Part shown: piece by piece, positions 1 through 64,000 of the stretch
Numbering within the stretch: the first letter of the stretch is position 1
Layout: each line of letters opens with the position of its first letter
Translations under genes and position numbers: made by a program
Notes under the pieces: generated by a model
Databases searched by the model: none
Told to the model about the DNA's origin: nothing
What the model saw: the letters and a program-made list of their open reading frames with translations, nothing else
Origin: Phycisphaeraceae bacterium
Lineage (GTDB): Bacteria; Planctomycetota; Phycisphaerae; Phycisphaerales; Phycisphaeraceae
Assembly: GCA_963674705.1 (NCBI GenBank)
Contig: OY771506.1
Location: 1,952,001 to 2,016,000, forward strand
DNA: 64,000 nucleotides
Direction: 5' to 3'

Positions 1-342
1 CCAGTAATACAAACGAGCCGCCTTCGGCAGCCGCACACCCATGTGATCGTCCCACCAGTACACGCTGATCTTTTCCGTGCTGATCGGCCTCGACCAGTCG
101 TACTGTACCCATTGTGTTTTCTGCTTAGGCCAGTTGCCGTAGCACCCTTCATCGCGGAAGTCGCTCTTGCGCGGCTCGATCCCGTCGTTGAGCGCACTGA
201 CACGCGTATCGCCCGAGACGTAAGACGTCGATCCCGTAGCCACCAGCGCCACGTTCGCCACTTCCTCGGCCAATACACTATTTACCAATACACTCATAAC
301 AGCCACCACCAGCCAACTATGCTTGAGTTTGATTCGATTCAT
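1..342 (-). CDS. 5' part of a secreted protein with an N-terminal discoidin/F5-8-like domain, probably a glycoside hydrolase (GH127/GH43-type); runs off the window edge
   Basis: Not in the ORF track. Manual translation from ATG at 342 gives MNRIKLKHSWLVVAVMSVLVNSVLAEEVANVALVATGSTSYVSGD...YGNWPKQKTQWVQYDWSRPISTEKISVYWWDD..., a signal peptide followed by a discoidin-like motif, open to position 1. Confidence 0.7.
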   Translation of the reverse strand, partial: MNRIKLKHSWLVVAVMSVLVNSVLAEEVANVALVATGSTSYVSGDTRVSALNDGIEPRKSDFRDEGCYGNWPKQKTQWVQYDWSRPISTEKISVYWWDDHMGVRLPKAARLYYW

Positions 343-707
343 GAAGAGGTCTTCTGATAAAGGGTTAACGTGCAAAAAGTATGTTTATTGTATCCGTTTG
401 CTTACAAAGTTTGATTTTAGCAACCACCACAAGATGCGGAACACACGAGCTACAATCACAAGATGAATTACGAATTGTAGGGTATTCGATGCACGACGTG
501 TCACGCATTCGGACAAATATCGCGCTGCCGTAACCAGCGAATCACTGGTAATTTATACCGGCATTATCCGATTGCGCAATGTAACTATGGTTTGCAATGC
601 TGCGAGGTATCACAACAGGATTCGTCATTTGAATCCAAACAAGAATTCGATATCTCAAAAATACATAGCCGCTTGCGGCTTAGCGTGGTAAACCGCGTCG
701 TGACTTG

Positions 708-1988
708 CTATTCACCCTTAAACCGCGCAATCAGTGGCGCTGCCTGGTCCGCGTTAAGCATCTTCAGGTATGCCAGCTTGCCTGCAAGGCGCTGCCGTTC
801 TTTCGGATCAACGTTGTCACCTTGTTGCTTTTGACGATGGATCGCCGCCCGCAGCAATCGGCGGTCTTTGCGCGATAAGCCCATCTGCTCGTTCACCACG
901 ACGCCCGTCACGCGCTGCCTTCGGCCGCGCCGTTGCACCTGCGTCTTGTCGCGGTTTACCGTGAAGCCTTCTTCCTTGACGATGTCGCCGACCACGCTCA
1001 GAAGCGCGCCGACGTCGGCCGAATTACAGGAAAATGTCAGGTCGTCCGCGTAGCGCGTGTAGGTGTAACCCATCTTGCGAGCAAGCCCCGCCAGCCGACG
1101 GTCAAGCCGAAGCAGGATCGCGTTGCACAAGCCCGGGCTCGTCGGCGCACCCTGAACGCAGACGCGCGGCCCGACCGGCACGTGATACACCTTGCCCTCC
1201 GCTTCAACGGGCTGACGCTCAGATTCGGTCATCAACACCGCGAGCGTCGTCGCGACCGGGTAGCTGTACCCATAGGCGATCAACAACCCGCGCACCCGCC
1301 CGAAGTGTATCGACGGGAAACAATCTTTCAGGTCGATCCGCACCACGACTTCTTTGCCTACGTGCGCCGCTGCATTGCTTGCGACACTACGCGAGGTGAT
1401 GAAGCCGTGTGCGTGTTCGCTGATCGGCAGCTTGCTGACGAGCAGTACGTTTAGCTTGCGCTGGATCGCTTTGAGCTTTTGCTTGGGCGCGTGGATGATG
1501 CGCGTGCCGCCGCTGTGTTTTCGTATCGCAAAGCAGATGTAGTGCGGCGAGGTCTCTCGCTCGCGGTGGATGCTGTAGTGTCTGAGTTGCCCGACCGTCA
1601 GTCCGAGCGCTTGGGCGACATCCTGCTCGCTTTGCCAGACGGGCAGGTTGTAGCGGTTGAGCTGTTCTTTGTCTGTTGCCAGGTCGCGGATGTTGCGGTT
1701 GTTCGTCCGCATCGTCGAACTGAACAGCCGGTCCGCCTCTTCGCGCTGCATCAGTTTCTTTTTCTTCGACGTGGACCAGATGTTGCCGGTGCGCTTCGGC
1801 TCTTTTTTCGGAAGCAGGCGAGGGTCGCGCACGGTCAAGCGGCGATGGTTCGGCTTGATCGGTTCGCGTTTGGTGCTGACCGTTTCGGCCGTCGCAGACG
1901 CATCGGTATGGTCCGTCGACCGGGAGACATCGCGTGTCACCCGGCGCGGTTGGCCGAACAATCCTCGGAGCCAATCGATTAATCCCAT
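708..1988 (-). CDS. Retron-type RNA-directed DNA polymerase (reverse transcriptase) with N-terminal extension
   Basis: RT motifs DLKDCFPSI, QGAPTSP and YADD; retron signatures NAxxH (SNAAAH) and VTG (QRVTGVVVN). Confidence 0.95.
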   Translation of the reverse strand: MGLIDWLRGLFGQPRRVTRDVSRSTDHTDASATAETVSTKREPIKPNHRRLTVRDPRLLPKKEPKRTGNIWSTSKKKKLMQREEADRLFSSTMRTNNRNIRDLATDKEQLNRYNLPVWQSEQDVAQALGLTVGQLRHYSIHRERETSPHYICFAIRKHSGGTRIIHAPKQKLKAIQRKLNVLLVSKLPISEHAHGFITSRSVASNAAAHVGKEVVVRIDLKDCFPSIHFGRVRGLLIAYGYSYPVATTLAVLMTESERQPVEAEGKVYHVPVGPRVCVQGAPTSPGLCNAILLRLDRRLAGLARKMGYTYTRYADDLTFSCNSADVGALLSVVGDIVKEEGFTVNRDKTQVQRRGRRQRVTGVVVNEQMGLSRKDRRLLRAAIHRQKQQGDNVDPKERQRLAGKLAYLKMLNADQAAPLIARFKGE

Positions 1989-2007
1989 GACCGGCTCCGA
2001 TCAAAAC

Positions 2008-2193
2008 GAGGAAGACGCGAATGCCCGGGTTCTCTGGTGGACCACTCGCAAGGCTCTGGACTCGTGGCCTCCCGGCGTTGCGTACGCTGGGAACCGTGGC
2101 GGTGTGAAGCATACAAATCACCACCGCGGCGAAACACCGCGGCATCGTTGGCTGGTCGCAAGCCACCGAACCCGGGCATCACGCGTCCTCCTC
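2008..2193 (-). ncRNA. Retron msr-msd non-coding RNA (predicted)
   Basis: Inverted repeat 2008-2032 / 2168-2193 (about 25 bp, one bulge, G-U wobbles on the minus strand) enclosing hairpins at 2149-2165, 2124-2142 and 2070-2092, directly upstream of the RT start. Confidence 0.8.
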
Positions 2194-3783
2194 TTCGTTG
2201 GAAGTCTCATTATATTCGTCGCCGCTGTCAACCTCCCAGCGCGACGGCTGTTTACGCACCTGTTGTGTATCACTCTCCATCGCCGAGGTGCTGCTTGGCT
2301 GATCCTTACGCTGCGGCTCGCTTGCCTTGAAAAGCGCAAGCATGTGCTCGCAAGGTCCCTGGTTCATCAGGTTCTCATCGAAGAACGGGCAGCCGCATCG
2401 GCCGAAGATGATCCGACCCGAATCGTTGACCACCACCTCGACCGGTTTCACGCCGTCCACCTCGCCAAGCACGCGCCAATCACGATACACCACCTCGCGC
2501 GTGATCTTTCCCTCGGGCGTCTTCAGCTTACGCACCTTCTTCGTCTCTTCGACGTTGCACGAATCGATCTGCACGCGCTGTTCGTTCAGGAACTTCTCTG
2601 CTAACTCACGCCGACGGTCGGGCGGGAAGTACGTCGCTTCATCGGCAGGCTCTTCGAATAACTCACGATGCCGGTAACGCCGGTTCTCGACATCAAACAT
2701 GCACTGCCCACGCCGACACAGCCGCACCAACGTGCGCGACGCCGTCGGGTGATCGACGCCAAGCGATTCAGCCACCTCGCCGATCGATGCGTGATACTTT
2801 TCTCGCAATAAGCCAAGCACCGGCTCAAGTAGTCCATCATCCGCCTGCGCCGCTTCGGCCAGCGCATCGAACCCACCAGTTCCCGTAAACGCAGAGCCCG
2901 ACCAGCCCGTCATCCCCAGCAGGAACGTCATGCCCGGCAGCTTCACCGCGTAAAAACTCGGTAGCGCCCGGCCCTTCAGATAAATATCCACGCTCTCAGC
3001 AAACGGCAGCAAACCCTCGATCAGCTTCAGCCGCTGCCTGCCCCACACGCGCGTCGACTTCTGCTCCGTGTAGTTGTGTTCCGCGCCGATCAACGGCACG
3101 ACATGCTCCCAAGGCTCAAGCACCAGCCGCGCATCCTCGCCCGGCGGGAACTCATACCGCAGCGCACGCGGCGAAACCTTCGCCTTCGTGTATCGCATGA
3201 ATCGGATCGCAGATAACAAATCGATAGGCTTCACCGTCAGCCGTGTGCCCGGCATGCCCATCGCCGCCTGCACCTGCAAAAACCCGCGCACCCACGTCTC
3301 GGGCAGCTTCACCTTCTTCTCAAACCGCCCGCCCGCGCTCTGCGTCTCCACCGTTACACCCTCCGCGCCGATGCGGAACGTCGTCTCCCGGCTGCTTCGC
3401 ATCTCACCCAACGCGCCCCACAACCACGCGGTGAAGTCGATGTTCGTCGTCCCCGTCTGCACCTCGCCGACCGGCTCGAACACATCAGGGTCAACGATCA
3501 ACGCCGCATACGTCGATTGATCCTGGCTGAACGCTTCAAAGAAAATCCGATCCGGGTGCACCGTGATCACCGGGTCCAGCAAGTCGCTCTGCGCGATCCA
3601 CGTATCATCCGACCAGATCGCTTCGCCCAGCGCCCGCATCGCGACGCGGAAGATAAACCCGTGCTGCTTGATCTTGCCGTGGAAACGCACGGGCCGACGC
3701 GCGTTAGCCGCGATCCCAAGGTTCGCGCTGCTGCGGTCCGCTTCAAACACCGAAGGCGATGCGTAGTCGATCAGCACGATCAT
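2179..3783 (-). CDS. SWIM zinc-finger protein with internal winged-HTH, retron-associated
   Basis: C-terminal CxC-x12-CxH (GRCGCPFFDENLMNQGPCEH); HTH-like segment ASIGEVAESLGVDHPTASRTLVRL; acidic tail; ATGA overlap with the upstream gene. Confidence 0.85.
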   Translation of the reverse strand: MIVLIDYASPSVFEADRSSANLGIAANARRPVRFHGKIKQHGFIFRVAMRALGEAIWSDDTWIAQSDLLDPVITVHPDRIFFEAFSQDQSTYAALIVDPDVFEPVGEVQTGTTNIDFTAWLWGALGEMRSSRETTFRIGAEGVTVETQSAGGRFEKKVKLPETWVRGFLQVQAAMGMPGTRLTVKPIDLLSAIRFMRYTKAKVSPRALRYEFPPGEDARLVLEPWEHVVPLIGAEHNYTEQKSTRVWGRQRLKLIEGLLPFAESVDIYLKGRALPSFYAVKLPGMTFLLGMTGWSGSAFTGTGGFDALAEAAQADDGLLEPVLGLLREKYHASIGEVAESLGVDHPTASRTLVRLCRRGQCMFDVENRRYRHRELFEEPADEATYFPPDRRRELAEKFLNEQRVQIDSCNVEETKKVRKLKTPEGKITREVVYRDWRVLGEVDGVKPVEVVVNDSGRIIFGRCGCPFFDENLMNQGPCEHMLALFKASEPQRKDQPSSTSAMESDTQQVRKQPSRWEVDSGDEYNETSNEEEDA

Positions 3784-5690
3784 GCGACCACCTCCGCCGC
3801 TTCTTCAAGCCCGTACACGACAGGCCGCTCCGCCGCTAAGCGCAATCCCGGATATGCATGCAATACCCGACCGATCAGGCCGATCAATTGCTCCTTCGGA
3901 TACTTCTGGTCCGGCAAGCGCAACGCAAGCCGCGCCCGCTCCAGCACACGCTTCGCCGACGCCGCATCGTGCCTCGCCGCATTCGCCAGCGCATCGAACG
4001 CCGGCAGCCTCGTCTTACGATGGATCGGCCGGAGCAGCGTGCCCAGCAATATGTCCAACTGCTCCGCCGCCAGCGCACGCGCCTTTTCGTTATCCTGCTC
4101 CAGCACGCGATACGCCAGCATCTGCACGTGGATGTCCGACCCTTCGATCAGGTCACACACCGCGCCGGGCACTTCCAAGTAACTCTCAAACGACCGCACA
4201 AACATCAACCGCGCCAGCTTGTTCGTCTTCAACAACCGGTGATAGTCGTAAATCGAAAACGCCGGCACGCGCGTCAATACCTCCGATGCACGCTGCGCAA
4301 ACGCCGCCGGATCGCGATCGCGAATCGCCTGGTAATAATCGCCGAGCTTGTCCGCGGTCTCCATGAGTTTGTCTTGCTGCTTGTGCCCATAGATGTAGCT
4401 ATACGACGCCCGCGTCACATACCGGCTCGCCATCAGGTCGATCAGTTCTTCATCGTTTGCCTGCTGTGCCGCTTCAAGTAAAAGCGGATACCCACCCCAC
4501 CAGCTCGGCGTCACATGCGCTTTGTAAGGCCCGTGAATCAATCCGGGATACCGCTCATACATTTGGGCCGCGAGTTTGTCCTCCAGCCCGTGCACCCTCA
4601 CCATCCCGAACCCCGCCCAGTTCCACTCGCGCGACGCGCCCGCCAGCGCCCGCAACCGATCCAGCCGCTGTTCTTCTGCTAACCCATTATCAGCAAGCAG
4701 GTCCGACACCGCTTTGTTGAACGTGCTCGGATTACGATCCAACCGGATCGCCGTCGCCCACAGGTCCCACCACCCACGCTGCGCCGCCAGCTTGATCAAA
4801 GGCGTACCCCGGCTGCCGAACCACCCGCCGATCGCGCTGTTCAGGTTCGCTCGAACGTAAGGCATCACATCGCGCCCGCGCGCCTCAAGCAACTGCACCA
4901 TCCCCGATACCAGGTCCAGCCCGTAACCCGTCGGGTGAATCTGCTCAAGCGCTTCGTTCAGTTCTTCCGCATCACGCACCGACCCCGTCAGCCGCAGTGC
5001 ATCCTGCTGCCATTCCTTGACCGGCACCATCTTGCGGTAAAGCTCGTTCGCAAAATCCTTGTCCTGCGCATCACGCGCCGCCTGCTCCAGCTTCAGCCAG
5101 CGTTTGCGTTTTTCGCTACCCCAGAAACTCACCGGCAGATGCTTCAATATCATCGCGCTTGATGCGTGATCGATCCCGTACAGCTCTATCGCCGAATCTT
5201 CATCGAATTGAAACCACAGATCATTCTCATCCAGCACGATCGCCCGCGCCGCTGCCGTCGGCGCTTCGCGATACGCCTGGATCATGTCACGCTTCAGCAA
5301 CACGGTATTGATACGCCAGCCCGATGCCGGCGCATACCGCCACTGCATCAGCTTGCGGACCATCGTCGTGTCGCGGTGCTTTCGAGCGCTGGCAAGCCAC
5401 GCTTCCAACTCATCCGCGTAATCCGTCCAACGCACGCGCGCCCAGCGGAAGTTCGGCTCGATCATCCAGTCCGAAAAATGATTCAGAATCAAAGGCCGAA
5501 ACAACACACGGTTCCGCTCGTACAACATCGGCCCCCAGAACCACGTCAGCCCCGGGAACACATCCGATCGCGTCAGCCCCTCAATATGATCGCGCAGCCG
5601 CTGATCGTTCGGCTGCTGCTCGATCAATTCCTGCAGCGTCTTCTGTAACTGTTTGGCTTCCTGGCGTAACTTCGACACGTGATCCCCCAT
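3780..5690 (-). CDS. Large alpha-helical (ARM/HEAT-like) hypothetical protein, retron-associated
   Basis: 636-aa ORF rich in Ala/Leu/Arg/Trp, no signal peptide, GGAG RBS, translationally coupled to the SWIM gene. The fold is inferred. Confidence 0.7.
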   Translation of the reverse strand: MGDHVSKLRQEAKQLQKTLQELIEQQPNDQRLRDHIEGLTRSDVFPGLTWFWGPMLYERNRVLFRPLILNHFSDWMIEPNFRWARVRWTDYADELEAWLASARKHRDTTMVRKLMQWRYAPASGWRINTVLLKRDMIQAYREAPTAAARAIVLDENDLWFQFDEDSAIELYGIDHASSAMILKHLPVSFWGSEKRKRWLKLEQAARDAQDKDFANELYRKMVPVKEWQQDALRLTGSVRDAEELNEALEQIHPTGYGLDLVSGMVQLLEARGRDVMPYVRANLNSAIGGWFGSRGTPLIKLAAQRGWWDLWATAIRLDRNPSTFNKAVSDLLADNGLAEEQRLDRLRALAGASREWNWAGFGMVRVHGLEDKLAAQMYERYPGLIHGPYKAHVTPSWWGGYPLLLEAAQQANDEELIDLMASRYVTRASYSYIYGHKQQDKLMETADKLGDYYQAIRDRDPAAFAQRASEVLTRVPAFSIYDYHRLLKTNKLARLMFVRSFESYLEVPGAVCDLIEGSDIHVQMLAYRVLEQDNEKARALAAEQLDILLGTLLRPIHRKTRLPAFDALANAARHDAASAKRVLERARLALRLPDQKYPKEQLIGLIGRVLHAYPGLRLAAERPVVYGLEEAAEVVA

Positions 5691-5702
5691 AGGTTCTCCG
5701 GT

Positions 5703-5731
5703 AGTAAACCGTATCTGTTGGACAATGTCAA
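5703..5731 (-). promoter_or_regulatory. Candidate sigma70 promoter of the retron operon
   Basis: TTGACA-N17-TTTACT on the minus strand; the -10 is weak and close to the RBS; a GACA-N-TGTC palindrome overlaps the -35. Confidence 0.3.
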
Positions 5732-5823
5732 TACATCGAATGTATGAATTCGATCAAATCTTTTGATAGCAGTGCTGCATCACAACGCAGGCCTGCTGGC
5801 GCTCACTGCGGTACAATGTGGTC

Positions 5824-6831
5824 ATGTCGCGTGTGCTGCTTGTCATTTTGTTATTTATGCTGCCTGGATTGATTATGAGCGAACCTGTTTCTGCGGAGTC
5901 TTCTACCAGCGAACCTATCAAGACCTCGAAACTTACGGACATCTACATGCGTGATGCGTGTGTGTTGCCTGTTGAGTCGACGCAGACTTACGTGTTGGTG
6001 GCATCGGCACGCGGTGCGGCGGTGCGTGCTTATACGAGCAAGGACCTTGTTGATTGGGAAGGGCCTCACATCATTTACCAGACGCCCGCCGAGATGTGGG
6101 GCGAGGAAGTTGAGATCCAAGGCATCTGGGCGCCGGAGCTGCATGCCTACAACGGCAAGTACTACCTTTTCCTCACATTCAACAGCACGAAGCTGCTAGG
6201 CGAACAATGGCGCGACTGGCTGCCGCGCGTTCGTCGTGCATCGCAGGTGCTGGTCGCGGATGATCCGCTTGGGCCTTTCAAACCGTTCAGCAATGAGCCG
6301 ACGCTGCCCGCCGACATGATGACGCTCGACGGCACGCTCTGGATCGAGGACGGCAAACCTTACATGGTCTACTGCCACGAGTGGGTGCAGATCTCCAACG
6401 GCACGGTCGAGATGATTGAGCTTAAAGACGACCTGTCCGAAGCCATCGGCGAGCCTACGCGCCTGTTCCGCGGCAGCGACGGCCCGTGGAACCGCATCTC
6501 CCCCGACTACGGCAACTTCGTCACCGACGGCCCATGGCTACACCGCAGCAAGTCCGGCAAGCTCTTCATGATGTGGTCCGGCTTCAGCCATTCCGGCTAC
6601 ACCGTCGGTTTAGCCGTCTCCGAATCAGGCAAACTCGCAGGCCCGTGGAAACAACAATCTGAGCCGATCTACAAAGACGACGGCGGTCACAGCATGCTCT
6701 TTGAAACCTTCGACGGCCGACTCGTGATGACGCTGCACACACCGAACGGCGGGAAACTCACACGCATCCGGTTGTTTGAGATGGAAGATATGGGAGAGAC
6801 GTTGAAGGTGGTGGGGGGATTTACAGAGTAA
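5824..6831 (+). CDS. Glycoside hydrolase family 43 (secreted)
   Basis: Signal peptide; MRDACV, IWAPELHAYNGKYYLF, TLDGTL, HEWVQ and VTDGP motifs. Confidence 0.88.
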   Translation: MSRVLLVILLFMLPGLIMSEPVSAESSTSEPIKTSKLTDIYMRDACVLPVESTQTYVLVASARGAAVRAYTSKDLVDWEGPHIIYQTPAEMWGEEVEIQGIWAPELHAYNGKYYLFLTFNSTKLLGEQWRDWLPRVRRASQVLVADDPLGPFKPFSNEPTLPADMMTLDGTLWIEDGKPYMVYCHEWVQISNGTVEMIELKDDLSEAIGEPTRLFRGSDGPWNRISPDYGNFVTDGPWLHRSKSGKLFMMWSGFSHSGYTVGLAVSESGKLAGPWKQQSEPIYKDDGGHSMLFETFDGRLVMTLHTPNGGKLTRIRLFEMEDMGETLKVVGGFTE

Positions 6832-6944
6832 CAAAGCATGTATTTTTGTTGCACACGTTACTGCTGCACGGTTAAAGTATGTTGTCCGGCAAGACCAACG
6901 TGATCCGTCATGAACCACCACCCCTTCGGTTGGAGGATTGAGTT

Positions 6945-8060
6945 GTGTACAGGCAATATCGATTCATCACTTCTGTTAAAGCGTCTCTGTTGCTTATTGT
7001 GATCACGACCCTGGTCGCCATAGGGATCGCCTCGCAGGTGTACGCTGATCAACAAGAGGGTGCTTTAAGTAACAAATATATTGAGGCAGAAGCCGCGTTC
7101 GAAGAGGTGATCACCTCGGTGTCCTATGACTACGGGAGACTCAATGAGCTCACTGAGAGTGGCCTTGGGAGAGGTAGTGTTTTCAGTGTGATATATCGGT
7201 ACTCGGCAAGTATCTATGCCAAGCGCGAGCCAGAGCATGCGGTTGATTACCTTATCTGGCGCATCACACAACCGAATGCAAGAGGTGCTGGTTTTTCCGA
7301 GTCAAAGTACATTGCTTCAATGTGTCTTGGTGGTCTGGCACGTAATGATCCTGAAGCGGTTCATGCAATCGACAAGTTGTTCCGCGAAGGGGGGGAACCG
7401 GCTGTTTACATACTGATGAGCACTATAGAAAACATGCCGATACGCGAGCGACAAGAACTCGTGGGGCAATGGGTAAAAGAGTGGTTAGCATCTGATGGTG
7501 ATGTCCACATGAACTGGAGCATGTCTCGGGTCCTTCACGAGCTGCGTATAGCCGGTAGCCCGGAGATGATTGAAGTGCTGGATGACATCTTAAAGGGCGA
7601 ATACGAAAACGTTATTCTATCTACAGATGTTGTCGACAGTATTCACAAAGTGATTGCTGCGATCCGGTCTCGAGAAGGGATGGATGATGAGACACTAGAA
7701 AAGGAAGCATACTTCGCAGAAGTTCTGAGTGAAGCGGGTACGAACGTCGTAGGGCATGTTACAGGGGGTACCGGGATAAGGGTCAGTGAGAAAATTGTAT
7801 ATCAGGCTACGGTGTCGTTGTTTGATGATTATTCACACCCTTTCGACAGGCGAATACCTGTGGATGTCCTTATATCCTACGTGGATGGATCTCGACCATA
7901 CGCTACGGATGATCAGGTTTATGCCGCCATCGCATTCCTGGGTTTTTCGAAAGATCCTAAAGCGATTCTTATCCTGAGAGAGCTAGCGAACAGCGAAGAT
8001 CCATATATATCAGGTCCTGCGAAGCTGGCTCTCATAGACGGTGGTTTTGAAAAGCCCTGA
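6945..8060 (+). CDS. Hypothetical secreted protein with a HEAT-like C-terminus, lower GC
   Basis: 371-aa ORF with an N-terminal hydrophobic segment and C-terminal AAIAFLG...LRELANSEDPYISGPAKLAL. Confidence 0.65.
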   Translation: MYRQYRFITSVKASLLLIVITTLVAIGIASQVYADQQEGALSNKYIEAEAAFEEVITSVSYDYGRLNELTESGLGRGSVFSVIYRYSASIYAKREPEHAVDYLIWRITQPNARGAGFSESKYIASMCLGGLARNDPEAVHAIDKLFREGGEPAVYILMSTIENMPIRERQELVGQWVKEWLASDGDVHMNWSMSRVLHELRIAGSPEMIEVLDDILKGEYENVILSTDVVDSIHKVIAAIRSREGMDDETLEKEAYFAEVLSEAGTNVVGHVTGGTGIRVSEKIVYQATVSLFDDYSHPFDRRIPVDVLISYVDGSRPYATDDQVYAAIAFLGFSKDPKAILILRELANSEDPYISGPAKLALIDGGFEKP

Positions 8061-8210
8061 ACTTGTTTGCTCCACCCACCCTACGTGCAGGATTTTATTT
8101 AATGCATGTGTAACAAATCCACCCGACCAGGATGGTCGGGCTATAAGTAAAAATAGCTTGAAGGGAGAGGGGGTTGTGTATGGCCGTGACCGATGGTCGC
8201 GGTTTAACAT

Positions 8211-8268
8211 ATTTAGCCCCACGTCGATGACCTGGGGGAGGCCCCGGGTCGTCGACCCGGGGCTAAAT
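8211..8268. repeat. REP-like long hairpin, family A copy 1
   Basis: ATTTAGCCCC-ACGTCGATGACC...GGTCGTCGAC-CC-GGGGCTAAAT, imperfect palindrome. Confidence 0.75.
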
Positions 8269-8332
8269 GGGTGAGGGGTGGGTTTTTTGGGGGGGTAGTT
8301 TAGAATGGTGCGGTTGTTTGTGTCTTATTTGA

Positions 8333-9898
8333 ATGCTCTTGATGCTGGGGATGATTGACATGGTTCGTAATTCGTCGCGGTATATCGTCTGGTTACTTTT
8401 GCTTCTTGTGCTGGTCGATGGGACGCATGCTTATGGGGATCGGTGGTCGGATCAGCGGCTTGCGATGCGGCGGGATCGGGTGCAGTTGCAGCAGCAGGCG
8501 GATGAAGACCGTGAGGCGCGGGCGGCGCATGCGCGGCAGCAGGTGCAAACGCTTATTGATAAGGTGAAAGCGGGGGAGGTGAAGGTTGCGAAGGATGAGC
8601 TTTGGCAGCTGGTGGCGGGGCTTTGTTATTTAAGCCCGGAGACGGTGGGGGATTTGCCGAAGCAGGTGCGCGCGTTGGAAGGGGCGGGCGATGAGACGGA
8701 CAAGGCCGGTGAACTTGCGCTGGCACAGACGAAGGAAGCGGTGACGGCGAGGCCCTGGGAGTTATTGCAGGCGGCGTCGAACATCGGGTACATCGGATTA
8801 GCGAGTGACTTCATGTGGGAGGTGTTGTACTTCGATCCGGATTACGAGCCGATCCGCCGGGCGCTTGGGCAGAAGAAAATCGATCCGGAATTGGTTGAAA
8901 ATCTTCAACTGACGGAGATCGCGGGGAAGCTGGTCGAGCAGGTGCCTGAGCTGCGTGAGCATCATCCCAACCGGTACTGGTTCAGCTCGTTTGATGCGGC
9001 GCGGATCAGGGAGGGGCTTTGGTGGGACGATCGTTACGGGTGGATGCTCGCGAAGTTCCCGGAGCGATATGAGAAGGGATATGTGTATGACCTTCAACGC
9101 AAGATGTGGACGACGCTGGATGAAGCCAACGCATTTCATTCCAAGCCCGGTAAGGACTGGCAGGTGCAGACGGAGCATCTGTTGATCCAGGGGACGGCAG
9201 ACTTGCAGACGCTGGTCACGGTGGCGGATCAATTGGAGGCGATGTACGACGAGATCTTCGTGACGTTCGCGCAGTTTTTCACGAATTCACGACGCCTGGA
9301 CGCGATGCGTTTTGCATTCGGATTGGCGGAGCATCAGCCCTTGAAGATCTGGGTGTATGCGACGCATGAAGAGTACGTGAAGCGCGCAAACGCGGTCGGC
9401 TGGAGCGGGGGCGTGTTCCGGCAATCGAACGGTACGGCTTACTTTTTTGGCAAACCCAGCCAGACGATGTATCACGAGTTTACGCACCAGGTGCTGCACG
9501 TCATGACGGGGAAGAACAATTCACCGACATGGCTGACGGAAGGCGTGGCGGTATATGCTCAGACTGTGCGGTTTGATATGCGTGGCGCGCAGTTCCCCGG
9601 GGCGCGGCCGAACGATCGGTGGTCGGTCGATCAGATGATGCTGTTGCGCAGCGGCAAAGACTGGTACCGTGCGGTGGAGAACGCGAAACGTGACGGGCTT
9701 GATTCGCCTTACGGCTCGTGCGGGTCTTTGGTGACGTTCGCGATGCAGTATCAGGATGGTTTGCTGCAGGCGGACTTTATCGATTTTTTACGCGATTCAT
9801 ACCGGCAGGGCACGGGCAAGTGGGCGATCTGGGATTACATGGGATTGAACGAGTCGCAATTCAAGTATGAATACGCGAAGTGGTTGGCGGGGCAATGA
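8333..9898 (+). CDS. DUF1570-like/gluzincin HExxH metallopeptidase-like secreted protein
   Basis: MYHEFTHQ followed by PTWLTEGVA; N-terminal signal; RRALGQ motif. Confidence 0.75.
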   Translation: MLLMLGMIDMVRNSSRYIVWLLLLLVLVDGTHAYGDRWSDQRLAMRRDRVQLQQQADEDREARAAHARQQVQTLIDKVKAGEVKVAKDELWQLVAGLCYLSPETVGDLPKQVRALEGAGDETDKAGELALAQTKEAVTARPWELLQAASNIGYIGLASDFMWEVLYFDPDYEPIRRALGQKKIDPELVENLQLTEIAGKLVEQVPELREHHPNRYWFSSFDAARIREGLWWDDRYGWMLAKFPERYEKGYVYDLQRKMWTTLDEANAFHSKPGKDWQVQTEHLLIQGTADLQTLVTVADQLEAMYDEIFVTFAQFFTNSRRLDAMRFAFGLAEHQPLKIWVYATHEEYVKRANAVGWSGGVFRQSNGTAYFFGKPSQTMYHEFTHQVLHVMTGKNNSPTWLTEGVAVYAQTVRFDMRGAQFPGARPNDRWSVDQMMLLRSGKDWYRAVENAKRDGLDSPYGSCGSLVTFAMQYQDGLLQADFIDFLRDSYRQGTGKWAIWDYMGLNESQFKYEYAKWLAGQ

Positions 9899-9912
9899 GG
9901 GAACACAATTTT

Positions 9913-9945
9913 ATTTAGCCCCACGTCGACGACCGGGGGCTAAAT
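9913..9945. repeat. REP-like hairpin, family A copy 2 (shorter), between convergent genes
   Basis: ATTTAGCCCCACGTCGACGACCGGGGGCTAAAT shares both ends with 8211-8268. Confidence 0.75.
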
Positions 9946-9956
9946 GTAATAGGAAT

Positions 9957-11567
9957 TTACGGCATCTGCCCCTTCGCTTCAGCTTCGCGACGAACGCGCG
10001 CCGCTTCTTCCCAGCTCATATCGACGTTACCACCGTATTCTCTGACCCATGCCTCACGTCGAGACATGCCTTCACCGCGCACCGCGTAAGGCGGTGGCGC
10101 GATCGGGTTATCCGAATGATTTTCGATGCCGGGCGGTAACGCTGCCTTCCAGCCTTGCGCTAATCGTTCAGCAAGTTCGTCGCGGATCGATTCGTACTCG
10201 GCATGGTCTGCAAGGTTTTCGATTTCGCGAGAATCTTTTTGGTAGTCGTAGAGTTCCTGCAGAAGCAGTTCGCCTGTCGCTTCGCGGGTCCATTCAACGT
10301 AGCGATAGCGATCGGTGCGGATCGCGTGGCCGTAGATATGATCGAGCATGCCGCGCGGCTGGCGCGTAAACACAGCCGACTTCCAGGGCCGATCCGGATC
10401 ATCAAGCAGCGGCACGACACTTGTGCCTTCGAGATATTCGGGTGCCGGCAGGCCGCAGAGTTCTACGAGCGTGGGATAAAGGTCGACCAGTTCGACAAAG
10501 GCTCTGCTTCGCGAGCCGTGCTTATCACTTCGGCCGTCCACGATAATCAGCGGGACGTGCAGCGCCGCTTCGTAGTTGGTTGTTTTCGACCAATGGTTCT
10601 GATCGCCGAGGTGGAAGCCGTGGTCGGAGGTGATGACGATGATGGTGTTATCCAACAGGTCTAGCTCATCTGCTTTGGCGACAAGATCACCTACCAGGTG
10701 ATCGATGAAACTGACGCACGCATAGTAAGCCTGCCTGGCTTCACGGGTGTACTGTGCGGAGAAGGGGCGCGTGCGGTCGTTGTGTTCCCATTTGTATTGA
10801 TCGAGCACGTAACGGTCGATCGTCCAGTCGGGTGCGCCCAACGGATGCAACGGGCTTTCCGGCAGCGGCACTTTTTCTACCGGATATAGATCGTAAAACT
10901 GCTTCGGTGCAACGAACGGCAGGTGCGGTTTATGAAAACCGACCGCGAAGAAGAAAGGTTGGTCTTGCTTCGCCGCCGTTTCGAGTGCTGACATCGCTTC
11001 GTTTGCGATCAGTGCGTCGCGGTGTACTTCGATTGTCGATCGAGAAGCTTCGAACGGTGGGCCGCCGGTGGATTTATCTTTCGTTGCTGCGTTTTCCGGG
11101 TTGAAGTATGTCTGCGCGTTTCCCTGGAACCACGGTTCGGACAGGCTCTCGAGGTCCTGGCCGTGATGCACTTTGCCGAAGTGTCGTGTGTAGTAGCCGT
11201 GCGACTTGAAGTATGCCGACACCGTCGGGTGTTTGGGCAAGACTTCCTGCACGAAGTATTCGCTGTAAGGATAATTCACGCCGGCCGTTTCGGGGCGCAG
11301 ACCGGTCAGGAAGCTTGCTCGCGATGCGGAGCAGACAGGCTGCTGCGTGTAAGCCCGTTCAAAAAGCATGCCTTGGTCGGCGAGCTTGTCGAGATTGGGC
11401 GTGACCATATTCTCGTGGCCATACGCGGTTATGGTTGTATTCAGGTCGTCAACGATGATAAACAATACGTTCGGCCGCTCTTGCTGTGCGGACAATGAAG
11501 AAGCGGTCAGCATCACACCGAGCGCGATACAAATCAGGCAGCGAAAAGAGAACATTACTTTTCTCAT
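9957..11567 (-). CDS. Formylglycine-dependent sulfatase (iduronate-2-sulfatase-like)
   Basis: PNVLFIIVDDL, CSASRASFLTG, GFHKPHLPF and SDHGFHLG motifs; signal peptide. Confidence 0.93.
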   Translation of the reverse strand: MRKVMFSFRCLICIALGVMLTASSLSAQQERPNVLFIIVDDLNTTITAYGHENMVTPNLDKLADQGMLFERAYTQQPVCSASRASFLTGLRPETAGVNYPYSEYFVQEVLPKHPTVSAYFKSHGYYTRHFGKVHHGQDLESLSEPWFQGNAQTYFNPENAATKDKSTGGPPFEASRSTIEVHRDALIANEAMSALETAAKQDQPFFFAVGFHKPHLPFVAPKQFYDLYPVEKVPLPESPLHPLGAPDWTIDRYVLDQYKWEHNDRTRPFSAQYTREARQAYYACVSFIDHLVGDLVAKADELDLLDNTIIVITSDHGFHLGDQNHWSKTTNYEAALHVPLIIVDGRSDKHGSRSRAFVELVDLYPTLVELCGLPAPEYLEGTSVVPLLDDPDRPWKSAVFTRQPRGMLDHIYGHAIRTDRYRYVEWTREATGELLLQELYDYQKDSREIENLADHAEYESIRDELAERLAQGWKAALPPGIENHSDNPIAPPPYAVRGEGMSRREAWVREYGGNVDMSWEEAARVRREAEAKGQMP

Positions 11568-11616
11568 GAGATGCCCTTTGGTAATAAGTTGTCATGCATG
11601 TGAATCGAACGATGTT

Positions 11617-11697
11617 GGGCGCCACACTTTGACTGCTCAGCAGCAAAGTGTGCTTTTTTAGAACACACTTCGCCCTCCGGGACAAAGTGTGGCACCC
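11617..11697. repeat. REP/REPIN-like element, family B copy 1
   Basis: GGGCGCCACACTTTG...CAAAGTGTG...CACACTT...CAAAGTGTGGCACCC: terminal inverted repeats with two internal hairpins. Confidence 0.75.
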
Positions 11698-11728
11698 ATT
11701 ACGGTGGGATTGTACTCACGCACAATAT

Positions 11729-12715
11729 TTACCCGACTGGCGTCCAATTATAAGGCACGTATTGATACGCAAAGCTGCCGTCGTCGTACAAGTCGATGAT
11801 GCCGTAGCCTTCTTCGCATTCATGCCAGTTGCCGCCCCACCAGGCGCCGCAGACTGCGCCGCCGCAGATGTACGTGATGTCGAGATACTCGACACGGTCG
11901 ACCAGGTGCATGTGGCCGCTCAGACACAGCTTGATGTTCTTGTGCTGGTAGAACAGGTCCTTGATGCGGTGCAGATCGGTGTGCATGAACTCGCCGGGGA
12001 TTTGCGTGCGTCCTTCCTTGAAAAAGTCTTCATCAAAGAACGGCGTCACCGCGACGATCGGGATGTGTGACACGAACAGGATAGGCGTATCGGGATTGAC
12101 GCTTGCAAGGTCCTTGCTAAGCCATTCGAACTGCTCTTCGTCGAGTTTCGCGATGTAGACCGCTTTAGGATTGGGATTCACTTGCGTGCTGTCGAGGATG
12201 ATGAAGTGCCAGCCCGCCTTATCGAAGCTGTAGTAAGGCTTATCAATACCGAATCGCTGCATCGCCCATTGCTTGCCCCAGAGTGGTTCTTCGCCGGTCG
12301 TTTTGCTTTTCTCTTTTTCCCAGCCCCAGATGTCGTGGTTACCGATGCAGTGCTTGACGGGTAGCGGCCAGTTCTCGCTCAGCACGCTATCCCAGAGATC
12401 CCAGAGTTCTTGTGTGCGTGCTTCATCCTGTGCCAGGGCGTCCATGATCGCGTCGCCGCCGGTGATCAGTAATTCCGGTGGGTCTTCAAGCGAGCGAGCG
12501 TGTTTCAACGCTGCTGCCATACCCAGGCCGCCACCCATCTCCGGCTTGACGTGGACGTCCGTCATGTGTGCGAAGCGTAGTACACGCTTCGGCGTCTTCC
12601 GGCTTGTCGATACAACTTCAGCTTCGGTTTCGTCGGCTTTTTGCAGAAGGATGGCGCCTGCCATCGCACCAGTCGACAGTTTGATCATGCTGCGTCGTGA
12701 GATATTGTGATCCAT
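11729..12715 (-). CDS. Tat-exported calcineurin-like metallophosphoesterase (Icc/CpdA-like)
   Basis: SRRSMIK twin-arginine signal; DxH, GGD, GNHD and GHMH motifs. Confidence 0.9.
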   Translation of the reverse strand: MDHNISRRSMIKLSTGAMAGAILLQKADETEAEVVSTSRKTPKRVLRFAHMTDVHVKPEMGGGLGMAAALKHARSLEDPPELLITGGDAIMDALAQDEARTQELWDLWDSVLSENWPLPVKHCIGNHDIWGWEKEKSKTTGEEPLWGKQWAMQRFGIDKPYYSFDKAGWHFIILDSTQVNPNPKAVYIAKLDEEQFEWLSKDLASVNPDTPILFVSHIPIVAVTPFFDEDFFKEGRTQIPGEFMHTDLHRIKDLFYQHKNIKLCLSGHMHLVDRVEYLDITYICGGAVCGAWWGGNWHECEEGYGIIDLYDDGSFAYQYVPYNWTPVG

Positions 12716-12786
12716 GAGATGTTCCTTCAAGTGCCCCCCGGAAGTGGAGGTGTTTGTGTTAATAATGGTGTGTCAAAGCTGATGTC

Positions 12787-13521
12787 TTACTTCGTCGGCG
12801 GACAGACAGATTCAAGAACAGGTGTGATGGTCTGGACCCATAGCTCGTAGCCCTTGGCGTTCATATGCAGCAGGTCCTGCTGGAAGAAGTCGGGCGACGG
12901 TGGCCCGCCGGGCGTAGGGGCGGATGCGAGGAATGGGGCAGGCGCATCGATGTAGTAGAGATTCTCGTGCTGCTGGGCGTATTTTTGGATCAAATCATTT
13001 GCGATGTGCATCTGTGGCCAGTGTTGCCAGCGTGATTCGGTTGGGGTGATGCCGATGAAAAAGATCGGGCCTTGGAACGGTTCGCTGCCGGTGCGCAGTA
13101 GATGGACGAACTGCTTGTAATCTTCAAAGACTTCCTGCCCGCTCTTACCGCCGTTGACATCGTTGCTGCCTTCAAACACGACCACCGCGGCGGGGTGGTA
13201 CGGCAAGACGATCTGTTCGGTATAAAGATTCGCATCGGCGAAGGATGATCCGCCGAAGCCGCGCTGGATGACATCGTATTGCGGGAAGTCTTCATGCAGT
13301 GTGTTCCACAAGCGGATGCTCGAACTGCCGATGAACAGGATCGCGTTTTCAGGCGGGGGGGCTTTGGCATCCTGCTGAACCCAGGCATCGATCACAGGCT
13401 GGAACCGGTTCGCCGGCTGAGGTTCCGGTTGTGGCCTTGTCTGCGGCGCGGATCGGCAGGAGATCAGCGAGGGGAGGATCAACATGCCTGCCAACACGAG
13501 AATGAAGTCGTTCCGGGCCAT
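12787..13521 (-). CDS. SGNH/GDSL hydrolase lipoprotein
   Basis: Lipobox LISC; FIGSSSI, RGFGGS, GSND and DLLH blocks. Confidence 0.88.
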   Translation of the reverse strand: MARNDFILVLAGMLILPSLISCRSAPQTRPQPEPQPANRFQPVIDAWVQQDAKAPPPENAILFIGSSSIRLWNTLHEDFPQYDVIQRGFGGSSFADANLYTEQIVLPYHPAAVVVFEGSNDVNGGKSGQEVFEDYKQFVHLLRTGSEPFQGPIFFIGITPTESRWQHWPQMHIANDLIQKYAQQHENLYYIDAPAPFLASAPTPGGPPSPDFFQQDLLHMNAKGYELWVQTITPVLESVCPPTK

Positions 13522-13656
13522 GGATCTTGCCTCCACTATCTATATAGATGGCCAACTTACCTGGCTGTTGGCACGCCTGATTCACATCGCGATTGAGTGC
13601 GGGAAACGGTTCTGACGGCGTCTCGAATCGCTGCTTCAAGGCCAACGAATCTATAA

Positions 13657-13669
13657 TGTAAACGATTCA
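13657..13669. promoter_or_regulatory. Candidate LacI-family operator
   Basis: TGTAAACGATTCA with central CG, in the divergent intergenic region upstream of the LacI-family gene. Confidence 0.4.
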
Positions 13670-13775
13670 AAAACAAGCATAAATCGCCAAAATTAATCGA
13701 AAAAAATACATTATTAATATCATAATTACTTAATAATCAACAATTTGTAAATTTAATCCCTACGTCTTGTTTTTG

Positions 13776-13803
13776 TTGACAACGATATCCTGATTGGTAC
13801 AAT
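13776..13803 (+). promoter_or_regulatory. Sigma70-type promoter of the LacI-family gene
   Basis: TTGACA-N16-TACAAT with extended -10 TG. Confidence 0.6.
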
Positions 13804-13869
13804 GCGGGCGTTGAGATTGGCAGAAATGAAATCGTAATTATTTGGATCGATCGTAGGCCGGAGGGCCCC

Positions 13870-14904
13870 TTGGCAACCACCATCGCTCAAATCGCACAAG
13901 CCGCCGGCGTTTCTGTCGGGACGGTTTCCCGTGTGCTCAACGGCAAGGGGGAATCGAGCCGGCCCGCGGCGGCGCGACGCGCGCAGGAGATCCGGCGGAT
14001 CGCGCGTGAGTATGGGTATCGGCCAAACCTCGCGGCGCGCAACGTTCGCAACGGCCGATTCGGTGCGGTCGCGTTCCTGAGCTGTTCGGATATCGGCGCC
14101 GATGTTTTTGAACTGCCGGTGCTGCACGGCATCCAGTCCGAACTCATGCCGTTGAACCTTCGGCTGACCATGTGCGAGCTGACCAAGGCCGCCTTCGAGC
14201 GTCCACATACGATCCCGCACGTCTTCCGTGAGTCTTCGGTGGACGGCGTGATGATCGATTACCTCTTCGATGTGCCCAGCCAGGTGACGGAGTTGATCCG
14301 TGACAGCCACGTACCCGTGGTCTGGCTGAACCGTAAGCGTGAGTTGGATTGTGTCTACCCGGACGACTTCGAGGGTGGGCGCATGGCGACGCGGCATCTG
14401 ATTCAGATGGGGCACAAGAAGCTGGCATTCATCAGTTATCACGAGGCCGACGGCTTCAATCACTACAGCGTGTTCGATCGCAGTGATGGTTTTGCTTCGG
14501 CGATGTTTGAAGCCGGGCTCAAACCCGTTGCTAATGAGATGACGGAAGGGTTCACGCTTGGCCGTGCACCGGAACGGGCGATGCGTTTGTTGAATCGGCC
14601 CGACCGTCCGACGGCTGTGGTGTGCTATGAAAAGCACGAAGCGGTCGCGATGTGGACGGCGGCTGCGGCGCTTGGTATCCGCGTCCCCGAAGAGTTATCA
14701 ATTATCGCGTTCAGTAATGATCGTATCCGTAACCAGACGGGTTTACCTGTCACCACGATGATTGTTCCGTTTAAGGAAGTTGGCCGTCAGGCGGTTTACA
14801 TGCTCAATCGCGCCATCGAGCAGGGCATCGAGGAGCAGCCGGCGCGGCCAATCCAGTATGAGTTAGACGAGGCGACAAGAAGTTGTGCGCCGCCTTCTGA
14901 ATGA
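13870..14904 (+). CDS. LacI-family transcriptional regulator
   Basis: TIAQIAQAAGVSVGTVSRVLNG HTH, YRPNLAAR hinge, periplasmic-binding-type sensor domain. Confidence 0.95.
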   Translation: MATTIAQIAQAAGVSVGTVSRVLNGKGESSRPAAARRAQEIRRIAREYGYRPNLAARNVRNGRFGAVAFLSCSDIGADVFELPVLHGIQSELMPLNLRLTMCELTKAAFERPHTIPHVFRESSVDGVMIDYLFDVPSQVTELIRDSHVPVVWLNRKRELDCVYPDDFEGGRMATRHLIQMGHKKLAFISYHEADGFNHYSVFDRSDGFASAMFEAGLKPVANEMTEGFTLGRAPERAMRLLNRPDRPTAVVCYEKHEAVAMWTAAAALGIRVPEELSIIAFSNDRIRNQTGLPVTTMIVPFKEVGRQAVYMLNRAIEQGIEEQPARPIQYELDEATRSCAPPSE

Positions 14905-15055
14905 GTGCACGTATTCGGCCGTTTTAACTCGGCACGCGTGTGTCGAGGGCAAAGCGGCGTCTGTTTTGAACGGATCACACTGTGAACAGCCGGCAGGACT
15001 TCGAGTGTCTACGAGGGCCAAACCCGGCGCACCATGCATGAGGAGGAGATGAATC

Positions 15056-15700
15056 ATGATTCGTAAGACTTTTGCCATGTTAGCCATATTGGCGTTGCCC
15101 GCAGCGGCGTCCGCCGGCGTGCTCGACGCCTCGTTCGAGTCGGCGCCCGCTGACTTTGACGGCTGGGAAATGTCAGGCGCCCGTGTTGCGGGCGATGCCG
15201 GCACGATCGGTGTCACTGACGGCGTGCAAAGCCTCGCGCTGACACTCAGCGGTGACGGGTTTGCCTGGGATATCAGGTCGTTCTACGACGCCGCCGCGAT
15301 GAGTGCCGCGGTTGCAGGCGGCGGCACGTTCGAATTCGACGTGACCTACGACACATCGAGCATCCCGCAGAGCGCCGTTTCCTTCCTGAATCTGTCCATC
15401 TACGCCGATGGTGGCTTGTCGCCGTGGGCGCAGAAAAACAGCCTGGCGACGACCAACGGCACGACGAACGAAACGATCCACATTGCGCTGTCGCTTGTCG
15501 ATGACCTTAAATTCGTGACCGGCGATAGCTGGTACAAGATTGGGATCGGGTTCAACGGCGACTGGGTCGACGACCTCGATCCGCGCAACACCACTGACGC
15601 AACCGTTTATATAGACAACGTTGTTATCACCCCTGAGCCCGCTTCGCTAGCGCTGCTCGGCCTGGGGGGGTTGGCGATCGCCAGCCGACGTCGCGCCTGA
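15056..15700 (+). CDS. PEP-CTERM protein with a CBM-like beta-sandwich domain
   Basis: Signal peptide; C-terminal [23 protein letters not shown]; strong GGAGG RBS. Confidence 0.88.
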
Positions 15701-15715
15701 ACGATTAGACACCAC

Positions 15716-15750
15716 GCTCCCGGCTGGTGAAAGCCGACCGGGAGTTTTGT
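15716..15750 (+). terminator. Intrinsic terminator-like hairpin
   Basis: CTCCCGG...GAAA...CCGGGAG followed by TTTTGT. Confidence 0.6.
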
Positions 15751-15824
15751 TGAAAAAACACGCACACGTATACCCGGCTATGCGGCCTGACAGCTCGCAT
15801 GTGTCCGGTGCTTGGAGGCACAAC

Positions 15825-16625
15825 ATGACCCGTCGAAGTGGTTTTACACTTATCGAATTACTCGTCGTCATTTCCATCATCGCGCTGCTGGTGGGTATTT
15901 TGCTGCCGGCGCTCGGCGCTGCGCGCAGGTCGGCACAAAGACTTCATGATCTGAGCAACCTCCGACAGTTCAACGTCGCGCACACGACCTGGGCCGTCGA
16001 CCACAAAGGCAAGCTGCCACAGGCGTCCACTTACAGCAACGCCGCGAATGCCTCGCTTAACGGCTGGTACCGTTTCGATCTGTTCAAGGAAATGACTGAC
16101 GGCTACGGACTGCCGCTGCAGGCTTTCGGCTGTATCAGTTACGACGAGTTAACCAATGAGTACGTCGAAGGGCTTAGGGAAGACAACACCACAGAACGAA
16201 TCTGGATCCACTGGATGTATTACGGCGGATTGAACGTCACCGCCGGGCCTAAAACACCCAACCCCGGCGGGATACAGATCGACATCGAGACCAAGGAAGA
16301 GTTTAACTTCCCCGCCACGATGGATGATGTCTGTGACAGTGAGATGCTGGCGGTTTGTTCTCACGGCATGACCAACCAGTCATGGGGCAGTTGGCTGCCG
16401 CACCTGAACGGGACCAATGAACGACTGGAGAAAGACAGCGGCAAGCTGTTTATCACACCCAGCCGCGTTCCGGTCTGGGACCGTTACCCGAAACAGTACA
16501 AGCCGGACGGTGTGAACGCTTCGTATCGCGACGGTTCGGCACATTGGATCGAAACCGACGATCTGGCGGTCTTCAGCCCGAAGAACTCCGGCATCACCAT
16601 GTACTTCTATGACAAACAGAAATAA
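15825..16625 (+). CDS. Prepilin-type N-terminal cleavage/methylation protein (DUF1559-like)
   Basis: [26 protein letters not shown]-terminal [14 protein letters not shown] at 15825 after GGAGG. Confidence 0.92.
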
Positions 16626-16706
16626 TGAGCCTTTCCGGAAACTAAAGCGTTCGTATAACGCAATCAGAATATGATGCACGCACATCAACACTGGAGGATG
16701 ATTGTG

Positions 16707-18305
16707 ATGAGAACACGATGGACACTCACGGCGGCCTGCCTGATACTCGGGCTGGTCGCCACCAGCCCCGCGCTGGCGGTATCAACCTATTCACCCAGTC
16801 AGGCTGACCTGTATGACATTGTCGACGTGACCCTTGACTGGGGCGGCGGCGGGTCTTTGTATACCGGCGGCGGCACCGCTTATGGATTGGTCGGTTCTGA
16901 CGGCGTTCGTTATGACATGGACTTCTCACCACTGGCGCCCCCGGCCGGTGATGGTTTCTCCCGCGTGGTACTTGCAAACAACAGTTTCAACGTCGATCTG
17001 ACCGGTTACGACCGGTTCGATATCCTGTTTACGTCTGAAACCCTTGAGGAGATGAAGGTCAAGACCTACATCAACACCGGCAGCACCGGTTTCTATCAGA
17101 GCGAGTTGACCTCCGTATTTGTAGATGACTACGAACCTACCCGGATCACAATCGATCTTTCGACCGTCGACAATCTCGATGACGTGCGCGGCTTCGGCAT
17201 CCAGATGCTTGTGCCGGGCAGCCCCATCGCGTATGCACAAACAGCGCTCGTGCAGACCGCGCCGCCTTACGTCGAAACCAAGATGGTCGAGGTCCTCAAG
17301 ATCGATTCATTTGAACGCACGGAACTGGCGACCGGGGCCGACGGCGACGGCTGGGCGCACTTCGGCTTCGTGCCCGGACCGACCGAATCCAACACGACCT
17401 TCGTCTCCACCACTGTCGGCGCGACCGACGGAACCTATGCCGGTAAAATCGTCCGTGCCGGCGGCGCGAACTCAACCTTCAAGTGGGGGATGGAACGCGT
17501 CTGGACATCCACTGGCGACGACAGGCCAGTCCCTGCCGATGCGGACTTCGACGACCCGGACGACACCGCCGTCCCCACAATCACGCAGGAAGAAGTGGAA
17601 CTGACCGCGGCCGCATTCAACGAGGCGACGCACATCGCTTTTGATGTGACCTATGACACCGCGGACTTTGGCCCGGAAGTGACATACGCCAAGCTCGCCA
17701 TCGTCATCAACGACAGCACCGGCGCGTGGTATCAGAAGGGCGGCGACCTGGCGTTCGTGAACCCGCAATACCTGGACCCGGGCACGACGACGCTTCACAT
17801 TGAAATGCCGTTGACGCAACTGCTCGCGGGTAGCAGCAGCAGTTATGTGCCGTTGGGCACGCCGTTCCAAGGCATCTTCATGGGCGGCGAAAACCCGGAA
17901 GACCCGGAAGGTGATCCGCTGCCGCCTTCCGACCTGATCGTGCTTGGTTTTGCGACCATCATCGGCGATGAGAACAACAACTCCGTCGCCGGCGCCGCGA
18001 TCATCGACAACCTCAGACTTCTCAAGAAAATCGCGGTTTCCGATATCCCCGGTGATTTAAACAACGACGGTTTCGTCGGCCTGGACGATCTGGACATCGT
18101 ACTGTCTAACTGGAACCAGAACGTCGCGGTCGGCGACCTGACAGCCGGCGATGCGACTGATGACGGGTACGTCGGTCTGGGCGATCTGGATATCATCCTG
18201 AACAACTGGAACGCCGGGACGCCGCCCGCGAACGTGGTGCCCGAACCGGCTGCCGTGATGTCGCTGCTCGTGCTGGGAAGCACGCTGGCCTGCCGCCGGC
18301 GCTAG
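16707..18305 (+). CDS. PEP-CTERM protein with CBM-like domains and a dockerin-like repeat
   Basis: Signal peptide; two GDLNNDGFVGLDDLDIVLSNWN-type repeats; VPEP sorting signal. Confidence 0.88.
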   Translation: MRTRWTLTAACLILGLVATSPALAVSTYSPSQADLYDIVDVTLDWGGGGSLYTGGGTAYGLVGSDGVRYDMDFSPLAPPAGDGFSRVVLANNSFNVDLTGYDRFDILFTSETLEEMKVKTYINTGSTGFYQSELTSVFVDDYEPTRITIDLSTVDNLDDVRGFGIQMLVPGSPIAYAQTALVQTAPPYVETKMVEVLKIDSFERTELATGADGDGWAHFGFVPGPTESNTTFVSTTVGATDGTYAGKIVRAGGANSTFKWGMERVWTSTGDDRPVPADADFDDPDDTAVPTITQEEVELTAAAFNEATHIAFDVTYDTADFGPEVTYAKLAIVINDSTGAWYQKGGDLAFVNPQYLDPGTTTLHIEMPLTQLLAGSSSSYVPLGTPFQGIFMGGENPEDPEGDPLPPSDLIVLGFATIIGDENNNSVAGAAIIDNLRLLKKIAVSDIPGDLNNDGFVGLDDLDIVLSNWNQNVAVGDLTAGDATDDGYVGLGDLDIILNNWNAGTPPANVVPEPAAVMSLLVLGSTLACRRR

Positions 18306-18429
18306 CACGTCACAGTGCGTTTGGTTAAGTTACTTTGACACCGCCCCGCCTGACAGCGCGGCGGTGCCTTTCAAGACGGGGTCGGCCCGTCTGGTTTCAA
18401 GTTTTTTTTTGAACACTTGGGTTGTGAAC

Positions 18430-19848
18430 ATGCGTCGACGGATTGGCTCGGGTTTGTTACCGATGATGGCTTGTGTTCTCGCCATGCACACCCCGTTGAT
18501 GGCTGAGACTGCTGCGGACACCGAGACCGAGCCGCAAAAAGAATTGACCGCTGAAAAAGAAATGGCTGACCTGTTATCCGCAAAGGTCGACCTGCAGACC
18601 AAGGAGCAGGACCTGCGCGCCGTCGCCGAGGCGATGCGTCACGAGGCGCTGTTGCTAACTTCGGTTTCCGAGATGCTCGACGGCGCAGCCGACTACCTTG
18701 ACCAGGCGGCGGTGTCTGTCGAGTCGTCGATCGAGGCGGTGCAGTCCGTTCGTAAGCAGGTGCCGAAGTTCGGCGAGGCGGTGTCCGATGCACGCTTCAG
18801 TCATATGACGCGCGGCGTAAACATGAGCCATTGGTTCTCGCAATCCGATGATGGGCAATATGACCCGGACTTCCTGAAGTCGAAGTACACCCGAAAAGAC
18901 TTCGACCTGATCCGGAGCATGGGATTCCGACACGTGCGGTTCCCTTTTGATCAATCGGTTTTATTTAATCCGAACGAGCCCGCGGAACTGAAGCCGGACT
19001 ATATCGAACTCTACCTGGCGAAGCTGGATGAAATGCTGGATGCCGACCTTGCGGTGATCGTTGTCATCCAGCCCAGTTATGGATTCAAGCAACAATTGCT
19101 CGACCCGGCGTTTGAACAGAAGGTGGCGACGTTCTGGCAGGCGCTGGCGTCTCGGTTGAGCAACCGAGACCCGGACCGTGTTTATCTGGAAGTTCTCAAT
19201 GAGCCGGCTCTGATGGAAACGGCGCAGTGGCGTCCGATCCAATGGCGCTTGCTGCAGGCGATGCGCGCCGGTGCGCCGGACCACACGTTGATTGCATCGG
19301 GCGGCAATTACTCCGGGCCGGAAGATTTGCTGAAGCTCGAACCTTACGCGGACCGCAACATCGTCTACAACTGGCATTACTACAAGCCGTTCGCATTTAC
19401 GCATCAAGGCGCGGCATGGGGCAAAGATACCTGGGCGAAGATGGCGGACATCCCGTGGCCTATGGATATCTCGGGCGTCCGCAAGGCGCTCGATGCGATC
19501 AAAGAACACGAGGTACGCATGGATATCCTGGGCACAACCTGGACGCGCGGCTCCGAAGCGTATCTGCGCAGCGACCTGCAGCGTGTCGCGGACTGGGCGG
19601 CGAACTATGGCACACGCGTCACCGCAAACGAGCTGGGCGTCTACACGCTCAAGGCCGACCGCGAATCGCGTCTGCGCTGGCACCACGTGGTGACATCAAC
19701 GCTCGACGATCTGGGTATCGGCTGGGCGATTTGGGATTACAGCGGGGGGTTTGATGTGGTGAAGAATATCGATGGCAAGCGCGTGCCGGATGAGCAGATG
19801 CTCGAAGCATTAGGCATGTCGCCATCCGGACAAGCCCCGCAGCAATAG
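18430..19848 (+). CDS. Glycoside hydrolase family 5 with an N-terminal coiled-coil segment
   Basis: RGVNMSHWF, GFRHVRFP, EVLNEP (acid/base), HYYKP and ANELG (nucleophile) motifs. Confidence 0.92.
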   Translation: MRRRIGSGLLPMMACVLAMHTPLMAETAADTETEPQKELTAEKEMADLLSAKVDLQTKEQDLRAVAEAMRHEALLLTSVSEMLDGAADYLDQAAVSVESSIEAVQSVRKQVPKFGEAVSDARFSHMTRGVNMSHWFSQSDDGQYDPDFLKSKYTRKDFDLIRSMGFRHVRFPFDQSVLFNPNEPAELKPDYIELYLAKLDEMLDADLAVIVVIQPSYGFKQQLLDPAFEQKVATFWQALASRLSNRDPDRVYLEVLNEPALMETAQWRPIQWRLLQAMRAGAPDHTLIASGGNYSGPEDLLKLEPYADRNIVYNWHYYKPFAFTHQGAAWGKDTWAKMADIPWPMDISGVRKALDAIKEHEVRMDILGTTWTRGSEAYLRSDLQRVADWAANYGTRVTANELGVYTLKADRESRLRWHHVVTSTLDDLGIGWAIWDYSGGFDVVKNIDGKRVPDEQMLEALGMSPSGQAPQQ

Positions 19849-19880
19849 GTATCGAAACATAGTTACGAACGTAAAACGTT

Positions 19881-21179
19881 TTGATGATGATGGACACACA
19901 CCTTACAACCCGCGACCAGCAAAGCTGCACCGCTAACCCGGAAGCGGCGTTGCGTAATCGTGTGTGTGACCATCTCAAACGGTTGGTGCTCGATTGCTGG
20001 TTCCCCGCGTGCATTGATCGGCAGGTCGGCGGTTTCCATCAGAACTTCAGCCGGGACTGGACGCGCAAACCGAGCACGACGCGGTCTCTGGTATTCCAGT
20101 CGAGGATGGCCTGGGTTGCGGCAGAAGCTTCGCATCTTTTCCCCAGCAAGCGAGATCATTATCTTGCGATCGCGCAGCACGGCCTGGATGGTATTCAACA
20201 GTACTTGGCCGACGGGGAGCAGGGGGGCTATTACTTCGCAACCGATCCGCCGGGCGTTCCAAGGGAAGCGGTCGATGTGAAGCATGCGTATGCGATGGCG
20301 TTCGTGATTTACGCCGCCGCAACCGCGAGCTTTGCCGGCGCTTCGGATCGTGCAAAATCCATGGCAATCGATGCGTTCACCTGGCTGTACAACAACGCAT
20401 GGGACCAAAAGCACGGCGGATGCCACGAAGCATTACAGCGATCGGGCAAGCCCGTCTGTGTTGACGCATCTGCCGATCAAGCATCAGGCAACGATTCGAT
20501 CGGCACGCCTCTTGCTCACAAGACCATGAATACGCACATCCATCTGCTCGAGGCCTGCACGGCGCTGTACCGCGTCTGGCCCGATCCGCTCGTAAAGCAA
20601 GTGATCGAAAATCTTCAGCAGTTGATCTACGAGAAGATGTGGGTTGAGCCGGGCACGGTGCACACAGTTTTCACGAACGACTGGGTGCCCGTTAAGGATG
20701 GCGAATCCTTCGGGCACAACGTCGAGACCGCCTACCTGCTTGTCGAATCCATGCATGCGCTTGGCAAGCCCGATGATGCAGACACGTGGGACAAGGCCCG
20801 GATGCTTGTCGACCATGCGCTGAAAGTCGGCTGGGACAAGGCGCACGGCGGCTTCTTCGATAGCGGCGACGGCAAAGGCGCGGTCAGCGACGATACCAAG
20901 ACATGGTGGGTCCAGGCCGAAGGGCTCAACGCGCTGTGTCTGATGCATAAACACTTTTACGCGCAAACCGATCGATACTTCGAGAAGTTACAGCAGCAGT
21001 GGGCGTTTATAACGCAGCACCAGACCGACAGCGTCCACGGCGGGTGGTACGGTTACCTCCGCTGGGACGGCGAACAGGTCCTGGACGGTGGCGAAAAAGC
21101 GAACGAATGGAAGACGGCTTACCACAACGCGCGTGCGTTGATGAACATTATCAGATTACTCGAACCAGGGGCGAAGTAA
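19881..21179 (+). CDS. AGE-family epimerase (cellobiose/mannobiose 2-epimerase)
   Basis: KTMNTHIHLLEA, SFGHNVE, WWVQAE and WKTAYHNAR motifs. Confidence 0.92.
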   Translation: MMMMDTHLTTRDQQSCTANPEAALRNRVCDHLKRLVLDCWFPACIDRQVGGFHQNFSRDWTRKPSTTRSLVFQSRMAWVAAEASHLFPSKRDHYLAIAQHGLDGIQQYLADGEQGGYYFATDPPGVPREAVDVKHAYAMAFVIYAAATASFAGASDRAKSMAIDAFTWLYNNAWDQKHGGCHEALQRSGKPVCVDASADQASGNDSIGTPLAHKTMNTHIHLLEACTALYRVWPDPLVKQVIENLQQLIYEKMWVEPGTVHTVFTNDWVPVKDGESFGHNVETAYLLVESMHALGKPDDADTWDKARMLVDHALKVGWDKAHGGFFDSGDGKGAVSDDTKTWWVQAEGLNALCLMHKHFYAQTDRYFEKLQQQWAFITQHQTDSVHGGWYGYLRWDGEQVLDGGEKANEWKTAYHNARALMNIIRLLEPGAK

Positions 21180-21257
21180 GTGAACCACAGACCGAAGTCG
21201 TGTTCGGTCGATTATGAAGTGCATGGGCCGATCAACCGGCCTAACCAGGATTGAACC

Positions 21258-22271
21258 ATGACCGAGATCGCATCCAATTCGACCAAAAAAATTCCCGTCC
21301 GCCCCATCAAGCAATCGCTGGTTGCACCGATGCCCTGGCAGGACAGGCCCGCCGGTTGCCATGACGTCGTCTGGCGCTACGACAAGAACCCGGTCATCCC
21401 GCGCAACCTGCTGCCGACCTCCAACAGCATCTTCAACAGTGCTGTCGTACGCTACGGTAATGCGTTTGCAGGTGTCTTCCGTGTCGACGATCAATGCCGA
21501 AACATGCGCCTCCACGCCGGCCGAAGCAAGGACGGCATCAACTGGCAGATCGATCCCGAGACGATCAAGTTCGTCTGTGATGATCCGGAGATCGGCGCGT
21601 TCTGCTACGGGTACGATCCGCGTGTCTGCTGGATCGAAGACCGCTATATCGTTACCTGGTGTAACGGGTATCACGGCCCGACCATCGGCGTTGCCTACAC
21701 GCACGACTTCAAAACCTTCCATCAATTGGAAAACGCTTACCTGCCGTTCAACCGCAACGGCGTGATGTTCCCGCGGAAGATCAACGGCAAGTACATGATG
21801 CTCAGCCGGCCCAGCGACAACGGGCATACACCCTTCGGTGAAATCTTCCTCAGCCAGAGCCCGGATATGATCCACTGGGGGTGCCACCGCCACGTGATGA
21901 AGCCCGAGCAGCCCTGGGAGTACACCAAGATCGGCGCTGGCCCGATCCCGATCGAGACCGATGAAGGCTGGCTGATGTTCTACCACGGCGTGCTGACATC
22001 CTGTAACGGTTTTGTCTACAGCTTCAGCGCGGCGCTGCTTGATCTTGATGAACCGTGGAAAGTCATCGCGCGTGCCAAGCCTTACATGTTCTCGCCGCAG
22101 CGTGATTATGAATGCGTCGGCGATGTGCCGAACGTCACGTTCCCCTGTGCGGCGCTGGTGGATGAAGAAACGGGTCGGCTCGCCATCTACTACGGTGCTG
22201 CGGACACGGTGACCGGGTTAGCGTTTGCCAAGCTCGACGAGGTGATCGCGTTCATCAAGGACAACGCATAA
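21258..22271 (+). CDS. GH130 beta-1,4-mannooligosaccharide phosphorylase
   Basis: [32 protein letters not shown] and YYGAAD motifs. Confidence 0.93.
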
Positions 22272-22281
22272 GCGGGCACAA

Positions 22282-23721
22282 GTGAACTTCAGACGCCGAC
22301 GACACAGGTTTATCAGTTCAGCCGTGGCCGTGGTGTTGCTTGTTCCGGTTTGCCTGGCGATGTTAAGTTGCGACAACCGGGTGCAAGACACCACCGACGA
22401 CGGCCGCGTCATCGTGCGCTACTGGGAAAAGTGGACGGATTTTGAATACGACGCCATGCGCGCCGTGGTCGATGACTTCAACAAGTCGCAGCAGCGGATC
22501 TATGTCGAGATGACGCAGATCAGTGAGCCTGACCGGAAGCTGATCCTGGCGACCGCGGGCGGCAATCCGCCTGATGTGGCGGGCCTGTGGTCGTACAACG
22601 TCAGCAGCTTCGCCGAAAAAGGTGCGCTAACGCCGTTAAGCAATCGGCTTGACGCGGTGGGTATCAATAAGGGTCAGTACATCCCGGCGTTGTGGGATAT
22701 CTGCTCGCATCGCGGCGAGGTCTGGGCGCTTCCTTCCACGCCCTCAACGCTCGCGCTGCATTGGAACCGCCGACTGTTCCGCGAAGCGGGCTTCGACCCC
22801 GACACGCCGCCGACTTCGCTCACGCAACTCGACGAGATGGCGGAACAGTTGACGATCGTCGAGATAAAACGCGACAACGAAACCGTGCGCGTCCGCTATA
22901 CCGAACTGACCGATAGCGAGAAGGCAGCCAAGGACTTCAGGATCATCCAACTGGGGTTCAGCCCGCACGAGCCCGGATGGTGGAAGCAGGCATGGGGCTA
23001 CTGGTTCGGCGCCGACCTGTGGGACGGCGACCGCACGATCGAAGCCGACTCACCGGAAAACATCGAAGCGTTCGAGTGGATCGCCGGCTACACCGAAAAG
23101 TACGGCGTGAAGAACATGCTCAGCTTCGGCGAATCGTTCGGCAACTTCTCCTCGCCTCAGAATCCTTTCCTCGATGAGCGCGTCGCGATGGAGATTCAGG
23201 GCGTGTGGATGTACAACTTCATCGAGAAGTTTTCGCCTAACCTGGATTGGGCCGCCGCCCCGTTCCCCTCGGCCTATCCCGACAAGCTGCCGAATGTCAC
23301 GATCGTTGAATGCGATGTACTCGTCATCCCCACCGGCGCGCGACACCCGGACGAGGCGTTTGAGTTCATCTGCTATGTCAACAGCCAGAAGCCGATGGAA
23401 AAACTCTGCCTCGGGCACCGTAAGTTCAGCGCATTCATCGAATACAGTGACGGCTTCGTCGAAAACCATCCGAACCCGTTCATTGATGTCTTCATCGAGC
23501 TTGCCAAGAGCCCGAACGGCAAGACCACGCCGCGCACCCCGATCTGGGAAAGCTATGAAGATGAACTGATCGTCGCCGCCGACCGTGTCTATCGACACAT
23601 CGCTACGCCACGGGATGCGCTCGCTTATGCACAGAACCGCTCCGCCAAGGCGATGGCCCGCAACCTCCGCGTCTGGGACGCCACCGCCGAAGCGCGCAAG
23701 AAAGAGTGGGCAGACCAATGA
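22282..23721 (+). CDS. Carbohydrate ABC transporter substrate-binding lipoprotein
   Basis: Lipobox MLSC; AGGNPPDV, LHWNRRLF and VAMEIQGVW motifs. Confidence 0.92.
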   Translation: MNFRRRRHRFISSAVAVVLLVPVCLAMLSCDNRVQDTTDDGRVIVRYWEKWTDFEYDAMRAVVDDFNKSQQRIYVEMTQISEPDRKLILATAGGNPPDVAGLWSYNVSSFAEKGALTPLSNRLDAVGINKGQYIPALWDICSHRGEVWALPSTPSTLALHWNRRLFREAGFDPDTPPTSLTQLDEMAEQLTIVEIKRDNETVRVRYTELTDSEKAAKDFRIIQLGFSPHEPGWWKQAWGYWFGADLWDGDRTIEADSPENIEAFEWIAGYTEKYGVKNMLSFGESFGNFSSPQNPFLDERVAMEIQGVWMYNFIEKFSPNLDWAAAPFPSAYPDKLPNVTIVECDVLVIPTGARHPDEAFEFICYVNSQKPMEKLCLGHRKFSAFIEYSDGFVENHPNPFIDVFIELAKSPNGKTTPRTPIWESYEDELIVAADRVYRHIATPRDALAYAQNRSAKAMARNLRVWDATAEARKKEWADQ

Positions 23722-24602
23722 CACGAGGCGAACGCCGAAAATTCTGGACCGGCCTCGCCTTCGTCAGCCCATGGGTCGTCGGCTTCCTCGTCTTCGGCCT
23801 GTACCCCATCGTCATGGCCGCCTACTACTCGTTCTGCAATTACAACGTCCTGCAGGATGCACAATTCGTCGGCCTGATCAACTACCAGGAAATGCTCGAA
23901 GACGATGTGCTCTGGAAAGCGCTTTACAACACGCTGTTCTACGCAATCTTCTCCGTGCCATTAGGTTTGATCGTCGCGCTGCTCTTCGCCGTCCTGCTTA
24001 ATCGCCCGATCTTCGGCCGCTCGATTTTCCGTATGCTGTTTTATGTCCCGTCGATCGTCCCACTTGTCGCGATCGCCATGATCTGGCTATGGGTGTTTAA
24101 CGGCGACGTCGGCCTGCTCAACTACGCACTGAGCCTCATCGGTATCGACGGCCCCAACTGGCTCGCCGACCCCGCGTGGACAAAACCAACGCTCATCCTC
24201 TCCGCCATCTGGATGGTCGGCGGCGCAATGGTTCTCTTCCTCGCAGGATTGCAGGACGTGCCGCGTTCGCTTTACGAATCAGCCGAGCTCGACGGCGCAG
24301 GCGCAGCCAAACAGTTCTGGCACATCACCGTCCCCATGGTCTCGCCCGTGATCTACTTCAACCTCATCATGGGCATCATCTACTCGATCCAGGAACTGGT
24401 CAGGCCCTACATCATGCTGCCCGACGGCGGACCCGACCGTTCGGGCCTGTTCTTCGCGGTCTATTTGTATCAAACCGCTTTCCGTGACCTGCGCATGGGC
24501 TACGCCTCCGCGATGGCGATGCTCATGTTCTTCATCATTTTGCTGCTCACGTGGGCTGTCACCAAGCTCATCCAAAGCCGTATCTATTACGAGGGAGCGT
24601 AA
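23718..24602 (+). CDS. Carbohydrate ABC transporter permease (MalF-like)
   Basis: Six hydrophobic segments; EAA loop LYESAELDGA; ATGA overlap with the binding-protein gene. Confidence 0.93.
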   Translation: MTRGERRKFWTGLAFVSPWVVGFLVFGLYPIVMAAYYSFCNYNVLQDAQFVGLINYQEMLEDDVLWKALYNTLFYAIFSVPLGLIVALLFAVLLNRPIFGRSIFRMLFYVPSIVPLVAIAMIWLWVFNGDVGLLNYALSLIGIDGPNWLADPAWTKPTLILSAIWMVGGAMVLFLAGLQDVPRSLYESAELDGAGAAKQFWHITVPMVSPVIYFNLIMGIIYSIQELVRPYIMLPDGGPDRSGLFFAVYLYQTAFRDLRMGYASAMAMLMFFIILLLTWAVTKLIQSRIYYEGA

Positions 24603-24604
24603 GC

Positions 24605-25594
24605 ATGCCGCGCTTCGGGTTCCAGGCGACCCGCCTCATCTTGATGATCGTGATCTGCGGCGTGTTCATCACACCGCTGCTATGGATGGTTTCAACATCG
24701 CTCAAGCCGTTGGACCAGACCATGCAGATGCCCCCGCGCTGGCTGCCTTACGAATGGCAGGCCACGATCGACGGCCAACTTGTCGCTGTTGATCTCAAAG
24801 ACAGCGAAGCCGTCGTCAAGGCAGGCGGCCCCATCAAGGTCGAAGTCGCCGAAGGCCCATCCAAAGGCGAGCCACACACCCTCGACGCATCACAACTACA
24901 ACGCAAAATCGCTCCGCAGTGGGGCAACTACAAAGAAGCCGTCCATGAGATGCGCGAGTTCCCGCGCTACCTGCGCAACAGCCTCATCCTCTGCACGCTT
25001 ACTGTCATCGGCACCGTCCTCTCCTGCTCCATCGTCGCCTACGGCTTCTCGCGCGTGGAGTGGAAAGGCCGCAACACGTTGTTCCTCGTCGTCCTTGCAA
25101 CGATGATGATCCCGTTCCCCGTCACGATGGTCCCGCTCTACGGCCTGTTCCGCGAGCTCGGTTTCATCGGCTCGCTCAAGCCACTTTGGGTCCCCACCTT
25201 CTTCGGCACAGCGTTCAACATCTTTCTACTCCGCCAGTTTTTCATGACCATCCCGCGCGATCTTTCCGAAGCAGCAAGGATCGATGGCTGCAGCGAGTTC
25301 ATGATCTTCATCAAGATCATCCTCCCGCTCGCCAAGCCTGCCGTCACCGTCGTCGCGCTCTTCCAGTTCCTCTATGCGTGGAACGACTTCCTCGGCCCGC
25401 TCATCTACCTCACCGACCAGAAAGACTTCACGCTCGCGCTGGGCTTACAGTTCTTCCAGAGCCAGCAAGGCGGGACACAATGGCATTACCTGATGGCCGC
25501 CAGCGCCCTCGTACTGCTCCCCGTCCTCCTGCTCTTCTTCTTCACACAACGCACCTTCATCGAAGGCGTTTCGATGTCAGGACTCAAAGCATAA
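24605..25594 (+). CDS. Carbohydrate ABC transporter permease (MalG-like)
   Basis: LSEAARIDGC EAA loop; WNDFLGPLIYL. Confidence 0.93.
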   Translation: MPRFGFQATRLILMIVICGVFITPLLWMVSTSLKPLDQTMQMPPRWLPYEWQATIDGQLVAVDLKDSEAVVKAGGPIKVEVAEGPSKGEPHTLDASQLQRKIAPQWGNYKEAVHEMREFPRYLRNSLILCTLTVIGTVLSCSIVAYGFSRVEWKGRNTLFLVVLATMMIPFPVTMVPLYGLFRELGFIGSLKPLWVPTFFGTAFNIFLLRQFFMTIPRDLSEAARIDGCSEFMIFIKIILPLAKPAVTVVALFQFLYAWNDFLGPLIYLTDQKDFTLALGLQFFQSQQGGTQWHYLMAASALVLLPVLLLFFFTQRTFIEGVSMSGLKA

Positions 25595-25719
25595 ACGACC
25601 CGAAAAACACAGAAAAACCGCAGTTTTATGCAGATTTATTGAGTAATTTTTATGTATTAAATCAGGCCCCCAAGTGGTACAATAGTTACTGGCCGCTTAT
25701 GGGGTGGAGGATCGTTACG

Positions 25720-27498
25720 ATGAAGTCTTACCTATCGCTCGCTCTGCTTTTCGCTATCGCGCAATCCTTCGTTTTCGCGCAGACATCCGCCGCCGCCACC
25801 TACCGATACGAAGCGGAAAACGCCACGCTCTTCGGCACCGCCGTCTCCAGCTCCTTCCCCGGCTACTCCGGTTCGGGATACGTCACCGACTTCAACGCCT
25901 CGGATGGCTCCGACCGCTTCCAGCTTAACGTCGACGTCCCCGAGGGCCGCTACGAACTGTGGATCGGCTACCGCTCGCAGTACGGCGACAAGGGCTACTA
26001 CTACAACATCGACGGCTCCACCGGCAGCGGCACCTTCGATCAATCCTTCTTCTTCAGCGAAGATCGCGCCGGCATCTTCGATCTCTCCGCTGGCATCAAC
26101 ACACTCGAGATCTCACAATTCTGGGGCTACTACGATGTCGACTACCTCGAGTTCCGCTCGCATGCGCCGACCGAGCTTTTGCCCGTCTCGCGCGCCCTCG
26201 TCGATTCACAGGCCGACCTGCAAACGCAGTGGCTACGCAACTACATGAACGATATCTACGGCAGCAAGTCGCTGTTCGGCCTGCAACACAACGGCAGCAA
26301 AAACCTTGCCTTCCCCGTTCAGGACTTCGTCAACATGGCAGGCGGATACACGCCCGCCATACGCTGCGCCGACTTCATCGAGTATTCCCCTTCAAGACTC
26401 GCCTACGGCTCAACCCCCGACAACGAATCCGAACAAGCCATCGCATGGGCACAGCAGACCGGCGGCGTCGTCTCCATGTCCTGGCACTGGAACGCACCCA
26501 CCGACCTCATCAACGAGCCCGACAAGGAATGGTGGCGCGGCTTCTACACCTATGCAACCACCTTCGACGTCGCCGCCGCCCTCGCCAACCCGGCCGGTGA
26601 AGACTACGCACTGCTTCTCCGCGACATCGACGCCATTGCAAGCGAATTGCAGAAGTTCGAAGATGCAGGCGTCCCCGTCATCTGGCGCCCCTTGCACGAA
26701 GCCCAGGGCGGTTGGTTCTGGTGGGGCGCGCAAGGCCCCGATGCCTTCAAGGAATTGTGGTCACTCATGTACGACCGCATGACCAACCACCACGGCCTGC
26801 ACAACCTCATCTGGGAGTTCACCTCCTCCGCCGCCGAGGGCGACTACCTCGATTGGTACCCCGGCGACGACGTCGTCGACATCGTCAGCGTCGACATCTA
26901 CACCGATCCCGAATCCAACATGAGCGGCCAATGGGCTGACCTGCTCGATCAATACAACGGCAACAAGATGCTCACGCTCTCCGAAACCGGCACGCTCCCC
27001 GACCCCGATGAAATGGACATGTGGGGTATCGACTGGGGCTACATCTCCACCTGGACCTGGGATCACATCCTCAATACCTACGCCGACGCCGGCTACAGCA
27101 CCGCCCAACTGCAAGCCATCCTCCAGAACTTCCTCAGCCACGAAGACATCATCACCCTCGACGAACTGCCCGCCACCCCATGGCTGCAAACCCTCCCCGG
27201 CGACCTCGACGCCGACGGCTTCGTCGGCCTCACCGACCTCGACCTCATCCTCCAATACTGGAACCAAACCACCAACGCCCAAAACCTCTTCGCCGACCCC
27301 TCCAACGACGGCTTCATCGGCCTCGACGACCTCGACATCGTCCTCGCCAACTGGAACACCGGCACCCCACCCACCACAACGGTACCCGAACCAACAACCA
27401 TGTCCTTACTGGTGATCAGTCTGGCTGCTGCATACCGTCGTACGCGTCGCCACACGCACTCATGTCTGACATCCACAGTTTGTGGTGCTGCGCGTTAA
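25720..27498 (+). CDS. GH26 beta-mannanase with an N-terminal CBM35-like domain, dockerin-like repeat and PEP-CTERM tail
   Basis: YEAENA...YSGSGYV (CBM); WHWNAP, WRPLHEAQGGWFWWG, WYPGDDVVDI and LSETG (GH26); VPEP tail. Confidence 0.93.
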   Translation: MKSYLSLALLFAIAQSFVFAQTSAAATYRYEAENATLFGTAVSSSFPGYSGSGYVTDFNASDGSDRFQLNVDVPEGRYELWIGYRSQYGDKGYYYNIDGSTGSGTFDQSFFFSEDRAGIFDLSAGINTLEISQFWGYYDVDYLEFRSHAPTELLPVSRALVDSQADLQTQWLRNYMNDIYGSKSLFGLQHNGSKNLAFPVQDFVNMAGGYTPAIRCADFIEYSPSRLAYGSTPDNESEQAIAWAQQTGGVVSMSWHWNAPTDLINEPDKEWWRGFYTYATTFDVAAALANPAGEDYALLLRDIDAIASELQKFEDAGVPVIWRPLHEAQGGWFWWGAQGPDAFKELWSLMYDRMTNHHGLHNLIWEFTSSAAEGDYLDWYPGDDVVDIVSVDIYTDPESNMSGQWADLLDQYNGNKMLTLSETGTLPDPDEMDMWGIDWGYISTWTWDHILNTYADAGYSTAQLQAILQNFLSHEDIITLDELPATPWLQTLPGDLDADGFVGLTDLDLILQYWNQTTNAQNLFADPSNDGFIGLDDLDIVLANWNTGTPPTTTVPEPTTMSLLVISLAAAYRRTRRHTHSCLTSTVCGAAR

Positions 27499-27633
27499 GA
27501 ATCTGTCACGACATGGTTTACCGCTGCGTCTGAAAATCTGGCGGGTTGCCCCAAACCACTAATTTCATAATATAAGATACAAATATATTGTAATTACTAT
27601 AAGAATTGTTACGCTGATTGATGGTGCTTGCCA

Positions 27634-27657
27634 CCGAGTAGCCGAGTAGCCGAGTAG
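27634..27657 (+). repeat. Short tandem repeat (CCGAGTAG)x3
   Basis: Three exact 8-mers about 40 bp upstream of the start at 27696. Confidence 0.85.
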
Positions 27658-27695
27658 ACGTAATACCCATTCATGTCAGAAAGTGAGGGGATGCG

Positions 27696-28817
27696 ATGGG
27701 CTCATGCAAGCAGTATCTGTCATTTCTATGCGTGCTTACGATCGGTGTGAATGCCTATGCGTATCTGACGGTCGGCGATTGGCAGCCGATTTTCAGAGGC
27801 GTCGAACTCGCGACCGGCGAAACCAACGAGCCACGTCTACAGAAGGTCAACGCCATCCGCATCGACCTGTTCGACCCGGATATCAGGCTCATCACCACGC
27901 CCGGTAATGGAGCCTTGCCCGGCGACACCACGCGACAGACGGCATCCGCCTACATGACGTCTACCGATGTACAGGTCGCGATCAACGGCCAATACATCGA
28001 CCTGGCCACGAGCTATCCATACGGTGACCTGTGGGGCCTTGCGATGCACGAGGGACAGATCGTTTCGCCTGCGCAGGACCTGCACGCGTTGATCGGGGTG
28101 AATCCCGGCACGCTCTTGGTCACCGAGGACAACGTCGCTCGTATAGAACAAACCTACCCCACGACAGACCTCACAGGCGTTTGGACCGCCATCGAATCCT
28201 GGGCATACCTGTTGGTCAACGGCGTGAACACCGGCGACCCACGTATCATCCCCGGCAACGTCGAGCCACGCTCCGCGCTGGGCCTCAGCCAGGACGGCAG
28301 GTACCTGATTCTGATGACGATCGACGGCCGACAGACCGGCTACAGCGAAGGCGCTACCGCCTATGAAGAATCCGAATGGCTCCAACGCTTCGGCGCCTAC
28401 AACGGCATCAACCTCGACGGCGGCGGCTCGACCCACATGTGGATCTCCGAATACGATGGCGCCACCTACGCCGTCAACAGCCCCACGGAAAACCGTGCGG
28501 TCAGCAATCACCTGGGCATCTACGCCGCACCGCTCAATCCACCGCTCGTAGGCGACCTGAACAGCGATGGCTACGTCGGACTGGCCGACCTGGACATCAT
28601 CCTCCACAACTGGAACCAGCACGTACCCATCGGCAGCAAAATCCACGGCGACATCGCCGGCATCGGCGACGGCTACGTCAGCATGTCCGACCTCGACGTC
28701 CTGCTAAACAACTGGAACGCCAGCATCCCACCCACCACCAGCACCAACACCCCCGAACCCACCACCTTGACCATCCTCCTTCTCGCCGCCACCACACTAA
28801 CCAAACGCCCCCACTAA
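27696..28817 (+). CDS. Phosphodiester glycosidase (NAGPA-like) with dockerin-like repeat and PEP-CTERM tail
   Basis: AINGQY, EPRSALG, IDGRQ and NLDGGGST motifs; TPEP tail. Confidence 0.9.
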   Translation: MGSCKQYLSFLCVLTIGVNAYAYLTVGDWQPIFRGVELATGETNEPRLQKVNAIRIDLFDPDIRLITTPGNGALPGDTTRQTASAYMTSTDVQVAINGQYIDLATSYPYGDLWGLAMHEGQIVSPAQDLHALIGVNPGTLLVTEDNVARIEQTYPTTDLTGVWTAIESWAYLLVNGVNTGDPRIIPGNVEPRSALGLSQDGRYLILMTIDGRQTGYSEGATAYEESEWLQRFGAYNGINLDGGGSTHMWISEYDGATYAVNSPTENRAVSNHLGIYAAPLNPPLVGDLNSDGYVGLADLDIILHNWNQHVPIGSKIHGDIAGIGDGYVSMSDLDVLLNNWNASIPPTTSTNTPEPTTLTILLLAATTLTKRPH

Positions 28818-29005
28818 ACACCCTCCGTTTAGCGGGCGATCGCAGATCGCTGCGTGGTGGTGTGTATTGGTTCGATATTGTGGGAATAAGGCTAAAGTCA
28901 ATGAAGAGATTTTACGGATGAAAATGATACAACTTTTGGATTGAATATCAGATCAATGGCTGTCATGGATATGAGCATACCCAAGATAGCCGGTGAAAAC
29001 ATACA

Positions 29006-29890
29006 TTAAGGCTTTGTCGTTTTAGAAGGCGTTGTCTTATTAGAGGCCTTTGGTTTTGGCTTTACGGCAGTATTCGTTTTTGTAGTTGTCTTCTTAGTAG
29101 AATGGACACACTTATGATTACGATGTTTTAATACTTCGCATAGAGCATCGAATGAATGGTCAGTATGATAAAGTGTCCATGTAGGTGCCTGTTCAATGGA
29201 TATAAATACATCTCCGGCCTTTTGACATGCTAGCTTTGGACAGCCTGTTTTAGAGGTGCAACTGGCTTCAAAAGCTGGGATTTGGTTCGACTGTATAGAT
29301 TGGAAGGCTTTCTTTGCAGGATATGAAACTGATGGGATCGGTGCACTCTTAATTCGTTTGTATTTACTGTTCTGTTTTAATGGTGCGATATTACATCCCA
29401 CGTCATCTTCAGTAAAACGGTCATAGAAATCATTAAGAATATCGTGAGTACCTCGTAGTGAAAGATCAAGCTGAATTTCTCCTCGCTTACATCTTGTCTT
29501 TGGAGGTATATACTTATTGAACAAGGTGTCGTATCGTATGGCCGATTGAAGAACGAGTATGCCGAACTGTTCAATGGGCTCGTCTGGTGGGTTTGCTAGA
29601 ATCTGTGCCACATAAGTGGCCAGCCATTGCAACAATATGCGGGGTCGACGACTCGAAAATCCGTGTGAGGCGATTTGAATTGCATTTGCGAGCGATCCCC
29701 GTATTCGGGCGTCGCAATAAACCTCGATACCAGTTACAACATACCTTCGAAGAAACTCCATGCGAAGGTACTGGCCGGTCCAATATTCACTGTCTTTCTG
29801 AGTGGGAATCTGATCCGACAGCGGTGGATCTATGGTCCGGTTTAATGCCGCATAAATACAGGAAGTGTCTACTAGTATCTTCTTTGCCAA
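29006..29890 (-). CDS. PIN-domain-like protein (putative nuclease/toxin), low GC
   Basis: N-terminal ILVDTSC; C-terminal GDVFI...LYHTDHSFDAL; Cys-rich insert; TTG start. Confidence 0.6.
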   Translation of the reverse strand: MAKKILVDTSCIYAALNRTIDPPLSDQIPTQKDSEYWTGQYLRMEFLRRYVVTGIEVYCDARIRGSLANAIQIASHGFSSRRPRILLQWLATYVAQILANPPDEPIEQFGILVLQSAIRYDTLFNKYIPPKTRCKRGEIQLDLSLRGTHDILNDFYDRFTEDDVGCNIAPLKQNSKYKRIKSAPIPSVSYPAKKAFQSIQSNQIPAFEASCTSKTGCPKLACQKAGDVFISIEQAPTWTLYHTDHSFDALCEVLKHRNHKCVHSTKKTTTKTNTAVKPKPKASNKTTPSKTTKP

Positions 29891-29904
29891 CTAGCTAACC
29901 TTAA

Positions 29905-30462
29905 TTATGATGTTGCTTCAATGATCAATTTGTCAGCTTTCTTAAGAATATCAAATGTTAGCGGGTGTGGATGTTCGGACGCGTCGGAAAGTAATTCTCG
30001 TACGGGTTCAACAAGTCTATTTGTGGGGCAATCAGTGAAATAGTCGCACTTAACTGCGTCGCGAATAATCTGGAGTAGTGCTGAGAAAGACTCTTCATAT
30101 GGTACATTGCGAAAGATCGGAATCTTATCATTTATACACGTAATGAATCGACTCAAACGAACGGGAAGAGATCGGTCTCCAAAGGACAATACAACGGATT
30201 CCCATTCTCGGATGAGATCTGTAGCGACTCTGCGGCGATCAATAGACCATCTTGCAACAGATTTGCCTTTAAACGTTTCGGGTGAGCTAGATTGAAATGG
30301 AGTGACTCTAGGTGTGTCTACATCAAGGTGGCTTTTGTCTGTTGTGCCTGATGTGGCAGATTCCTGGCGACCTAACGGTGTAGTTCTGTAATCCTCGGTG
30401 GCGGGCAATGCTACAGAGATGACAATATCTGAGGAAGATGTAGTGCCAGTCGGAGTAGTCAT
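29905..30462 (-). CDS. Hypothetical protein with a Ser/Thr-rich N-terminus and helical C-terminus
   Basis: 185-aa low-GC ORF with an ATGA overlap with the upstream gene. Confidence 0.7.
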   Translation of the reverse strand: MTTPTGTTSSSDIVISVALPATEDYRTTPLGRQESATSGTTDKSHLDVDTPRVTPFQSSSPETFKGKSVARWSIDRRRVATDLIREWESVVLSFGDRSLPVRLSRFITCINDKIPIFRNVPYEESFSALLQIIRDAVKCDYFTDCPTNRLVEPVRELLSDASEHPHPLTFDILKKADKLIIEATS

Positions 30463-31205
30463 TCGGGATGCTCCATGATGCGAGCTTTCAACTTATAAAA
30501 CACATCGACGGAATGTTTGAATGCGTCATTTGCAAATGAGCGCCATGAATCAGTACTGGTATCTTTAGTCGAGTGTACATCGTTGTCGTAATAGAAAAAT
30601 ACAGCAGGTACATTCCCCATATACACACCTAATTCATTGTTATCTACTGAAAGATCGAATAGTTCATCAATAGTACCCGTGCTCAATAGCAATCTGCGAC
30701 CTTGAGAGTCCTTCATGGGTCCAACACGAAGGAAGTTTGAGGTGCCATCTCTTGAATAATCCACATGTAATGCTAAATCTTCCACTTCACCGCCAGTTAG
30801 TTCCTCAATTAAACCATTTACAGGAAGACATAGGGGCTTAAGTTGATCACGCAGTTCCTCAAATGTCAGTGCAAGATCAGAGTAAATAGAAACTTTCAAT
30901 CCACGACGCTTGATTGAAGTTACGTGTAAGTAACCAATTGCATCATCAGTGAAGCCGATAAGTTGGCGTATATTCTCTATGGATACCTCACCACTAAAAG
31001 CTGCTTCGAACATTACGCGATGATCCGAAATACGCAATGATTGATGCTTTTCGCGATCGTACAACACGGTAGTCGTAGAATCTGATTTCCAGTCTGGGAA
31101 ATGATTAGAAAGCTCACAAGCTGCTGTTTCTCGCCGCATTGAGATGTTCAAAGTAGGCGAAAAGTCAACAGCTCCCCAAACGCGAATCAAATTGCCGGAA
31201 ACCAT
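30459..31205 (-). CDS. Hypothetical protein, tentatively TIGR04255-like
   Basis: 248 aa from ATG 31205 (the longer ORF-track start lies inside the IS); SIKRRGLKV and FFYYDNDV pattern. The family call is by eye only. Confidence 0.55.
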   Translation of the reverse strand: MVSGNLIRVWGAVDFSPTLNISMRRETAACELSNHFPDWKSDSTTTVLYDREKHQSLRISDHRVMFEAAFSGEVSIENIRQLIGFTDDAIGYLHVTSIKRRGLKVSIYSDLALTFEELRDQLKPLCLPVNGLIEELTGGEVEDLALHVDYSRDGTSNFLRVGPMKDSQGRRLLLSTGTIDELFDLSVDNNELGVYMGNVPAVFFYYDNDVHSTKDTSTDSWRSFANDAFKHSVDVFYKLKARIMEHPE

Positions 31206-31280
31206 ATTGGAACAGAGCTGGTCCCCAAATCTTGGACAGCCGGTTAAAGTGGGCTGGTCTGCAGATTTGAAAGGACTTAC

Positions 31281-31565
31281 TTGATGAGCAAGCGACGACG
31301 ATTTACGGCTGAATTCAAGGCGAAGGTGGCGCTGGAGGCGCTGCGTGGCGAGTTGACGGTGGCGGAGATCGCCAAGAAGTACGACGTGCATCCGAACATG
31401 ATCGGCGGGTGGAAGAAGCTGCTGGCACAGGAGGCGGCCCAGCTTTTTGCCCGTGGCGGCGGCAAGGACCCGCAGGCATCCGACGAGCAGATCAAAGAGC
31501 TGCACGCGAAGATCGGCGAGCTGACCATCGAGAAGGACTTTTTAAAAAAAGGGTTGGGGCTTTGA
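31281..31565 (+). CDS. IS3-family transposase OrfA
   Basis: RRRFTAEFKAKVALEAL HTH and LHAKIGELTIEKDFL zipper. Confidence 0.92.
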   Translation: MMSKRRRFTAEFKAKVALEALRGELTVAEIAKKYDVHPNMIGGWKKLLAQEAAQLFARGGGKDPQASDEQIKELHAKIGELTIEKDFLKKGLGL

Positions 31566-32425
31566 GCCACGGCCGCCGCTGCGACATGGTCGAACCCAAG
31601 CACCCCGAGCTGAGCATCGTGCGTCAGTGTGGGCTGGTGTCGATCAGCCGATCGTCGTTTTACTTTTCAGGCAAAGGCGAGAGCCCGTTGAACCTGAAGC
31701 TGATGCGTCTGATCGACCGACAGTTCCTGTGCACGCCGTTCTACGGCAGCCGGCAGATGATGCGTTGGTTGCGTCGGCTTGGCTACAACGTCGGCCGCAA
31801 GCGTGTGCGTCGATTGATGCGCCAGATGGGTTTGACGCCGATCTACCAGGCCCCGAAGACCAGCGTCAAATGCCTTGAAAACAAGGTGTATCCGTACCTG
31901 CTGCGGAATCTGAAGATTGATCAGCCGGGTCATGTGTGGTGCGCCGACATCACATACATCCCGATGCGACGCGGCTTTTTGTACCTCGTTGCGGTCATGG
32001 ACTGGCACAGCAGGAAGGTGCTGGCCTGGCGATTGAGCAACACGATGGAAGCGTCATTCTGCGTCGAGGCGTTGGAAGAAGCGCTGAGCAAGCACGGCCC
32101 GCCGCAGATCATCAACACCGATCAGGGCAGCCAGTTCACCGGCCTGGAATGGACCGAAACAGTGAAGAGCGCGGGCGCGAAGGTATCGATGGACGGCAAA
32201 GGCCGATGGATGGACAACGTGTTCATCGAACGTCTGTGGCGGAGCCTGAAGTACGAATGCGTGTACCTGCACGCGTGGGACAGAGGCAGCGAAGCTCGCG
32301 CCGGGATCAATGAATGGCTGCGGTTCTACAACACCGAGCGTCCGCACTCGACACTCGCTGGACGGACGCCGGACGAAGCGTATGATGGAAAACCTATAAC
32401 CGGACCGCCGCTGGCCGCGGCATAA
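31409..32425 (+). CDS. IS3-family transposase OrfB (DDE), likely made by -1 frameshift at AAAAAAG 31545-31551
   Basis: WCADITY, NTDQGSQF and DNVFIERLWRSLKYE motifs. Confidence 0.92.
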   Translation: MEEAAGTGGGPAFCPWRRQGPAGIRRADQRAAREDRRADHREGLFKKRVGALSHGRRCDMVEPKHPELSIVRQCGLVSISRSSFYFSGKGESPLNLKLMRLIDRQFLCTPFYGSRQMMRWLRRLGYNVGRKRVRRLMRQMGLTPIYQAPKTSVKCLENKVYPYLLRNLKIDQPGHVWCADITYIPMRRGFLYLVAVMDWHSRKVLAWRLSNTMEASFCVEALEEALSKHGPPQIINTDQGSQFTGLEWTETVKSAGAKVSMDGKGRWMDNVFIERLWRSLKYECVYLHAWDRGSEARAGINEWLRFYNTERPHSTLAGRTPDEAYDGKPITGPPLAAA

Positions 32426-32885
32426 ACCCGTTGGCCCACCTTATTCAGGCCAACCGGCTGTCCAAGATTTGGGGACCAGCTCTTCTCAATAATCCAGCCT
32501 TCCGGATTAACCTGCAACCACACAATGGACAGACACCGCCGAGGATTCGTGCGTACGCGATTATTGACACGCGGCTAATTTAAAATCATTCCTGATTGTC
32601 TACCCAGACAAACCCTTACATTTCCCAACATATCTATCTGTATCTGTGATACTTGTCATTCTAAACACACGGCCAATAAGTGAAATCTGTTATTGCAGCC
32701 TTTGTTCTTGTTCCTGAAGCGACACGATATGGCACTCGTCAGTACTGATCCGCCGCTGCGATGTAAACCCGGCAATAATCCGCAAGCATAACCACGATTA
32801 TATTCAGACATCACTATCTGTTATATTAGACCGCATTGTTTCGGGTTCCATTTTCAACACATCTCTATTTGAAAGGAGCGACTTG

Positions 32886-34325
32886 ATGTCCAAAGCTCGA
32901 ACCTCCCTCTGTTTCTGCGCGGTGCTGCCGTGGCTCGTAGCCACCACAGCGCTGGCGGACGAAAACCCGCCGCCGCCGGACGCCGGCCTCAAGCAACTGA
33001 TGCAGCGGATCGACAATCAGCAGGCCCAGATCGAAGCGATGCGAACACGACTGACCGAAGTCGAAGCCGACAACGCGCGCCTGCGTGCCGATCAAAACGG
33101 CACCTGGCTGACCGAACAGCGCGAAGTGCAGCTTCGTCAGTTGATCAACGAAGTGATCTCGGACGCCGATGCTCGCACCAGCATGCTCGACGACAACATG
33201 ACCGCCGGCTGGGACGGCAACTTCTTCCTTAAAAGCAGCGACAACAGCTTCCTGCTTAACGTCTCAGGTCAGATGCAGTCACGGTTCATGCTGTCCACCT
33301 CGGACAACGCCTACGACGGCGCTACCTCTTCCGATCTGGACAACACACGCCACGGCTTCGAGATGACGCGCATCCGACTGATGTACACCGGGCACGTCAT
33401 CGATCCAACCTGGCGCTACGGCGTGCAGCATGGCTTCAACCAGAACGGCGACAGCCTGCTCCTGGATGCATGGGTCGACAAAGACCTCGGCGACGGCTGG
33501 GCCCTACGCTTCGGCCAATTCAAAACGCCTCTGCTGCATGAGTTCCTGGTCTCGACAAAGAAGCAGCTCTTCGTTGAACGCTCGCACATGGCACAAGCAC
33601 TATCCGGCAGGTACACACAAGGCGTCATGCTCACGAAGCGGACCGACGAGCTGAACCTGTCGCTGGCGCTTAGCGATGGATTGAACGCCGCCAACTCTTC
33701 TTACAGTTCAGAAGGGGTCGAAGGCGTTGCCGTCACCAGCCGCGCCGAGTGGCTTGCGGTAGGCGATAGCTGGAAACCCTACAACGATCTGACCAGTTGG
33801 CCCGATGGCAAGCCCATGGTTGTGATCGGCGGCGCGGGACACTTCCAGCAAGGCGAATACGGCACCGGCGGCACAACCCTGAGCACCGGCGACGAAGCAA
33901 CGACGTATCGCTGGGCCGTCGACACCACGATCGAAAACGGCGGATCGACGTTCCTCATCGCTTTCGTCGGCGACCACGTCCGCGATGCAGACCTTGTGGA
34001 AGATCGCGATGCCTACGAACTGCTCGTGCAGGCCGGTGTATTCGTTACCGAAGACTTCGAACTGATCGGCCGGTACGAATGGGGCAACCTCGATGTCGAT
34101 GGCGTCGAAGACCTCAGCATACTGACCGTCGGCTTCAACAAGTACATCTCCGGACATGCCTTGAAGTGGACCACCGATGTGGGTTACTCATTCAACGCGC
34201 TCAACCGTGTCAAGGTCAACGGCAACACGTTCGGCTACCCGATCGAGTTCCAGGGATGGCGCCCGGATGCTTCCGACTCAGACGGTCAGATTGTCCTGCG
34301 CTCGCAATTGCAGTTACTCTTTTAA
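32886..34325 (+). CDS. Outer-membrane porin (OprO/P-like) with an N-terminal coiled coil
   Basis: Signal peptide, coiled coil, FGQFKTP motif, beta-strand pattern, C-terminal Phe (QLQLLF). Confidence 0.85.
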   Translation: MSKARTSLCFCAVLPWLVATTALADENPPPPDAGLKQLMQRIDNQQAQIEAMRTRLTEVEADNARLRADQNGTWLTEQREVQLRQLINEVISDADARTSMLDDNMTAGWDGNFFLKSSDNSFLLNVSGQMQSRFMLSTSDNAYDGATSSDLDNTRHGFEMTRIRLMYTGHVIDPTWRYGVQHGFNQNGDSLLLDAWVDKDLGDGWALRFGQFKTPLLHEFLVSTKKQLFVERSHMAQALSGRYTQGVMLTKRTDELNLSLALSDGLNAANSSYSSEGVEGVAVTSRAEWLAVGDSWKPYNDLTSWPDGKPMVVIGGAGHFQQGEYGTGGTTLSTGDEATTYRWAVDTTIENGGSTFLIAFVGDHVRDADLVEDRDAYELLVQAGVFVTEDFELIGRYEWGNLDVDGVEDLSILTVGFNKYISGHALKWTTDVGYSFNALNRVKVNGNTFGYPIEFQGWRPDASDSDGQIVLRSQLQLLF

Positions 34326-34489
34326 CCAAACAGGAAAGACGTAAAGACCATGTTGCATGGACTTGAAATCCTGACTTACCAGTGACTCCGCTGCCTTCGG
34401 CGGGGCATGGTGTCCCGCGATCAGCACGTCACCTAGCGGCGACGCCGACTGTGGGCCTCCCCTCAGCGCGCGTTGCCGAGGAGGCTCAC

Positions 34490-35668
34490 ATGCCTAAGTA
34501 CATTTTGTTTCTATGTCTGTTTGCCGTAGCCCTCGTCGGCTGCGACAACAAACAACCCCCTGAAAACCAGGAAACCTCAACACAATCCCAGGCCGCGCAG
34601 GATCAACCGCTGCTGTTGCGCGTCGGCCACGTCGGCCACGACCATCACCTCGCGCTCTATGTCGCCGCATTACAAAGTGAACGCTTCAAAGCGGATTACG
34701 ACCTCTACCTCAAGCCGGTCAAAGATCGTGAGGTCTACGAGCTTATCGAAGCGGACCACACCGTCGCGCGACTGCAACTGTTAAAAGTCGGAGGCGGATC
34801 TAAGATGCCCGCCGCGATGAGCCGGGGCGAGATCGACATCGGCCTCGGCGGCGTGACCGCGGTCGCCGCGTTTGCCGACGAGGGTGAACCCTTCAAAATC
34901 CTCTGCCCCTTGCAGACGGATGGTGACATGCTTGTCATGCTGCCGGATTCACCTGCCGAAGACTGGGCATCGTTCGTCAAACTCGCACGTGAATCGGATA
35001 AACCCCTGCGCATCGGCTACAAAGCGCCGGTCGCGGTGGCGAAGCTGATATTCGAGCGTGCCTTGCAGGCTGAAGGGCTCAAGTACACGCTTGATGCCGG
35101 CGACGACGACATTGACATCGTCCTCATCAACTTCGGCTCCGAAGCCGGTCCCATCCCGTTGATGGAGCGCGGCGAACTGGACGGCTACGTCATGAATCAA
35201 CCCGGCGTGGCGATGGCGGTTCATAAAGGCGTCGGCAAAGTCATAGCGCAACTGCGCGACCTGCCTCCCGCCGGGCAGTGGGTGGACCACCCCTGCTGCT
35301 GCGTGACCGCAACCGAAACGACAATGGCAGAGCATCACGAACCGTTGGTAGCGTTTCTCAAGCTGCTCTTGCTTTCGACGCAACTGATCCAGGATGAGCC
35401 ACAGTTAGCAATCGACTCCGCGGTCACATGGGCAAAGAACCCGCGCGAAGTGGAGCAGCAATCGATCCCGACGATCAGCTACGTCTGCGAGCCGACCGAA
35501 TCGTGGCTTGCCGGCATGCGAACGTGGGCCCAGATGGCTGAAGATATCGACCTGTTCAAGGATCGCTACGCCGAAGTCTCGCCGCAGCAGTTCGTGGACG
35601 ACTTATGCGATCTATCCATCGTGAACGCAGCGATGAAAGACTTGCGTGACCGCGGTATGCTTCAGTAG
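34490..35668 (+). CDS. NitT/TauT-family ABC substrate-binding lipoprotein with His/Cys-rich motifs
   Basis: Lipobox LVGC; RVGHVGHDHHLAL, GEIDIG and HPCCCV motifs; GGAGG RBS before 34490. Confidence 0.85.
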   Translation: MPKYILFLCLFAVALVGCDNKQPPENQETSTQSQAAQDQPLLLRVGHVGHDHHLALYVAALQSERFKADYDLYLKPVKDREVYELIEADHTVARLQLLKVGGGSKMPAAMSRGEIDIGLGGVTAVAAFADEGEPFKILCPLQTDGDMLVMLPDSPAEDWASFVKLARESDKPLRIGYKAPVAVAKLIFERALQAEGLKYTLDAGDDDIDIVLINFGSEAGPIPLMERGELDGYVMNQPGVAMAVHKGVGKVIAQLRDLPPAGQWVDHPCCCVTATETTMAEHHEPLVAFLKLLLLSTQLIQDEPQLAIDSAVTWAKNPREVEQQSIPTISYVCEPTESWLAGMRTWAQMAEDIDLFKDRYAEVSPQQFVDDLCDLSIVNAAMKDLRDRGMLQ

Positions 35669-35680
35669 AAAGTAAGTTCT

Positions 35681-36523
35681 ATGTCAGTTTCACGTCAGGC
35701 TTCGAGGATCGCGCTGGGGTTAGTCATCCCCTGCGCGGTTCTCGTGGTCTGGCACTTCGCATCACGCCACAGCGCGGTGGTCCCGTCGGTCGCATCGGTC
35801 GTTAATGTATTGATACATCCCTGGCAATCACCGCCGACGCTTGACTCGACATCGCTGGCATCGGGCGCGTTGATCAGCGTGCTGCGCGTCGCGTGTGGAT
35901 TCACGCTTGCGGCAATCACCGCTGTGCCCATCGGTTTGATCGTCGGGCGCAACCGCACCGCGCGCGACATACTCAACCCCGTCATCGCCGCCGCAATGGT
36001 CATCAGCCCGATCGCCTGGATACCCGTCGCGATCATCGTCTTCGGATTATCGAGCCCGGCCTCGAGTATGTACGGCGACGAAGCATGGCGCTACGGGATG
36101 TTTGACCAACTGCGCTACGCGATCATCGCAGTCATCTGGATGGGCGCGTTCTTCCCGATCGTACTCGACACCGCGGCAGGCGCCTCATCCGTTCGTGAAG
36201 CGCATCTCGAAGCGGTGCAGGTCTACGGCGCAACTCGTATGCAACGATTGCGCTTCGTTATCCTGCCCGCCGCTGCGCCCGCGATCGTCACCGGCCTGCG
36301 CGTCGGCGGCGGCATCGCGTGGCGCGTCATCATCGCCGCCGAAATCTTCCCCGGAACACGTAGTGGGCTCGGTTACATGATTACCACCGCACACGATCAG
36401 GCCGCCTACGAATACGCCTTCGCCTCGATCATCGTCATCGGTGCGATCGGCCTGGTCCTCGACGGCCTGTTACGCCTCGCCGCACACCGGGTCACACGAT
36501 GGCAGGTCAAGGAGCGCTCGTGA
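35681..36523 (+). CDS. NitT/TauT-family ABC permease
   Basis: ISPIAWIP, GLRVGGGIAWRVIIAAE and GLGYMI motifs. Confidence 0.92.
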   Translation: MSVSRQASRIALGLVIPCAVLVVWHFASRHSAVVPSVASVVNVLIHPWQSPPTLDSTSLASGALISVLRVACGFTLAAITAVPIGLIVGRNRTARDILNPVIAAAMVISPIAWIPVAIIVFGLSSPASSMYGDEAWRYGMFDQLRYAIIAVIWMGAFFPIVLDTAAGASSVREAHLEAVQVYGATRMQRLRFVILPAAAPAIVTGLRVGGGIAWRVIIAAEIFPGTRSGLGYMITTAHDQAAYEYAFASIIVIGAIGLVLDGLLRLAAHRVTRWQVKERS

Positions 36524-37305
36524 ACGATCAAAACGACATGATCCGATTCGAGCAGGTCGACCGCCACTTCCACACCGAGGCGCGCGGCGAGGTCCGGGCG
36601 CTGCGCCGGTTCGACATGACCGCAAAACGAGGCAACCTGACTTGCGTGCTCGGTCCGTCGGGCTGCGGCAAGACAACACTGCTGCGCCTCGCCGCGGGAC
36701 TGGATAAACCCGACGGCGGACGCGTGTTTCTTAATGGTCAAGCTGTAAACGGGCCGGCGAAGAATATCAGCCTCATGTCGCAGGAAGGTTCGTTACTTCC
36801 CTGGCGAAGCGTGCGTGGCAACATCGCACTGGGTTTGCAGGTGCAGGGCGTCGGCCGCGCTGCAAGGCGCAAACGCGCAGAAGCGTTATTGCAGCGCGTG
36901 CATCTACCAACCAACGTTGGCCGCAGTTATCCGCACGAGTTGTCGGGCGGGATGCGCAGGCGCGTCGCGCTGGCACGGGCGCTGTGCACGAATCCATCCG
37001 TGTTGCTGATGGATGAGCCGTTCGCAGGCGTGGATGAACCGACGCGCCATCAGTTGCAGAACGAATTGCTCAACGTCTGGTCAGCAGATAAACAGACCAT
37101 TCTCTTCGTAACGCACAGCCTGGAAGAAGCGGTCTACCTGGCGGATCGCGTGATCGTGATGACCTTCGCCCGCGCAGTCGCACAGTTCGAGATCGACCTG
37201 CCCCGACCGCGAAACCGCCTGTCTGAACCGTTCGTCAAGCAACTCGTCGCCGTCCGCGAAGCCCTGGAAGCTTCATCGGAATATAACCAGACGATCAAGC
37301 ACTGA
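36520..37305 (+). CDS. NitT/TauT-family ABC ATP-binding protein
   Basis: GPSGCGKT, LSGGM, LLMDEPF and FVTH motifs. Confidence 0.95.
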   Translation: MNDQNDMIRFEQVDRHFHTEARGEVRALRRFDMTAKRGNLTCVLGPSGCGKTTLLRLAAGLDKPDGGRVFLNGQAVNGPAKNISLMSQEGSLLPWRSVRGNIALGLQVQGVGRAARRKRAEALLQRVHLPTNVGRSYPHELSGGMRRRVALARALCTNPSVLLMDEPFAGVDEPTRHQLQNELLNVWSADKQTILFVTHSLEEAVYLADRVIVMTFARAVAQFEIDLPRPRNRLSEPFVKQLVAVREALEASSEYNQTIKH

Positions 37306-37461
37306 TCTATTGCAATGACAGGTTGCATTAATGCCCACAAGATGCAATCGGTGTACCTCGATCGTCAAAACACCCAAGCCGATCCACCACATACAATCAG
37401 AACAAATCCCCTATTTTATCTGGTAAAACAGTCTATAATGTATAATGAATGACTCGCACAC

Positions 37462-38838
37462 TTGCAGGTAAAGGGGCGAAACTTGGCACATCACATCCGC
37501 CGATTCGCGTTCATCCTCTTCGTTCTCGCTTTGAACAGCGCTGCTTCAGCGCTACAGAACGATGAAGTGTTTTTGTTCTCTTACTTCGACAGCAACGGCG
37601 AGAACGGCGCGTACCTTGCGATGAGTGAAGATGGCAGAACGTTCACCGAACTTAACGGCGGCAACGTTGTCTTCACCCCGCCCGCGTGGTCCGATGGCGA
37701 TGTGCTTACACGCGATCCATCTATCGTGTATCACGATGGCACGTTTAACATGGTGTGGACAAGCGACTGGTGGGGAAACAATTTCGGCACCGCAAGCTCG
37801 ACGGACCTGCTTAACTGGTCGACGCCGGTGCAGGTATTCCCGTTCGATGGTTTTGCTGCTGAAGATCAGCCTTGGAACGTCTGGGCGCCGGAGTTGCATT
37901 ACGACCCGACCAGCGGTGATCACTTTGTTGTCTGGTCTTCCACGACCGATGCAGAACGCTACGACGGTGACGGCAGCGAGGACGGGCACGGCAGCGACCA
38001 CGTCATGTACTACTCCCGCACGAGCGACTTCCAGACCTTCACGCCGGCGGAAGTCTTCTTCGACCAGGGATGGAGCGTGATCGATGGCAGTGCGGCATAC
38101 GACGACCGCGGCACCACCGATACCAGCGACGATCGTTGGGTAATGGTCGTGAAGAACGAACGTTTAGTGACTGACCCGGACCCGTCGGGCAAGAACCTGC
38201 GCTTGACTTATCTCGACAGCACGATCGATTGGAACACGTTTGATTACTCTGATTGGAGTGCTGCGGAAGACCCGATCATCGGGCAAGGCACCGCGATACA
38301 ACCGGTCGATGCCGAAGGACCAATCCTGGTTAAGAACGGCGACGAATGGCTTATTTACTGGGATAAATACGCCAACGGCGACTACGGCCTGGCGTCATCG
38401 ACAGACCTTCAAAACTGGACGGATGAGACCAATAACTTCCAACTGTTCGATTCGTACGGCAACGAGATCACTCACCCACGCCACGGCACGGTCTTCATCG
38501 CGCCGCGCAGCGCGATCAGCTTCGACATCATGTCCTATGCACGCAGCGACCTGAACAACGACGAAGATATCACGCTCGACGATTGGATCATCTTCACCGA
38601 TTACCACCTGGCTGACCTTTCCGGTTTGAGCGATCCATCACTCTTCGGCGACCTCGACGGCGACGGTGACAACGACTACCTCGACTTCCGCCTGTTCCAA
38701 CTCGACTACGATGCCTACAACGGTGCCGGCAGCTTCCAGGCGATGCTCGCCACAGTCCCCGAACCGATGTCCGCTTTGTCGTTCACAGCCGTCGGCCTAA
38801 CCCTCACCAGCCTGCCCCGCCGCCGACGTGTTGGTTGA
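37462..38838 (+). CDS. GH43-like five-bladed beta-propeller hydrolase with EF-hand/dockerin-like region and PEP-CTERM tail
   Basis: TRDPSI, VWAPE, SVIDG, AEGP and RHGT motifs; VPEP tail. Confidence 0.85.
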   Translation: MQVKGRNLAHHIRRFAFILFVLALNSAASALQNDEVFLFSYFDSNGENGAYLAMSEDGRTFTELNGGNVVFTPPAWSDGDVLTRDPSIVYHDGTFNMVWTSDWWGNNFGTASSTDLLNWSTPVQVFPFDGFAAEDQPWNVWAPELHYDPTSGDHFVVWSSTTDAERYDGDGSEDGHGSDHVMYYSRTSDFQTFTPAEVFFDQGWSVIDGSAAYDDRGTTDTSDDRWVMVVKNERLVTDPDPSGKNLRLTYLDSTIDWNTFDYSDWSAAEDPIIGQGTAIQPVDAEGPILVKNGDEWLIYWDKYANGDYGLASSTDLQNWTDETNNFQLFDSYGNEITHPRHGTVFIAPRSAISFDIMSYARSDLNNDEDITLDDWIIFTDYHLADLSGLSDPSLFGDLDGDGDNDYLDFRLFQLDYDAYNGAGSFQAMLATVPEPMSALSFTAVGLTLTSLPRRRRVG

Positions 38839-39137
38839 AGTTGACCCCCTAAACCAATCCCCCGCCGCCCGCAAACGAGCGGGCCCGCAACCCCGACTTA
38901 TCCACCACTCTCCGTGCGCACAGCCTTGTCGCGATCGCCCCCCATGCGCACAAACCCGGTTTTTTTGCCACGCTTGACACCCCCGCCACAGACTTCGGCG
39001 CACAAACACGACGCCCCCATCAAATTTTACTCAAAATTTCCAAATTCACACCCGTCCTCGGACCTCAACCCCGCTCTATCCGCCGCTTCGCACGACCTCG
39101 GATCAGGCAACGATCAATCCCGGATGAAAGATTGGGG

Positions 39138-39176
39138 AACGGTGATAAACGCTGATTAACGCTGATCTTCGCTGAT
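39138..39176 (+). repeat. Degenerate tandem repeat with 10-bp period (AACGCTGAT-N)x4
   Basis: aacggtgata aacgctgatt aacgctgatc ttcgctgat. Confidence 0.65.
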
Positions 39177-39226
39177 GGGCAGATTGGCGTGAAGCGGTGC
39201 AAGAGAATTTAACAATCCTGCTTGAT

Positions 39227-39308
39227 GGGTGCCACACTTTGACTCAGCAGGAGCAAAGTGTGAATCAACCAGCACACCTTGTCGCTACGCGATCAAGATG
39301 TGGCACCC
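39227..39308. repeat. REP/REPIN-like element, family B copy 2
   Basis: GGGTGCCACACTTTGACT...CAAAGTGTG...TGTGGCACCC, homologous to 11617-11697. Confidence 0.75.
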
Positions 39309-39450
39309 GGCAATATGATTCTGTGTTGAAATCAGATGTAATGTTACCTAATGACAAGATATTTCCGATGCTAACAACTGAAACCGCAGTGATATATACT
39401 GACTAGCCACGCCACCGGCAGCATTTTGTTAAAGCCTTTATTATAGGGCC

Positions 39451-39479
39451 TTTACATGAATAGGCCCCTGTAGTATACT
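39451..39479 (+). promoter_or_regulatory. Near-consensus sigma70 promoter, now facing IS copy 2
   Basis: TTTACA-N17-TATACT in an AT-rich tract with no gene downstream before the IS. Confidence 0.6.
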
Positions 39480-39585
39480 TAATTTTGTGAATTATTTGCC
39501 ATTATGAGCATCGAATATGGTGGGTTCAGAGCTGGTCCCCAAATCTTGGACAGCCGGTTGGCCTGAATAAGGTGGGCCAACGGGT

Positions 39586-40602
39586 TTATGCCGCGGCCAG
39601 CGGCGGTCCGGTTATAGGTTTTCCATCATACGCTTCGTCCGGCGTCCGTCCAGCGAGTGTCGAGTGCGGACGCTCGGTGTTGTAGAACCGCAGCCATTCA
39701 TTGATCCCGGCGCGAGCTTCGCTGCCTCTGTCCCACGCGTGCAGGTACACGCATTCGTACTTCAGGCTCCGCCACAGACGTTCGATGAACACGTTGTCCA
39801 TCCATCGGCCTTTGCCGTCCATCGATACCTTCGCGCCCGCGCTCTTCACTGTTTCGGTCCATTCCAGGCCGGTGAACTGGCTGCCCTGATCGGTGTTGAT
39901 GATCTGCGGCGGGCCGTGCTTGCTCAGCGCTTCTTCCAACGCCTCGACGCAGAATGACGCTTCCATCGTGTTGCTCAATCGCCAGGCCAGCACCTTCCTG
40001 CTGTGCCAGTCCATGACCGCAACGAGGTACAAAAAGCCGCGTCGCATCGGGATGTATGTGATGTCGGCGCACCACACATGACCCGGCTGATCAATCTTCA
40101 GATTCCGCAGCAGGTACGGATACACCTTGTTTTCAAGGCATTTGACGCTGGTCTTCGGGGCCTGGTAGATCGGCGTCAAACCCATCTGGCGCATCAATCG
40201 ACGCACACGCTTGCGGCCGACGTTGTAGCCAAGCCGACGCAACCAACGCATCATCTGCCGGCTGCCGTAGAACGGCGTGCACAGGAACTGTCGGTCGATC
40301 AGACGCATCAGCTTCAGGTTCAACGGGCTCTCGCCTTTGCCTGAAAAGTAAAACGACGATCGGCTGATCGACACCAGCCCACACTGACGCACGATGCTCA
40401 GCTCGGGGTGCTTGGGTTCGACCATGTCGCAGCGGCGGCCGTGGCTCAAAGCCCCAACCCTTTTTTTAAAAAGTCCTTCTCGATGGTCAGCTCGCCGATC
40501 TTCGCGTGCAGCTCTTTGATCTGCTCGTCGGATGCCTGCGGGTCCTTGCCGCCGCCACGGGCAAAAAGCTGGGCCGCCTCCTGTGCCAGCAGCTTCTTCC
40601 AC
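39586..40602 (-). CDS. IS3-family transposase OrfB
   Basis: Translation identical to 31409..32425. Confidence 0.92.
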   Translation of the reverse strand: MEEAAGTGGGPAFCPWRRQGPAGIRRADQRAAREDRRADHREGLFKKRVGALSHGRRCDMVEPKHPELSIVRQCGLVSISRSSFYFSGKGESPLNLKLMRLIDRQFLCTPFYGSRQMMRWLRRLGYNVGRKRVRRLMRQMGLTPIYQAPKTSVKCLENKVYPYLLRNLKIDQPGHVWCADITYIPMRRGFLYLVAVMDWHSRKVLAWRLSNTMEASFCVEALEEALSKHGPPQIINTDQGSQFTGLEWTETVKSAGAKVSMDGKGRWMDNVFIERLWRSLKYECVYLHAWDRGSEARAGINEWLRFYNTERPHSTLAGRTPDEAYDGKPITGPPLAAA

Positions 40603-40730
40603 CCGCCGATCATGTTCGGATGCACGTCGTACTTCTTGGCGATCTCCGCCACCGTCAACTCGCCACGCAGCGCCTCCAGCGCCACCTTCGCCTTGAATTC
40701 AGCCGTAAATCGTCGTCGCTTGCTCATCAA
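40446..40730 (-). CDS. IS3-family transposase OrfA
   Basis: Translation identical to 31281..31565. Confidence 0.92.
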   Translation of the reverse strand: MMSKRRRFTAEFKAKVALEALRGELTVAEIAKKYDVHPNMIGGWKKLLAQEAAQLFARGGGKDPQASDEQIKELHAKIGELTIEKDFLKKGLGL

Positions 40731-41105
40731 GTAAGTCCTTTCAAATCTGCAGACCAGCCCACTTTAACCGGCTGTCCAAGATTTGGGGACCAGCTCTAGA
40801 TGAAGTTGTGTGCTCAGCGTCGTTGCTCATAAGCAAGAAGTCTAAATAACATCCTTATATAGTAGTATCATGTTTGAAGCGGTTCTTTTTTTATGAAACT
40901 GATTTATACGGGATTGGTTAACCTCCCATAAATCTTTTGTCGACTTGTCACAATGGTATTCATACCCGGAATTTGTATGGCGATATAGTAGTATTGTTCT
41001 GACTTTATCAGCCAGTTACTAGGCGTCACTTGATTTCGGTCTGATGGCAGTCGAACGAGCGGGAATGTGTAGTTCTGCGGTGATGGCACCGGAGCGTGTT
41101 AAGTC

Positions 41106-43007
41106 ATGAAGCAGAATGCGATCTACCAGATGATGGCGCAGATGATTGCGTGTGTTGTTGGTGCATTCGCTGTGGGTGTGAGTGTGCTAATTGGGTTTGC
41201 CGGGCTGGGTTTGTTGTCGCACATCAAGTACGCCTTTGCCACCAATCTTTGTCTTAATGAGATGCTACATGATTCGCTGGCGGGCAGGTCGTTGTGGGGT
41301 CGGGTGTCGGAAGTGAACAGCATGGGTTCGCCATGGCACATCGACATCTACCCGACCATTTCGCATGTTTTATATTCTGGTTCAGTGTTCCACTGGATTC
41401 TGTTGCTCGGTGGGTTAGTGGTCGGCCTGTTCCTGGCGATCATCTTTATGATGTTAAAACGAACGGCACGGATTGCTCGTCTTGCTGATAAGACGCAGCA
41501 GCAGCTTATCCGTGAGTTGGACCTACAGAAGCGAGCGTTGGATGAACACTCGATTGTCGCCATCACTGACGGCAAAGGTGTGATTAACTATGTCAATGAT
41601 AAGTTCTGCAAGATGACAAAGTTCAGCCGAGAGGAGTTGATCGGCAAGACATACCGGGTCGTCAATTCGGGCCGCCACTCTAAAGCTTTTTATGATGACT
41701 TCTGGGAGACTATTTCGAGCGGTGAAGTCTGGCAAGGCGAGGTGTGTAACCGTGCGAAGGATGGCAGTCTATTCTGGGTCGAGACAACGATTGTTCCACT
41801 TCAAGATGAGCATGGCAATATCATCCAATACACTGGTATCCACACGGATATCACAAAAAGCAAGCATATCGAAATGAATCTCAGGCAGAGCGAGCAAAAG
41901 AATCGCGCCCTGATCGACCAGACCTACCAGTTCATGGGACTGCTTGATATCGAGGGTCGGGTGCTTGATGCCAATCGTACAGCGCTCTCATTCGCGGGCG
42001 CTACGATGGATGATGTTTACGAGAAGTTTTTCTGGGAGACACCCTGGTGGGCTCACTCTCCGGTGATGCAGGCATATATCCGCGACATGGTTAATCGTGC
42101 TGCGCAAGGTGAGGCGGTGCGGACCGAAGTGACACACCAGGATGCGCAGGGCCAGGTGCGTATCGTGGACTTTTCCATTAAACCCATACGCAATGAAGAG
42201 GGGGCCATCACATGGCTGCTGCCGGAGGGCACTGATATTACCGAACATGTGAACACCGAGAACAAGCTCAAGCAAATTAATGACAAGCTCGTTTCAACGA
42301 ATGCGGAGCTTGAGCAGTTTGTCTACACGGTTTCGCATGACCTGAAGTCGCCGATCGTGACGCAGATGGGTTACATCGGATGTCTTAAGGAGGACCTGGA
42401 TAATGGTAACTACGAGCAGTTAGCCGAATCGATTGATCGGATCGAGAAGGCAACCACCCGGCTTAAGATCAGCGTTGAGGACCTTCTGGAGCTGGCGCGG
42501 ATCGGCCGGATGAATACCGATCGGGAGGCGGTCAAGGTTGGGCCGCTATTGCAGGAAGTGCGTGCTGATCTGGCCGGGATTTTGTCGGAGAAAAAAGTCG
42601 AATTGATTGTTGATGATCCGATGCCGACCGTCGTAGTGAATCGGCGTCGGATGTCTGAAATTTTTGAGAACCTGATCCATAACGCGATCAAGTACGGCTG
42701 CGATGAAAACGGCGGGACGGTCCACATCGGCTGCGATCAGACCGAAGAGGAGACACGTCTGTTCATCCGCGACCAGGGCCCGGGTATCGCGCCGGAGTAC
42801 CATCACAAGGTCTTTGGAATCTTTCAGCGGCTTAATCCGAGTCAGACGGAAGGTACCGGCATCGGTCTGACTATCGTTAAAAGGATCATGGATGAAGTCG
42901 GGGGGCGAGTCTGGGTCGAGTCGACGCCCGGCGAGGGGGCGACGTTCTGGCTGGCGTTTCCTGTCACATCCAAGCCGACTTCAGTGCCGGTCCGGGAAAC
43001 CGCATAG
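41106..43007 (+). CDS. Membrane sensor histidine kinase with two PAS domains
   Basis: Two TM segments, PAS/PAC repeats, H-box VSHDLKSP, NLIHNAIKY, DQGPGI and GTGIGL. Confidence 0.93.
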   Translation: MKQNAIYQMMAQMIACVVGAFAVGVSVLIGFAGLGLLSHIKYAFATNLCLNEMLHDSLAGRSLWGRVSEVNSMGSPWHIDIYPTISHVLYSGSVFHWILLLGGLVVGLFLAIIFMMLKRTARIARLADKTQQQLIRELDLQKRALDEHSIVAITDGKGVINYVNDKFCKMTKFSREELIGKTYRVVNSGRHSKAFYDDFWETISSGEVWQGEVCNRAKDGSLFWVETTIVPLQDEHGNIIQYTGIHTDITKSKHIEMNLRQSEQKNRALIDQTYQFMGLLDIEGRVLDANRTALSFAGATMDDVYEKFFWETPWWAHSPVMQAYIRDMVNRAAQGEAVRTEVTHQDAQGQVRIVDFSIKPIRNEEGAITWLLPEGTDITEHVNTENKLKQINDKLVSTNAELEQFVYTVSHDLKSPIVTQMGYIGCLKEDLDNGNYEQLAESIDRIEKATTRLKISVEDLLELARIGRMNTDREAVKVGPLLQEVRADLAGILSEKKVELIVDDPMPTVVVNRRRMSEIFENLIHNAIKYGCDENGGTVHIGCDQTEEETRLFIRDQGPGIAPEYHHKVFGIFQRLNPSQTEGTGIGLTIVKRIMDEVGGRVWVESTPGEGATFWLAFPVTSKPTSVPVRETA

Positions 43008-43336
43008 GCATCAGTATCACCTAATCTGAATCAGTCAGTAGGCTGAGATTCAGCAGAGTCGCAGTGGTGGGGATCTTTGATCATGGATATTCACAGCACG
43101 TTTGCTTAGCCGACGTGTTGCCTTCCAGGGCGTACTGAACCCACCCATAACAGGCTTGGCGAATCCCACGCTCCCGCACGGGGCTGCCGGCAATCCTGCG
43201 CCACGACAGACCCGTCGCAATGCCACACCACATGGGTTCAACCTCTAAATTCAGTCATGATCAGGCCAAACCCGTCAGCCACGGCACAAAGCCCAATGCC
43301 CGAAGCCCGAACCTGATCGCCCCCCGATCCTGGGAA

Positions 43337-43369
43337 AGGACATCTAATATAACTTATATTAGATGTCCT
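43337..43369. repeat. Perfect 33-bp AT-rich palindrome
   Basis: AGGACATCTAATATAA-C-TTATATTAGATGTCCT. Confidence 0.9.
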
Positions 43370-43750
43370 ATGGCAAAGCCCGCTTGATCAGGGAGGGGCG
43401 GGTTGGTGTGTTTCGGGGGTTGGCGGGTCCGATCTGGTGGAAAGTGCTGACGCGACAGCCAAAGGTAATGGCGATTCAGCCGAAAGTGCCGACGCGATAG
43501 CGGAAGAAGTTCCGGGCCGAGGCCGGTCTTACGTGCAATCTAAATCCAACCATAACGGGTGCTACGCATGGATTATGTACGCTCAAAAGGTAACCCGGGT
43601 GAGTTTTTTTGGCATCGTTCTGTTACCGGTTGACGACGGGCGTGTTAGCTATTACATACAAGTGAATGTGCACAAATACATGTAAATAATCATTTTATGA
43701 ATATATTTTTGATGTAGTTAGTGACACGTTTCTGGGGCTATACCGTGTTG

Positions 43751-43800
43751 GTGAAATTTTTCACAATATGCTTGAATAGTTCATTTAACTGTGGTATCCT
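43751..43800 (+). promoter_or_regulatory. Operator plus promoter, copy 1
   Basis: GTGAAATTTTTCAC near-palindrome, then TTGAAT-N17-TATCCT with extended TG; conserved in the duplicate at 47274. Confidence 0.7.
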
Positions 43801-43873
43801 CAGGTCATCTTGAGTCGGGTCCGAGGCCCGGCTGTTGGTTTACGCTTCACTTATCGCACTTGGAGAAAGCAAC

Positions 43874-44449
43874 ATGTCACGATCTCTACTTACCACGACT
43901 CTGGTCACCGCCATTTCAATCATGACCTTCCAACCTTGCTCCGCGGCTGTCATCGACACGCTTGATACCGCCGATGGTTTCAATGACAGCTTCAATGGGA
44001 CCACCGCCGTCGCGAACGGTGATGGCACGGTGACACTCACAAGAACCGTTGCCAGCGTGGATGCCGGCATCAACTGGACCGACATGGGCTCGAAGATTCA
44101 GCTAACCGGGCAGAACGTATTGCAACTCACGCCTTCGGCGGCGGTTAACGGCGGGTACTACGGCGTCAACATCCTGTTCTTTGATGCTGCGGATCAATAT
44201 CTGTCAGAGAAGGTGTGGATCACAGATACGAACGACACCGCAATGCAGCAGTTGAGTGACATTCAGGCGTTAGCGGGTGATCCGAATGCCGCGAGTTTTG
44301 TGCTGCGGTTCCGCATCCAGCCATGGGGCCAGGCCGGCGCAGCGTTTACATTCGATCAGATCGAGGTCGTGCCGGAGCCTGCGTCGCTCGCTCTATTGAC
44401 GATCGGCGGTTTGCTGATGATGCGTCGGACCGGCAGCCGTGCGGTCTGA
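43874..44449 (+). CDS. PEP-CTERM protein (paralog of 47397..48083)
   Basis: Signal peptide; [10 protein letters not shown] tail; GGAG RBS. Confidence 0.88.
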   Translation: MSRSLLTTTLVTAISIMTFQPCSAAVIDTLDTADGFNDSFNGTTAVANGDGTVTLTRTVASVDAGINWTDMGSKIQLTGQNVLQLTPSAAVNGGYYGVNILFFDAADQYLSEKVWITDTNDTAMQQLSDIQALAGDPNAASFVLRFRIQPWGQAGAAFTFDQIEVVPEPASLALLTIGGLLMMRRTGSRAV

Positions 44450-44533
44450 GATTCGTTGCGTCAGTTAAGCACCTGAAGTTGTATTAAAGTTTGTACTACG
44501 GAATAATCGAAGCATATTGAAGGATCGAGCGGC

Positions 44534-45271
44534 ATGGTCGTTTCCAAACAACATCGTCGGGCGTTTACACTGATTGAACTGCTGGTTGTGATCTCGATCA
44601 TCGCGTTGCTGGTCGGGATCCTGTTGCCGGCCCTGGGCGCGGCGAGGGCATCTGCCCGAAGAGTGGCCTGTGCATCGAATGTGCGTCAGGTTATGCTTGC
44701 GATCACGATGTATGCGGACAACTTTGACCAGGTGCTGCCGCCATTGCGTAGCGGCCCCTCCCTCTCTGATTGGAACGACTGGTCCGGGGTGTTGGTTGAT
44801 GGCGGGGTCGTCAGCGATGAAAGAATGTTTAAATGTCCGGACGACCAGGTGGAGCGCAATCCCCTGTACGAAGATGAATCCGACCGCAGTTATGCGGCGA
44901 ACGACATGCGGTTTAATTATGTGTATCTGACCGCGAACGATTACCGCTCCCCCTGGCCGTTCTATATCGACAACAACCGGACTTATAACGGCATGCCTCC
45001 GGCCAGGTTTGATGAAGTGCCTGCGCATGTCTTCATCATCGGTGAAAACTACAGCGAGCCGACCCTTGCCGGATCGGGCGCCAAGGTGCACAGGCCTGAG
45101 TTTGAATCCATGATGTTCAAAGCCGCGAAGGTCCACGGCGAAACCGGGGGGAACTACGGCTTCGGTGACGGGCACGTCGCGTTCATGAGTTATGAAGATG
45201 TCTCTGAGCTTCGGCCCGACACGCCCTACGGCAAGGACCTGAACGATCACTGGAAGTGGTTGGATCGATAA
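44534..45271 (+). CDS. Prepilin-type N-terminal cleavage/methylation protein with H-X9-DG-type C-terminus (DUF1559-like)
   Basis: [46 protein letters not shown]. Confidence 0.92.
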
Positions 45272-45328
45272 CGATTGCACTTCGCATCATTACCCTGATT
45301 GTGTTTTCTTAGATTCAAAGGAAGCATT

Positions 45329-47176
45329 ATGCCTCACGCCTTTGGCCGCATCGTATTAGCACTGACCGTGCCGGCTTGCCTGCTGTTTGCTCCCTCCGTT
45401 ACTTCTGCGGGTGATCCGACTGCGATTGGTGTATTGGTTCCGTGGTACGGCGACGGCGACGCGGAAGGCTGGCACAACTGGGCGGCGATGGGGCACGACC
45501 CGGATCAGATTGTTGACGGCCGACGTGATATCGCTTCGGCGCATTATCCCCTGATGGGGCCGTACAAATCACACGAAGGCAACACCGAGAACTGGCAGCT
45601 CGCTTACGCTGAGGCGATGGGGCTGGATGTGTTGTTGATTGATTACTACACGCAGAACCTGCCCGGCAAGTCTGTTTATTACGACTACACCGTTGACATG
45701 CTGGACAAGGCTGGCGGCAGCGAGCTAAAGATCGCGATGCAGTACGAGCCGAAGATCCACACGCAGAACTGGGTGCGTAATTACAACGGCGATCGCGCGG
45801 CGATGGTGGCGGCGGTGAAAGATGACCTGCGTCATATCTATGACGTGTTGGCGGCCAAGCCATCCTATTGGCGCGTCGACGGCAAACCCGTGGTGCAAGT
45901 GTTCGGCCAGACATGGACCCTTACCGCGGTGGAGTGGGTCGACGTTGTATCTACTCTCAACTCAGAAGGTCGAGAGCTTTATTACATGGGCGACGCGGTT
46001 GGCGGTGGTGATCTGGCAAACTGGTACCCGCAATTCCAATCGCACTTGAACTGGAGTCTGTACTACGAAAGTATCGAAGGCGCGCAGGGTTGGGATGCAA
46101 ACTACGGCTTTGCCCACAGCGTTAACAGTCAGCCGTTGAACTGGGCGTCGGCCGGCGCGAACCGCCAGGCGGTGGGTATTGCCTGGGCGGGTTTCGATGA
46201 CAGCGGTGTTGATGGTTGGGGGTCGGGCACACGTTTCGTCGACCGGGATAACGGCTCGTTCTACCGTGCCAGTCTTTCAGCATTGAACAATCTTAATCAT
46301 GAGTGGCGCGTCTTTACGACGCTCAACGACTGGAACGAAGGGACCGAACTGGAGCCGTCCTTTGAGTACGGCTATCAGTACGCGATAGAAACACTCAAAC
46401 ACATCGAAGCCTGGAAGGGGATTGATCTGGATGAGGATGCGTTGCAGGACGTCACCGAAACATATTTTCCGGATCTGGTAAGTCAGTGGGATCATGGGGA
46501 CGATCTGGCCATGCTAAATGCTTCTGCGTCGGTGGCGGTCGATGCTGCAAATCCGGAGGCATTCGATGGAGATGCGGGGCGTTTCTGTCGGGACGGTGAA
46601 GGTTCGGCGTATATCCAGTACGTGTTGGCGGATGACATTGGGGGCTTTCGTATATCGGGCTGGTCTGAGTCTGATGCGCCGCAGTCGCACATGTTGTTCT
46701 TCAGCTCAGCGGACGGCATCAACTGGACATCGCTTACGACGACGGTGACGGATAAGGGCGGCGACGCATGGACACGGCATCTATATAAAAGCGACGGCTC
46801 ATTACCCGCGGGGCACAGGTACCTGCGCATACAGTGGCCGCAGACCGATGGGCCGAACGATGTCACGCAGATCGGGGAAGTGAAACTCTACGACACACAG
46901 ATGATGCCCATTTATCGTCTGGCGGGTGATATTGATGGTGATGGCTATGTCGGGCTTAGTGACCTCGATCTCGTGCTGGCCAACTGGAATACTTCGGTGT
47001 CGTCAGAATACGCAAACGTTGATGTTTCGGGTGACGGCTTTATTGGTCTGGATGACCTGGACATCGTGCTTAATCATTGGAATCTGGCAACGCCACCGCT
47101 GATTGGCGCGACCCCCGAGCCATGCAGCCTGGGTCTATTTACCTGTAGTGCGGGCTTGATGCTGCTGCACCGATGA
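45329..47176 (+). CDS. GH99/GH71-like endo-alpha-glycosidase with discoidin-like domain, dockerin-like repeat and PEP-CTERM tail
   Basis: PWYG, DIASAHYPLMGPY, AGFDDS and TLNDWNEGTELEP motifs; TPEP tail. Confidence 0.82.
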   Translation: MPHAFGRIVLALTVPACLLFAPSVTSAGDPTAIGVLVPWYGDGDAEGWHNWAAMGHDPDQIVDGRRDIASAHYPLMGPYKSHEGNTENWQLAYAEAMGLDVLLIDYYTQNLPGKSVYYDYTVDMLDKAGGSELKIAMQYEPKIHTQNWVRNYNGDRAAMVAAVKDDLRHIYDVLAAKPSYWRVDGKPVVQVFGQTWTLTAVEWVDVVSTLNSEGRELYYMGDAVGGGDLANWYPQFQSHLNWSLYYESIEGAQGWDANYGFAHSVNSQPLNWASAGANRQAVGIAWAGFDDSGVDGWGSGTRFVDRDNGSFYRASLSALNNLNHEWRVFTTLNDWNEGTELEPSFEYGYQYAIETLKHIEAWKGIDLDEDALQDVTETYFPDLVSQWDHGDDLAMLNASASVAVDAANPEAFDGDAGRFCRDGEGSAYIQYVLADDIGGFRISGWSESDAPQSHMLFFSSADGINWTSLTTTVTDKGGDAWTRHLYKSDGSLPAGHRYLRIQWPQTDGPNDVTQIGEVKLYDTQMMPIYRLAGDIDGDGYVGLSDLDLVLANWNTSVSSEYANVDVSGDGFIGLDDLDIVLNHWNLATPPLIGATPEPCSLGLFTCSAGLMLLHR

Positions 47177-47273
47177 TCAATATGATCTAGAGGCAGGGGA
47201 TATGCCTGAAAACGGGGTTTATATCGTTATCTGACAATATCTTAAGTAAAATCGCTAACGCTCTCATCAAACA

Positions 47274-47323
47274 GTGAAATTTTTCATAACATGCTTGAAT
47301 AGTTCATTTTGGCGTGGTATGCT
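47274..47323 (+). promoter_or_regulatory. Operator plus promoter, copy 2
   Basis: GTGAAATTTTTCAT, then TTGAAT-N17-TATGCT. Confidence 0.7.
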
Positions 47324-47396
47324 CAAGCTATCTGGGCCCGATCGTAAGGCCAGGCATTTGAATCACGCTTCCACCTTCGCACTTGGAGAAAGCACC

Positions 47397-48083
47397 ATGA
47401 CACGATCCCTGATCGCCGCAACCCTGGTCACCGCCTTTTCAATCGTGGCCACGCAGCCCTGTTACGCCGACGTCATCGACACGCTGGATACGGCCGATGG
47501 TTTCAACGACAGCTTCAACGGCACCACCGCTGTCGCGAACGGCGACGGTACGGTGACGCTTACCAGAACCGTTGCCAATGTCGATGCCGGTATCAACTGG
47601 ACGGATATGGGATACAAGATCCCGATCGGCACAGACAACATATTGCGTATCACACCGACCGAATCGGTGAACGGCGGGTTCTACGGCGTGACGCTGTTGG
47701 TGTTTGACACATCCGATCAGTTCCTTGCCGAAATGGTCTGGATCGGCGACACCGACAGCACCACGATCCAGGAAATGCCTGATGTTGCTGCATTCGTGGA
47801 CAATCCTAGTGCGGCGAGTTTTGTTTTGCGGTTCCGCATCCAGCCTTATGACCAGGCCAATGCTGCTTTCACGTTTGACCAGATCGAGGTGACAACCGAC
47901 TCATCTATCCCGGGCGACATTAATGGCGACGGGTTTGTCGGGCTGGATGACCTTGACATCGTCCTGAACAATTGGAACGCAGGCACGCCGCCGAACGGTG
48001 GCAGTCCTTCGATCCCCGAACCGGCATCCGTTGTGCTGCTAAGTTTGGGAGCAACCGCCTTGTTGCGTCAGCGTAGCGCATGA
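47397..48083 (+). CDS. PEP-CTERM protein with a single dockerin-like repeat (paralog of 43874..44449)
   Basis: Shares VIDTLDTADGFNDSFNGTTAVANGDGTVTLTRTVA; IPEP tail. Confidence 0.88.
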   Translation: MTRSLIAATLVTAFSIVATQPCYADVIDTLDTADGFNDSFNGTTAVANGDGTVTLTRTVANVDAGINWTDMGYKIPIGTDNILRITPTESVNGGFYGVTLLVFDTSDQFLAEMVWIGDTDSTTIQEMPDVAAFVDNPSAASFVLRFRIQPYDQANAAFTFDQIEVTTDSSIPGDINGDGFVGLDDLDIVLNNWNAGTPPNGGSPSIPEPASVVLLSLGATALLRQRSA

Positions 48084-48300
48084 TGAGCTTGTATTGATCC
48101 TCCTGTAAGTGTTTGCCGAGTTGAGGTGGCCGGGTTTCCAATCGTGGGAGCCCGTCCCACCTGAACATGATGTGTTGAACATTGCAGCAAGGGCGGTTGT
48201 TTATAGCTACGACTTATTGATCCACCCGGTGTGTCGCGCCCGAATCAGTACCCGTGTTGGCCCGGCAGGTTATGCCAAAGCCTGAGACTTCGATCGGTAA

Positions 48301-49764
48301 ATGATGGTGTTACGACGAAGAAATGTGTCGATCAGGTTATTGAGCGTTTGGCATCCCGGTTGGTATCTGTTGATCCTTGCGGTTGCCGGCCTGGTGTACC
48401 TGCTATTCAGTAGTAACGAGGAACGCTTGGATCAAACGCCGGGCGGCCGGGTGATCGTGCATTACTGGGAGAAGTGGCCTGGCTTTGAAGCAGAGGCGAT
48501 GCAGGCTGTGGTTGAAGATTTTAACGCGTCGCAAGACCGCATCTATGTGAAGATGTTGTCGGTCAGCGGGGTCGATCAGAAGTTGTTGCTGGCGACGGCG
48601 GGGGGGAATCCGCCTGATGTTGCGGGGCTGTGGACGCGGTCGGTTCCTGTCTTTGCGGAAAAGGGGGCGCTTGTTCCCCTTGATCCTTATCTGAACCATG
48701 AGGGGATTACCGAAGCGGATTACATCCCGTCGATCTGGGCGTGTTGTCAGCACCGGGGATTTACCTGGGCGTTACCCACAACGCCGGCATCGGTGGCGCT
48801 GCATTGGAACAAGCGGTTGTTTGTAGAAGCGGGGCTCGATCCCGAGAAGCCGCCGACCAGTATTGCCGAACTCGAAACCATGGCGGAGCAACTCACGATT
48901 GTTGAGTTGAAACGAGGTGGTGAATCGGTTCGCGTGCGATTCACGGAACTATCTGAAGCCGAACGTGAGCGAAAAGACTTTCGGATCATTCAGCTTGGTC
49001 ATTCACCGATGGTGCCGGGCTGGTGGACGCCCATGTGGGGGTATTGGTTCGGCGGAGCACTTTCGGAAGATGAGCGAACAATTACCGCGGCGGATGCGCA
49101 GAATGTAAAAGCGTATGAATGGTTTGCCGGCTATTCACAGAAGTATGGCAAGCGGAACCTGGATGCATTCGGCGCATCGTTCGGCAACGTCGCTTCGCCA
49201 CAGGACCCGTTTCTGAGTGGCCAGGTAGCGATGGTGTTGCAAGGTGTGTGGATGTACAACTTCATCGATCAATTCTCGCCGGGATTGCAGTGGGGGGCGG
49301 CGGCTTTCCCATCAGCGCTGCCTGAGGGTTCTGCGCCTGTGACGGTGATTGAATCGGATGTATTGGTCATCCCTCGCGGCGCAAAGCATCCGGATGAAGC
49401 ATTTGAGTTTATTTGTTACGTCAATTCGCAAGGCCCCATGGAGAAGCTTTGCCTGGGCCAACGCAAGTTCAGCCCACTTGCTGACGTTAGCGATTCGTTT
49501 GTCCGTGAGCATCCGAATCCGTTGATTCAAGTGTTCATGGACCTGGCAAACAGTCCGAATGCTGTATCTACGCCTCAGCTTTCGATATGGAATGAATATC
49601 AGGATGAGATGCAGGTAGCTGCGGATCGCATCAATGCGGGTTCGGCGACAGCCGGGCAAGCATTGGAAGAGGCGCAGCAGCGCGTGCAACGACGGTTGGA
49701 CCGGGTCGTGCGACGCTGGGACATGGTTCGCGATGAACGGTTAGCTGAATGGGGCGGGTCATGA
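48301..49764 (+). CDS. Carbohydrate ABC substrate-binding protein (paralog of 22282..23721)
   Basis: YWEKW, AGGNPPDVAGLW and MEKLCLG shared with the paralog. Confidence 0.92.
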   Translation: MMVLRRRNVSIRLLSVWHPGWYLLILAVAGLVYLLFSSNEERLDQTPGGRVIVHYWEKWPGFEAEAMQAVVEDFNASQDRIYVKMLSVSGVDQKLLLATAGGNPPDVAGLWTRSVPVFAEKGALVPLDPYLNHEGITEADYIPSIWACCQHRGFTWALPTTPASVALHWNKRLFVEAGLDPEKPPTSIAELETMAEQLTIVELKRGGESVRVRFTELSEAERERKDFRIIQLGHSPMVPGWWTPMWGYWFGGALSEDERTITAADAQNVKAYEWFAGYSQKYGKRNLDAFGASFGNVASPQDPFLSGQVAMVLQGVWMYNFIDQFSPGLQWGAAAFPSALPEGSAPVTVIESDVLVIPRGAKHPDEAFEFICYVNSQGPMEKLCLGQRKFSPLADVSDSFVREHPNPLIQVFMDLANSPNAVSTPQLSIWNEYQDEMQVAADRINAGSATAGQALEEAQQRVQRRLDRVVRRWDMVRDERLAEWGGS

Positions 49765-50648
49765 CAAGCAGTGAACGTCACAACCTGATGAAAGGATTGG
49801 CTTTTATCAGCCCGTGGATCATCGGCTTTGCAGCATTCGGGCTGTACCCGTTGTGCATGTCGCTGTATTACTCGTTCTGTGATTACGATGTGCTCAATCG
49901 GCCGGTGTTCGTCGGAACGCTGAACTACCAGGACATGGTGGTAGATACGGTTTTCTGGAAGTCGCTCTATAACACGTTCTACTTTGCGCTGTTCTCGATC
50001 CCGTTGGGATTGATGCTGGCGCTATTGATTGCGGTGATGCTGAATCAGCAGATTCAGGCAAGGCCCGTATTCCGCACGGCGTACTACCTGCCTTCGATCG
50101 TCCCGTTGATTGGTGTGTCGATGATCTGGTTATGGCTGTTCAACGGCGATTACGGCCTTGTGAATTACGTGCTATCGTTGATCGGCTTGAAGGGGCCCGG
50201 TTGGCTTACGGATGAGGGGTGGGTGAAGCCGACGCTTGTGCTTTCGGGTGTCTGGCAGATTGGGGGGACGATCGTGATATTCCTGGCGGCGCTACAGGAT
50301 GTGCCCAGGTCTTTATATGAATCGGCGCAGATCGATGGTGCATCGGCTCCGACCAGGCTGATGCATATTACCGTGCCGATGATATCGCCGGCGATCTACT
50401 TCAACCTGGTGATTGGGATCATCGGAGCGATGCAGGAATTTGTCAGGCCGTTCGTGATGCTTGACGGGAGCGGGCCGAATCGCTCTGCCTTGTTCTTCGC
50501 GGTCAACCTGTACAAGAACGCTTTTTCTTACTTGAACATGGGCTACGCCTGCGCGATGGCCTGGGTGTTGTTCGTGATCATCATTGTCATGACGTGGGGG
50601 ACGACCCTAATGTCGCGCAGGTTTGTCTATTACGGGGGGGATGGATAA
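49761..50648 (+). CDS. Carbohydrate ABC permease (MalF-like)
   Basis: LYESAQIDGA EAA loop. Confidence 0.93.
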   Translation: MTSSERHNLMKGLAFISPWIIGFAAFGLYPLCMSLYYSFCDYDVLNRPVFVGTLNYQDMVVDTVFWKSLYNTFYFALFSIPLGLMLALLIAVMLNQQIQARPVFRTAYYLPSIVPLIGVSMIWLWLFNGDYGLVNYVLSLIGLKGPGWLTDEGWVKPTLVLSGVWQIGGTIVIFLAALQDVPRSLYESAQIDGASAPTRLMHITVPMISPAIYFNLVIGIIGAMQEFVRPFVMLDGSGPNRSALFFAVNLYKNAFSYLNMGYACAMAWVLFVIIIVMTWGTTLMSRRFVYYGGDG

Positions 50649-52009
50649 TGAAGAAGGTACTTCAGCGGCTGATGCTTTATTCTGTTCTGATAGCTGGGGC
50701 GCTTCTATTCACGATCCCTTTGCTATGGATGTTGTCTACTGCGCTTAAGCCGATCGACCAGGCGATGAGTTCGCCGCCGCGTTGGTTGGCGTATCAACAG
50801 CGGATGATTGTGGACGGTCAAAGTGTTTCTGTGGGTGTGGGGGATCTTCCCGAAGATGCTGGGCCGGATTCGCCGATTACGGTCAGTATCGCATATCAGT
50901 GGGTGCTTGATGTCAACGGCGAATCGGTCCCCGTTAAACGGGTGGATAGAGATATTGATCTGAAAGATGACACGCTGGTTACAGTAAGTGCAAACTACCA
51001 TTTATATGTACAGCACGGGGGGGCGTGGCGGCCGGCGCGCATCAAGGAACCAAATGATGCGTCAACGCCAGACAAAGCAGTTGAAGTCGTGTTGGCAGAT
51101 GATGAAGACTACATGTTGAAGGCTCGTGTCAGTCAATCACAAATCCGCAAAACCTATGACAAAACAATCGAAGAGGTTAACTCGACGTTCGGTCAGAGCG
51201 AGAGGCTTGTTGTTTCGTCAGACCGATTAAGCAGGATTGTAGTGCCTTGGGAGAGCCGGACGGAACTGTCGCACGTGTTTGTCGAGCAGCAGGAAGCGGT
51301 GGCGGGCGACCTGGACACGCGGGTATCGTTTCTGTGGGGCAACTTCGGCAAAGCAATCAGTGCGATGAAGATATTCCCGTTTTACCTGAAGAACACGGTA
51401 ACGTTGTGCATCTTGACCGTGATCGGGGCGGTGTGCTCGAGTACGTTGGTTGCGTATGGTTTTTCTCGGATTGATTGGCCGGGGCGGGATAAAGTATTTC
51501 TTGTGGTGATGGCAACCATGATGATCCCGTTCCCGGTGCTGATGGTTCCGCTGTTTACCATGTTCCGAAACGTGGGGTGGATCGGCACGCTCAAGCCGTT
51601 GTGGGTCCCGACTTTATTCGCCGGGGCGTTTAATATCTTCCTGCTTCGTCAGTTTTTCCGGACGATCCCCAAGGGGCTTTCCGAGTCGGCAAAGATCGAC
51701 GGCTGCAGCGAGTTCCGCATCTTCTGGCAGATCATCCTCCCCCTGGCGCGCCCGGCGATTACGGTTGTCGCATTGTTCCAGTTCATGGGTACGTGGAACG
51801 ACTTCCTCGGGCCTTTGATTTACCTGACGGATCAGAAAGACTTTACACTGGCGCTGGGTTTGCAGTTCTTTCAGAGCCAGCAAGGCGGTACACAATGGCA
51901 CTACCTGATGGCGGCGAGCTGCCTTATCGTGTTGCCGGTTATCGTGTTGTTTTTCCTTGCACAGAAAACATTCATCGAAGGGATATCCATGTCCGGCCTG
52001 AAGGGATGA
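50648..52009 (+). CDS. Carbohydrate ABC permease (MalG-like) with a large periplasmic insertion
   Basis: LSESAKIDGC; C-terminus nearly identical to 24605..25594. Confidence 0.92.
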   Translation: MKKVLQRLMLYSVLIAGALLFTIPLLWMLSTALKPIDQAMSSPPRWLAYQQRMIVDGQSVSVGVGDLPEDAGPDSPITVSIAYQWVLDVNGESVPVKRVDRDIDLKDDTLVTVSANYHLYVQHGGAWRPARIKEPNDASTPDKAVEVVLADDEDYMLKARVSQSQIRKTYDKTIEEVNSTFGQSERLVVSSDRLSRIVVPWESRTELSHVFVEQQEAVAGDLDTRVSFLWGNFGKAISAMKIFPFYLKNTVTLCILTVIGAVCSSTLVAYGFSRIDWPGRDKVFLVVMATMMIPFPVLMVPLFTMFRNVGWIGTLKPLWVPTLFAGAFNIFLLRQFFRTIPKGLSESAKIDGCSEFRIFWQIILPLARPAITVVALFQFMGTWNDFLGPLIYLTDQKDFTLALGLQFFQSQQGGTQWHYLMAASCLIVLPVIVLFFLAQKTFIEGISMSGLKG

Positions 52010-52075
52010 AGCGGAAACCGGACACCCGCACGGCTCGCTGACACGACTCATCATCAAGTAAGACAAAACGCGAAC

Positions 52076-53203
52076 ATGCACAACACGAAACTACAATTTG
52101 CAGCTCATGGCTTAACACACCAGCCCCGGTTGCCGATGGCGTTCGGCCACTTCTTGCCTTGGTATACACTGAAGGCGGATGCGCACGCGCTTACGCCCGA
52201 TGAGTTATCCACGATACCCGCGCCGCCGCAAGTGATGGATAGCCGGCATTGGCAGGATTCCGGATCGGGATATCGTCGCAGCCATCTGGGTTTGCCGAAG
52301 ATCGGCCGATATGATTCGCGCGATCCGCAAACGATTCGCTGGCAAATTGAGCAAGCCAAGGCGGCGGGCTTGGCAGGCTTTATCATTAACTGGTATGGCC
52401 AGAATTCGATCGAGAACGTGATCACGTTAGCGGTGCTCCGAGAATTCGAGCGATGGAACCACGATCATCCTGATGACCCGATCTTCTATTTTCTATCGAT
52501 TGATTCACAGGCGCAGCTACCGACTGAAGGCAAAACGTCAGTCTCGCTTGAGCAGGACCTGCAATACATCCGCAAGCACCTGATCCGGGCCGGTTATCTG
52601 TTGCGTGATGGGCAGCCGGTATTGACCTGTTTCCCTTATCAAGAAAACATCAGCGACTGGCTTGATGCGATCAGCAGCGTGTTCGGTGCAGAAGTGCCTG
52701 ACTTCCTTTGGATGAACGAGCCATGCGGCAAGGGCGAGGCCGGCTGTTTCCTCTGGGTGCAACCTGATTCAGCAACGATCGATCTGACCAGTTCATACAC
52801 ATGGAACGACCCGGATAACATCGGCGAAGATTGGGCGGTTCAACAATACGCGCGTTGGTCAAACAAACACCTGGAATACCGTTATGGGATGGCGGGCATC
52901 TGGCCGGGCTTCAACGATACGCTTGTAACGTGGGCGTGGAAGCCTGAAACAAGACACGATAAGGCCAGGCCTCGCATCATCGCGCGTGAAACGGATAAGG
53001 GTAACACCTACGCGCGCATGTGGGACATCTATCTGAACGCGATCCGGGACCCCGCCATTCTCCCGCTGCCGCTGGTGCAGATTGTGACATGGAATGACTG
53101 GGCCGAGGACACCGCGATCGAACCGTCCCGCGATTACGAGCAGAAGTACATCGATCTTACAAAAGAGTATGTCGGCAAGGCGCAAGAACTATGGAAGTAT
53201 TAA
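52076..53203 (+). CDS. GH99/GH71-like glycoside hydrolase, no signal peptide
   Basis: HFLPWY, PKIGRYDSRD, WPGFND and VTWNDWAEDTAIEP motifs. Confidence 0.8.
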   Translation: MHNTKLQFAAHGLTHQPRLPMAFGHFLPWYTLKADAHALTPDELSTIPAPPQVMDSRHWQDSGSGYRRSHLGLPKIGRYDSRDPQTIRWQIEQAKAAGLAGFIINWYGQNSIENVITLAVLREFERWNHDHPDDPIFYFLSIDSQAQLPTEGKTSVSLEQDLQYIRKHLIRAGYLLRDGQPVLTCFPYQENISDWLDAISSVFGAEVPDFLWMNEPCGKGEAGCFLWVQPDSATIDLTSSYTWNDPDNIGEDWAVQQYARWSNKHLEYRYGMAGIWPGFNDTLVTWAWKPETRHDKARPRIIARETDKGNTYARMWDIYLNAIRDPAILPLPLVQIVTWNDWAEDTAIEPSRDYEQKYIDLTKEYVGKAQELWKY

Positions 53204-54417
53204 ATCCCCCCGTTACCTCATTGGTCCATTCACGAAGGCTGATCCTGACGCCTCGGCCAGGGTCGGATTGGGCAAGCGAGATGGTCCTCAATCCCGCTCT
53301 GATTAAGGACCCATCGAGCGGTCGTTGGCACATGCTTTTCCGCGCAACCGGTCCGGGCAAAACTCTGCCAAGACCGGACCAGCCCGCGCCTTATCCGGTT
53401 TGCCTGGGTTATGCCTGTAGCGACGATGAAGGCGAAACGTGGGAAGCGGACCTGTCGCGCCCGGCTCTTGCCCCGGCTATTTGTGAATCGCCAAACGACA
53501 TCGTCGTACGCGATATTCATGGGCATGATGTCACGAATTATGCAAACGGTTCTATCGAAGACCCCCGATTATTCCGGCTCGACAATGATTGCTATATGAC
53601 GGTTGCCTGTCGCATGTTTCCGCCGGGCCCGTATTGGATCAAGGACGATCCGAAACAATGTGCGCCACGATGGATAGCCACCGACAGCCACGACCTCGGC
53701 CGGGCTGCGCGCGATAACGTAACGGTAAGTGTTCTTTATAAAGTCGATCTCGATGCGCTTGGGAAGCGATTGTATGACGAAGCGTTTACTTACATCACTC
53801 ACCTGACCCAGCCTGAGTTTGGTGAAAATCGGGACGTGCTGCTGTTCCCCGAACGCCTGATGATCCACGGCCGGCTACGCTACGTTTGTCTGCATCGGCC
53901 GTGGGAAGCACAGCACTATCCGGGCGGGACGCCAACGCTCAAGCCTTCAATCTGGATGTGTGCATCAGATAAACTTGAAGGGATACATGCCGAGGTTCAG
54001 AGCCAGACATTACTCGCCTCGCCCAGATTCGCATGGGAGCGAGACCGCATCGGGGCAAGCGCCCCGCCGTTGAAGATCGGGCAAGGCAAGTGGCTGTTGA
54101 GCTATCACGGCAAACGCGATGCGGCGGAGGGGTACACCCAGTCGTTCATGATTCTTCAAGAGGATGGGCTGGGCCTGCCCCGGATCAAGCATCGCTGTCC
54201 GGATCGGATCTTGATCCCCCATCAGCCTTGGGAGAGGCCGGGCAAGTTCCCGACGCCCTGCCTGTTTGTGACGGCGATGATCGAGGCGGGCCCGGACGAG
54301 TTTGTGGTGGCCTACGGCGCCGCGGACGAGCGTGTGGGAATCGCCCGTTTGAGACGCCGAGAGCTGATCCAGCACGTCATGCGGTTCGATTGCGAAGGTA
54401 AATTACTCAATATATGA
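53191..54417 (+). CDS. Divergent GH130-like glycosidase/phosphorylase
   Basis: VLNPA, IEDPRL, NRDVLLFPE, WERDRIG and YGAADERVG motifs. Confidence 0.82.
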   Translation: MEVLNPPVTSLVHSRRLILTPRPGSDWASEMVLNPALIKDPSSGRWHMLFRATGPGKTLPRPDQPAPYPVCLGYACSDDEGETWEADLSRPALAPAICESPNDIVVRDIHGHDVTNYANGSIEDPRLFRLDNDCYMTVACRMFPPGPYWIKDDPKQCAPRWIATDSHDLGRAARDNVTVSVLYKVDLDALGKRLYDEAFTYITHLTQPEFGENRDVLLFPERLMIHGRLRYVCLHRPWEAQHYPGGTPTLKPSIWMCASDKLEGIHAEVQSQTLLASPRFAWERDRIGASAPPLKIGQGKWLLSYHGKRDAAEGYTQSFMILQEDGLGLPRIKHRCPDRILIPHQPWERPGKFPTPCLFVTAMIEAGPDEFVVAYGAADERVGIARLRRRELIQHVMRFDCEGKLLNI

Positions 54418-54553
54418 CAATAAGATGGGAATATTCGCCGACGTTCTCCGGCTTGTATAATAATTCACCATTATATTGAAAATTTCACCAATATTGGCTA
54501 TACTTAACTATATTGCTAATGTTTGTTGTGCCGCCACTGGCGGGTAGAGTTGT

Positions 54554-55564
54554 ATGAAGTCGCAAAAGAAAACCCCAGCCCGGAGTAAATATACCAAGTC
54601 GAGCATCTCGATTTCGGATGTGGCTGCCCATGCCGAGGTCTCGGTGGGGACCGTCTCGCGCGTCATCAACCGCCACCCGGCGGTCTCCGGCGACCTGCGC
54701 CGGAAAGTCCTGCTCAGCAGCAGAACACTCGGGTTTGTGCCGCGCCAGGTACAGCGCTGTGTTGCGATCGTGACTGGCAGACAGAGCACCGCGCTGCCCG
54801 TCGGGTATGTCAGCGTCCTGACTTCCATGGTGTCGCGCGTTCTCGCTTCCAAGCGCATCTCGGTTGAATTGATCGATATCGAAAATCTTGACGATGTGTA
54901 TGAAGCGCACATCGACGGGATGATCGGGATTGTTTTTGATGAACGCCTTGCCGATATCAAGCATGTCCCGAACCTGCCTATCATCGCGATCAATAAGCCG
55001 ATGGTCGATCGTGGGATCCACAGCATTTATGCCGACCATTACCACCAGGCGGTGCTTGCCACGGAACACCTGATCGAGCACGGCCACCGACAGATTGCAT
55101 TCCTGGCGATCCAGTCCGACGAATGGGGCAGCCAGCAGAGGCTCAAGGGTTATCGCGATGTACTTCAAAAGCACGGCATCAAGATCAATCCACAATGGAT
55201 CCAATACACGCTCAACACGCCCGTCTATGAAATCCTTGCGCGATGGCGCGATCGGCAGATCACGGGCATCCTGAACTTCAGTGAAGATACGTCGCTGGAG
55301 GTGTTGCACATCCTCAGCAACGTACTCGGCCTAAAAATCGGTTGCGACATCTCTACCGTCAGCCTTGAAGACTTACCAATCTACAAGTACTTCACCCCGC
55401 CACAGACCGTGGTGCGCCAACCGCTGGAAGACCTGGCGCGATTGGCTGTTGAAAGCCTGGTGAAGTTGGGCGATCGGCCTGATGAAGACACATCCTGTTT
55501 AGACATCTGCCTGCCCACCGAACTGATCGCACGCGACTCGGTGGCGATCATGCCCGGCAAGTAG
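54554..55564 (+). CDS. LacI-family transcriptional regulator
   Basis: SISDVAAHAEVSVGTVSRVIN HTH; HLIEHGHRQIAF; ELIARDS. Confidence 0.95.
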   Translation: MKSQKKTPARSKYTKSSISISDVAAHAEVSVGTVSRVINRHPAVSGDLRRKVLLSSRTLGFVPRQVQRCVAIVTGRQSTALPVGYVSVLTSMVSRVLASKRISVELIDIENLDDVYEAHIDGMIGIVFDERLADIKHVPNLPIIAINKPMVDRGIHSIYADHYHQAVLATEHLIEHGHRQIAFLAIQSDEWGSQQRLKGYRDVLQKHGIKINPQWIQYTLNTPVYEILARWRDRQITGILNFSEDTSLEVLHILSNVLGLKIGCDISTVSLEDLPIYKYFTPPQTVVRQPLEDLARLAVESLVKLGDRPDEDTSCLDICLPTELIARDSVAIMPGK

Positions 55565-55875
55565 TGGTATTCGAACTGTATCCGGTGAATATGAAGTTCT
55601 CTCGGGGTTTTGGGGTTTATATCTAGTGCGGTCCAAACCGTATTCGGGAAGCTCGCACCAAAAGATAGAGACTAATCCCACTGGATCGAGGATTTTTGTC
55701 CCGGATATGTGACACTTCGCGGTGGTATCAGGCGGCGCGAGAAGGTGGGGGAGAGGTCCGGTGCGGATCGGGCCTGCTTGGCGTTCCTTCGGCTATGGGC
55801 CACTTCAGTCATTTCAAACTGGGTAAACTGTGATATGCGGGCATATTTGATCTTGATCAAAGGTTAAAATATCTC

Positions 55876-55904
55876 TTGCATCTGCCCCCGGCCGGCACTA
55901 GACT
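55876..55904 (+). promoter_or_regulatory. Candidate sigma70 promoter
   Basis: TTGCAT-N17-TAGACT, about 285 bp upstream of ATG 56190. Confidence 0.4.
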
Positions 55905-56189
55905 TCAGTGATCTTAAGTCGGGCCGGAGGAGTGAGAAAGCGTGTGTTCTGTTGTCTCATTACCTGCGGTATATGCGCCGCTTAAAGATGCCGGGTCACA
56001 ATGTTACTGCACATCAAGGCCAACTGCGTTTTGGGATTGGCATCGCTTCGCTGCGCCGCTTCTGCAATGCTGCATGCGCACTCACCTGCGGGTACCAAGC
56101 CACATGCCGGCATGACGCACTTCAGTTATGCACAAACGTTGATGCGGGTGGGTTTTTCTTTTCCAGCTAGATGGTACAGGAGCCGGGTG

Positions 56190-59100
56190 ATGTCCTATCG
56201 TTTTAATTGCAACTACATCGCAACATTCAGTGCTGTTCTTGCCTTACTCGTAGCTCAATCATCATATGCCGTTGTTGCGACATGGGACGATGGTGGAGCC
56301 GACCCGTATTGGAGCACGCCGGAGAACTGGGTGGGTGATGTTGTGCCCCCGAACGATGGGACGGCCGATATCCTGTTTGATCAGAAGCCCAATCCATATC
56401 CTGAAACAACGGTGCCGTGGTCAATCAATTCACTTGAGTTGCTGCTCGATTATTACGATGGATTCACGCTTAGTGGAGAGCCTATCACGCTTGGCGGCGG
56501 CGGGATAACCACATCGATCTCCGAGTCTTACCAAAACGCCGGCACCACTATCTACAACTCTTTTAATCTATCTTCACCGCAGACATGGCAGATAGGCAAA
56601 GAACGGTTCGAATTGTCCGGCAATATCACGGCGGACGGGCATCACCTTACGATTGATAATACGTATGAAGTTGTCTTGTCAGGTACGAATGACTTCTCCG
56701 GCGGTTTATCAAAACAAGGTCCGGGTATGCTGTACTTTAACAGCACGCCGACGGTCAGTGGGCCCATTATTATTAATGAAGGCTCGGTATCCATCCCAAC
56801 ACCCACTTCAAGCGGTGTAATACTCAATGGCGGCGGGATCGACCTTCGCTCCGATGCGGATATTGCTTTACTTATTGCTCCCGGATCTACAACGGGTACG
56901 CTTACCTGGAACAATCAGGGTTCGATCACATTCGGTGGAACGAATATCCTCGATATCGGCGCTCTGGGTATCACCGGGCCGCTTCGGCTCGGATCAAATG
57001 GAAGCAGTTCAATTGACTCATCGGCAGCATTGATACCTGATCCAGTATCCAAGACGCTTTACTTCGGGGCCGGCAGCCACGAGTTAACCTTGAACAACGT
57101 GCTTGAGGATAGTCCAGCCGGACCAACGAATGTTGACTATGACGGTCCGGGTAGAACTGTTCTCAATGGTATCAACACGTATACGGGCCTCACCACGGTT
57201 TCGTCGGGTAGAGTCACTGCCAACACACCTGAATCTTTTGGTTCCAATCTCTCACCGACAATACTGGATGGTGGCGAGATTATTCTCAATGCCTACAGCG
57301 ATGAGCCTTTTGTCGTGAACGGCGGCAGCTTGGTGGCAAGCAAGAATGCGGGTTCAACAATCGATATTGCTGGTGGTCGGGTAGAACTTTCCGGAGCGGT
57401 TCTTGATCCGGTCTTTACAAACACAATCAATGCCAGTGGCGGGTACTTGAAGTATTACATTGGCAGAACGACTGGAACCGTTGTCGGCCCCATTAATCTT
57501 ATCGGTGGCGGGGAGTTCACAATCGAAGATAGTTCCTACCAGGGCAAGGGGACACTTATCTTCAATAACACGATAAGCGGCGACGGCACAATCATCTTCT
57601 ATAGCGCCGACAACACGATTGTAAACACCACCATGACACACACGGGCGATGTGGTCATTGGTAACTACTCGCAATCTGTGACTTTCGCACAAACGCAAGC
57701 GTTCGGCGGTGACCTGATTATTGATGGGGGCGTCCTGAACAACAATGCCCCGAATACTATTCCGGATTTGATCATTCTAAATGGTGGCGTGCTTGAAGGT
57801 TCTGCCCCGTTAACCGTGCTTAACCCCAGCATCAACATAGCGGCCGGCCATAGGAATACAATTAACATCCCCGGGGGCCTGGTTGGTGTTGATGAGTTCC
57901 GCATGGATGCGTTTTACGACATCCGCCTGCTGGACTTTGGGACGCTCAGCAATCCCAGCGTTGATTTGCAGAAAGGGCGTCTGGTGATCGCTGCCGCCGC
58001 CGCAGAAGCCATCAACGGGCCGATCCGAATTCCCGACGGTGCTTTTGCTGAAGTCGGAATCATCGGCAACCAACCCGTGATGGCCGACATCGACCTGAAC
58101 AACAGCACCGGAATCTCATTCTCCGGCGCGTTAACGGATGAAAACACCTGCTACATCGGTGGAACCGTCAGCCTGGGCACGGTTGGCGCGTACATTGGTG
58201 GGACCGACGATCACGGAACCAGTTCGGAAGCCGACAGCATTTATATCAGCGGCCGAATATCCGGCGGCGATCTGACGAAGGTTGGGACAAACTGGTTAAG
58301 GATTACCGGGGCGGACAACACGTATACAGGCGCCACCATTGTCCAAAGTGGGGAACTTATTGTTCAGGGAGAGGGTCACCTGTCAACCACCGAGGCGATC
58401 TATGTTCACGGCGACGGGCGCTTCGTCGTCGGTAATGACTCGGATAGCGGTAATCAAGATTGGGTGGCGGATCACATCCCGGTTGTCTTGGATAATGGGA
58501 TCGTGCAATTACGCCATTATACCTATCAGAAGTTGCCGGATATTGACGAGACTTTTGGTCCGTTGCGCGCGGCAAGCGGGACCGGGATGGTTCTCTTGGA
58601 CGGTTCCGGTAGCGGGGGATCTAACGGCGAAATGTCACTTCGGTTTGCCAAACTCGAACGTCAGAATACAGCGGCCTTGATTTTCGATTCTCCGGGCGGC
58701 TATCTCGGCACCGGTGATGGAAAGAGTGTTTACTTCACGGAAGAACCTGATTTAACAAACGGGATCATCGGTCCATGGGCCATTGTTTCTAATCCAAGTT
58801 ACAACAGATACGACTTTGCCACTTACGATTCAGTGAAAGGTGTCGGCGCTTTATCGGCAACAGGCAGGCCCGAAGATATCAACGCGGCATCCATAACGGA
58901 TCATGTACGAATCGTCTCCAGCGCCGAGATGTCGGCTGACCGGCAGGTCTATTCTTTAAATATCGATGCAAGTGTTGATCTGGGGGGTCACACCCTGTCG
59001 ATCGAAAGCGGTGGCTTAATTTTAGATGGCGGATCAATCAGTAATGGTAAATTAACTGGTGGTAGCGGATCGCATCCTGAATTGTATGTCTTTGCAGCAC

Positions 59101-60431
59101 CCAACAGGTCGCTCGATGTGGACATTATCGATTCTCAAGCCGGTTCGACCGATCTCATCTTGTCTACCATGACCTTAGAGGATAATTTGATCAGGCTCTA
59201 CCTGGGTGGCAATAATGACTACACCGGTACGACCTATATCAACGGTGGGATCAGGGCCTATTTAAGAACCGCCAACGCGATACCGGTTGGAGGGGATGTC
59301 GTCATTAATGGGGGTTTATGTAATACATATTCTGCTTCGCAGACCGTGGAATTTGGAAACCTCACGCTTCGTAATGGCGGGATCATGAGTTCTGGTCTAC
59401 CCGGCGGTTTTCAGGCCGAACAGATCAACGTTGAGTCGGGGAAAATCGAGGGCGGGCTCAGAGGCGACGCGCCGCTTATCAAGACGACGACGGGCACGTT
59501 GATTATGAGTTCTTCCAGATCAGACGGCGCCGACTATGATTATCGAGGCGCTATCGATATCTATAACGGCATCTTGATTGCAGAGGATTCATACGTGTTG
59601 GGGTCCGGCGTCGTGACACTTCATGAGGGGGGGCGGTTGGTCATCGAGCAAGAAGTCACCTACGGGAATCTTGTGATGAATGGCGGTGATCTGGCAAATG
59701 GTTATGGAGATAGCATATTTGAGGGCCCGATCGAAGTGGTCGATGATTCGCGAGTCTTGACATTCCATGGGCTCGCCGGGTCAACAAACCGTAATAGTAA
59801 CAGCTACGCTATCGCGCCCTCCGCGATGGATGTTCATCTGGCGGGTGATGTGACAATCGCATCCGCTAAAACATTGTCAACATTAGGTGAAGGTGAATTG
59901 ACAATCAGCGGGAGCCTGATACTCCATGACAACGCTGCGCTCGACGGCGTGGCGCTCGTTGAACCACAATCTGGAAAACGCGTACAAGGCACCGGCACGA
60001 TTGTTGGCGACGTGGTTGTTGGAGATGGCGCATACCTGATCCCCGGCTTCAGTGCCGGAACCCTCACAATCGATGGCGATTACACACAACTGCTTAATGC
60101 CATCATGCAGATAGAAATCGGTGGGACGGCTGTCGATGAGTATGACCAACTGGTTGTCAGCGGTATGTTCCTCGCAGGCGGTGTGTTCGAGTTGTCACTG
60201 ATTAATGGATACGTCCCACGATACGGCGATGTGTTCGATATTCTGGACTTCAGCGGGTTAGTGCCCGGTAGTAAATTTGACGAGTACCACTTGCCCGGGC
60301 TTGATCCGGGTATGACCTGGGACACATCCGACCTGCTGATCACCGGCGAAGTCCGAGTCGTGCCTGAGCCAACATGCAGCATGATAATGGTCCTTGCTTT
60401 AGTTCTATCGTGTCGACGTCGTAGGCGGTAG
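56190..60431 (+). CDS. Large autotransporter-associated beta-strand-repeat (beta-helix) protein with PEP-CTERM tail
   Basis: Signal peptide; repeated KxGxGxxxLxGxNTYTGxTxV units; PGFSAGTLTIDGDY; VPEP tail; AGGAG RBS before 56190. Confidence 0.9.
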   Translation: MSYRFNCNYIATFSAVLALLVAQSSYAVVATWDDGGADPYWSTPENWVGDVVPPNDGTADILFDQKPNPYPETTVPWSINSLELLLDYYDGFTLSGEPITLGGGGITTSISESYQNAGTTIYNSFNLSSPQTWQIGKERFELSGNITADGHHLTIDNTYEVVLSGTNDFSGGLSKQGPGMLYFNSTPTVSGPIIINEGSVSIPTPTSSGVILNGGGIDLRSDADIALLIAPGSTTGTLTWNNQGSITFGGTNILDIGALGITGPLRLGSNGSSSIDSSAALIPDPVSKTLYFGAGSHELTLNNVLEDSPAGPTNVDYDGPGRTVLNGINTYTGLTTVSSGRVTANTPESFGSNLSPTILDGGEIILNAYSDEPFVVNGGSLVASKNAGSTIDIAGGRVELSGAVLDPVFTNTINASGGYLKYYIGRTTGTVVGPINLIGGGEFTIEDSSYQGKGTLIFNNTISGDGTIIFYSADNTIVNTTMTHTGDVVIGNYSQSVTFAQTQAFGGDLIIDGGVLNNNAPNTIPDLIILNGGVLEGSAPLTVLNPSINIAAGHRNTINIPGGLVGVDEFRMDAFYDIRLLDFGTLSNPSVDLQKGRLVIAAAAAEAINGPIRIPDGAFAEVGIIGNQPVMADIDLNNSTGISFSGALTDENTCYIGGTVSLGTVGAYIGGTDDHGTSSEADSIYISGRISGGDLTKVGTNWLRITGADNTYTGATIVQSGELIVQGEGHLSTTEAIYVHGDGRFVVGNDSDSGNQDWVADHIPVVLDNGIVQLRHYTYQKLPDIDETFGPLRAASGTGMVLLDGSGSGGSNGEMSLRFAKLERQNTAALIFDSPGGYLGTGDGKSVYFTEEPDLTNGIIGPWAIVSNPSYNRYDFATYDSVKGVGALSATGRPEDINAASITDHVRIVSSAEMSADRQVYSLNIDASVDLGGHTLSIESGGLILDGGSISNGKLTGGSGSHPELYVFAAPNRSLDVDIIDSQAGSTDLILSTMTLEDNLIRLYLGGNNDYTGTTYINGGIRAYLRTANAIPVGGDVVINGGLCNTYSASQTVEFGNLTLRNGGIMSSGLPGGFQAEQINVESGKIEGGLRGDAPLIKTTTGTLIMSSSRSDGADYDYRGAIDIYNGILIAEDSYVLGSGVVTLHEGGRLVIEQEVTYGNLVMNGGDLANGYGDSIFEGPIEVVDDSRVLTFHGLAGSTNRNSNSYAIAPSAMDVHLAGDVTIASAKTLSTLGEGELTISGSLILHDNAALDGVALVEPQSGKRVQGTGTIVGDVVVGDGAYLIPGFSAGTLTIDGDYTQLLNAIMQIEIGGTAVDEYDQLVVSGMFLAGGVFELSLINGYVPRYGDVFDILDFSGLVPGSKFDEYHLPGLDPGMTWDTSDLLITGEVRVVPEPTCSMIMVLALVLSCRRRRR

Positions 60432-60578
60432 TATTCTTGCCCGTCCTCCGCGATTAGTAAACAAGATACGATGCATGCAATTTGAGATGGCTCTGGTATT
60501 GTGGAACTCTGTTTGACTGTTTTGAGCGTGTTTTTGCGCAGCAGACAAATTATGAGAAACTCTGGTGTTTTGTTTGCT

Positions 60579-62067
60579 TGTGTCGGCCCAGCGGCTTGTG
60601 ACTTGGGTTAACGACAGATTATCCCCATGGTTCTACGAACAGCAGCTATGATTAAGTGAGGGCAGGTCTTATCTATGATGTAGGTTTCTCATTCGGGAAG
60701 CTTGCATGCAGCTACTGAATAACACCGCAGCCCTTAGGATCATCGATAGCGTCGCCATCGTCTTGGGACAAGCCATGCAACTTGCGCGGGCACGGGTAGC
60801 GTCTGTGGGCTCATCGGTGCTCAGGATGATGGCGGAGCGGGATCACGCACATGGCGAGTCAGATCTGCTGCGGCGTGAGTTGGAGGTCTTCCGAGCCCAG
60901 CGTGAGAACATGCAACCTCACAAACGACCGGAGTACCCACCCGAGCAAAGACTGGCGATCCTGCAGATCATGAGGCTGCGGGGCTGGAACGCGGTCGTTA
61001 CGGCCAAACGGTTCGTGCTTCATCCGAATACCGTCCGCGCCTGGGTTCAGGCCGTGGAGGGGCGTCGTGAATCGGGTCGTCTGTTGGGTGATCTACCGTG
61101 GAACAGGGTCCATGATGCGGTACGTTGGGCGGTCCATGAATTACGTCGTCTTTGCCCTGAACCAGAGATCGGCACCCGAACGGTCGCCAGGCATCTGCTT
61201 CGCTCTGGCATTCAGATCAGCCGGAGCACGGTGCAGCGGGTATCACGTGAAGAGAAGCCACCAAGCCCCAGGCGATCGCGAGCCGGGATGCTGGAAGCGG
61301 CGGGGGCCCAACCGCGTCATCTGCTGGCACCGGTGTCTCCTAACGAGGTCTGGCATCTGGACTTGGCTGAACTTCGTATCGTGCGGTTCCGCTATACGAT
61401 TGCAGCGCTACTGGACGGCTACTCAAGGAAGCTCTTGGCACTCAAGGTCTACCAGAGCTCTCCGAACAGCGCTGACATAGTTGGTCTCATGCGGGATACG
61501 ATCCACCGGTTCGGATCACCGAGATTCCTCATCACGGATCATGAATGTCAGTTCAGGTGGCGCTTCCGCACAGAAGTGGGGGAGCTGAACGTGAAAGTCG
61601 TTCGGGGCCGGGTGCGTTGTCCGGCGTTCAACGGCAAAGTCGAGCGGTTCTTTAAGACCTTACGTACATGGCAACGCCGGACCTTCCTGCCGCTGAGCCT
61701 GTCGGGTATTCAGCGGAAGCTGGATGTGTTTCTTTACTGGTACAACACCGAGAGACCACACCAGGGGATCAAAGGGCTGACGCCAAACGAGGCTTGGGCG
61801 GGTGAAACGCTGACTGGCTCGATCGCGTTCCGGTCAGCAAGAAGCGTATCGCCTCGCATCCGTATCAGACGGCGTTCATGCCGTGGCGACCCGTGCCTAC
61901 CGTCGATCCGTGTCCGTGTTGCCACCTAGAAAACCAATCCACGAAGACGCCGAACCTCATCGGATGCGCGGTGGCTGCGTCTTTGCCTCGCCACGGGACT
62001 TCTACGTGTGTCAAAGAGCCATCGAAAATGCCTCGATTATGCAGTCACAAACCGTCGGGCCACTACA
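60579..62067 (+). mobile_element. IS481-like insertion sequence
   Basis: 25-bp imperfect terminal repeats (19/25) at 60579-60603 and 62043-62067 with TGT...ACA ends; single transposase; no target duplication seen. Confidence 0.65.
60706..61929 (+). CDS. DDE transposase / integrase core (rve) protein
   Basis: HTH region; VWHLD, LITDH, NGKVERFFKTL and YNTERPHQ motifs. Confidence 0.9.
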   Translation: MQLLNNTAALRIIDSVAIVLGQAMQLARARVASVGSSVLRMMAERDHAHGESDLLRRELEVFRAQRENMQPHKRPEYPPEQRLAILQIMRLRGWNAVVTAKRFVLHPNTVRAWVQAVEGRRESGRLLGDLPWNRVHDAVRWAVHELRRLCPEPEIGTRTVARHLLRSGIQISRSTVQRVSREEKPPSPRRSRAGMLEAAGAQPRHLLAPVSPNEVWHLDLAELRIVRFRYTIAALLDGYSRKLLALKVYQSSPNSADIVGLMRDTIHRFGSPRFLITDHECQFRWRFRTEVGELNVKVVRGRVRCPAFNGKVERFFKTLRTWQRRTFLPLSLSGIQRKLDVFLYWYNTERPHQGIKGLTPNEAWAGETLTGSIAFRSARSVSPRIRIRRRSCRGDPCLPSIRVRVAT

Positions 62068-62316
62068 CGGTTACAATCGATCGGGTGCCTTCAAAACAGG
62101 CAAGAGCATAACGTGTTGTGCCTAACCGTTTAATACTATCTGGCGTTTTAACCCAATGTAATACTTTTGTGGCAGATCAAGTCCATACCGGGTCCGTTAC
62201 CCGCAAGAGGCTGAATAATCTTCATGCATGGATGAGCACGCTTTTGCCTATACGAATGTTAAGACGCTCGAGGTTCGAGCGAGGTCGTGTTGTTCTTAAC
62301 AGGTTTGGACTAGACC

Positions 62317-62697
62317 TTATCTTGATTTCATTTCACGGTGACATGGCGATTGGGCTAGAGTGAAAACCAACACTTCTTCACCCGTGACGGTGCTAACATC
62401 GTGATGAAGACTCACAACCTTAGTACCAGTTATGTCGCTTATCATGGCTTCCATCAGCGGACGCGCGGTTTCAATCAGGTGCGTCCGTACCTGCTTGAGT
62501 AAATCCCGCCCCTTCTCCGAGGGCAGCGTTTTAACCAAGTGCTGCTCCGCGGCGGTCAAGACACCCTCAAGCCGGACTACAAGAAAGTCCCGGATCAAAT
62601 GTGCGCGAATACCTTTAGGCCCCCGCCCCATGTAATCCTGTTCAAAACGGCTAATCGCTTCGCAGACTGCGGCCTCAATTTCGCCTAGCGTTTTCAT
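62317..62697 (-). CDS. DUF2294 (MpsC-like) protein
   Basis: YMGRGPKG, GVLTAAEQHL and VSLHHDVSTVTGE pattern. Confidence 0.85.
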   Translation of the reverse strand: MKTLGEIEAAVCEAISRFEQDYMGRGPKGIRAHLIRDFLVVRLEGVLTAAEQHLVKTLPSEKGRDLLKQVRTHLIETARPLMEAMISDITGTKVVSLHHDVSTVTGEEVLVFTLAQSPCHREMKSR

Positions 62698-62879
62698 GAT
62701 TGCCTCGGTTGCGTGATTCAATATTGACGTAACATCTGTGAAATCAATGAGACGTGGCTTGCCGGACCCAATAATACCGCCACCACATTGATATGTCCTC
62801 TGGTACTTATTTTACCCAATATCAAACGGGATTACTTGATATGACTTGCTTTCCCAAACAAGCCCGCTATTGTGTAGAT

Positions 62880-63022
62880 AGTGTCGAAGCCAAGGCGGTG
62901 CTATATCGGTTTCGATATCGGATGACTAGGTAAAGGGCAGACCGAATAAGAGGTAGGCCCGTTGACAAGTAAGCCGATGTGGTTCACCACCCCCAGGGTG
63001 CGGAACCACATCGGCTTTTTTT
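62880..63022 (+). promoter_or_regulatory. Structured 5' leader with alternative terminator/antiterminator (attenuator or riboswitch candidate)
   Basis: Promoter-like TTGCTT-N16-TATTGT (62846-62873); hairpins at 62903-62918 and 62935-62960; terminator at 62971-63022, upstream of the gene start at 63110. Confidence 0.55.
62971..63022 (+). terminator. Intrinsic terminator located in a 5' leader
   Basis: 15-bp perfect arms AAGCCGATGTGGTTC / GAACCACATCGGCTT with a T7 tract. Confidence 0.85.
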
Positions 63023-63109
63023 CTTGCTGATATCAGTGACTGTTCAGGATGCCTACAAAGCAAGAAATTTCTTTGATTGCAGGTCATCAACGTACAAAAG
63101 GAACCCGTC

Positions 63110-63388
63110 ATGTCCACGATGAACGCGCCGACACTTCAGCCAGCAGGTAGTGACAACCGGTGGGAACATATCGGTGAAAGCCAGGGCTGTGCCAACCACG
63201 ACCATGACATTGTGCATGAGTTGAGTCGGCGCCTAGACGCCGTCTGGCGATACGACCAGTTCATCGCTAACGCGGAAGGTCGTGAAGCACTTCAGTCGTG
63301 CTGGAGAGAATTCAAGGAGCATGATATGCAGAGCATCATGCGTCTGAAGGCGATTTTGAAGAATGAGATTATGAATGGCTGTTTCTGA
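63110..63388 (+). CDS. Small helical hypothetical protein (half-ferritin-like)
   Basis: 92 aa; HDIVHELSRRLDAVWRYDQFIANA two-helix pattern; AAGGA RBS. Confidence 0.7.
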   Translation: MSTMNAPTLQPAGSDNRWEHIGESQGCANHDHDIVHELSRRLDAVWRYDQFIANAEGREALQSCWREFKEHDMQSIMRLKAILKNEIMNGCF

Positions 63389-63429
63389 CTCGTATTGATC
63401 ATTTGTGACAATAACCAAAGCAGGATGCG

Positions 63430-63819
63430 ATGAATGAGAACCGACTGACGATGGTCCAGCAGGTGGCAAGGGCAGCCAGTATCTACCAACAACAGCAAAC
63501 CGGTCATGCTCCTAAGAGAGTAACCGTCGTATTGGGCGAGGGGACGCTGGTAATCACGCTACACGGTGCTCTTACTCCCGCAGAACAGGCTTTGGCTGTG
63601 AATCCGGCTGGCGCCGCGGAGGTGCAGAACTTCCATCGTCAACTCTTCGCCAATAGTTCCGATTCACTAAGGAAGGAGATTGAAGCGATCACCGGAATAG
63701 ATATACGTGATGCGGCCTTGGAGGTTGAAACATCGACCGGGTCCGTGTTACACGCCTTCTCCGGCGGCACCGTGGTTCAGGTATTTCTGATGGCTGAGAA
63801 TCTGTCTGTGGAAATATGA
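63430..63819 (+). CDS. DUF2294 (MpsC-like) protein
   Basis: TGHAPKRVTV, LHGALTPAEQAL and LRKEIEAITG pattern; paralog of 62317..62697. Confidence 0.8.
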   Translation: MNENRLTMVQQVARAASIYQQQQTGHAPKRVTVVLGEGTLVITLHGALTPAEQALAVNPAGAAEVQNFHRQLFANSSDSLRKEIEAITGIDIRDAALEVETSTGSVLHAFSGGTVVQVFLMAENLSVEI

Positions 63820-64000
63820 GATGCGGTAACAGAGGACACGCCGCCGGATCCCAACACGGGGTGATTGGATGGGGCATGTTATCACGGATTCGCAGCAAGA
63901 CGGTCGATGCCATCCATTGACAGCGGGCATTCACCCAATTCTCCCGGGCGCAAGATAATTCAGGTAACGGTACGCCGCGATAGTTAAATCGAATTTGTCT

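Follow-up and report, generated by a model that had tools for sequence, protein, structure and literature searches.

A type XIII retron locus of a Phycisphaeraceae bacterium with a predicted PCNA-type clamp fold in its SWIM partner

The first retron found belongs to type XIII, the type of the classic myxobacterial retrons, for which no solved structure or tested mechanism was found in the literature searched. In one report, characterised retrons are described as autoinhibited complexes of msDNA, RT and effector (PMC13376987). The type XIII architecture was already classified in 2020 as RT clade 10, with Retron-Mxa1/Mx162, Mxa2/Mx65, Sau1/Sa163 and Nex2/Ne144 (PMC7736814). Mestre et al. placed this type among the nuclease-linked systems, described a transposase-like "DEDE" motif in the cluster 114 protein, with a transposase as its possible origin, reported that the RT co-evolves with the accessory protein, and noted a correlation with host 16S, with domestication suggested (PMC7736814).

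Here we describe a locus of this type in a 64,000-nucleotide stretch of DNA from a Phycisphaeraceae bacterium (contig OY771506.1), the whole of which is called the window. It shares with other type XIII retrons an RT_XIII with an N-terminal extension, a cluster 114-type DEDE/wHTH/SWIM protein, an upstream HEAT/ARM-like gene (present at many loci of the type, not all) and an msr-msd with a CAGC priming context. It differs from them in an accessory protein that lacks WGR and falls outside the WGR_XIII and HEAT-ARM_XIII models, in an RT clade of its own and in an RNA model of its own. What the present analysis adds is an accessory family outside the type XIII models of PADLOC and the prediction of a PCNA-type clamp fold in the SWIM partner.

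A type XIII cassette and its reverse transcriptase

The cassette measures 5 kb and consists of three intact ORFs, all on the minus strand (Table 1), with a minus-strand ATGA at 3780–3783 forming the overlap of the 636-aa and 534-aa genes. PADLOC matched the 426-aa protein to RT_XIII with 444 bits (next model, 307) and the 534-aa protein to SWIM_XIII with 483 bits; because both matches are to type XIII models, we assign the locus to this type with near certainty. The RT carries YADD (residues 313–316) and VTG (residues 360–362), the latter a retron RT motif. It also carries NAAAH at residues 205–209, in agreement with the NAxxH among the retron RT motifs described previously (PMC6868368). Thus, the first-pass annotation, which had read three co-oriented genes with an ATGA overlap and an RT with NAxxH, YADD and VTG, and had guessed at a retron of type XIII (Mx162 group), was borne out by the ORFs, the motifs and the PADLOC matches. 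No sigma-70 consensus promoter was found at the cassette. The terminator-like hairpin is to be read against the 8 terminator-consensus matches found in the region, where 5.0 were expected by chance.

Table 1. Positions in the window of the genes, protein domains and RNA elements of the retron locus
Feature	Positions	Strand	Basis or remark
Terminator-like hairpin and T-rich tail, directly past the RT stop	667..680	-	Consensus match only
426-aa retron RT (RT_XIII)	708..1988	-	PADLOC, motifs, tree
msr-msd non-coding RNA with a1/a2 closing stem	2021..2179	-	Folding, alignment
Predicted msDNA, ~60–65 nt, with 9-bp hairpin at 2070–2092	2045..2108	+	Both ends inferred
msr stem-loop, 9 bp	2122..2144	-	99% of cells paired
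CAGC with predicted 2'-5' branching G at 2152	2151..2154	-	AGC invariant in 27/27 aligned spacers
CUUGCGA bulge in arm a1	2156..2162	-	Direct repeat of first template bases 2046–2052
534-aa SWIM_XIII protein (Mestre cluster 114-type)	2179..3783	-	PADLOC; predicted model
SWIM zinc finger CxCx12CxH, residues 449–487	2323..2439	-	Pfam PF04434, 25.3 bits (cut-off 19.6)
Winged helix-turn-helix, residues 313–378	2650..2847	-	VIA Z 9.3–9.7; Pfam MarR_2 E 0.002
Predicted two-domain PCNA-type sliding-clamp subunit, residues 33–295	2899..3687	-	Foldseek, VIA
636-aa solenoid accessory protein	3780..5690	-	ORF, AlphaFold, generic ARM/HEAT matches

The N-terminal extension of the RT opens with an amphipathic-looking helix, and a hydrophobic stretch was present at the RT start in 24 of 30 relatives, with start codons inferred. 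The RT core matched solved retron structures of the Ec86, Ec78/Ec83 and Ec67 types with E values of 1e-19 to 1e-30; no type XIII RT is named among the 12 PDB matches. In a tree of 26 rows with no Mx162 or Mx65 reference, the window RT grouped with the RTs that are linked to SWIM genes, apart from the Ec67 family. L150 and L151, RTs for which no SWIM neighbour was seen, also fell among the SWIM-linked RTs, with weak support. The RTs of the loci carrying the 636-aa family formed their own clade in the same tree (support 100/100), so that these loci correspond to one RT subclade with its own non-coding RNA.

The predicted msr-msd RNA

The RT and 534-aa genes are separated by a spacer of 190 nt (1989–2178), in which a structured element just before the RT had been suggested from the sequence. 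The analysis confirmed this structure. Inverted arms of 17 nt were found at 2021–2037 and 2163–2179, and the fold z-score was -2.66 over 211 nt (3 of 200 shuffles equally good) and -4.2 over the 169-nt core (40 shuffles). In an alignment of 27 spacers, 97.1% of cells are paired and 8 of 36 pairs show changes on both sides, which 0 of 500 shuffles matched; slid controls pair at only 35–52%. In the closing stem, 7 of the 8 pairs have such two-sided changes. The aligned spacers are related, and the structure itself was derived from this alignment. Rfam returned no match to the spacer RNA, and in searches with an RNA model built from the loci of the 636-aa family, other type XIII loci scored at most 25 bits.

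Mx162 and Sa163 prime within a CAGC context (PMC6868368), and G2152 in the CAGC of the spacer is the candidate branch point. The msr stem-loop, in which one pair is changed on both sides in 7 of 27 sequences, is likely the element recognised by the RT. The extent of the predicted msDNA follows from priming at G2152, which adjoins a CCA/TGG pair. Folded as DNA, this product had a z-score of only -0.67, and in the RNA alignment 9 of the 10 pairs of its hairpin never vary. The 5' end of the msDNA could pair back on the bulge in arm a1, as judged from the direct repeat. In predicted length the msDNA is nearer to Mx65 than to Mx162, when compared by the published descriptions; for Mx65 itself, GAGC is the priming sequence and the N of NAxxH is missing (PMC6868368).

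The SWIM partner and its predicted clamp fold

AlphaFold modelled the 534-aa protein with a pLDDT of 90.6 and a pTM of 0.90, and five models agreed (pLDDT 88–91). The predicted domain order is a clamp-fold region, a winged helix, a beta-sheet and the SWIM zinc finger. Modelling of both partners had been proposed with the first-pass annotation and yielded a clamp fold and a solenoid; the SWIM and wHTH parts read at that stage stood, the former above the Pfam cut-off and the latter by structure, and the clamp half had been missed. The zinc-finger residues C463, C465, C478 and H480 are each 94–98% conserved in a diverse subset of homologues. The Pfam matches to the wHTH, at residues 319–363, are sub-threshold, and in VIA the Z-alpha and IclR-type domains were tied. 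The Z-alpha identity was rejected in view of this tie and because the Z-alpha contact residues were not evident by eye.

The best Foldseek match of the clamp region was human PCNA (E 8.7e-8, probability 1.0), and VIA superposed model residues 34–295 on residues 1–245 of the PCNA chain with a Z of 14.7, 213 residues aligned and an rmsd of 2.7 Å. All Foldseek matches listed and the first 30 VIA rows are clamps, spanning Z 11–14.7 at an rmsd of about 3 Å over 210–220 residues with 8–14% identity, and a viral structure library returned mostly PCNA and beta clamps for the same model. We therefore predict that residues 33–295 make up a complete PCNA-type clamp subunit with both of its domains. The low identity, together with an hhalign comparison with 30 DnaN sequences (DnaN only) that gave no significant profile link (probability 0.4–1.6%, E 0.03–0.14), would be expected if the resemblance were a modelling artefact. 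Such an artefact, or a cassette that is an inert passenger, appears highly improbable, given that five models agree, that clamps came up with both aligners and in both libraries, that all ORFs are intact and that the RNA covaries. Comparison of the two clamp domains by profile detected no internal repeat, and the host DnaN is encoded elsewhere in the genome. Among the matches listed, by titles and abstract openings, we found no paper linking type XIII or its SWIM partner to a clamp fold.

In PCNA the helices corresponding to those of the model face DNA. Basic residues on or beside these helices are conserved among 145 aligned homologues (as the fraction with K or R: R46 0.87, R129 0.98, R206 0.92, R209 0.90, R245 0.97, R249 0.97 and R251 0.94), a feature shared, with the predicted two-domain subunit, by PCNA, 9-1-1 and beta clamps. 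The protein differs from these clamps in extra N-terminal strands, in a helix between the domains (residues 162–175), where PCNA has a connecting loop, in the fused wHTH and SWIM domains, and in a cassette with no clamp-loader-like gene. Two homologues carry a BRCT domain (P0290 and P0333) and one carries WGR (P0310), both of which are DNA-break-associated modules. The model thus suggests that the 534-aa protein probably acts by gripping DNA, not by cutting it.

The "DEDE" residues D70, D78, E83, D116 and E155 all lie inside the PCNA-aligned region, with the spacing D70-x7-D78-x4-E83-x32-D116-x38-E155 (the published last gap is 37). Their conservation in the diverse subset is high for D70 (95%), E83 (100%) and D116 (83%), as it is for the nearby D88 (98%), and type XIII stands among nuclease-linked systems (PMC7736814), so that a metal site formed by D70, E83, D88 and D116 might have turned the clamp fold into a nuclease acting as toxic effector. 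We judge this quite unlikely, since acidic residues within a region superposed on PCNA can be structural. Neither an RNase H fold, on which a nuclease derived from a DDE (IS256/Mutator) transposase would carry its acidic triad, nor a transposase fold was among the Foldseek and VIA matches listed. We know of no clamp fold with catalytic activity. With the predicted clamp fold, the experiments of interest move from nuclease assays to whether the protein forms rings, whether it binds DNA and whether phage clamp-binding proteins act as triggers; a compact three-gene cassette whose msDNA hairpin is short and almost invariant is a practical model for them.

The solenoid partner, distribution and a proposed mechanism

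The 636-aa protein was modelled with a pLDDT of 93.1 as an almost entirely helical HEAT/ARM-like solenoid. It gave only generic ARM/HEAT matches, its atlas matches were all under 0.9, and no enzyme domain was recognised. The earlier reading that neither partner has an obvious toxic enzyme domain and that no WGR domain is evident agrees with profile and structure searches of the partners and a domain search of the three proteins, which found none. The defence retrons Ec86, Ec78/Ec83 and Ec67 have in common with this locus the RT core and the msr-msd layout; they rely on enzymes as effectors (nucleoside transferase, ATPase-HNH, Toprim), none of which was recognised here.

PADLOC gave no match to the 636-aa protein at E ≤ 1; its WGR_XIII model and three HEAT-ARM_XIII models matched four control accessory proteins and neither the window protein nor four homologues. 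No homology to these families was detected by profiles or by hhalign (probability below 1%), a GPF..W.G-like stretch aligning at E 0.07 only. The family thus lies outside the type XIII accessories modelled by PADLOC, and by sequence it may belong to a Mestre cluster for which there is no model. Among 8000 scored candidates, 315 were homologues; a search of 7999 candidates for a longer fused form found none, though this is weak evidence. Two homologues bear the NCBI name "gliding motility protein", for which nothing here gave support.

The solenoid varies across type XIII (the 636-aa family and the WGR/HEAT-ARM types, with DUF6493 in distant pairs), and such turnover fits a host-phage interface; the RT, moreover, co-evolves with the accessory protein (PMC7736814). 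The solenoid might accordingly be the real effector or the receptor of a phage protein, with the clamp protein only an adaptor to RT-msDNA. This we consider improbable, as no catalytic fold was recognised in the solenoid model and, of the two partners, the clamp protein is better conserved (68–84% identity among close matches, versus 53–62% for the solenoid).

As the first-pass annotation had expected, the partner genes co-occur with RT homologues: of 63 loci in the neighbourhood survey, 54 have the SWIM gene after the solenoid gene and the other 9 end within 83 bases, and an RT is present in 32 of 32 loci offering 2.2 kb of room or more. For two loci with SWIM and HEAT-ARM genes, L094 and L098, no RT was seen in 16–17 kb, but a whole-genome search placed an RT_XIII 12–13 kb upstream in both, on the contig and strand of the locus, and their RT-less reading was therefore rejected.

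The query had a match in 1 of 60 genomes of the same family, a genome of the same genus being without one, and SWIM_XIII was found in 33 of 401 genomes of the phylum, this one included. Relatives lie on 25 plasmid records, one adjoining an integrase and a toxin-antitoxin pair; a single-protein query found no phage-borne copies in viral contigs or 50,697 phage records. The locus lies among sugar-utilisation genes, with glycoside hydrolases, a sulfatase and an alpha-2-macroglobulin as neighbours, PADLOC matched 0 of 12 proteins on the right flank, and the locus is outside any defence island. This setting, the BRCT and WGR fusions in homologues, the PCNA/9-1-1 fold and the 16S correlation of type XIII (PMC7736814) would all suit a domesticated role, in which the clamp and solenoid form an msDNA-regulated scaffold that senses DNA damage or DNA ends and serves the host chromosome. 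We regard such a role as possible though somewhat unlikely, since the distribution is very patchy and relatives occur on plasmids.

An anti-phage function is assumed here; no phage test of a type XIII retron was found in the literature searched. We tentatively favour a clamp/solenoid module that grips DNA, is held by RT and msDNA and is released by phage proteins. In this scheme the spacer RNA is the template from which the RT would make a short branched msDNA. Together, RT and msDNA would keep the clamp and solenoid parked in a complex that looks like a DNA junction with a loaded clamp and probably sits at the membrane. Clamp-binding or DNA end-processing proteins of a phage would upset this decoy, and the pair, once free, would bind replicating DNA or parts of the replisome and stall phage and host replication. 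We count in support the clamp fold over a whole subunit, the conserved basic residues, the BRCT/WGR homologues, the co-occurrence of SWIM and RT, the patchy distribution, the hydrophobic RT starts and the analogy with retrons described as autoinhibited in PMC13376987. Against it we count the non-defence neighbours, the 16S correlation (PMC7736814), the lack of a profile link to beta clamps, the inter-domain helix and the absence of a loader.

Distant homologues of the clamp-SWIM protein (24–30% identity) were also found paired with a large partner gene carrying DUF6493, DUF7824 or DUF7825, at 7 loci (5 confirmed by Pfam) and also at plasmid loci. These pairs differ from the retron in that the partner is downstream and of another family; no RT was found in the flanks examined, and none matched the RNA model. 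A more specific proposal, which we think unlikely, would make these pairs the RT-free ancestral form and would have the clamp ring the retron's own msDNA hairpin as a membrane-tethered decoy replication junction, from which a phage's clamp-binding or end-processing proteins would set free an effector that jams DNA without being an enzyme. In three genomes with such pairs, an RT_XIII search found none in one (G190, 99% complete), a 353-bit RT 1.2 Mb away in another, and a weaker, split match on another contig in the third. One cassette, present as L034 = L035, is without the ncRNA and the N-terminal half of the RT and retains both partners intact, a single event that may be an assembly error. 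This cassette and the genome with no RT_XIII match speak against the pair being lethal when msDNA is lacking.

A type XIII retron cassette and its relatives

The first-pass annotation described three co-oriented genes, and minus-strand ORFs encoding proteins of 636, 534 and 426 aa were found where it had placed them, the first two overlapping in an ATGA at 3780–3783 as it had read. The motifs NAAAH, YADD and VTG were all present in the 426-aa RT, the SWIM finger of the 534-aa protein exceeded the Pfam cut-off (winged-helix matches were weak), and Pfam detected no WGR domain in any of the three proteins, again in agreement with that reading.

Coordinates of the cassette genes (window positions) and of the domains in the 534-aa protein (residues)
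Feature	Position	Strand	Basis
636-aa gene	3780–5690	minus	ORF
534-aa gene	2179–3783	minus	ORF
426-aa RT gene	708–1988	minus	ORF
Winged helix	residues 313–378 of 534-aa protein		
SWIM finger	residues 449–487 of 534-aa protein		

Among PADLOC models, the RT matched RT_XIII at 444 bits (runner-up model, 307) and the 534-aa protein matched SWIM_XIII at 483 bits. Type XIII is described as a clade-10 RT with a cluster-114 protein carrying a DEDE motif, a winged helix and a SWIM domain, often with a HEAT/ARM gene upstream of the cluster-114 gene, and its members include Mx162, Mx65, Sa163 and Ne144 (Mestre et al. 2020, PMC7736814); a 2026 survey gives 143 type XIII candidates, with a Planctomycetota share of 26 (PMC13712802). 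The architecture is therefore already known, as the annotation had guessed. The type XIII retron here is genuine and intact, and its novelty lies in the accessory family and the RNA subtype.

The 636-aa accessory was modeled as an almost all-helical solenoid (pLDDT 93.1) with only generic ARM/HEAT fold matches (best Z 9.2, rmsd 10.6 Å). No PADLOC model for type XIII accessories matched it, though other loci match these models strongly, and profile comparison with type XIII accessory families was negative. With 315 homologues matched among 8000 candidates, these comparisons point to a separate, well-populated family, or a cluster outside PADLOC's models. That the solenoid itself is the effector seems unlikely.

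Searches with either the SWIM model or the 636-aa protein gave 63 loci (80 of 137 matches kept, skewed to close relatives and including near-duplicates). The SWIM gene lies directly downstream of the solenoid gene in 54 of them, the remaining 9 stopping within 83 bases, and each of the 32 loci that extend far enough (2.2 kb or more) also has the RT. A more distant locus (solenoid identity 32%) keeps the same gene order. In a 26-row RT tree, the 10 RTs tied to a 636-aa-type accessory form one long-stemmed clade (100/100) among other SWIM-linked RTs; two RTs lacking a visible SWIM neighbor (L150, L151) also fall there, at weak support, so that the tree does not set type XIII apart as a single branch. 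The nearest named relative is a Phycisphaeraceae assembly with 96–99% identity across all three proteins, and distribution is patchy, with a match in 1 of 60 same-family genomes.

Two relatives with the same cassette sequence, L034 and L035, keep both partner genes intact and lack the ncRNA and the N-terminal half of the RT (∼234 residues). The sequence passes directly from the beginning of arm a1, one side of the closing stem, into mid-RT (L034:9464–9482), a gap that a genuine deletion or faulty assembly could explain. At L003 (8001–14815) the ncRNA and RT are intact despite frameshifts in both partner genes; this locus also has a 2-kb insert, and its SWIM/ncRNA-RT gap holds a serine-hydrolase-like gene (SxxK, by eye).

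The left neighbor of the cassette is a GH127 gene; GH43, sulfatase and mannan-utilization genes lie to the right, where none of 12 proteins matched PADLOC. Sugar-utilization clusters surround the retron (window 15747–28817; L155:9026–14385; GH5, GH26, GH130, epimerase; GH127, arabinofuranosidase), as does an alpha-2-macroglobulin gene.

The msr-msd RNA and predicted msDNA

Alignment identifies the spacer before the RT as a conserved msr-msd RNA. An AGC whose G is window 2152 is invariant in 27 of 27 aligned spacers, with C before it in 25 and T in the other 2; the priming context reported for Mx162 and Sa163 is CAGC (PMC6868368). The closing stem shows covariation and, in 7 sequences, the msr stem carries a compensatory pair; the msd hairpin hardly varies. 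Fold z values were −2.6 or lower in 25 of 26 spacers (L003 omitted). An RNA model built from the window-group alignment scored 62–197 bits on 4 held-out loci of the group and at most 25 bits on other type XIII loci, with no match in L034 or the DUF6493-type loci examined; L111, also matched, is the training locus L025 itself. Priming at G2152 would place the msDNA start at 2045, with a predicted length of ∼60–65 nt.

In one sub-group, the bulge in arm a1 (window 2156–2162) is a covarying 7-nt direct repeat of the first template bases (2046–2052). When bulge and template come from one locus, their last five bases agree in 6 of 7 pairs, versus 8 of 42 when they come from different loci, and held-out L154 also fits (7 of 8 loci, this sub-group only). 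By folding back, the msDNA 5′ end could thus pair with RNA immediately ahead of the branch G. This is a lead only, because the seven loci were selected visually and the repeat is missing from 19 of the remaining 20 (one unscored).

A predicted clamp fold and a tentative mechanism

The AlphaFold model of the 534-aa protein (145 homologues; pLDDT 90.6, pTM 0.90) returned PCNA first in Foldseek (E 8.7e-8), with clamps in every row among the matches listed. A second, independent aligner superposed model residues 34–295 on an entire archaeal PCNA chain (Z 14.7; 213 residues at 2.7 Å), and its best 30 rows were PCNA, 9-1-1, beta, gp45 or UL44. The N-terminal region is thus predicted to adopt a PCNA-type clamp fold, although sequence identity to sliding clamps is 8–14% and profile similarity to 30 DnaN sequences was not significant. 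Mestre et al. (PMC7736814) use neither "clamp" nor "PCNA" in their main text, and titles and abstract openings among the papers listed gave no link between a type XIII or SWIM partner and a clamp fold. The prediction turns a long-open type XIII question into a testable one.

The DEDE motif is present (D70, D78, E83, D116, E155), entirely inside the clamp region, and basic residues on or adjoining the clamp helices are strongly conserved. No enzyme domain was recognized in either partner, in line with the first pass, and a clamp-derived nuclease is judged improbable; every recognizable partner module is DNA-binding or protein-scaffolding. A domain scan of 54 clamp-SWIM homologues found BRCT in two (P0290, P0333) and WGR in one (P0310); P0284 is fused to a TPR-like region.

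Our favored reading, held tentatively, is that a clamp/solenoid pair able to grip DNA is parked by RT-msDNA as a decoy junction, from which phage replication or end-processing proteins would release it, and that the freed pair would stall DNA replication. We infer all steps beyond the fold, and the parked-complex logic is borrowed from other retron types (PMC13376987). Among the alternatives, a role in host DNA damage is regarded as doubtful, and an artefact or inert passenger as very improbable.

RT N-termini and clamp-SWIM genes apart from the RT

With start codons inferred, 24 of 30 relative RTs with an intact start begin in a 17-residue hydrophobic segment whose mean hydropathy is at least 1.9, whereas the window RT and the other 6 mostly have a short amphipathic-looking helix. 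Membrane tethering via this end is likely. Among the RT starts compared (L037–L082, L086), those 24 show a transmembrane-like hydrophobic helix followed by basic residues. One clamp-binding motif is QL[SD]LF, and a conserved RLF-containing stretch in the N-terminal extension (residues 83–93, window 1710–1742) loosely resembles it, making it a candidate RT-clamp contact.

In 7 of 20 retrieved regions, and also on plasmids, DUF6493/7824/7825 genes lie downstream of a distant clamp-SWIM homologue, and one DUF6493-type genome, 99% complete, had no RT_XIII match. On a Diaphorobacter plasmid (L114:5752–12085), a site-specific integrase and a VapBC-type pair precede SWIM and two DUF6493 genes. Apparent RT-less SWIM and HEAT-ARM pairs at two loci were rejected, since an RT was found 12–13 kb upstream at both. 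Large type XIII loci (G306:C17:94375–110158 and G214:C301:13346–28309) have the RT at that distance from SWIM across giant HEAT-repeat genes.

Follow-up and report, generated by a model that had tools for sequence, protein, structure and literature searches.

The region 2008-2193 of the analysed window, a 64,000-nt stretch of a Phycisphaeraceae bacterium contig (OY771506.1), very probably encodes on its minus strand a conserved type XIII retron ncRNA that would likely act as both primer and template, with priming at G2152, a cDNA running from about 2046 to about 2100-2110, and a branched DNA of 54-65 nt. Judged from its sequence, the ncRNA is the msr-msd RNA of a type XIII retron of the Mx162/Mx65 class, a kind that is already catalogued. 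The word "unannotated", which the earlier note on this DNA had applied to it, is right with respect to Rfam, where no family reached the gathering score in the window and one chance hit was returned (E 4.2), and only there. Models of type XIII ncRNAs date back to 2020, and published covariance models of them exist (PMC13712802). The present analysis adds a corrected map of a compact type XIII member, with G2152, G2045 and a cDNA predicted to run from about 2046 to 2105. The features are collected in Table 1.

Table 1. Genes, RNA elements and predicted DNA elements of the retron operon, in window coordinates.
Feature	Position	Strand	Evidence
Solenoid gene, 636-aa accessory protein predicted to be all-alpha, HEAT/ARM-like	3780..5690	-	ORF list, structure model, homologue upstream of SWIM in related loci
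SWIM_XIII protein gene, 534 aa	2179..3783	-	PADLOC SWIM_XIII 2.2e-145; Pfam SWIM 1.1e-5
SWIM protein domains: predicted PCNA-fold aa ~30-295, winged helix 315-378, SWIM CxCx12CxH 463-480			Model, fold searches, motifs
a1 outer arm	2168..2193	-	Pairs with 2032-2008; two-sided changes in 9/9 modelled outer pairs
a1 inner helix strand	2153..2157	-	Pairs with 2044-2040; ends in invariant A-U pair
Predicted branching G (2'-OH primer), in CAGC	2152	-	G in 67/67, unpaired in 67/67 duplex folds
msr hairpin with UUU loop, likely RT recognition site	2123..2143	-	U2136-G2130 in 67/67; covariation at 2140:2126
msr 3' linker, predicted RT termination and RNA-DNA overlap zone (about 2100-2110)	2100..2122	-	End point predicted
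Predicted msDNA hairpin: apical 9 bp (2070-2092) and basal 6 bp (2062-2067/2094-2099)	2062..2099	+	Four G-T pairs in this sequence
Predicted msDNA 5' single-stranded part, conserved	2046..2061	+	7/16 positions invariant in 67 rows; start predicted
Invariant G opposite branching G	2045	-	67/67
a2: inner strand 2044-2040 and outer arm 2032-2008	2008..2044	-	Pairing with a1
Retron reverse transcriptase (RT) gene, 426 aa	708..1988	-	PADLOC RT_XIII 1.6e-133; motifs NAAAH 205, YADD 313, VTG 360

Operon and type assignment

Along the minus strand the order is solenoid gene, SWIM gene, ncRNA and RT, with the stop of the solenoid gene overlapping the SWIM start (ATGA) and a2 ending 19 nt before the RT start. 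The best PADLOC model for the RT is RT_XIII, with 444 bits, and the next family scores 307 bits (8.5e-92). All three diagnostic motifs are intact, and the sequence matches of the RT in the PDB are all retron RTs. By PADLOC HMM score, the RT is clade 10 / type XIII. The assignment of the whole system to type XIII follows from the gene order, the PADLOC SWIM_XIII and RT_XIII matches, the RT motifs, and the DEDE residues (D70, D78, E83, D116 and E155) and CxCx12CxH zinc motif (C463-H480) of the SWIM protein. The type XIII layout described by Mestre et al. 2020 includes Mx162, Mx65, Sa163 and Ne144 (PMC7736814). A promoter scan returned no sigma-70 promoter, and the identifiable neighbour genes outside the operon are non-defence genes (a glycoside hydrolase), a point against an anti-phage role.

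Homologous loci

The search profile was an alignment of 80 of at least 120 RT relatives, and the metagenome set consists of the best 80 of 163 confirmed loci. The complete RNA core was found in 70 of these 80 loci, with five others holding an RNA truncated where the contig stops and five having too little upstream DNA; every locus of the set that extends far enough (the 70) has the RNA. Together with the window and one further locus (L095), the 70 loci give 72 rows, reduced to 67 after five duplicates were dropped; the nearest record, L001, whose RT is 98% identical, was excluded as identical. One tight clade accounts for 38 of the 67 rows, and the MAFFT alignment holds 46 of the 67, hand-picked to thin one dense clade. 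A search of genome contigs with the single RT gave two loci, and the ESM Atlas gave only leads that were unnamed or below 0.9.

The covariance model built here scores distant loci with a long msd weakly (best 21.7 bits). Six distant loci with a longer msd present the same geometry of a G-G followed by an A-U pair, with a spacing of 173-176 vs 107. Upstream of the RT in six genomes of the same class (L005-L010), a long-msd ncRNA was observed with a branch-to-opposing-G spacing of 173-176, GAGA at the predicted branch, and similar 3' sequence.

Fold and outer stem

The outer arms, 2193-2168 and 2032-2008, form 25 pairs (23 Watson-Crick and two G-U) with one bulge and a perfect 12-bp core, which bears out the inverted repeat and core reported earlier. 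Folding the 2000-2200 minus strand gives -104.6 kcal/mol (z -5.9, none of 200 shuffles being as stable), and the ncRNA ranks first among 638 minus-strand 200-nt windows after GC correction. In the 46-row alignment, 91% of the outer-stem cells are paired, and the whole structure beats 500 of 500 shuffles as well as all slid registers, a comparison in which the outer pairs, taken from RNAalifold on the same alignment, are favoured over the slid controls. The duplex z is below -3 in 62 of the 67 rows. A conserved and covarying inverted repeat was looked for in the homologous loci and is present, in 70 of 80 loci and with all nine modelled pairs of the 46-row alignment changed on both sides. The claim of an msr-msd RNA with an a1/a2 stem is borne out by this covariation and by the RT_XIII and SWIM_XIII matches.

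The first 15 nt of the a1 outer arm are the last four codons and the stop of the SWIM gene. In 51 of 65 rows, loose duplex folds extend into this stop codon, so SWIM translation termination may influence RNA folding. Elsewhere in the window, the intergenic plus-strand segment 8050-8340 holds several strong hairpins (z -5.9, the top plus-strand window) and no Rfam match, and further 200-nt folds unusually stable for their GC content lie in 62901-63100 and 11501-11800.

Inner helix and predicted branch point

The outer stem had been taken to end at 2168, with branching at G2167 or G2166 and a cDNA starting near 2033. This overlooked the inner helix, 2157-2153/2044-2040, already present in the single-sequence fold, through which the stem resumes inward to G2152 and G2045. 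Five positions, A2153, G2152, C2151, G2045 and U2044, are invariant in 67 of 67 rows by an ungapped count from fixed anchors, and G2152 and G2045 directly face each other just inside the last A-U pair. The three innermost pairs of the inner helix form in 200 of 201 cells, whereas slid registers give 21-68 of 201. The second inner pair is CG in 54 rows, UA in eight, GC in four and UG in one; few events underlie this covariation, since the inner pair next to the A-U changes only three times on the RT tree. The inner helix is absent from the RNAalifold consensus, and in the single-sequence ensemble a local hairpin, 2165-2161/2153-2149, which buries G2152, reaches 0.62 vs 0.30 for the inner helix.

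The branch context is CAGC in 54 of the 67 rows, TAGC in nine and GAGC in four. In validated retrons, the priming G is described as lying right after the stem in TAGC, CAGC or GAGC, with CAGC for Mx162 and Sa163 (PMC6868368). A second, conserved G that is essential for initiation is described for other retrons by Millman et al. (bioRxiv 2020.06.21.156273). Judging from this conservation, the RT likely primes from G2152 and not from G2167. Since the opposing G2045 is taken to be skipped, as the opposing G is in Ec86, we infer that the cDNA starts near 2046 and not 2033.

Strand-specific wobbles and the predicted msDNA

The division into an RNA part and a DNA part by wobble asymmetry, proposed earlier from this single sequence, holds across the 67 rows. 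On the RNA side, the U2136-G2130 pair of the msr hairpin, as described for 2142-2124, would be a mismatch if the hairpin were DNA. Position 2140:2126 of the same hairpin alternates between A-U and G-C, with at least ten changes on the tree. On the DNA side, the hairpin at 2070-2092 has one G-T pair on the plus strand, also as described; the hairpin is present, and its earlier description was incomplete, having missed the 6-bp basal extension. Read as DNA, 401 of the 402 cells of this basal stem are paired; read as RNA, 274 are. G-T wobbles on the DNA strand only account for 127 cells, and no cell wobbles on the RNA strand only. The two variable positions of the apical stem have 42 cells pairing only as DNA and three only as RNA; register slippage of short hairpins is possible in this count. 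The DNA-strand alignment has 98.4% of its cells paired, whereas the basal helix reaches 68.8% on the RNA strand. With ViennaRNA DNA energies, the basal stem is not recovered over its full length.

For the basal stem to close, the cDNA must extend to 2099, that is, 54 nt. The RNA-DNA overlap in retrons is given as 5-10 nt (PMC6868368), and termination is described as occurring before an AT-rich stretch (PMC10849725); on these grounds the cDNA would end near 2105-2110, at 60-65 nt. This end is soft, since termination in other retrons is described as depending on RNase H1 and tertiary structure (PMC8989520). The msDNA length is thus predicted as 54-65 nt. The msr 3' linker has a fixed length in 66 of 67 rows, holds a conserved block at 2105-2099, and is 51% AT vs 37% for the core.

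Several further pairings were noted in this region. A near-direct 7-nt repeat, 2143-2137 and 2100-2094, has copies without covariation. Through this repeat, the predicted msDNA has in its 3' part a complement to the 5' strand of the msr hairpin, and the repeat copy that lies in the template can pair with the 3' strand of that hairpin. An alternative RNA helix, 2129-2121/2094-2102, was rejected, being broken in 12, 20 and 11 of the 67 rows at three positions. A rise in depth over 2041-2082 in one sequencing run (X5) was likewise rejected as a trace of msDNA: the additional contig runs on into another a2-like arm and is read as a related retron.

Constraint and distribution

Between L001 and the window, none of the 186 bases of the ncRNA differ, set beside 52 of 1281 (4.1%) in the RT, 19 of 1590 (1.2%) in the SWIM gene and 103 of 1907 (5.4%) in the solenoid gene. 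Contigs from two runs, X3 and X5, have 12 and 29 differences, respectively, listed in 1500-2700, none of them between 1957 and 2211; X5 has four more near contig ends at unlisted positions, and this comparison of near relatives covers few, related genomes. Similarity to L001 spans the operon (706-5733), ending at 5733 beside a TTGACA at 5731-5726; the downstream gene is common to both and the upstream neighbours differ.

At E 1e-60, the RT was matched in none of the 16 other genomes of the family and in 11 of 400 genomes of the class, so that, on these searches, the distribution of type XIII RTs is patchy. No plasmid gave an RT match at E 1e-60, and no phage record covered 80% of the RT, the phage set giving 12 partial matches of 28-34% identity. 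One survey counts 26 type XIII retrons in Planctomycetota (PMC13712802).

Accessory proteins

The model of the SWIM protein (pLDDT 77, 39 sequences) matches PCNA in Foldseek with E 1e-8, and its residues 34-295 superpose on a PCNA chain with a VIA Z of 18.0 and an rmsd of 2.8 over 229 of 245 residues, at 10% identity. The top rows of clamp matches have 7-13% identity. The protein is thus predicted to carry a two-domain PCNA-type clamp fold. In the 39 rows, several arginine and lysine residues located on the clamp-fold helices or next to them hardly vary, and the modelled clamp fold, the winged helix and the zinc finger together point to DNA binding. The DEDE motif sits in the first predicted clamp domain. 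Mestre et al. tie this motif to transposases and suggest a transposase origin (PMC7736814); a DEDE motif inside a clamp domain, as modelled here, does not fit that origin. The main text of PMC7736814 makes no mention of a clamp or PCNA, and in our literature searches, which covered non-subscription papers, no connection between retrons and a clamp fold came up, nor did any study of how type XIII works. The predicted clamp fold, which concerns the SWIM gene next to the ncRNA, would replace the published transposase guess for the type XIII effector with a testable one. The SWIM_XIII family was also seen to score in the control genomes Bacteroides thetaiotaomicron and Methanosarcina acetivorans.

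The solenoid protein is modelled as nearly all helical (pLDDT 87), with weak fold matches to armadillo/importin-type, ARM/HEAT proteins (best E 2e-5) and no Pfam or PADLOC match. The upstream HEAT/ARM-like genes described for type XIII belong to clusters 216, 259, 1688 and 3262 (PMC7736814).

Proposed mechanism and alternative readings

In the proposed mechanism, the operon transcript would fold through a1/a2 and, by analogy with other retrons, region Y of the RT would bind the UUU-loop hairpin. The 2'-OH of G2152 would then prime synthesis from about 2046, with the opposing G skipped, and host RNase H would strip the template and set the stop, both steps again being modelled on other retrons. 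The branched product would carry about 50 nt of RNA beyond the branch together with 54-65 nt of DNA, and the RT-msDNA complex may retain the accessory proteins, by analogy with other retrons.

Two other readings of the structure itself were weighed. It appears very improbable that the RT primes where the outer stem ends, on G2167 or G2166, with a cDNA from near 2033. In this sequence the perfect stem does end at C2168-G2032, the minimum-energy fold of the single sequence does leave G2167 unpaired (pairing probability 0.36), as first described, and G2166 is a G in 64 of the 67 rows. However, the 2167 column holds a G in 31 of the 67 rows and changes at least 19 times on the tree, and in 25 of the 29 nearest rows it is a G-C stem pair. 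The break at 2167 is particular to this sequence. This position also lacks the AGC context and a conserved opposing G, and G2166 is paired in 65 of the 67 duplex folds; the invariant positions are G2152 and G2045 instead. A structure that works without reverse transcription, as a cis-regulatory leader, a terminator or a repeat element between genes, is hardly credible. It would account for the a1 arm overlapping the SWIM stop, for a2 ending so close to the RT start, and for the terminator-like score of the msr hairpin, but the ncRNA is present in a single copy in the genome, the G-G at the stem end is invariant, and an RNA-only role leaves unexplained the one-sided DNA wobbles of the basal stem (127 cells against 0).

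As for function, we favour an anti-phage sensor over a role in host DNA maintenance, holding the former at about even confidence. The msDNA hairpin would be a bait for phage DNA-processing proteins and would restrain the SWIM protein. The host-role reading, in which the RNA and msDNA are as described and the clamp-fold SWIM protein and msDNA serve host DNA repair, replication or stress response, is quite possible though somewhat doubtful. It draws on the predicted PCNA fold, on operon proteins in which no clear toxic enzyme domain was found, and on the plasmid and phage searches reported above. It also draws on the moderate correlation of type XIII with the host 16S and its vertical inheritance in myxobacteria, as described by Mestre et al., who suggest possible roles other than defence for some retrons that are passed on vertically, type XIII among them (PMC7736814). 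Against it stand the patchy distribution in family and class, the differing upstream neighbour in the nearest relative, and the defence against phage described for other retron types that were tested (PMC8989520; bioRxiv 2020.06.21.156273); our literature searches turned up no type XIII retron that had been tested for defence. A bolder form of the anti-phage sensor, which we consider unlikely, takes the type XIII SWIM protein to be a real PCNA-like ring parked on the msDNA as on primer-template-like DNA. Here the msDNA would be a short hairpin, rich in G-T pairs, whose single-stranded 5' arm is conserved; its loss, or its binding by phage replication proteins, would free a clamp that jams replication. 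If true, this would give the first-discovered retron class a nuclease-free mechanism.

Comparison with known systems

The system shares with type XIII retrons (Mxa1/Mx162, Mxa2/Mx65, Sau1/Sa163 and Nex2/Ne144), as described in PMC7736814, the RT N-terminal extension and the winged-helix and SWIM protein with the DEDE motif. The solenoid gene, which has no PADLOC match, would correspond to their upstream HEAT/ARM-like gene. The ncRNA follows the same plan of a1/a2, a short msr hairpin and an msd hairpin. The DEDE motif, linked to transposases in that work, lies here in a predicted PCNA fold. Clade 10 is reported among the best RT-DNA producers (PMC10849725).

The CAGC at the predicted branch is also that of Mx162 and Sa163. 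The msDNA of Mx162 is 162 nt, against the 54-65 nt predicted here. The predicted length resembles that of the type XIII Retron-Mxa2 (Mx65) of Myxococcus xanthus, whose msDNA is 65 nt by the naming convention (PMC6868368). Compared by description, Mx65 has GAGC at the branch, a context found in four of the 67 rows, where the window has CAGC, and it has a substituted N in NAXXH, which is intact here. Retron-Eco1 (Ec86) is of type II-A and has a different effector. Beyond retrons, residues 34-295 of the SWIM protein are alike in predicted fold to the PCNA, 9-1-1 and beta sliding clamps; in the predicted model, unlike in those clamps, the clamp region is fused to winged-helix and SWIM domains.
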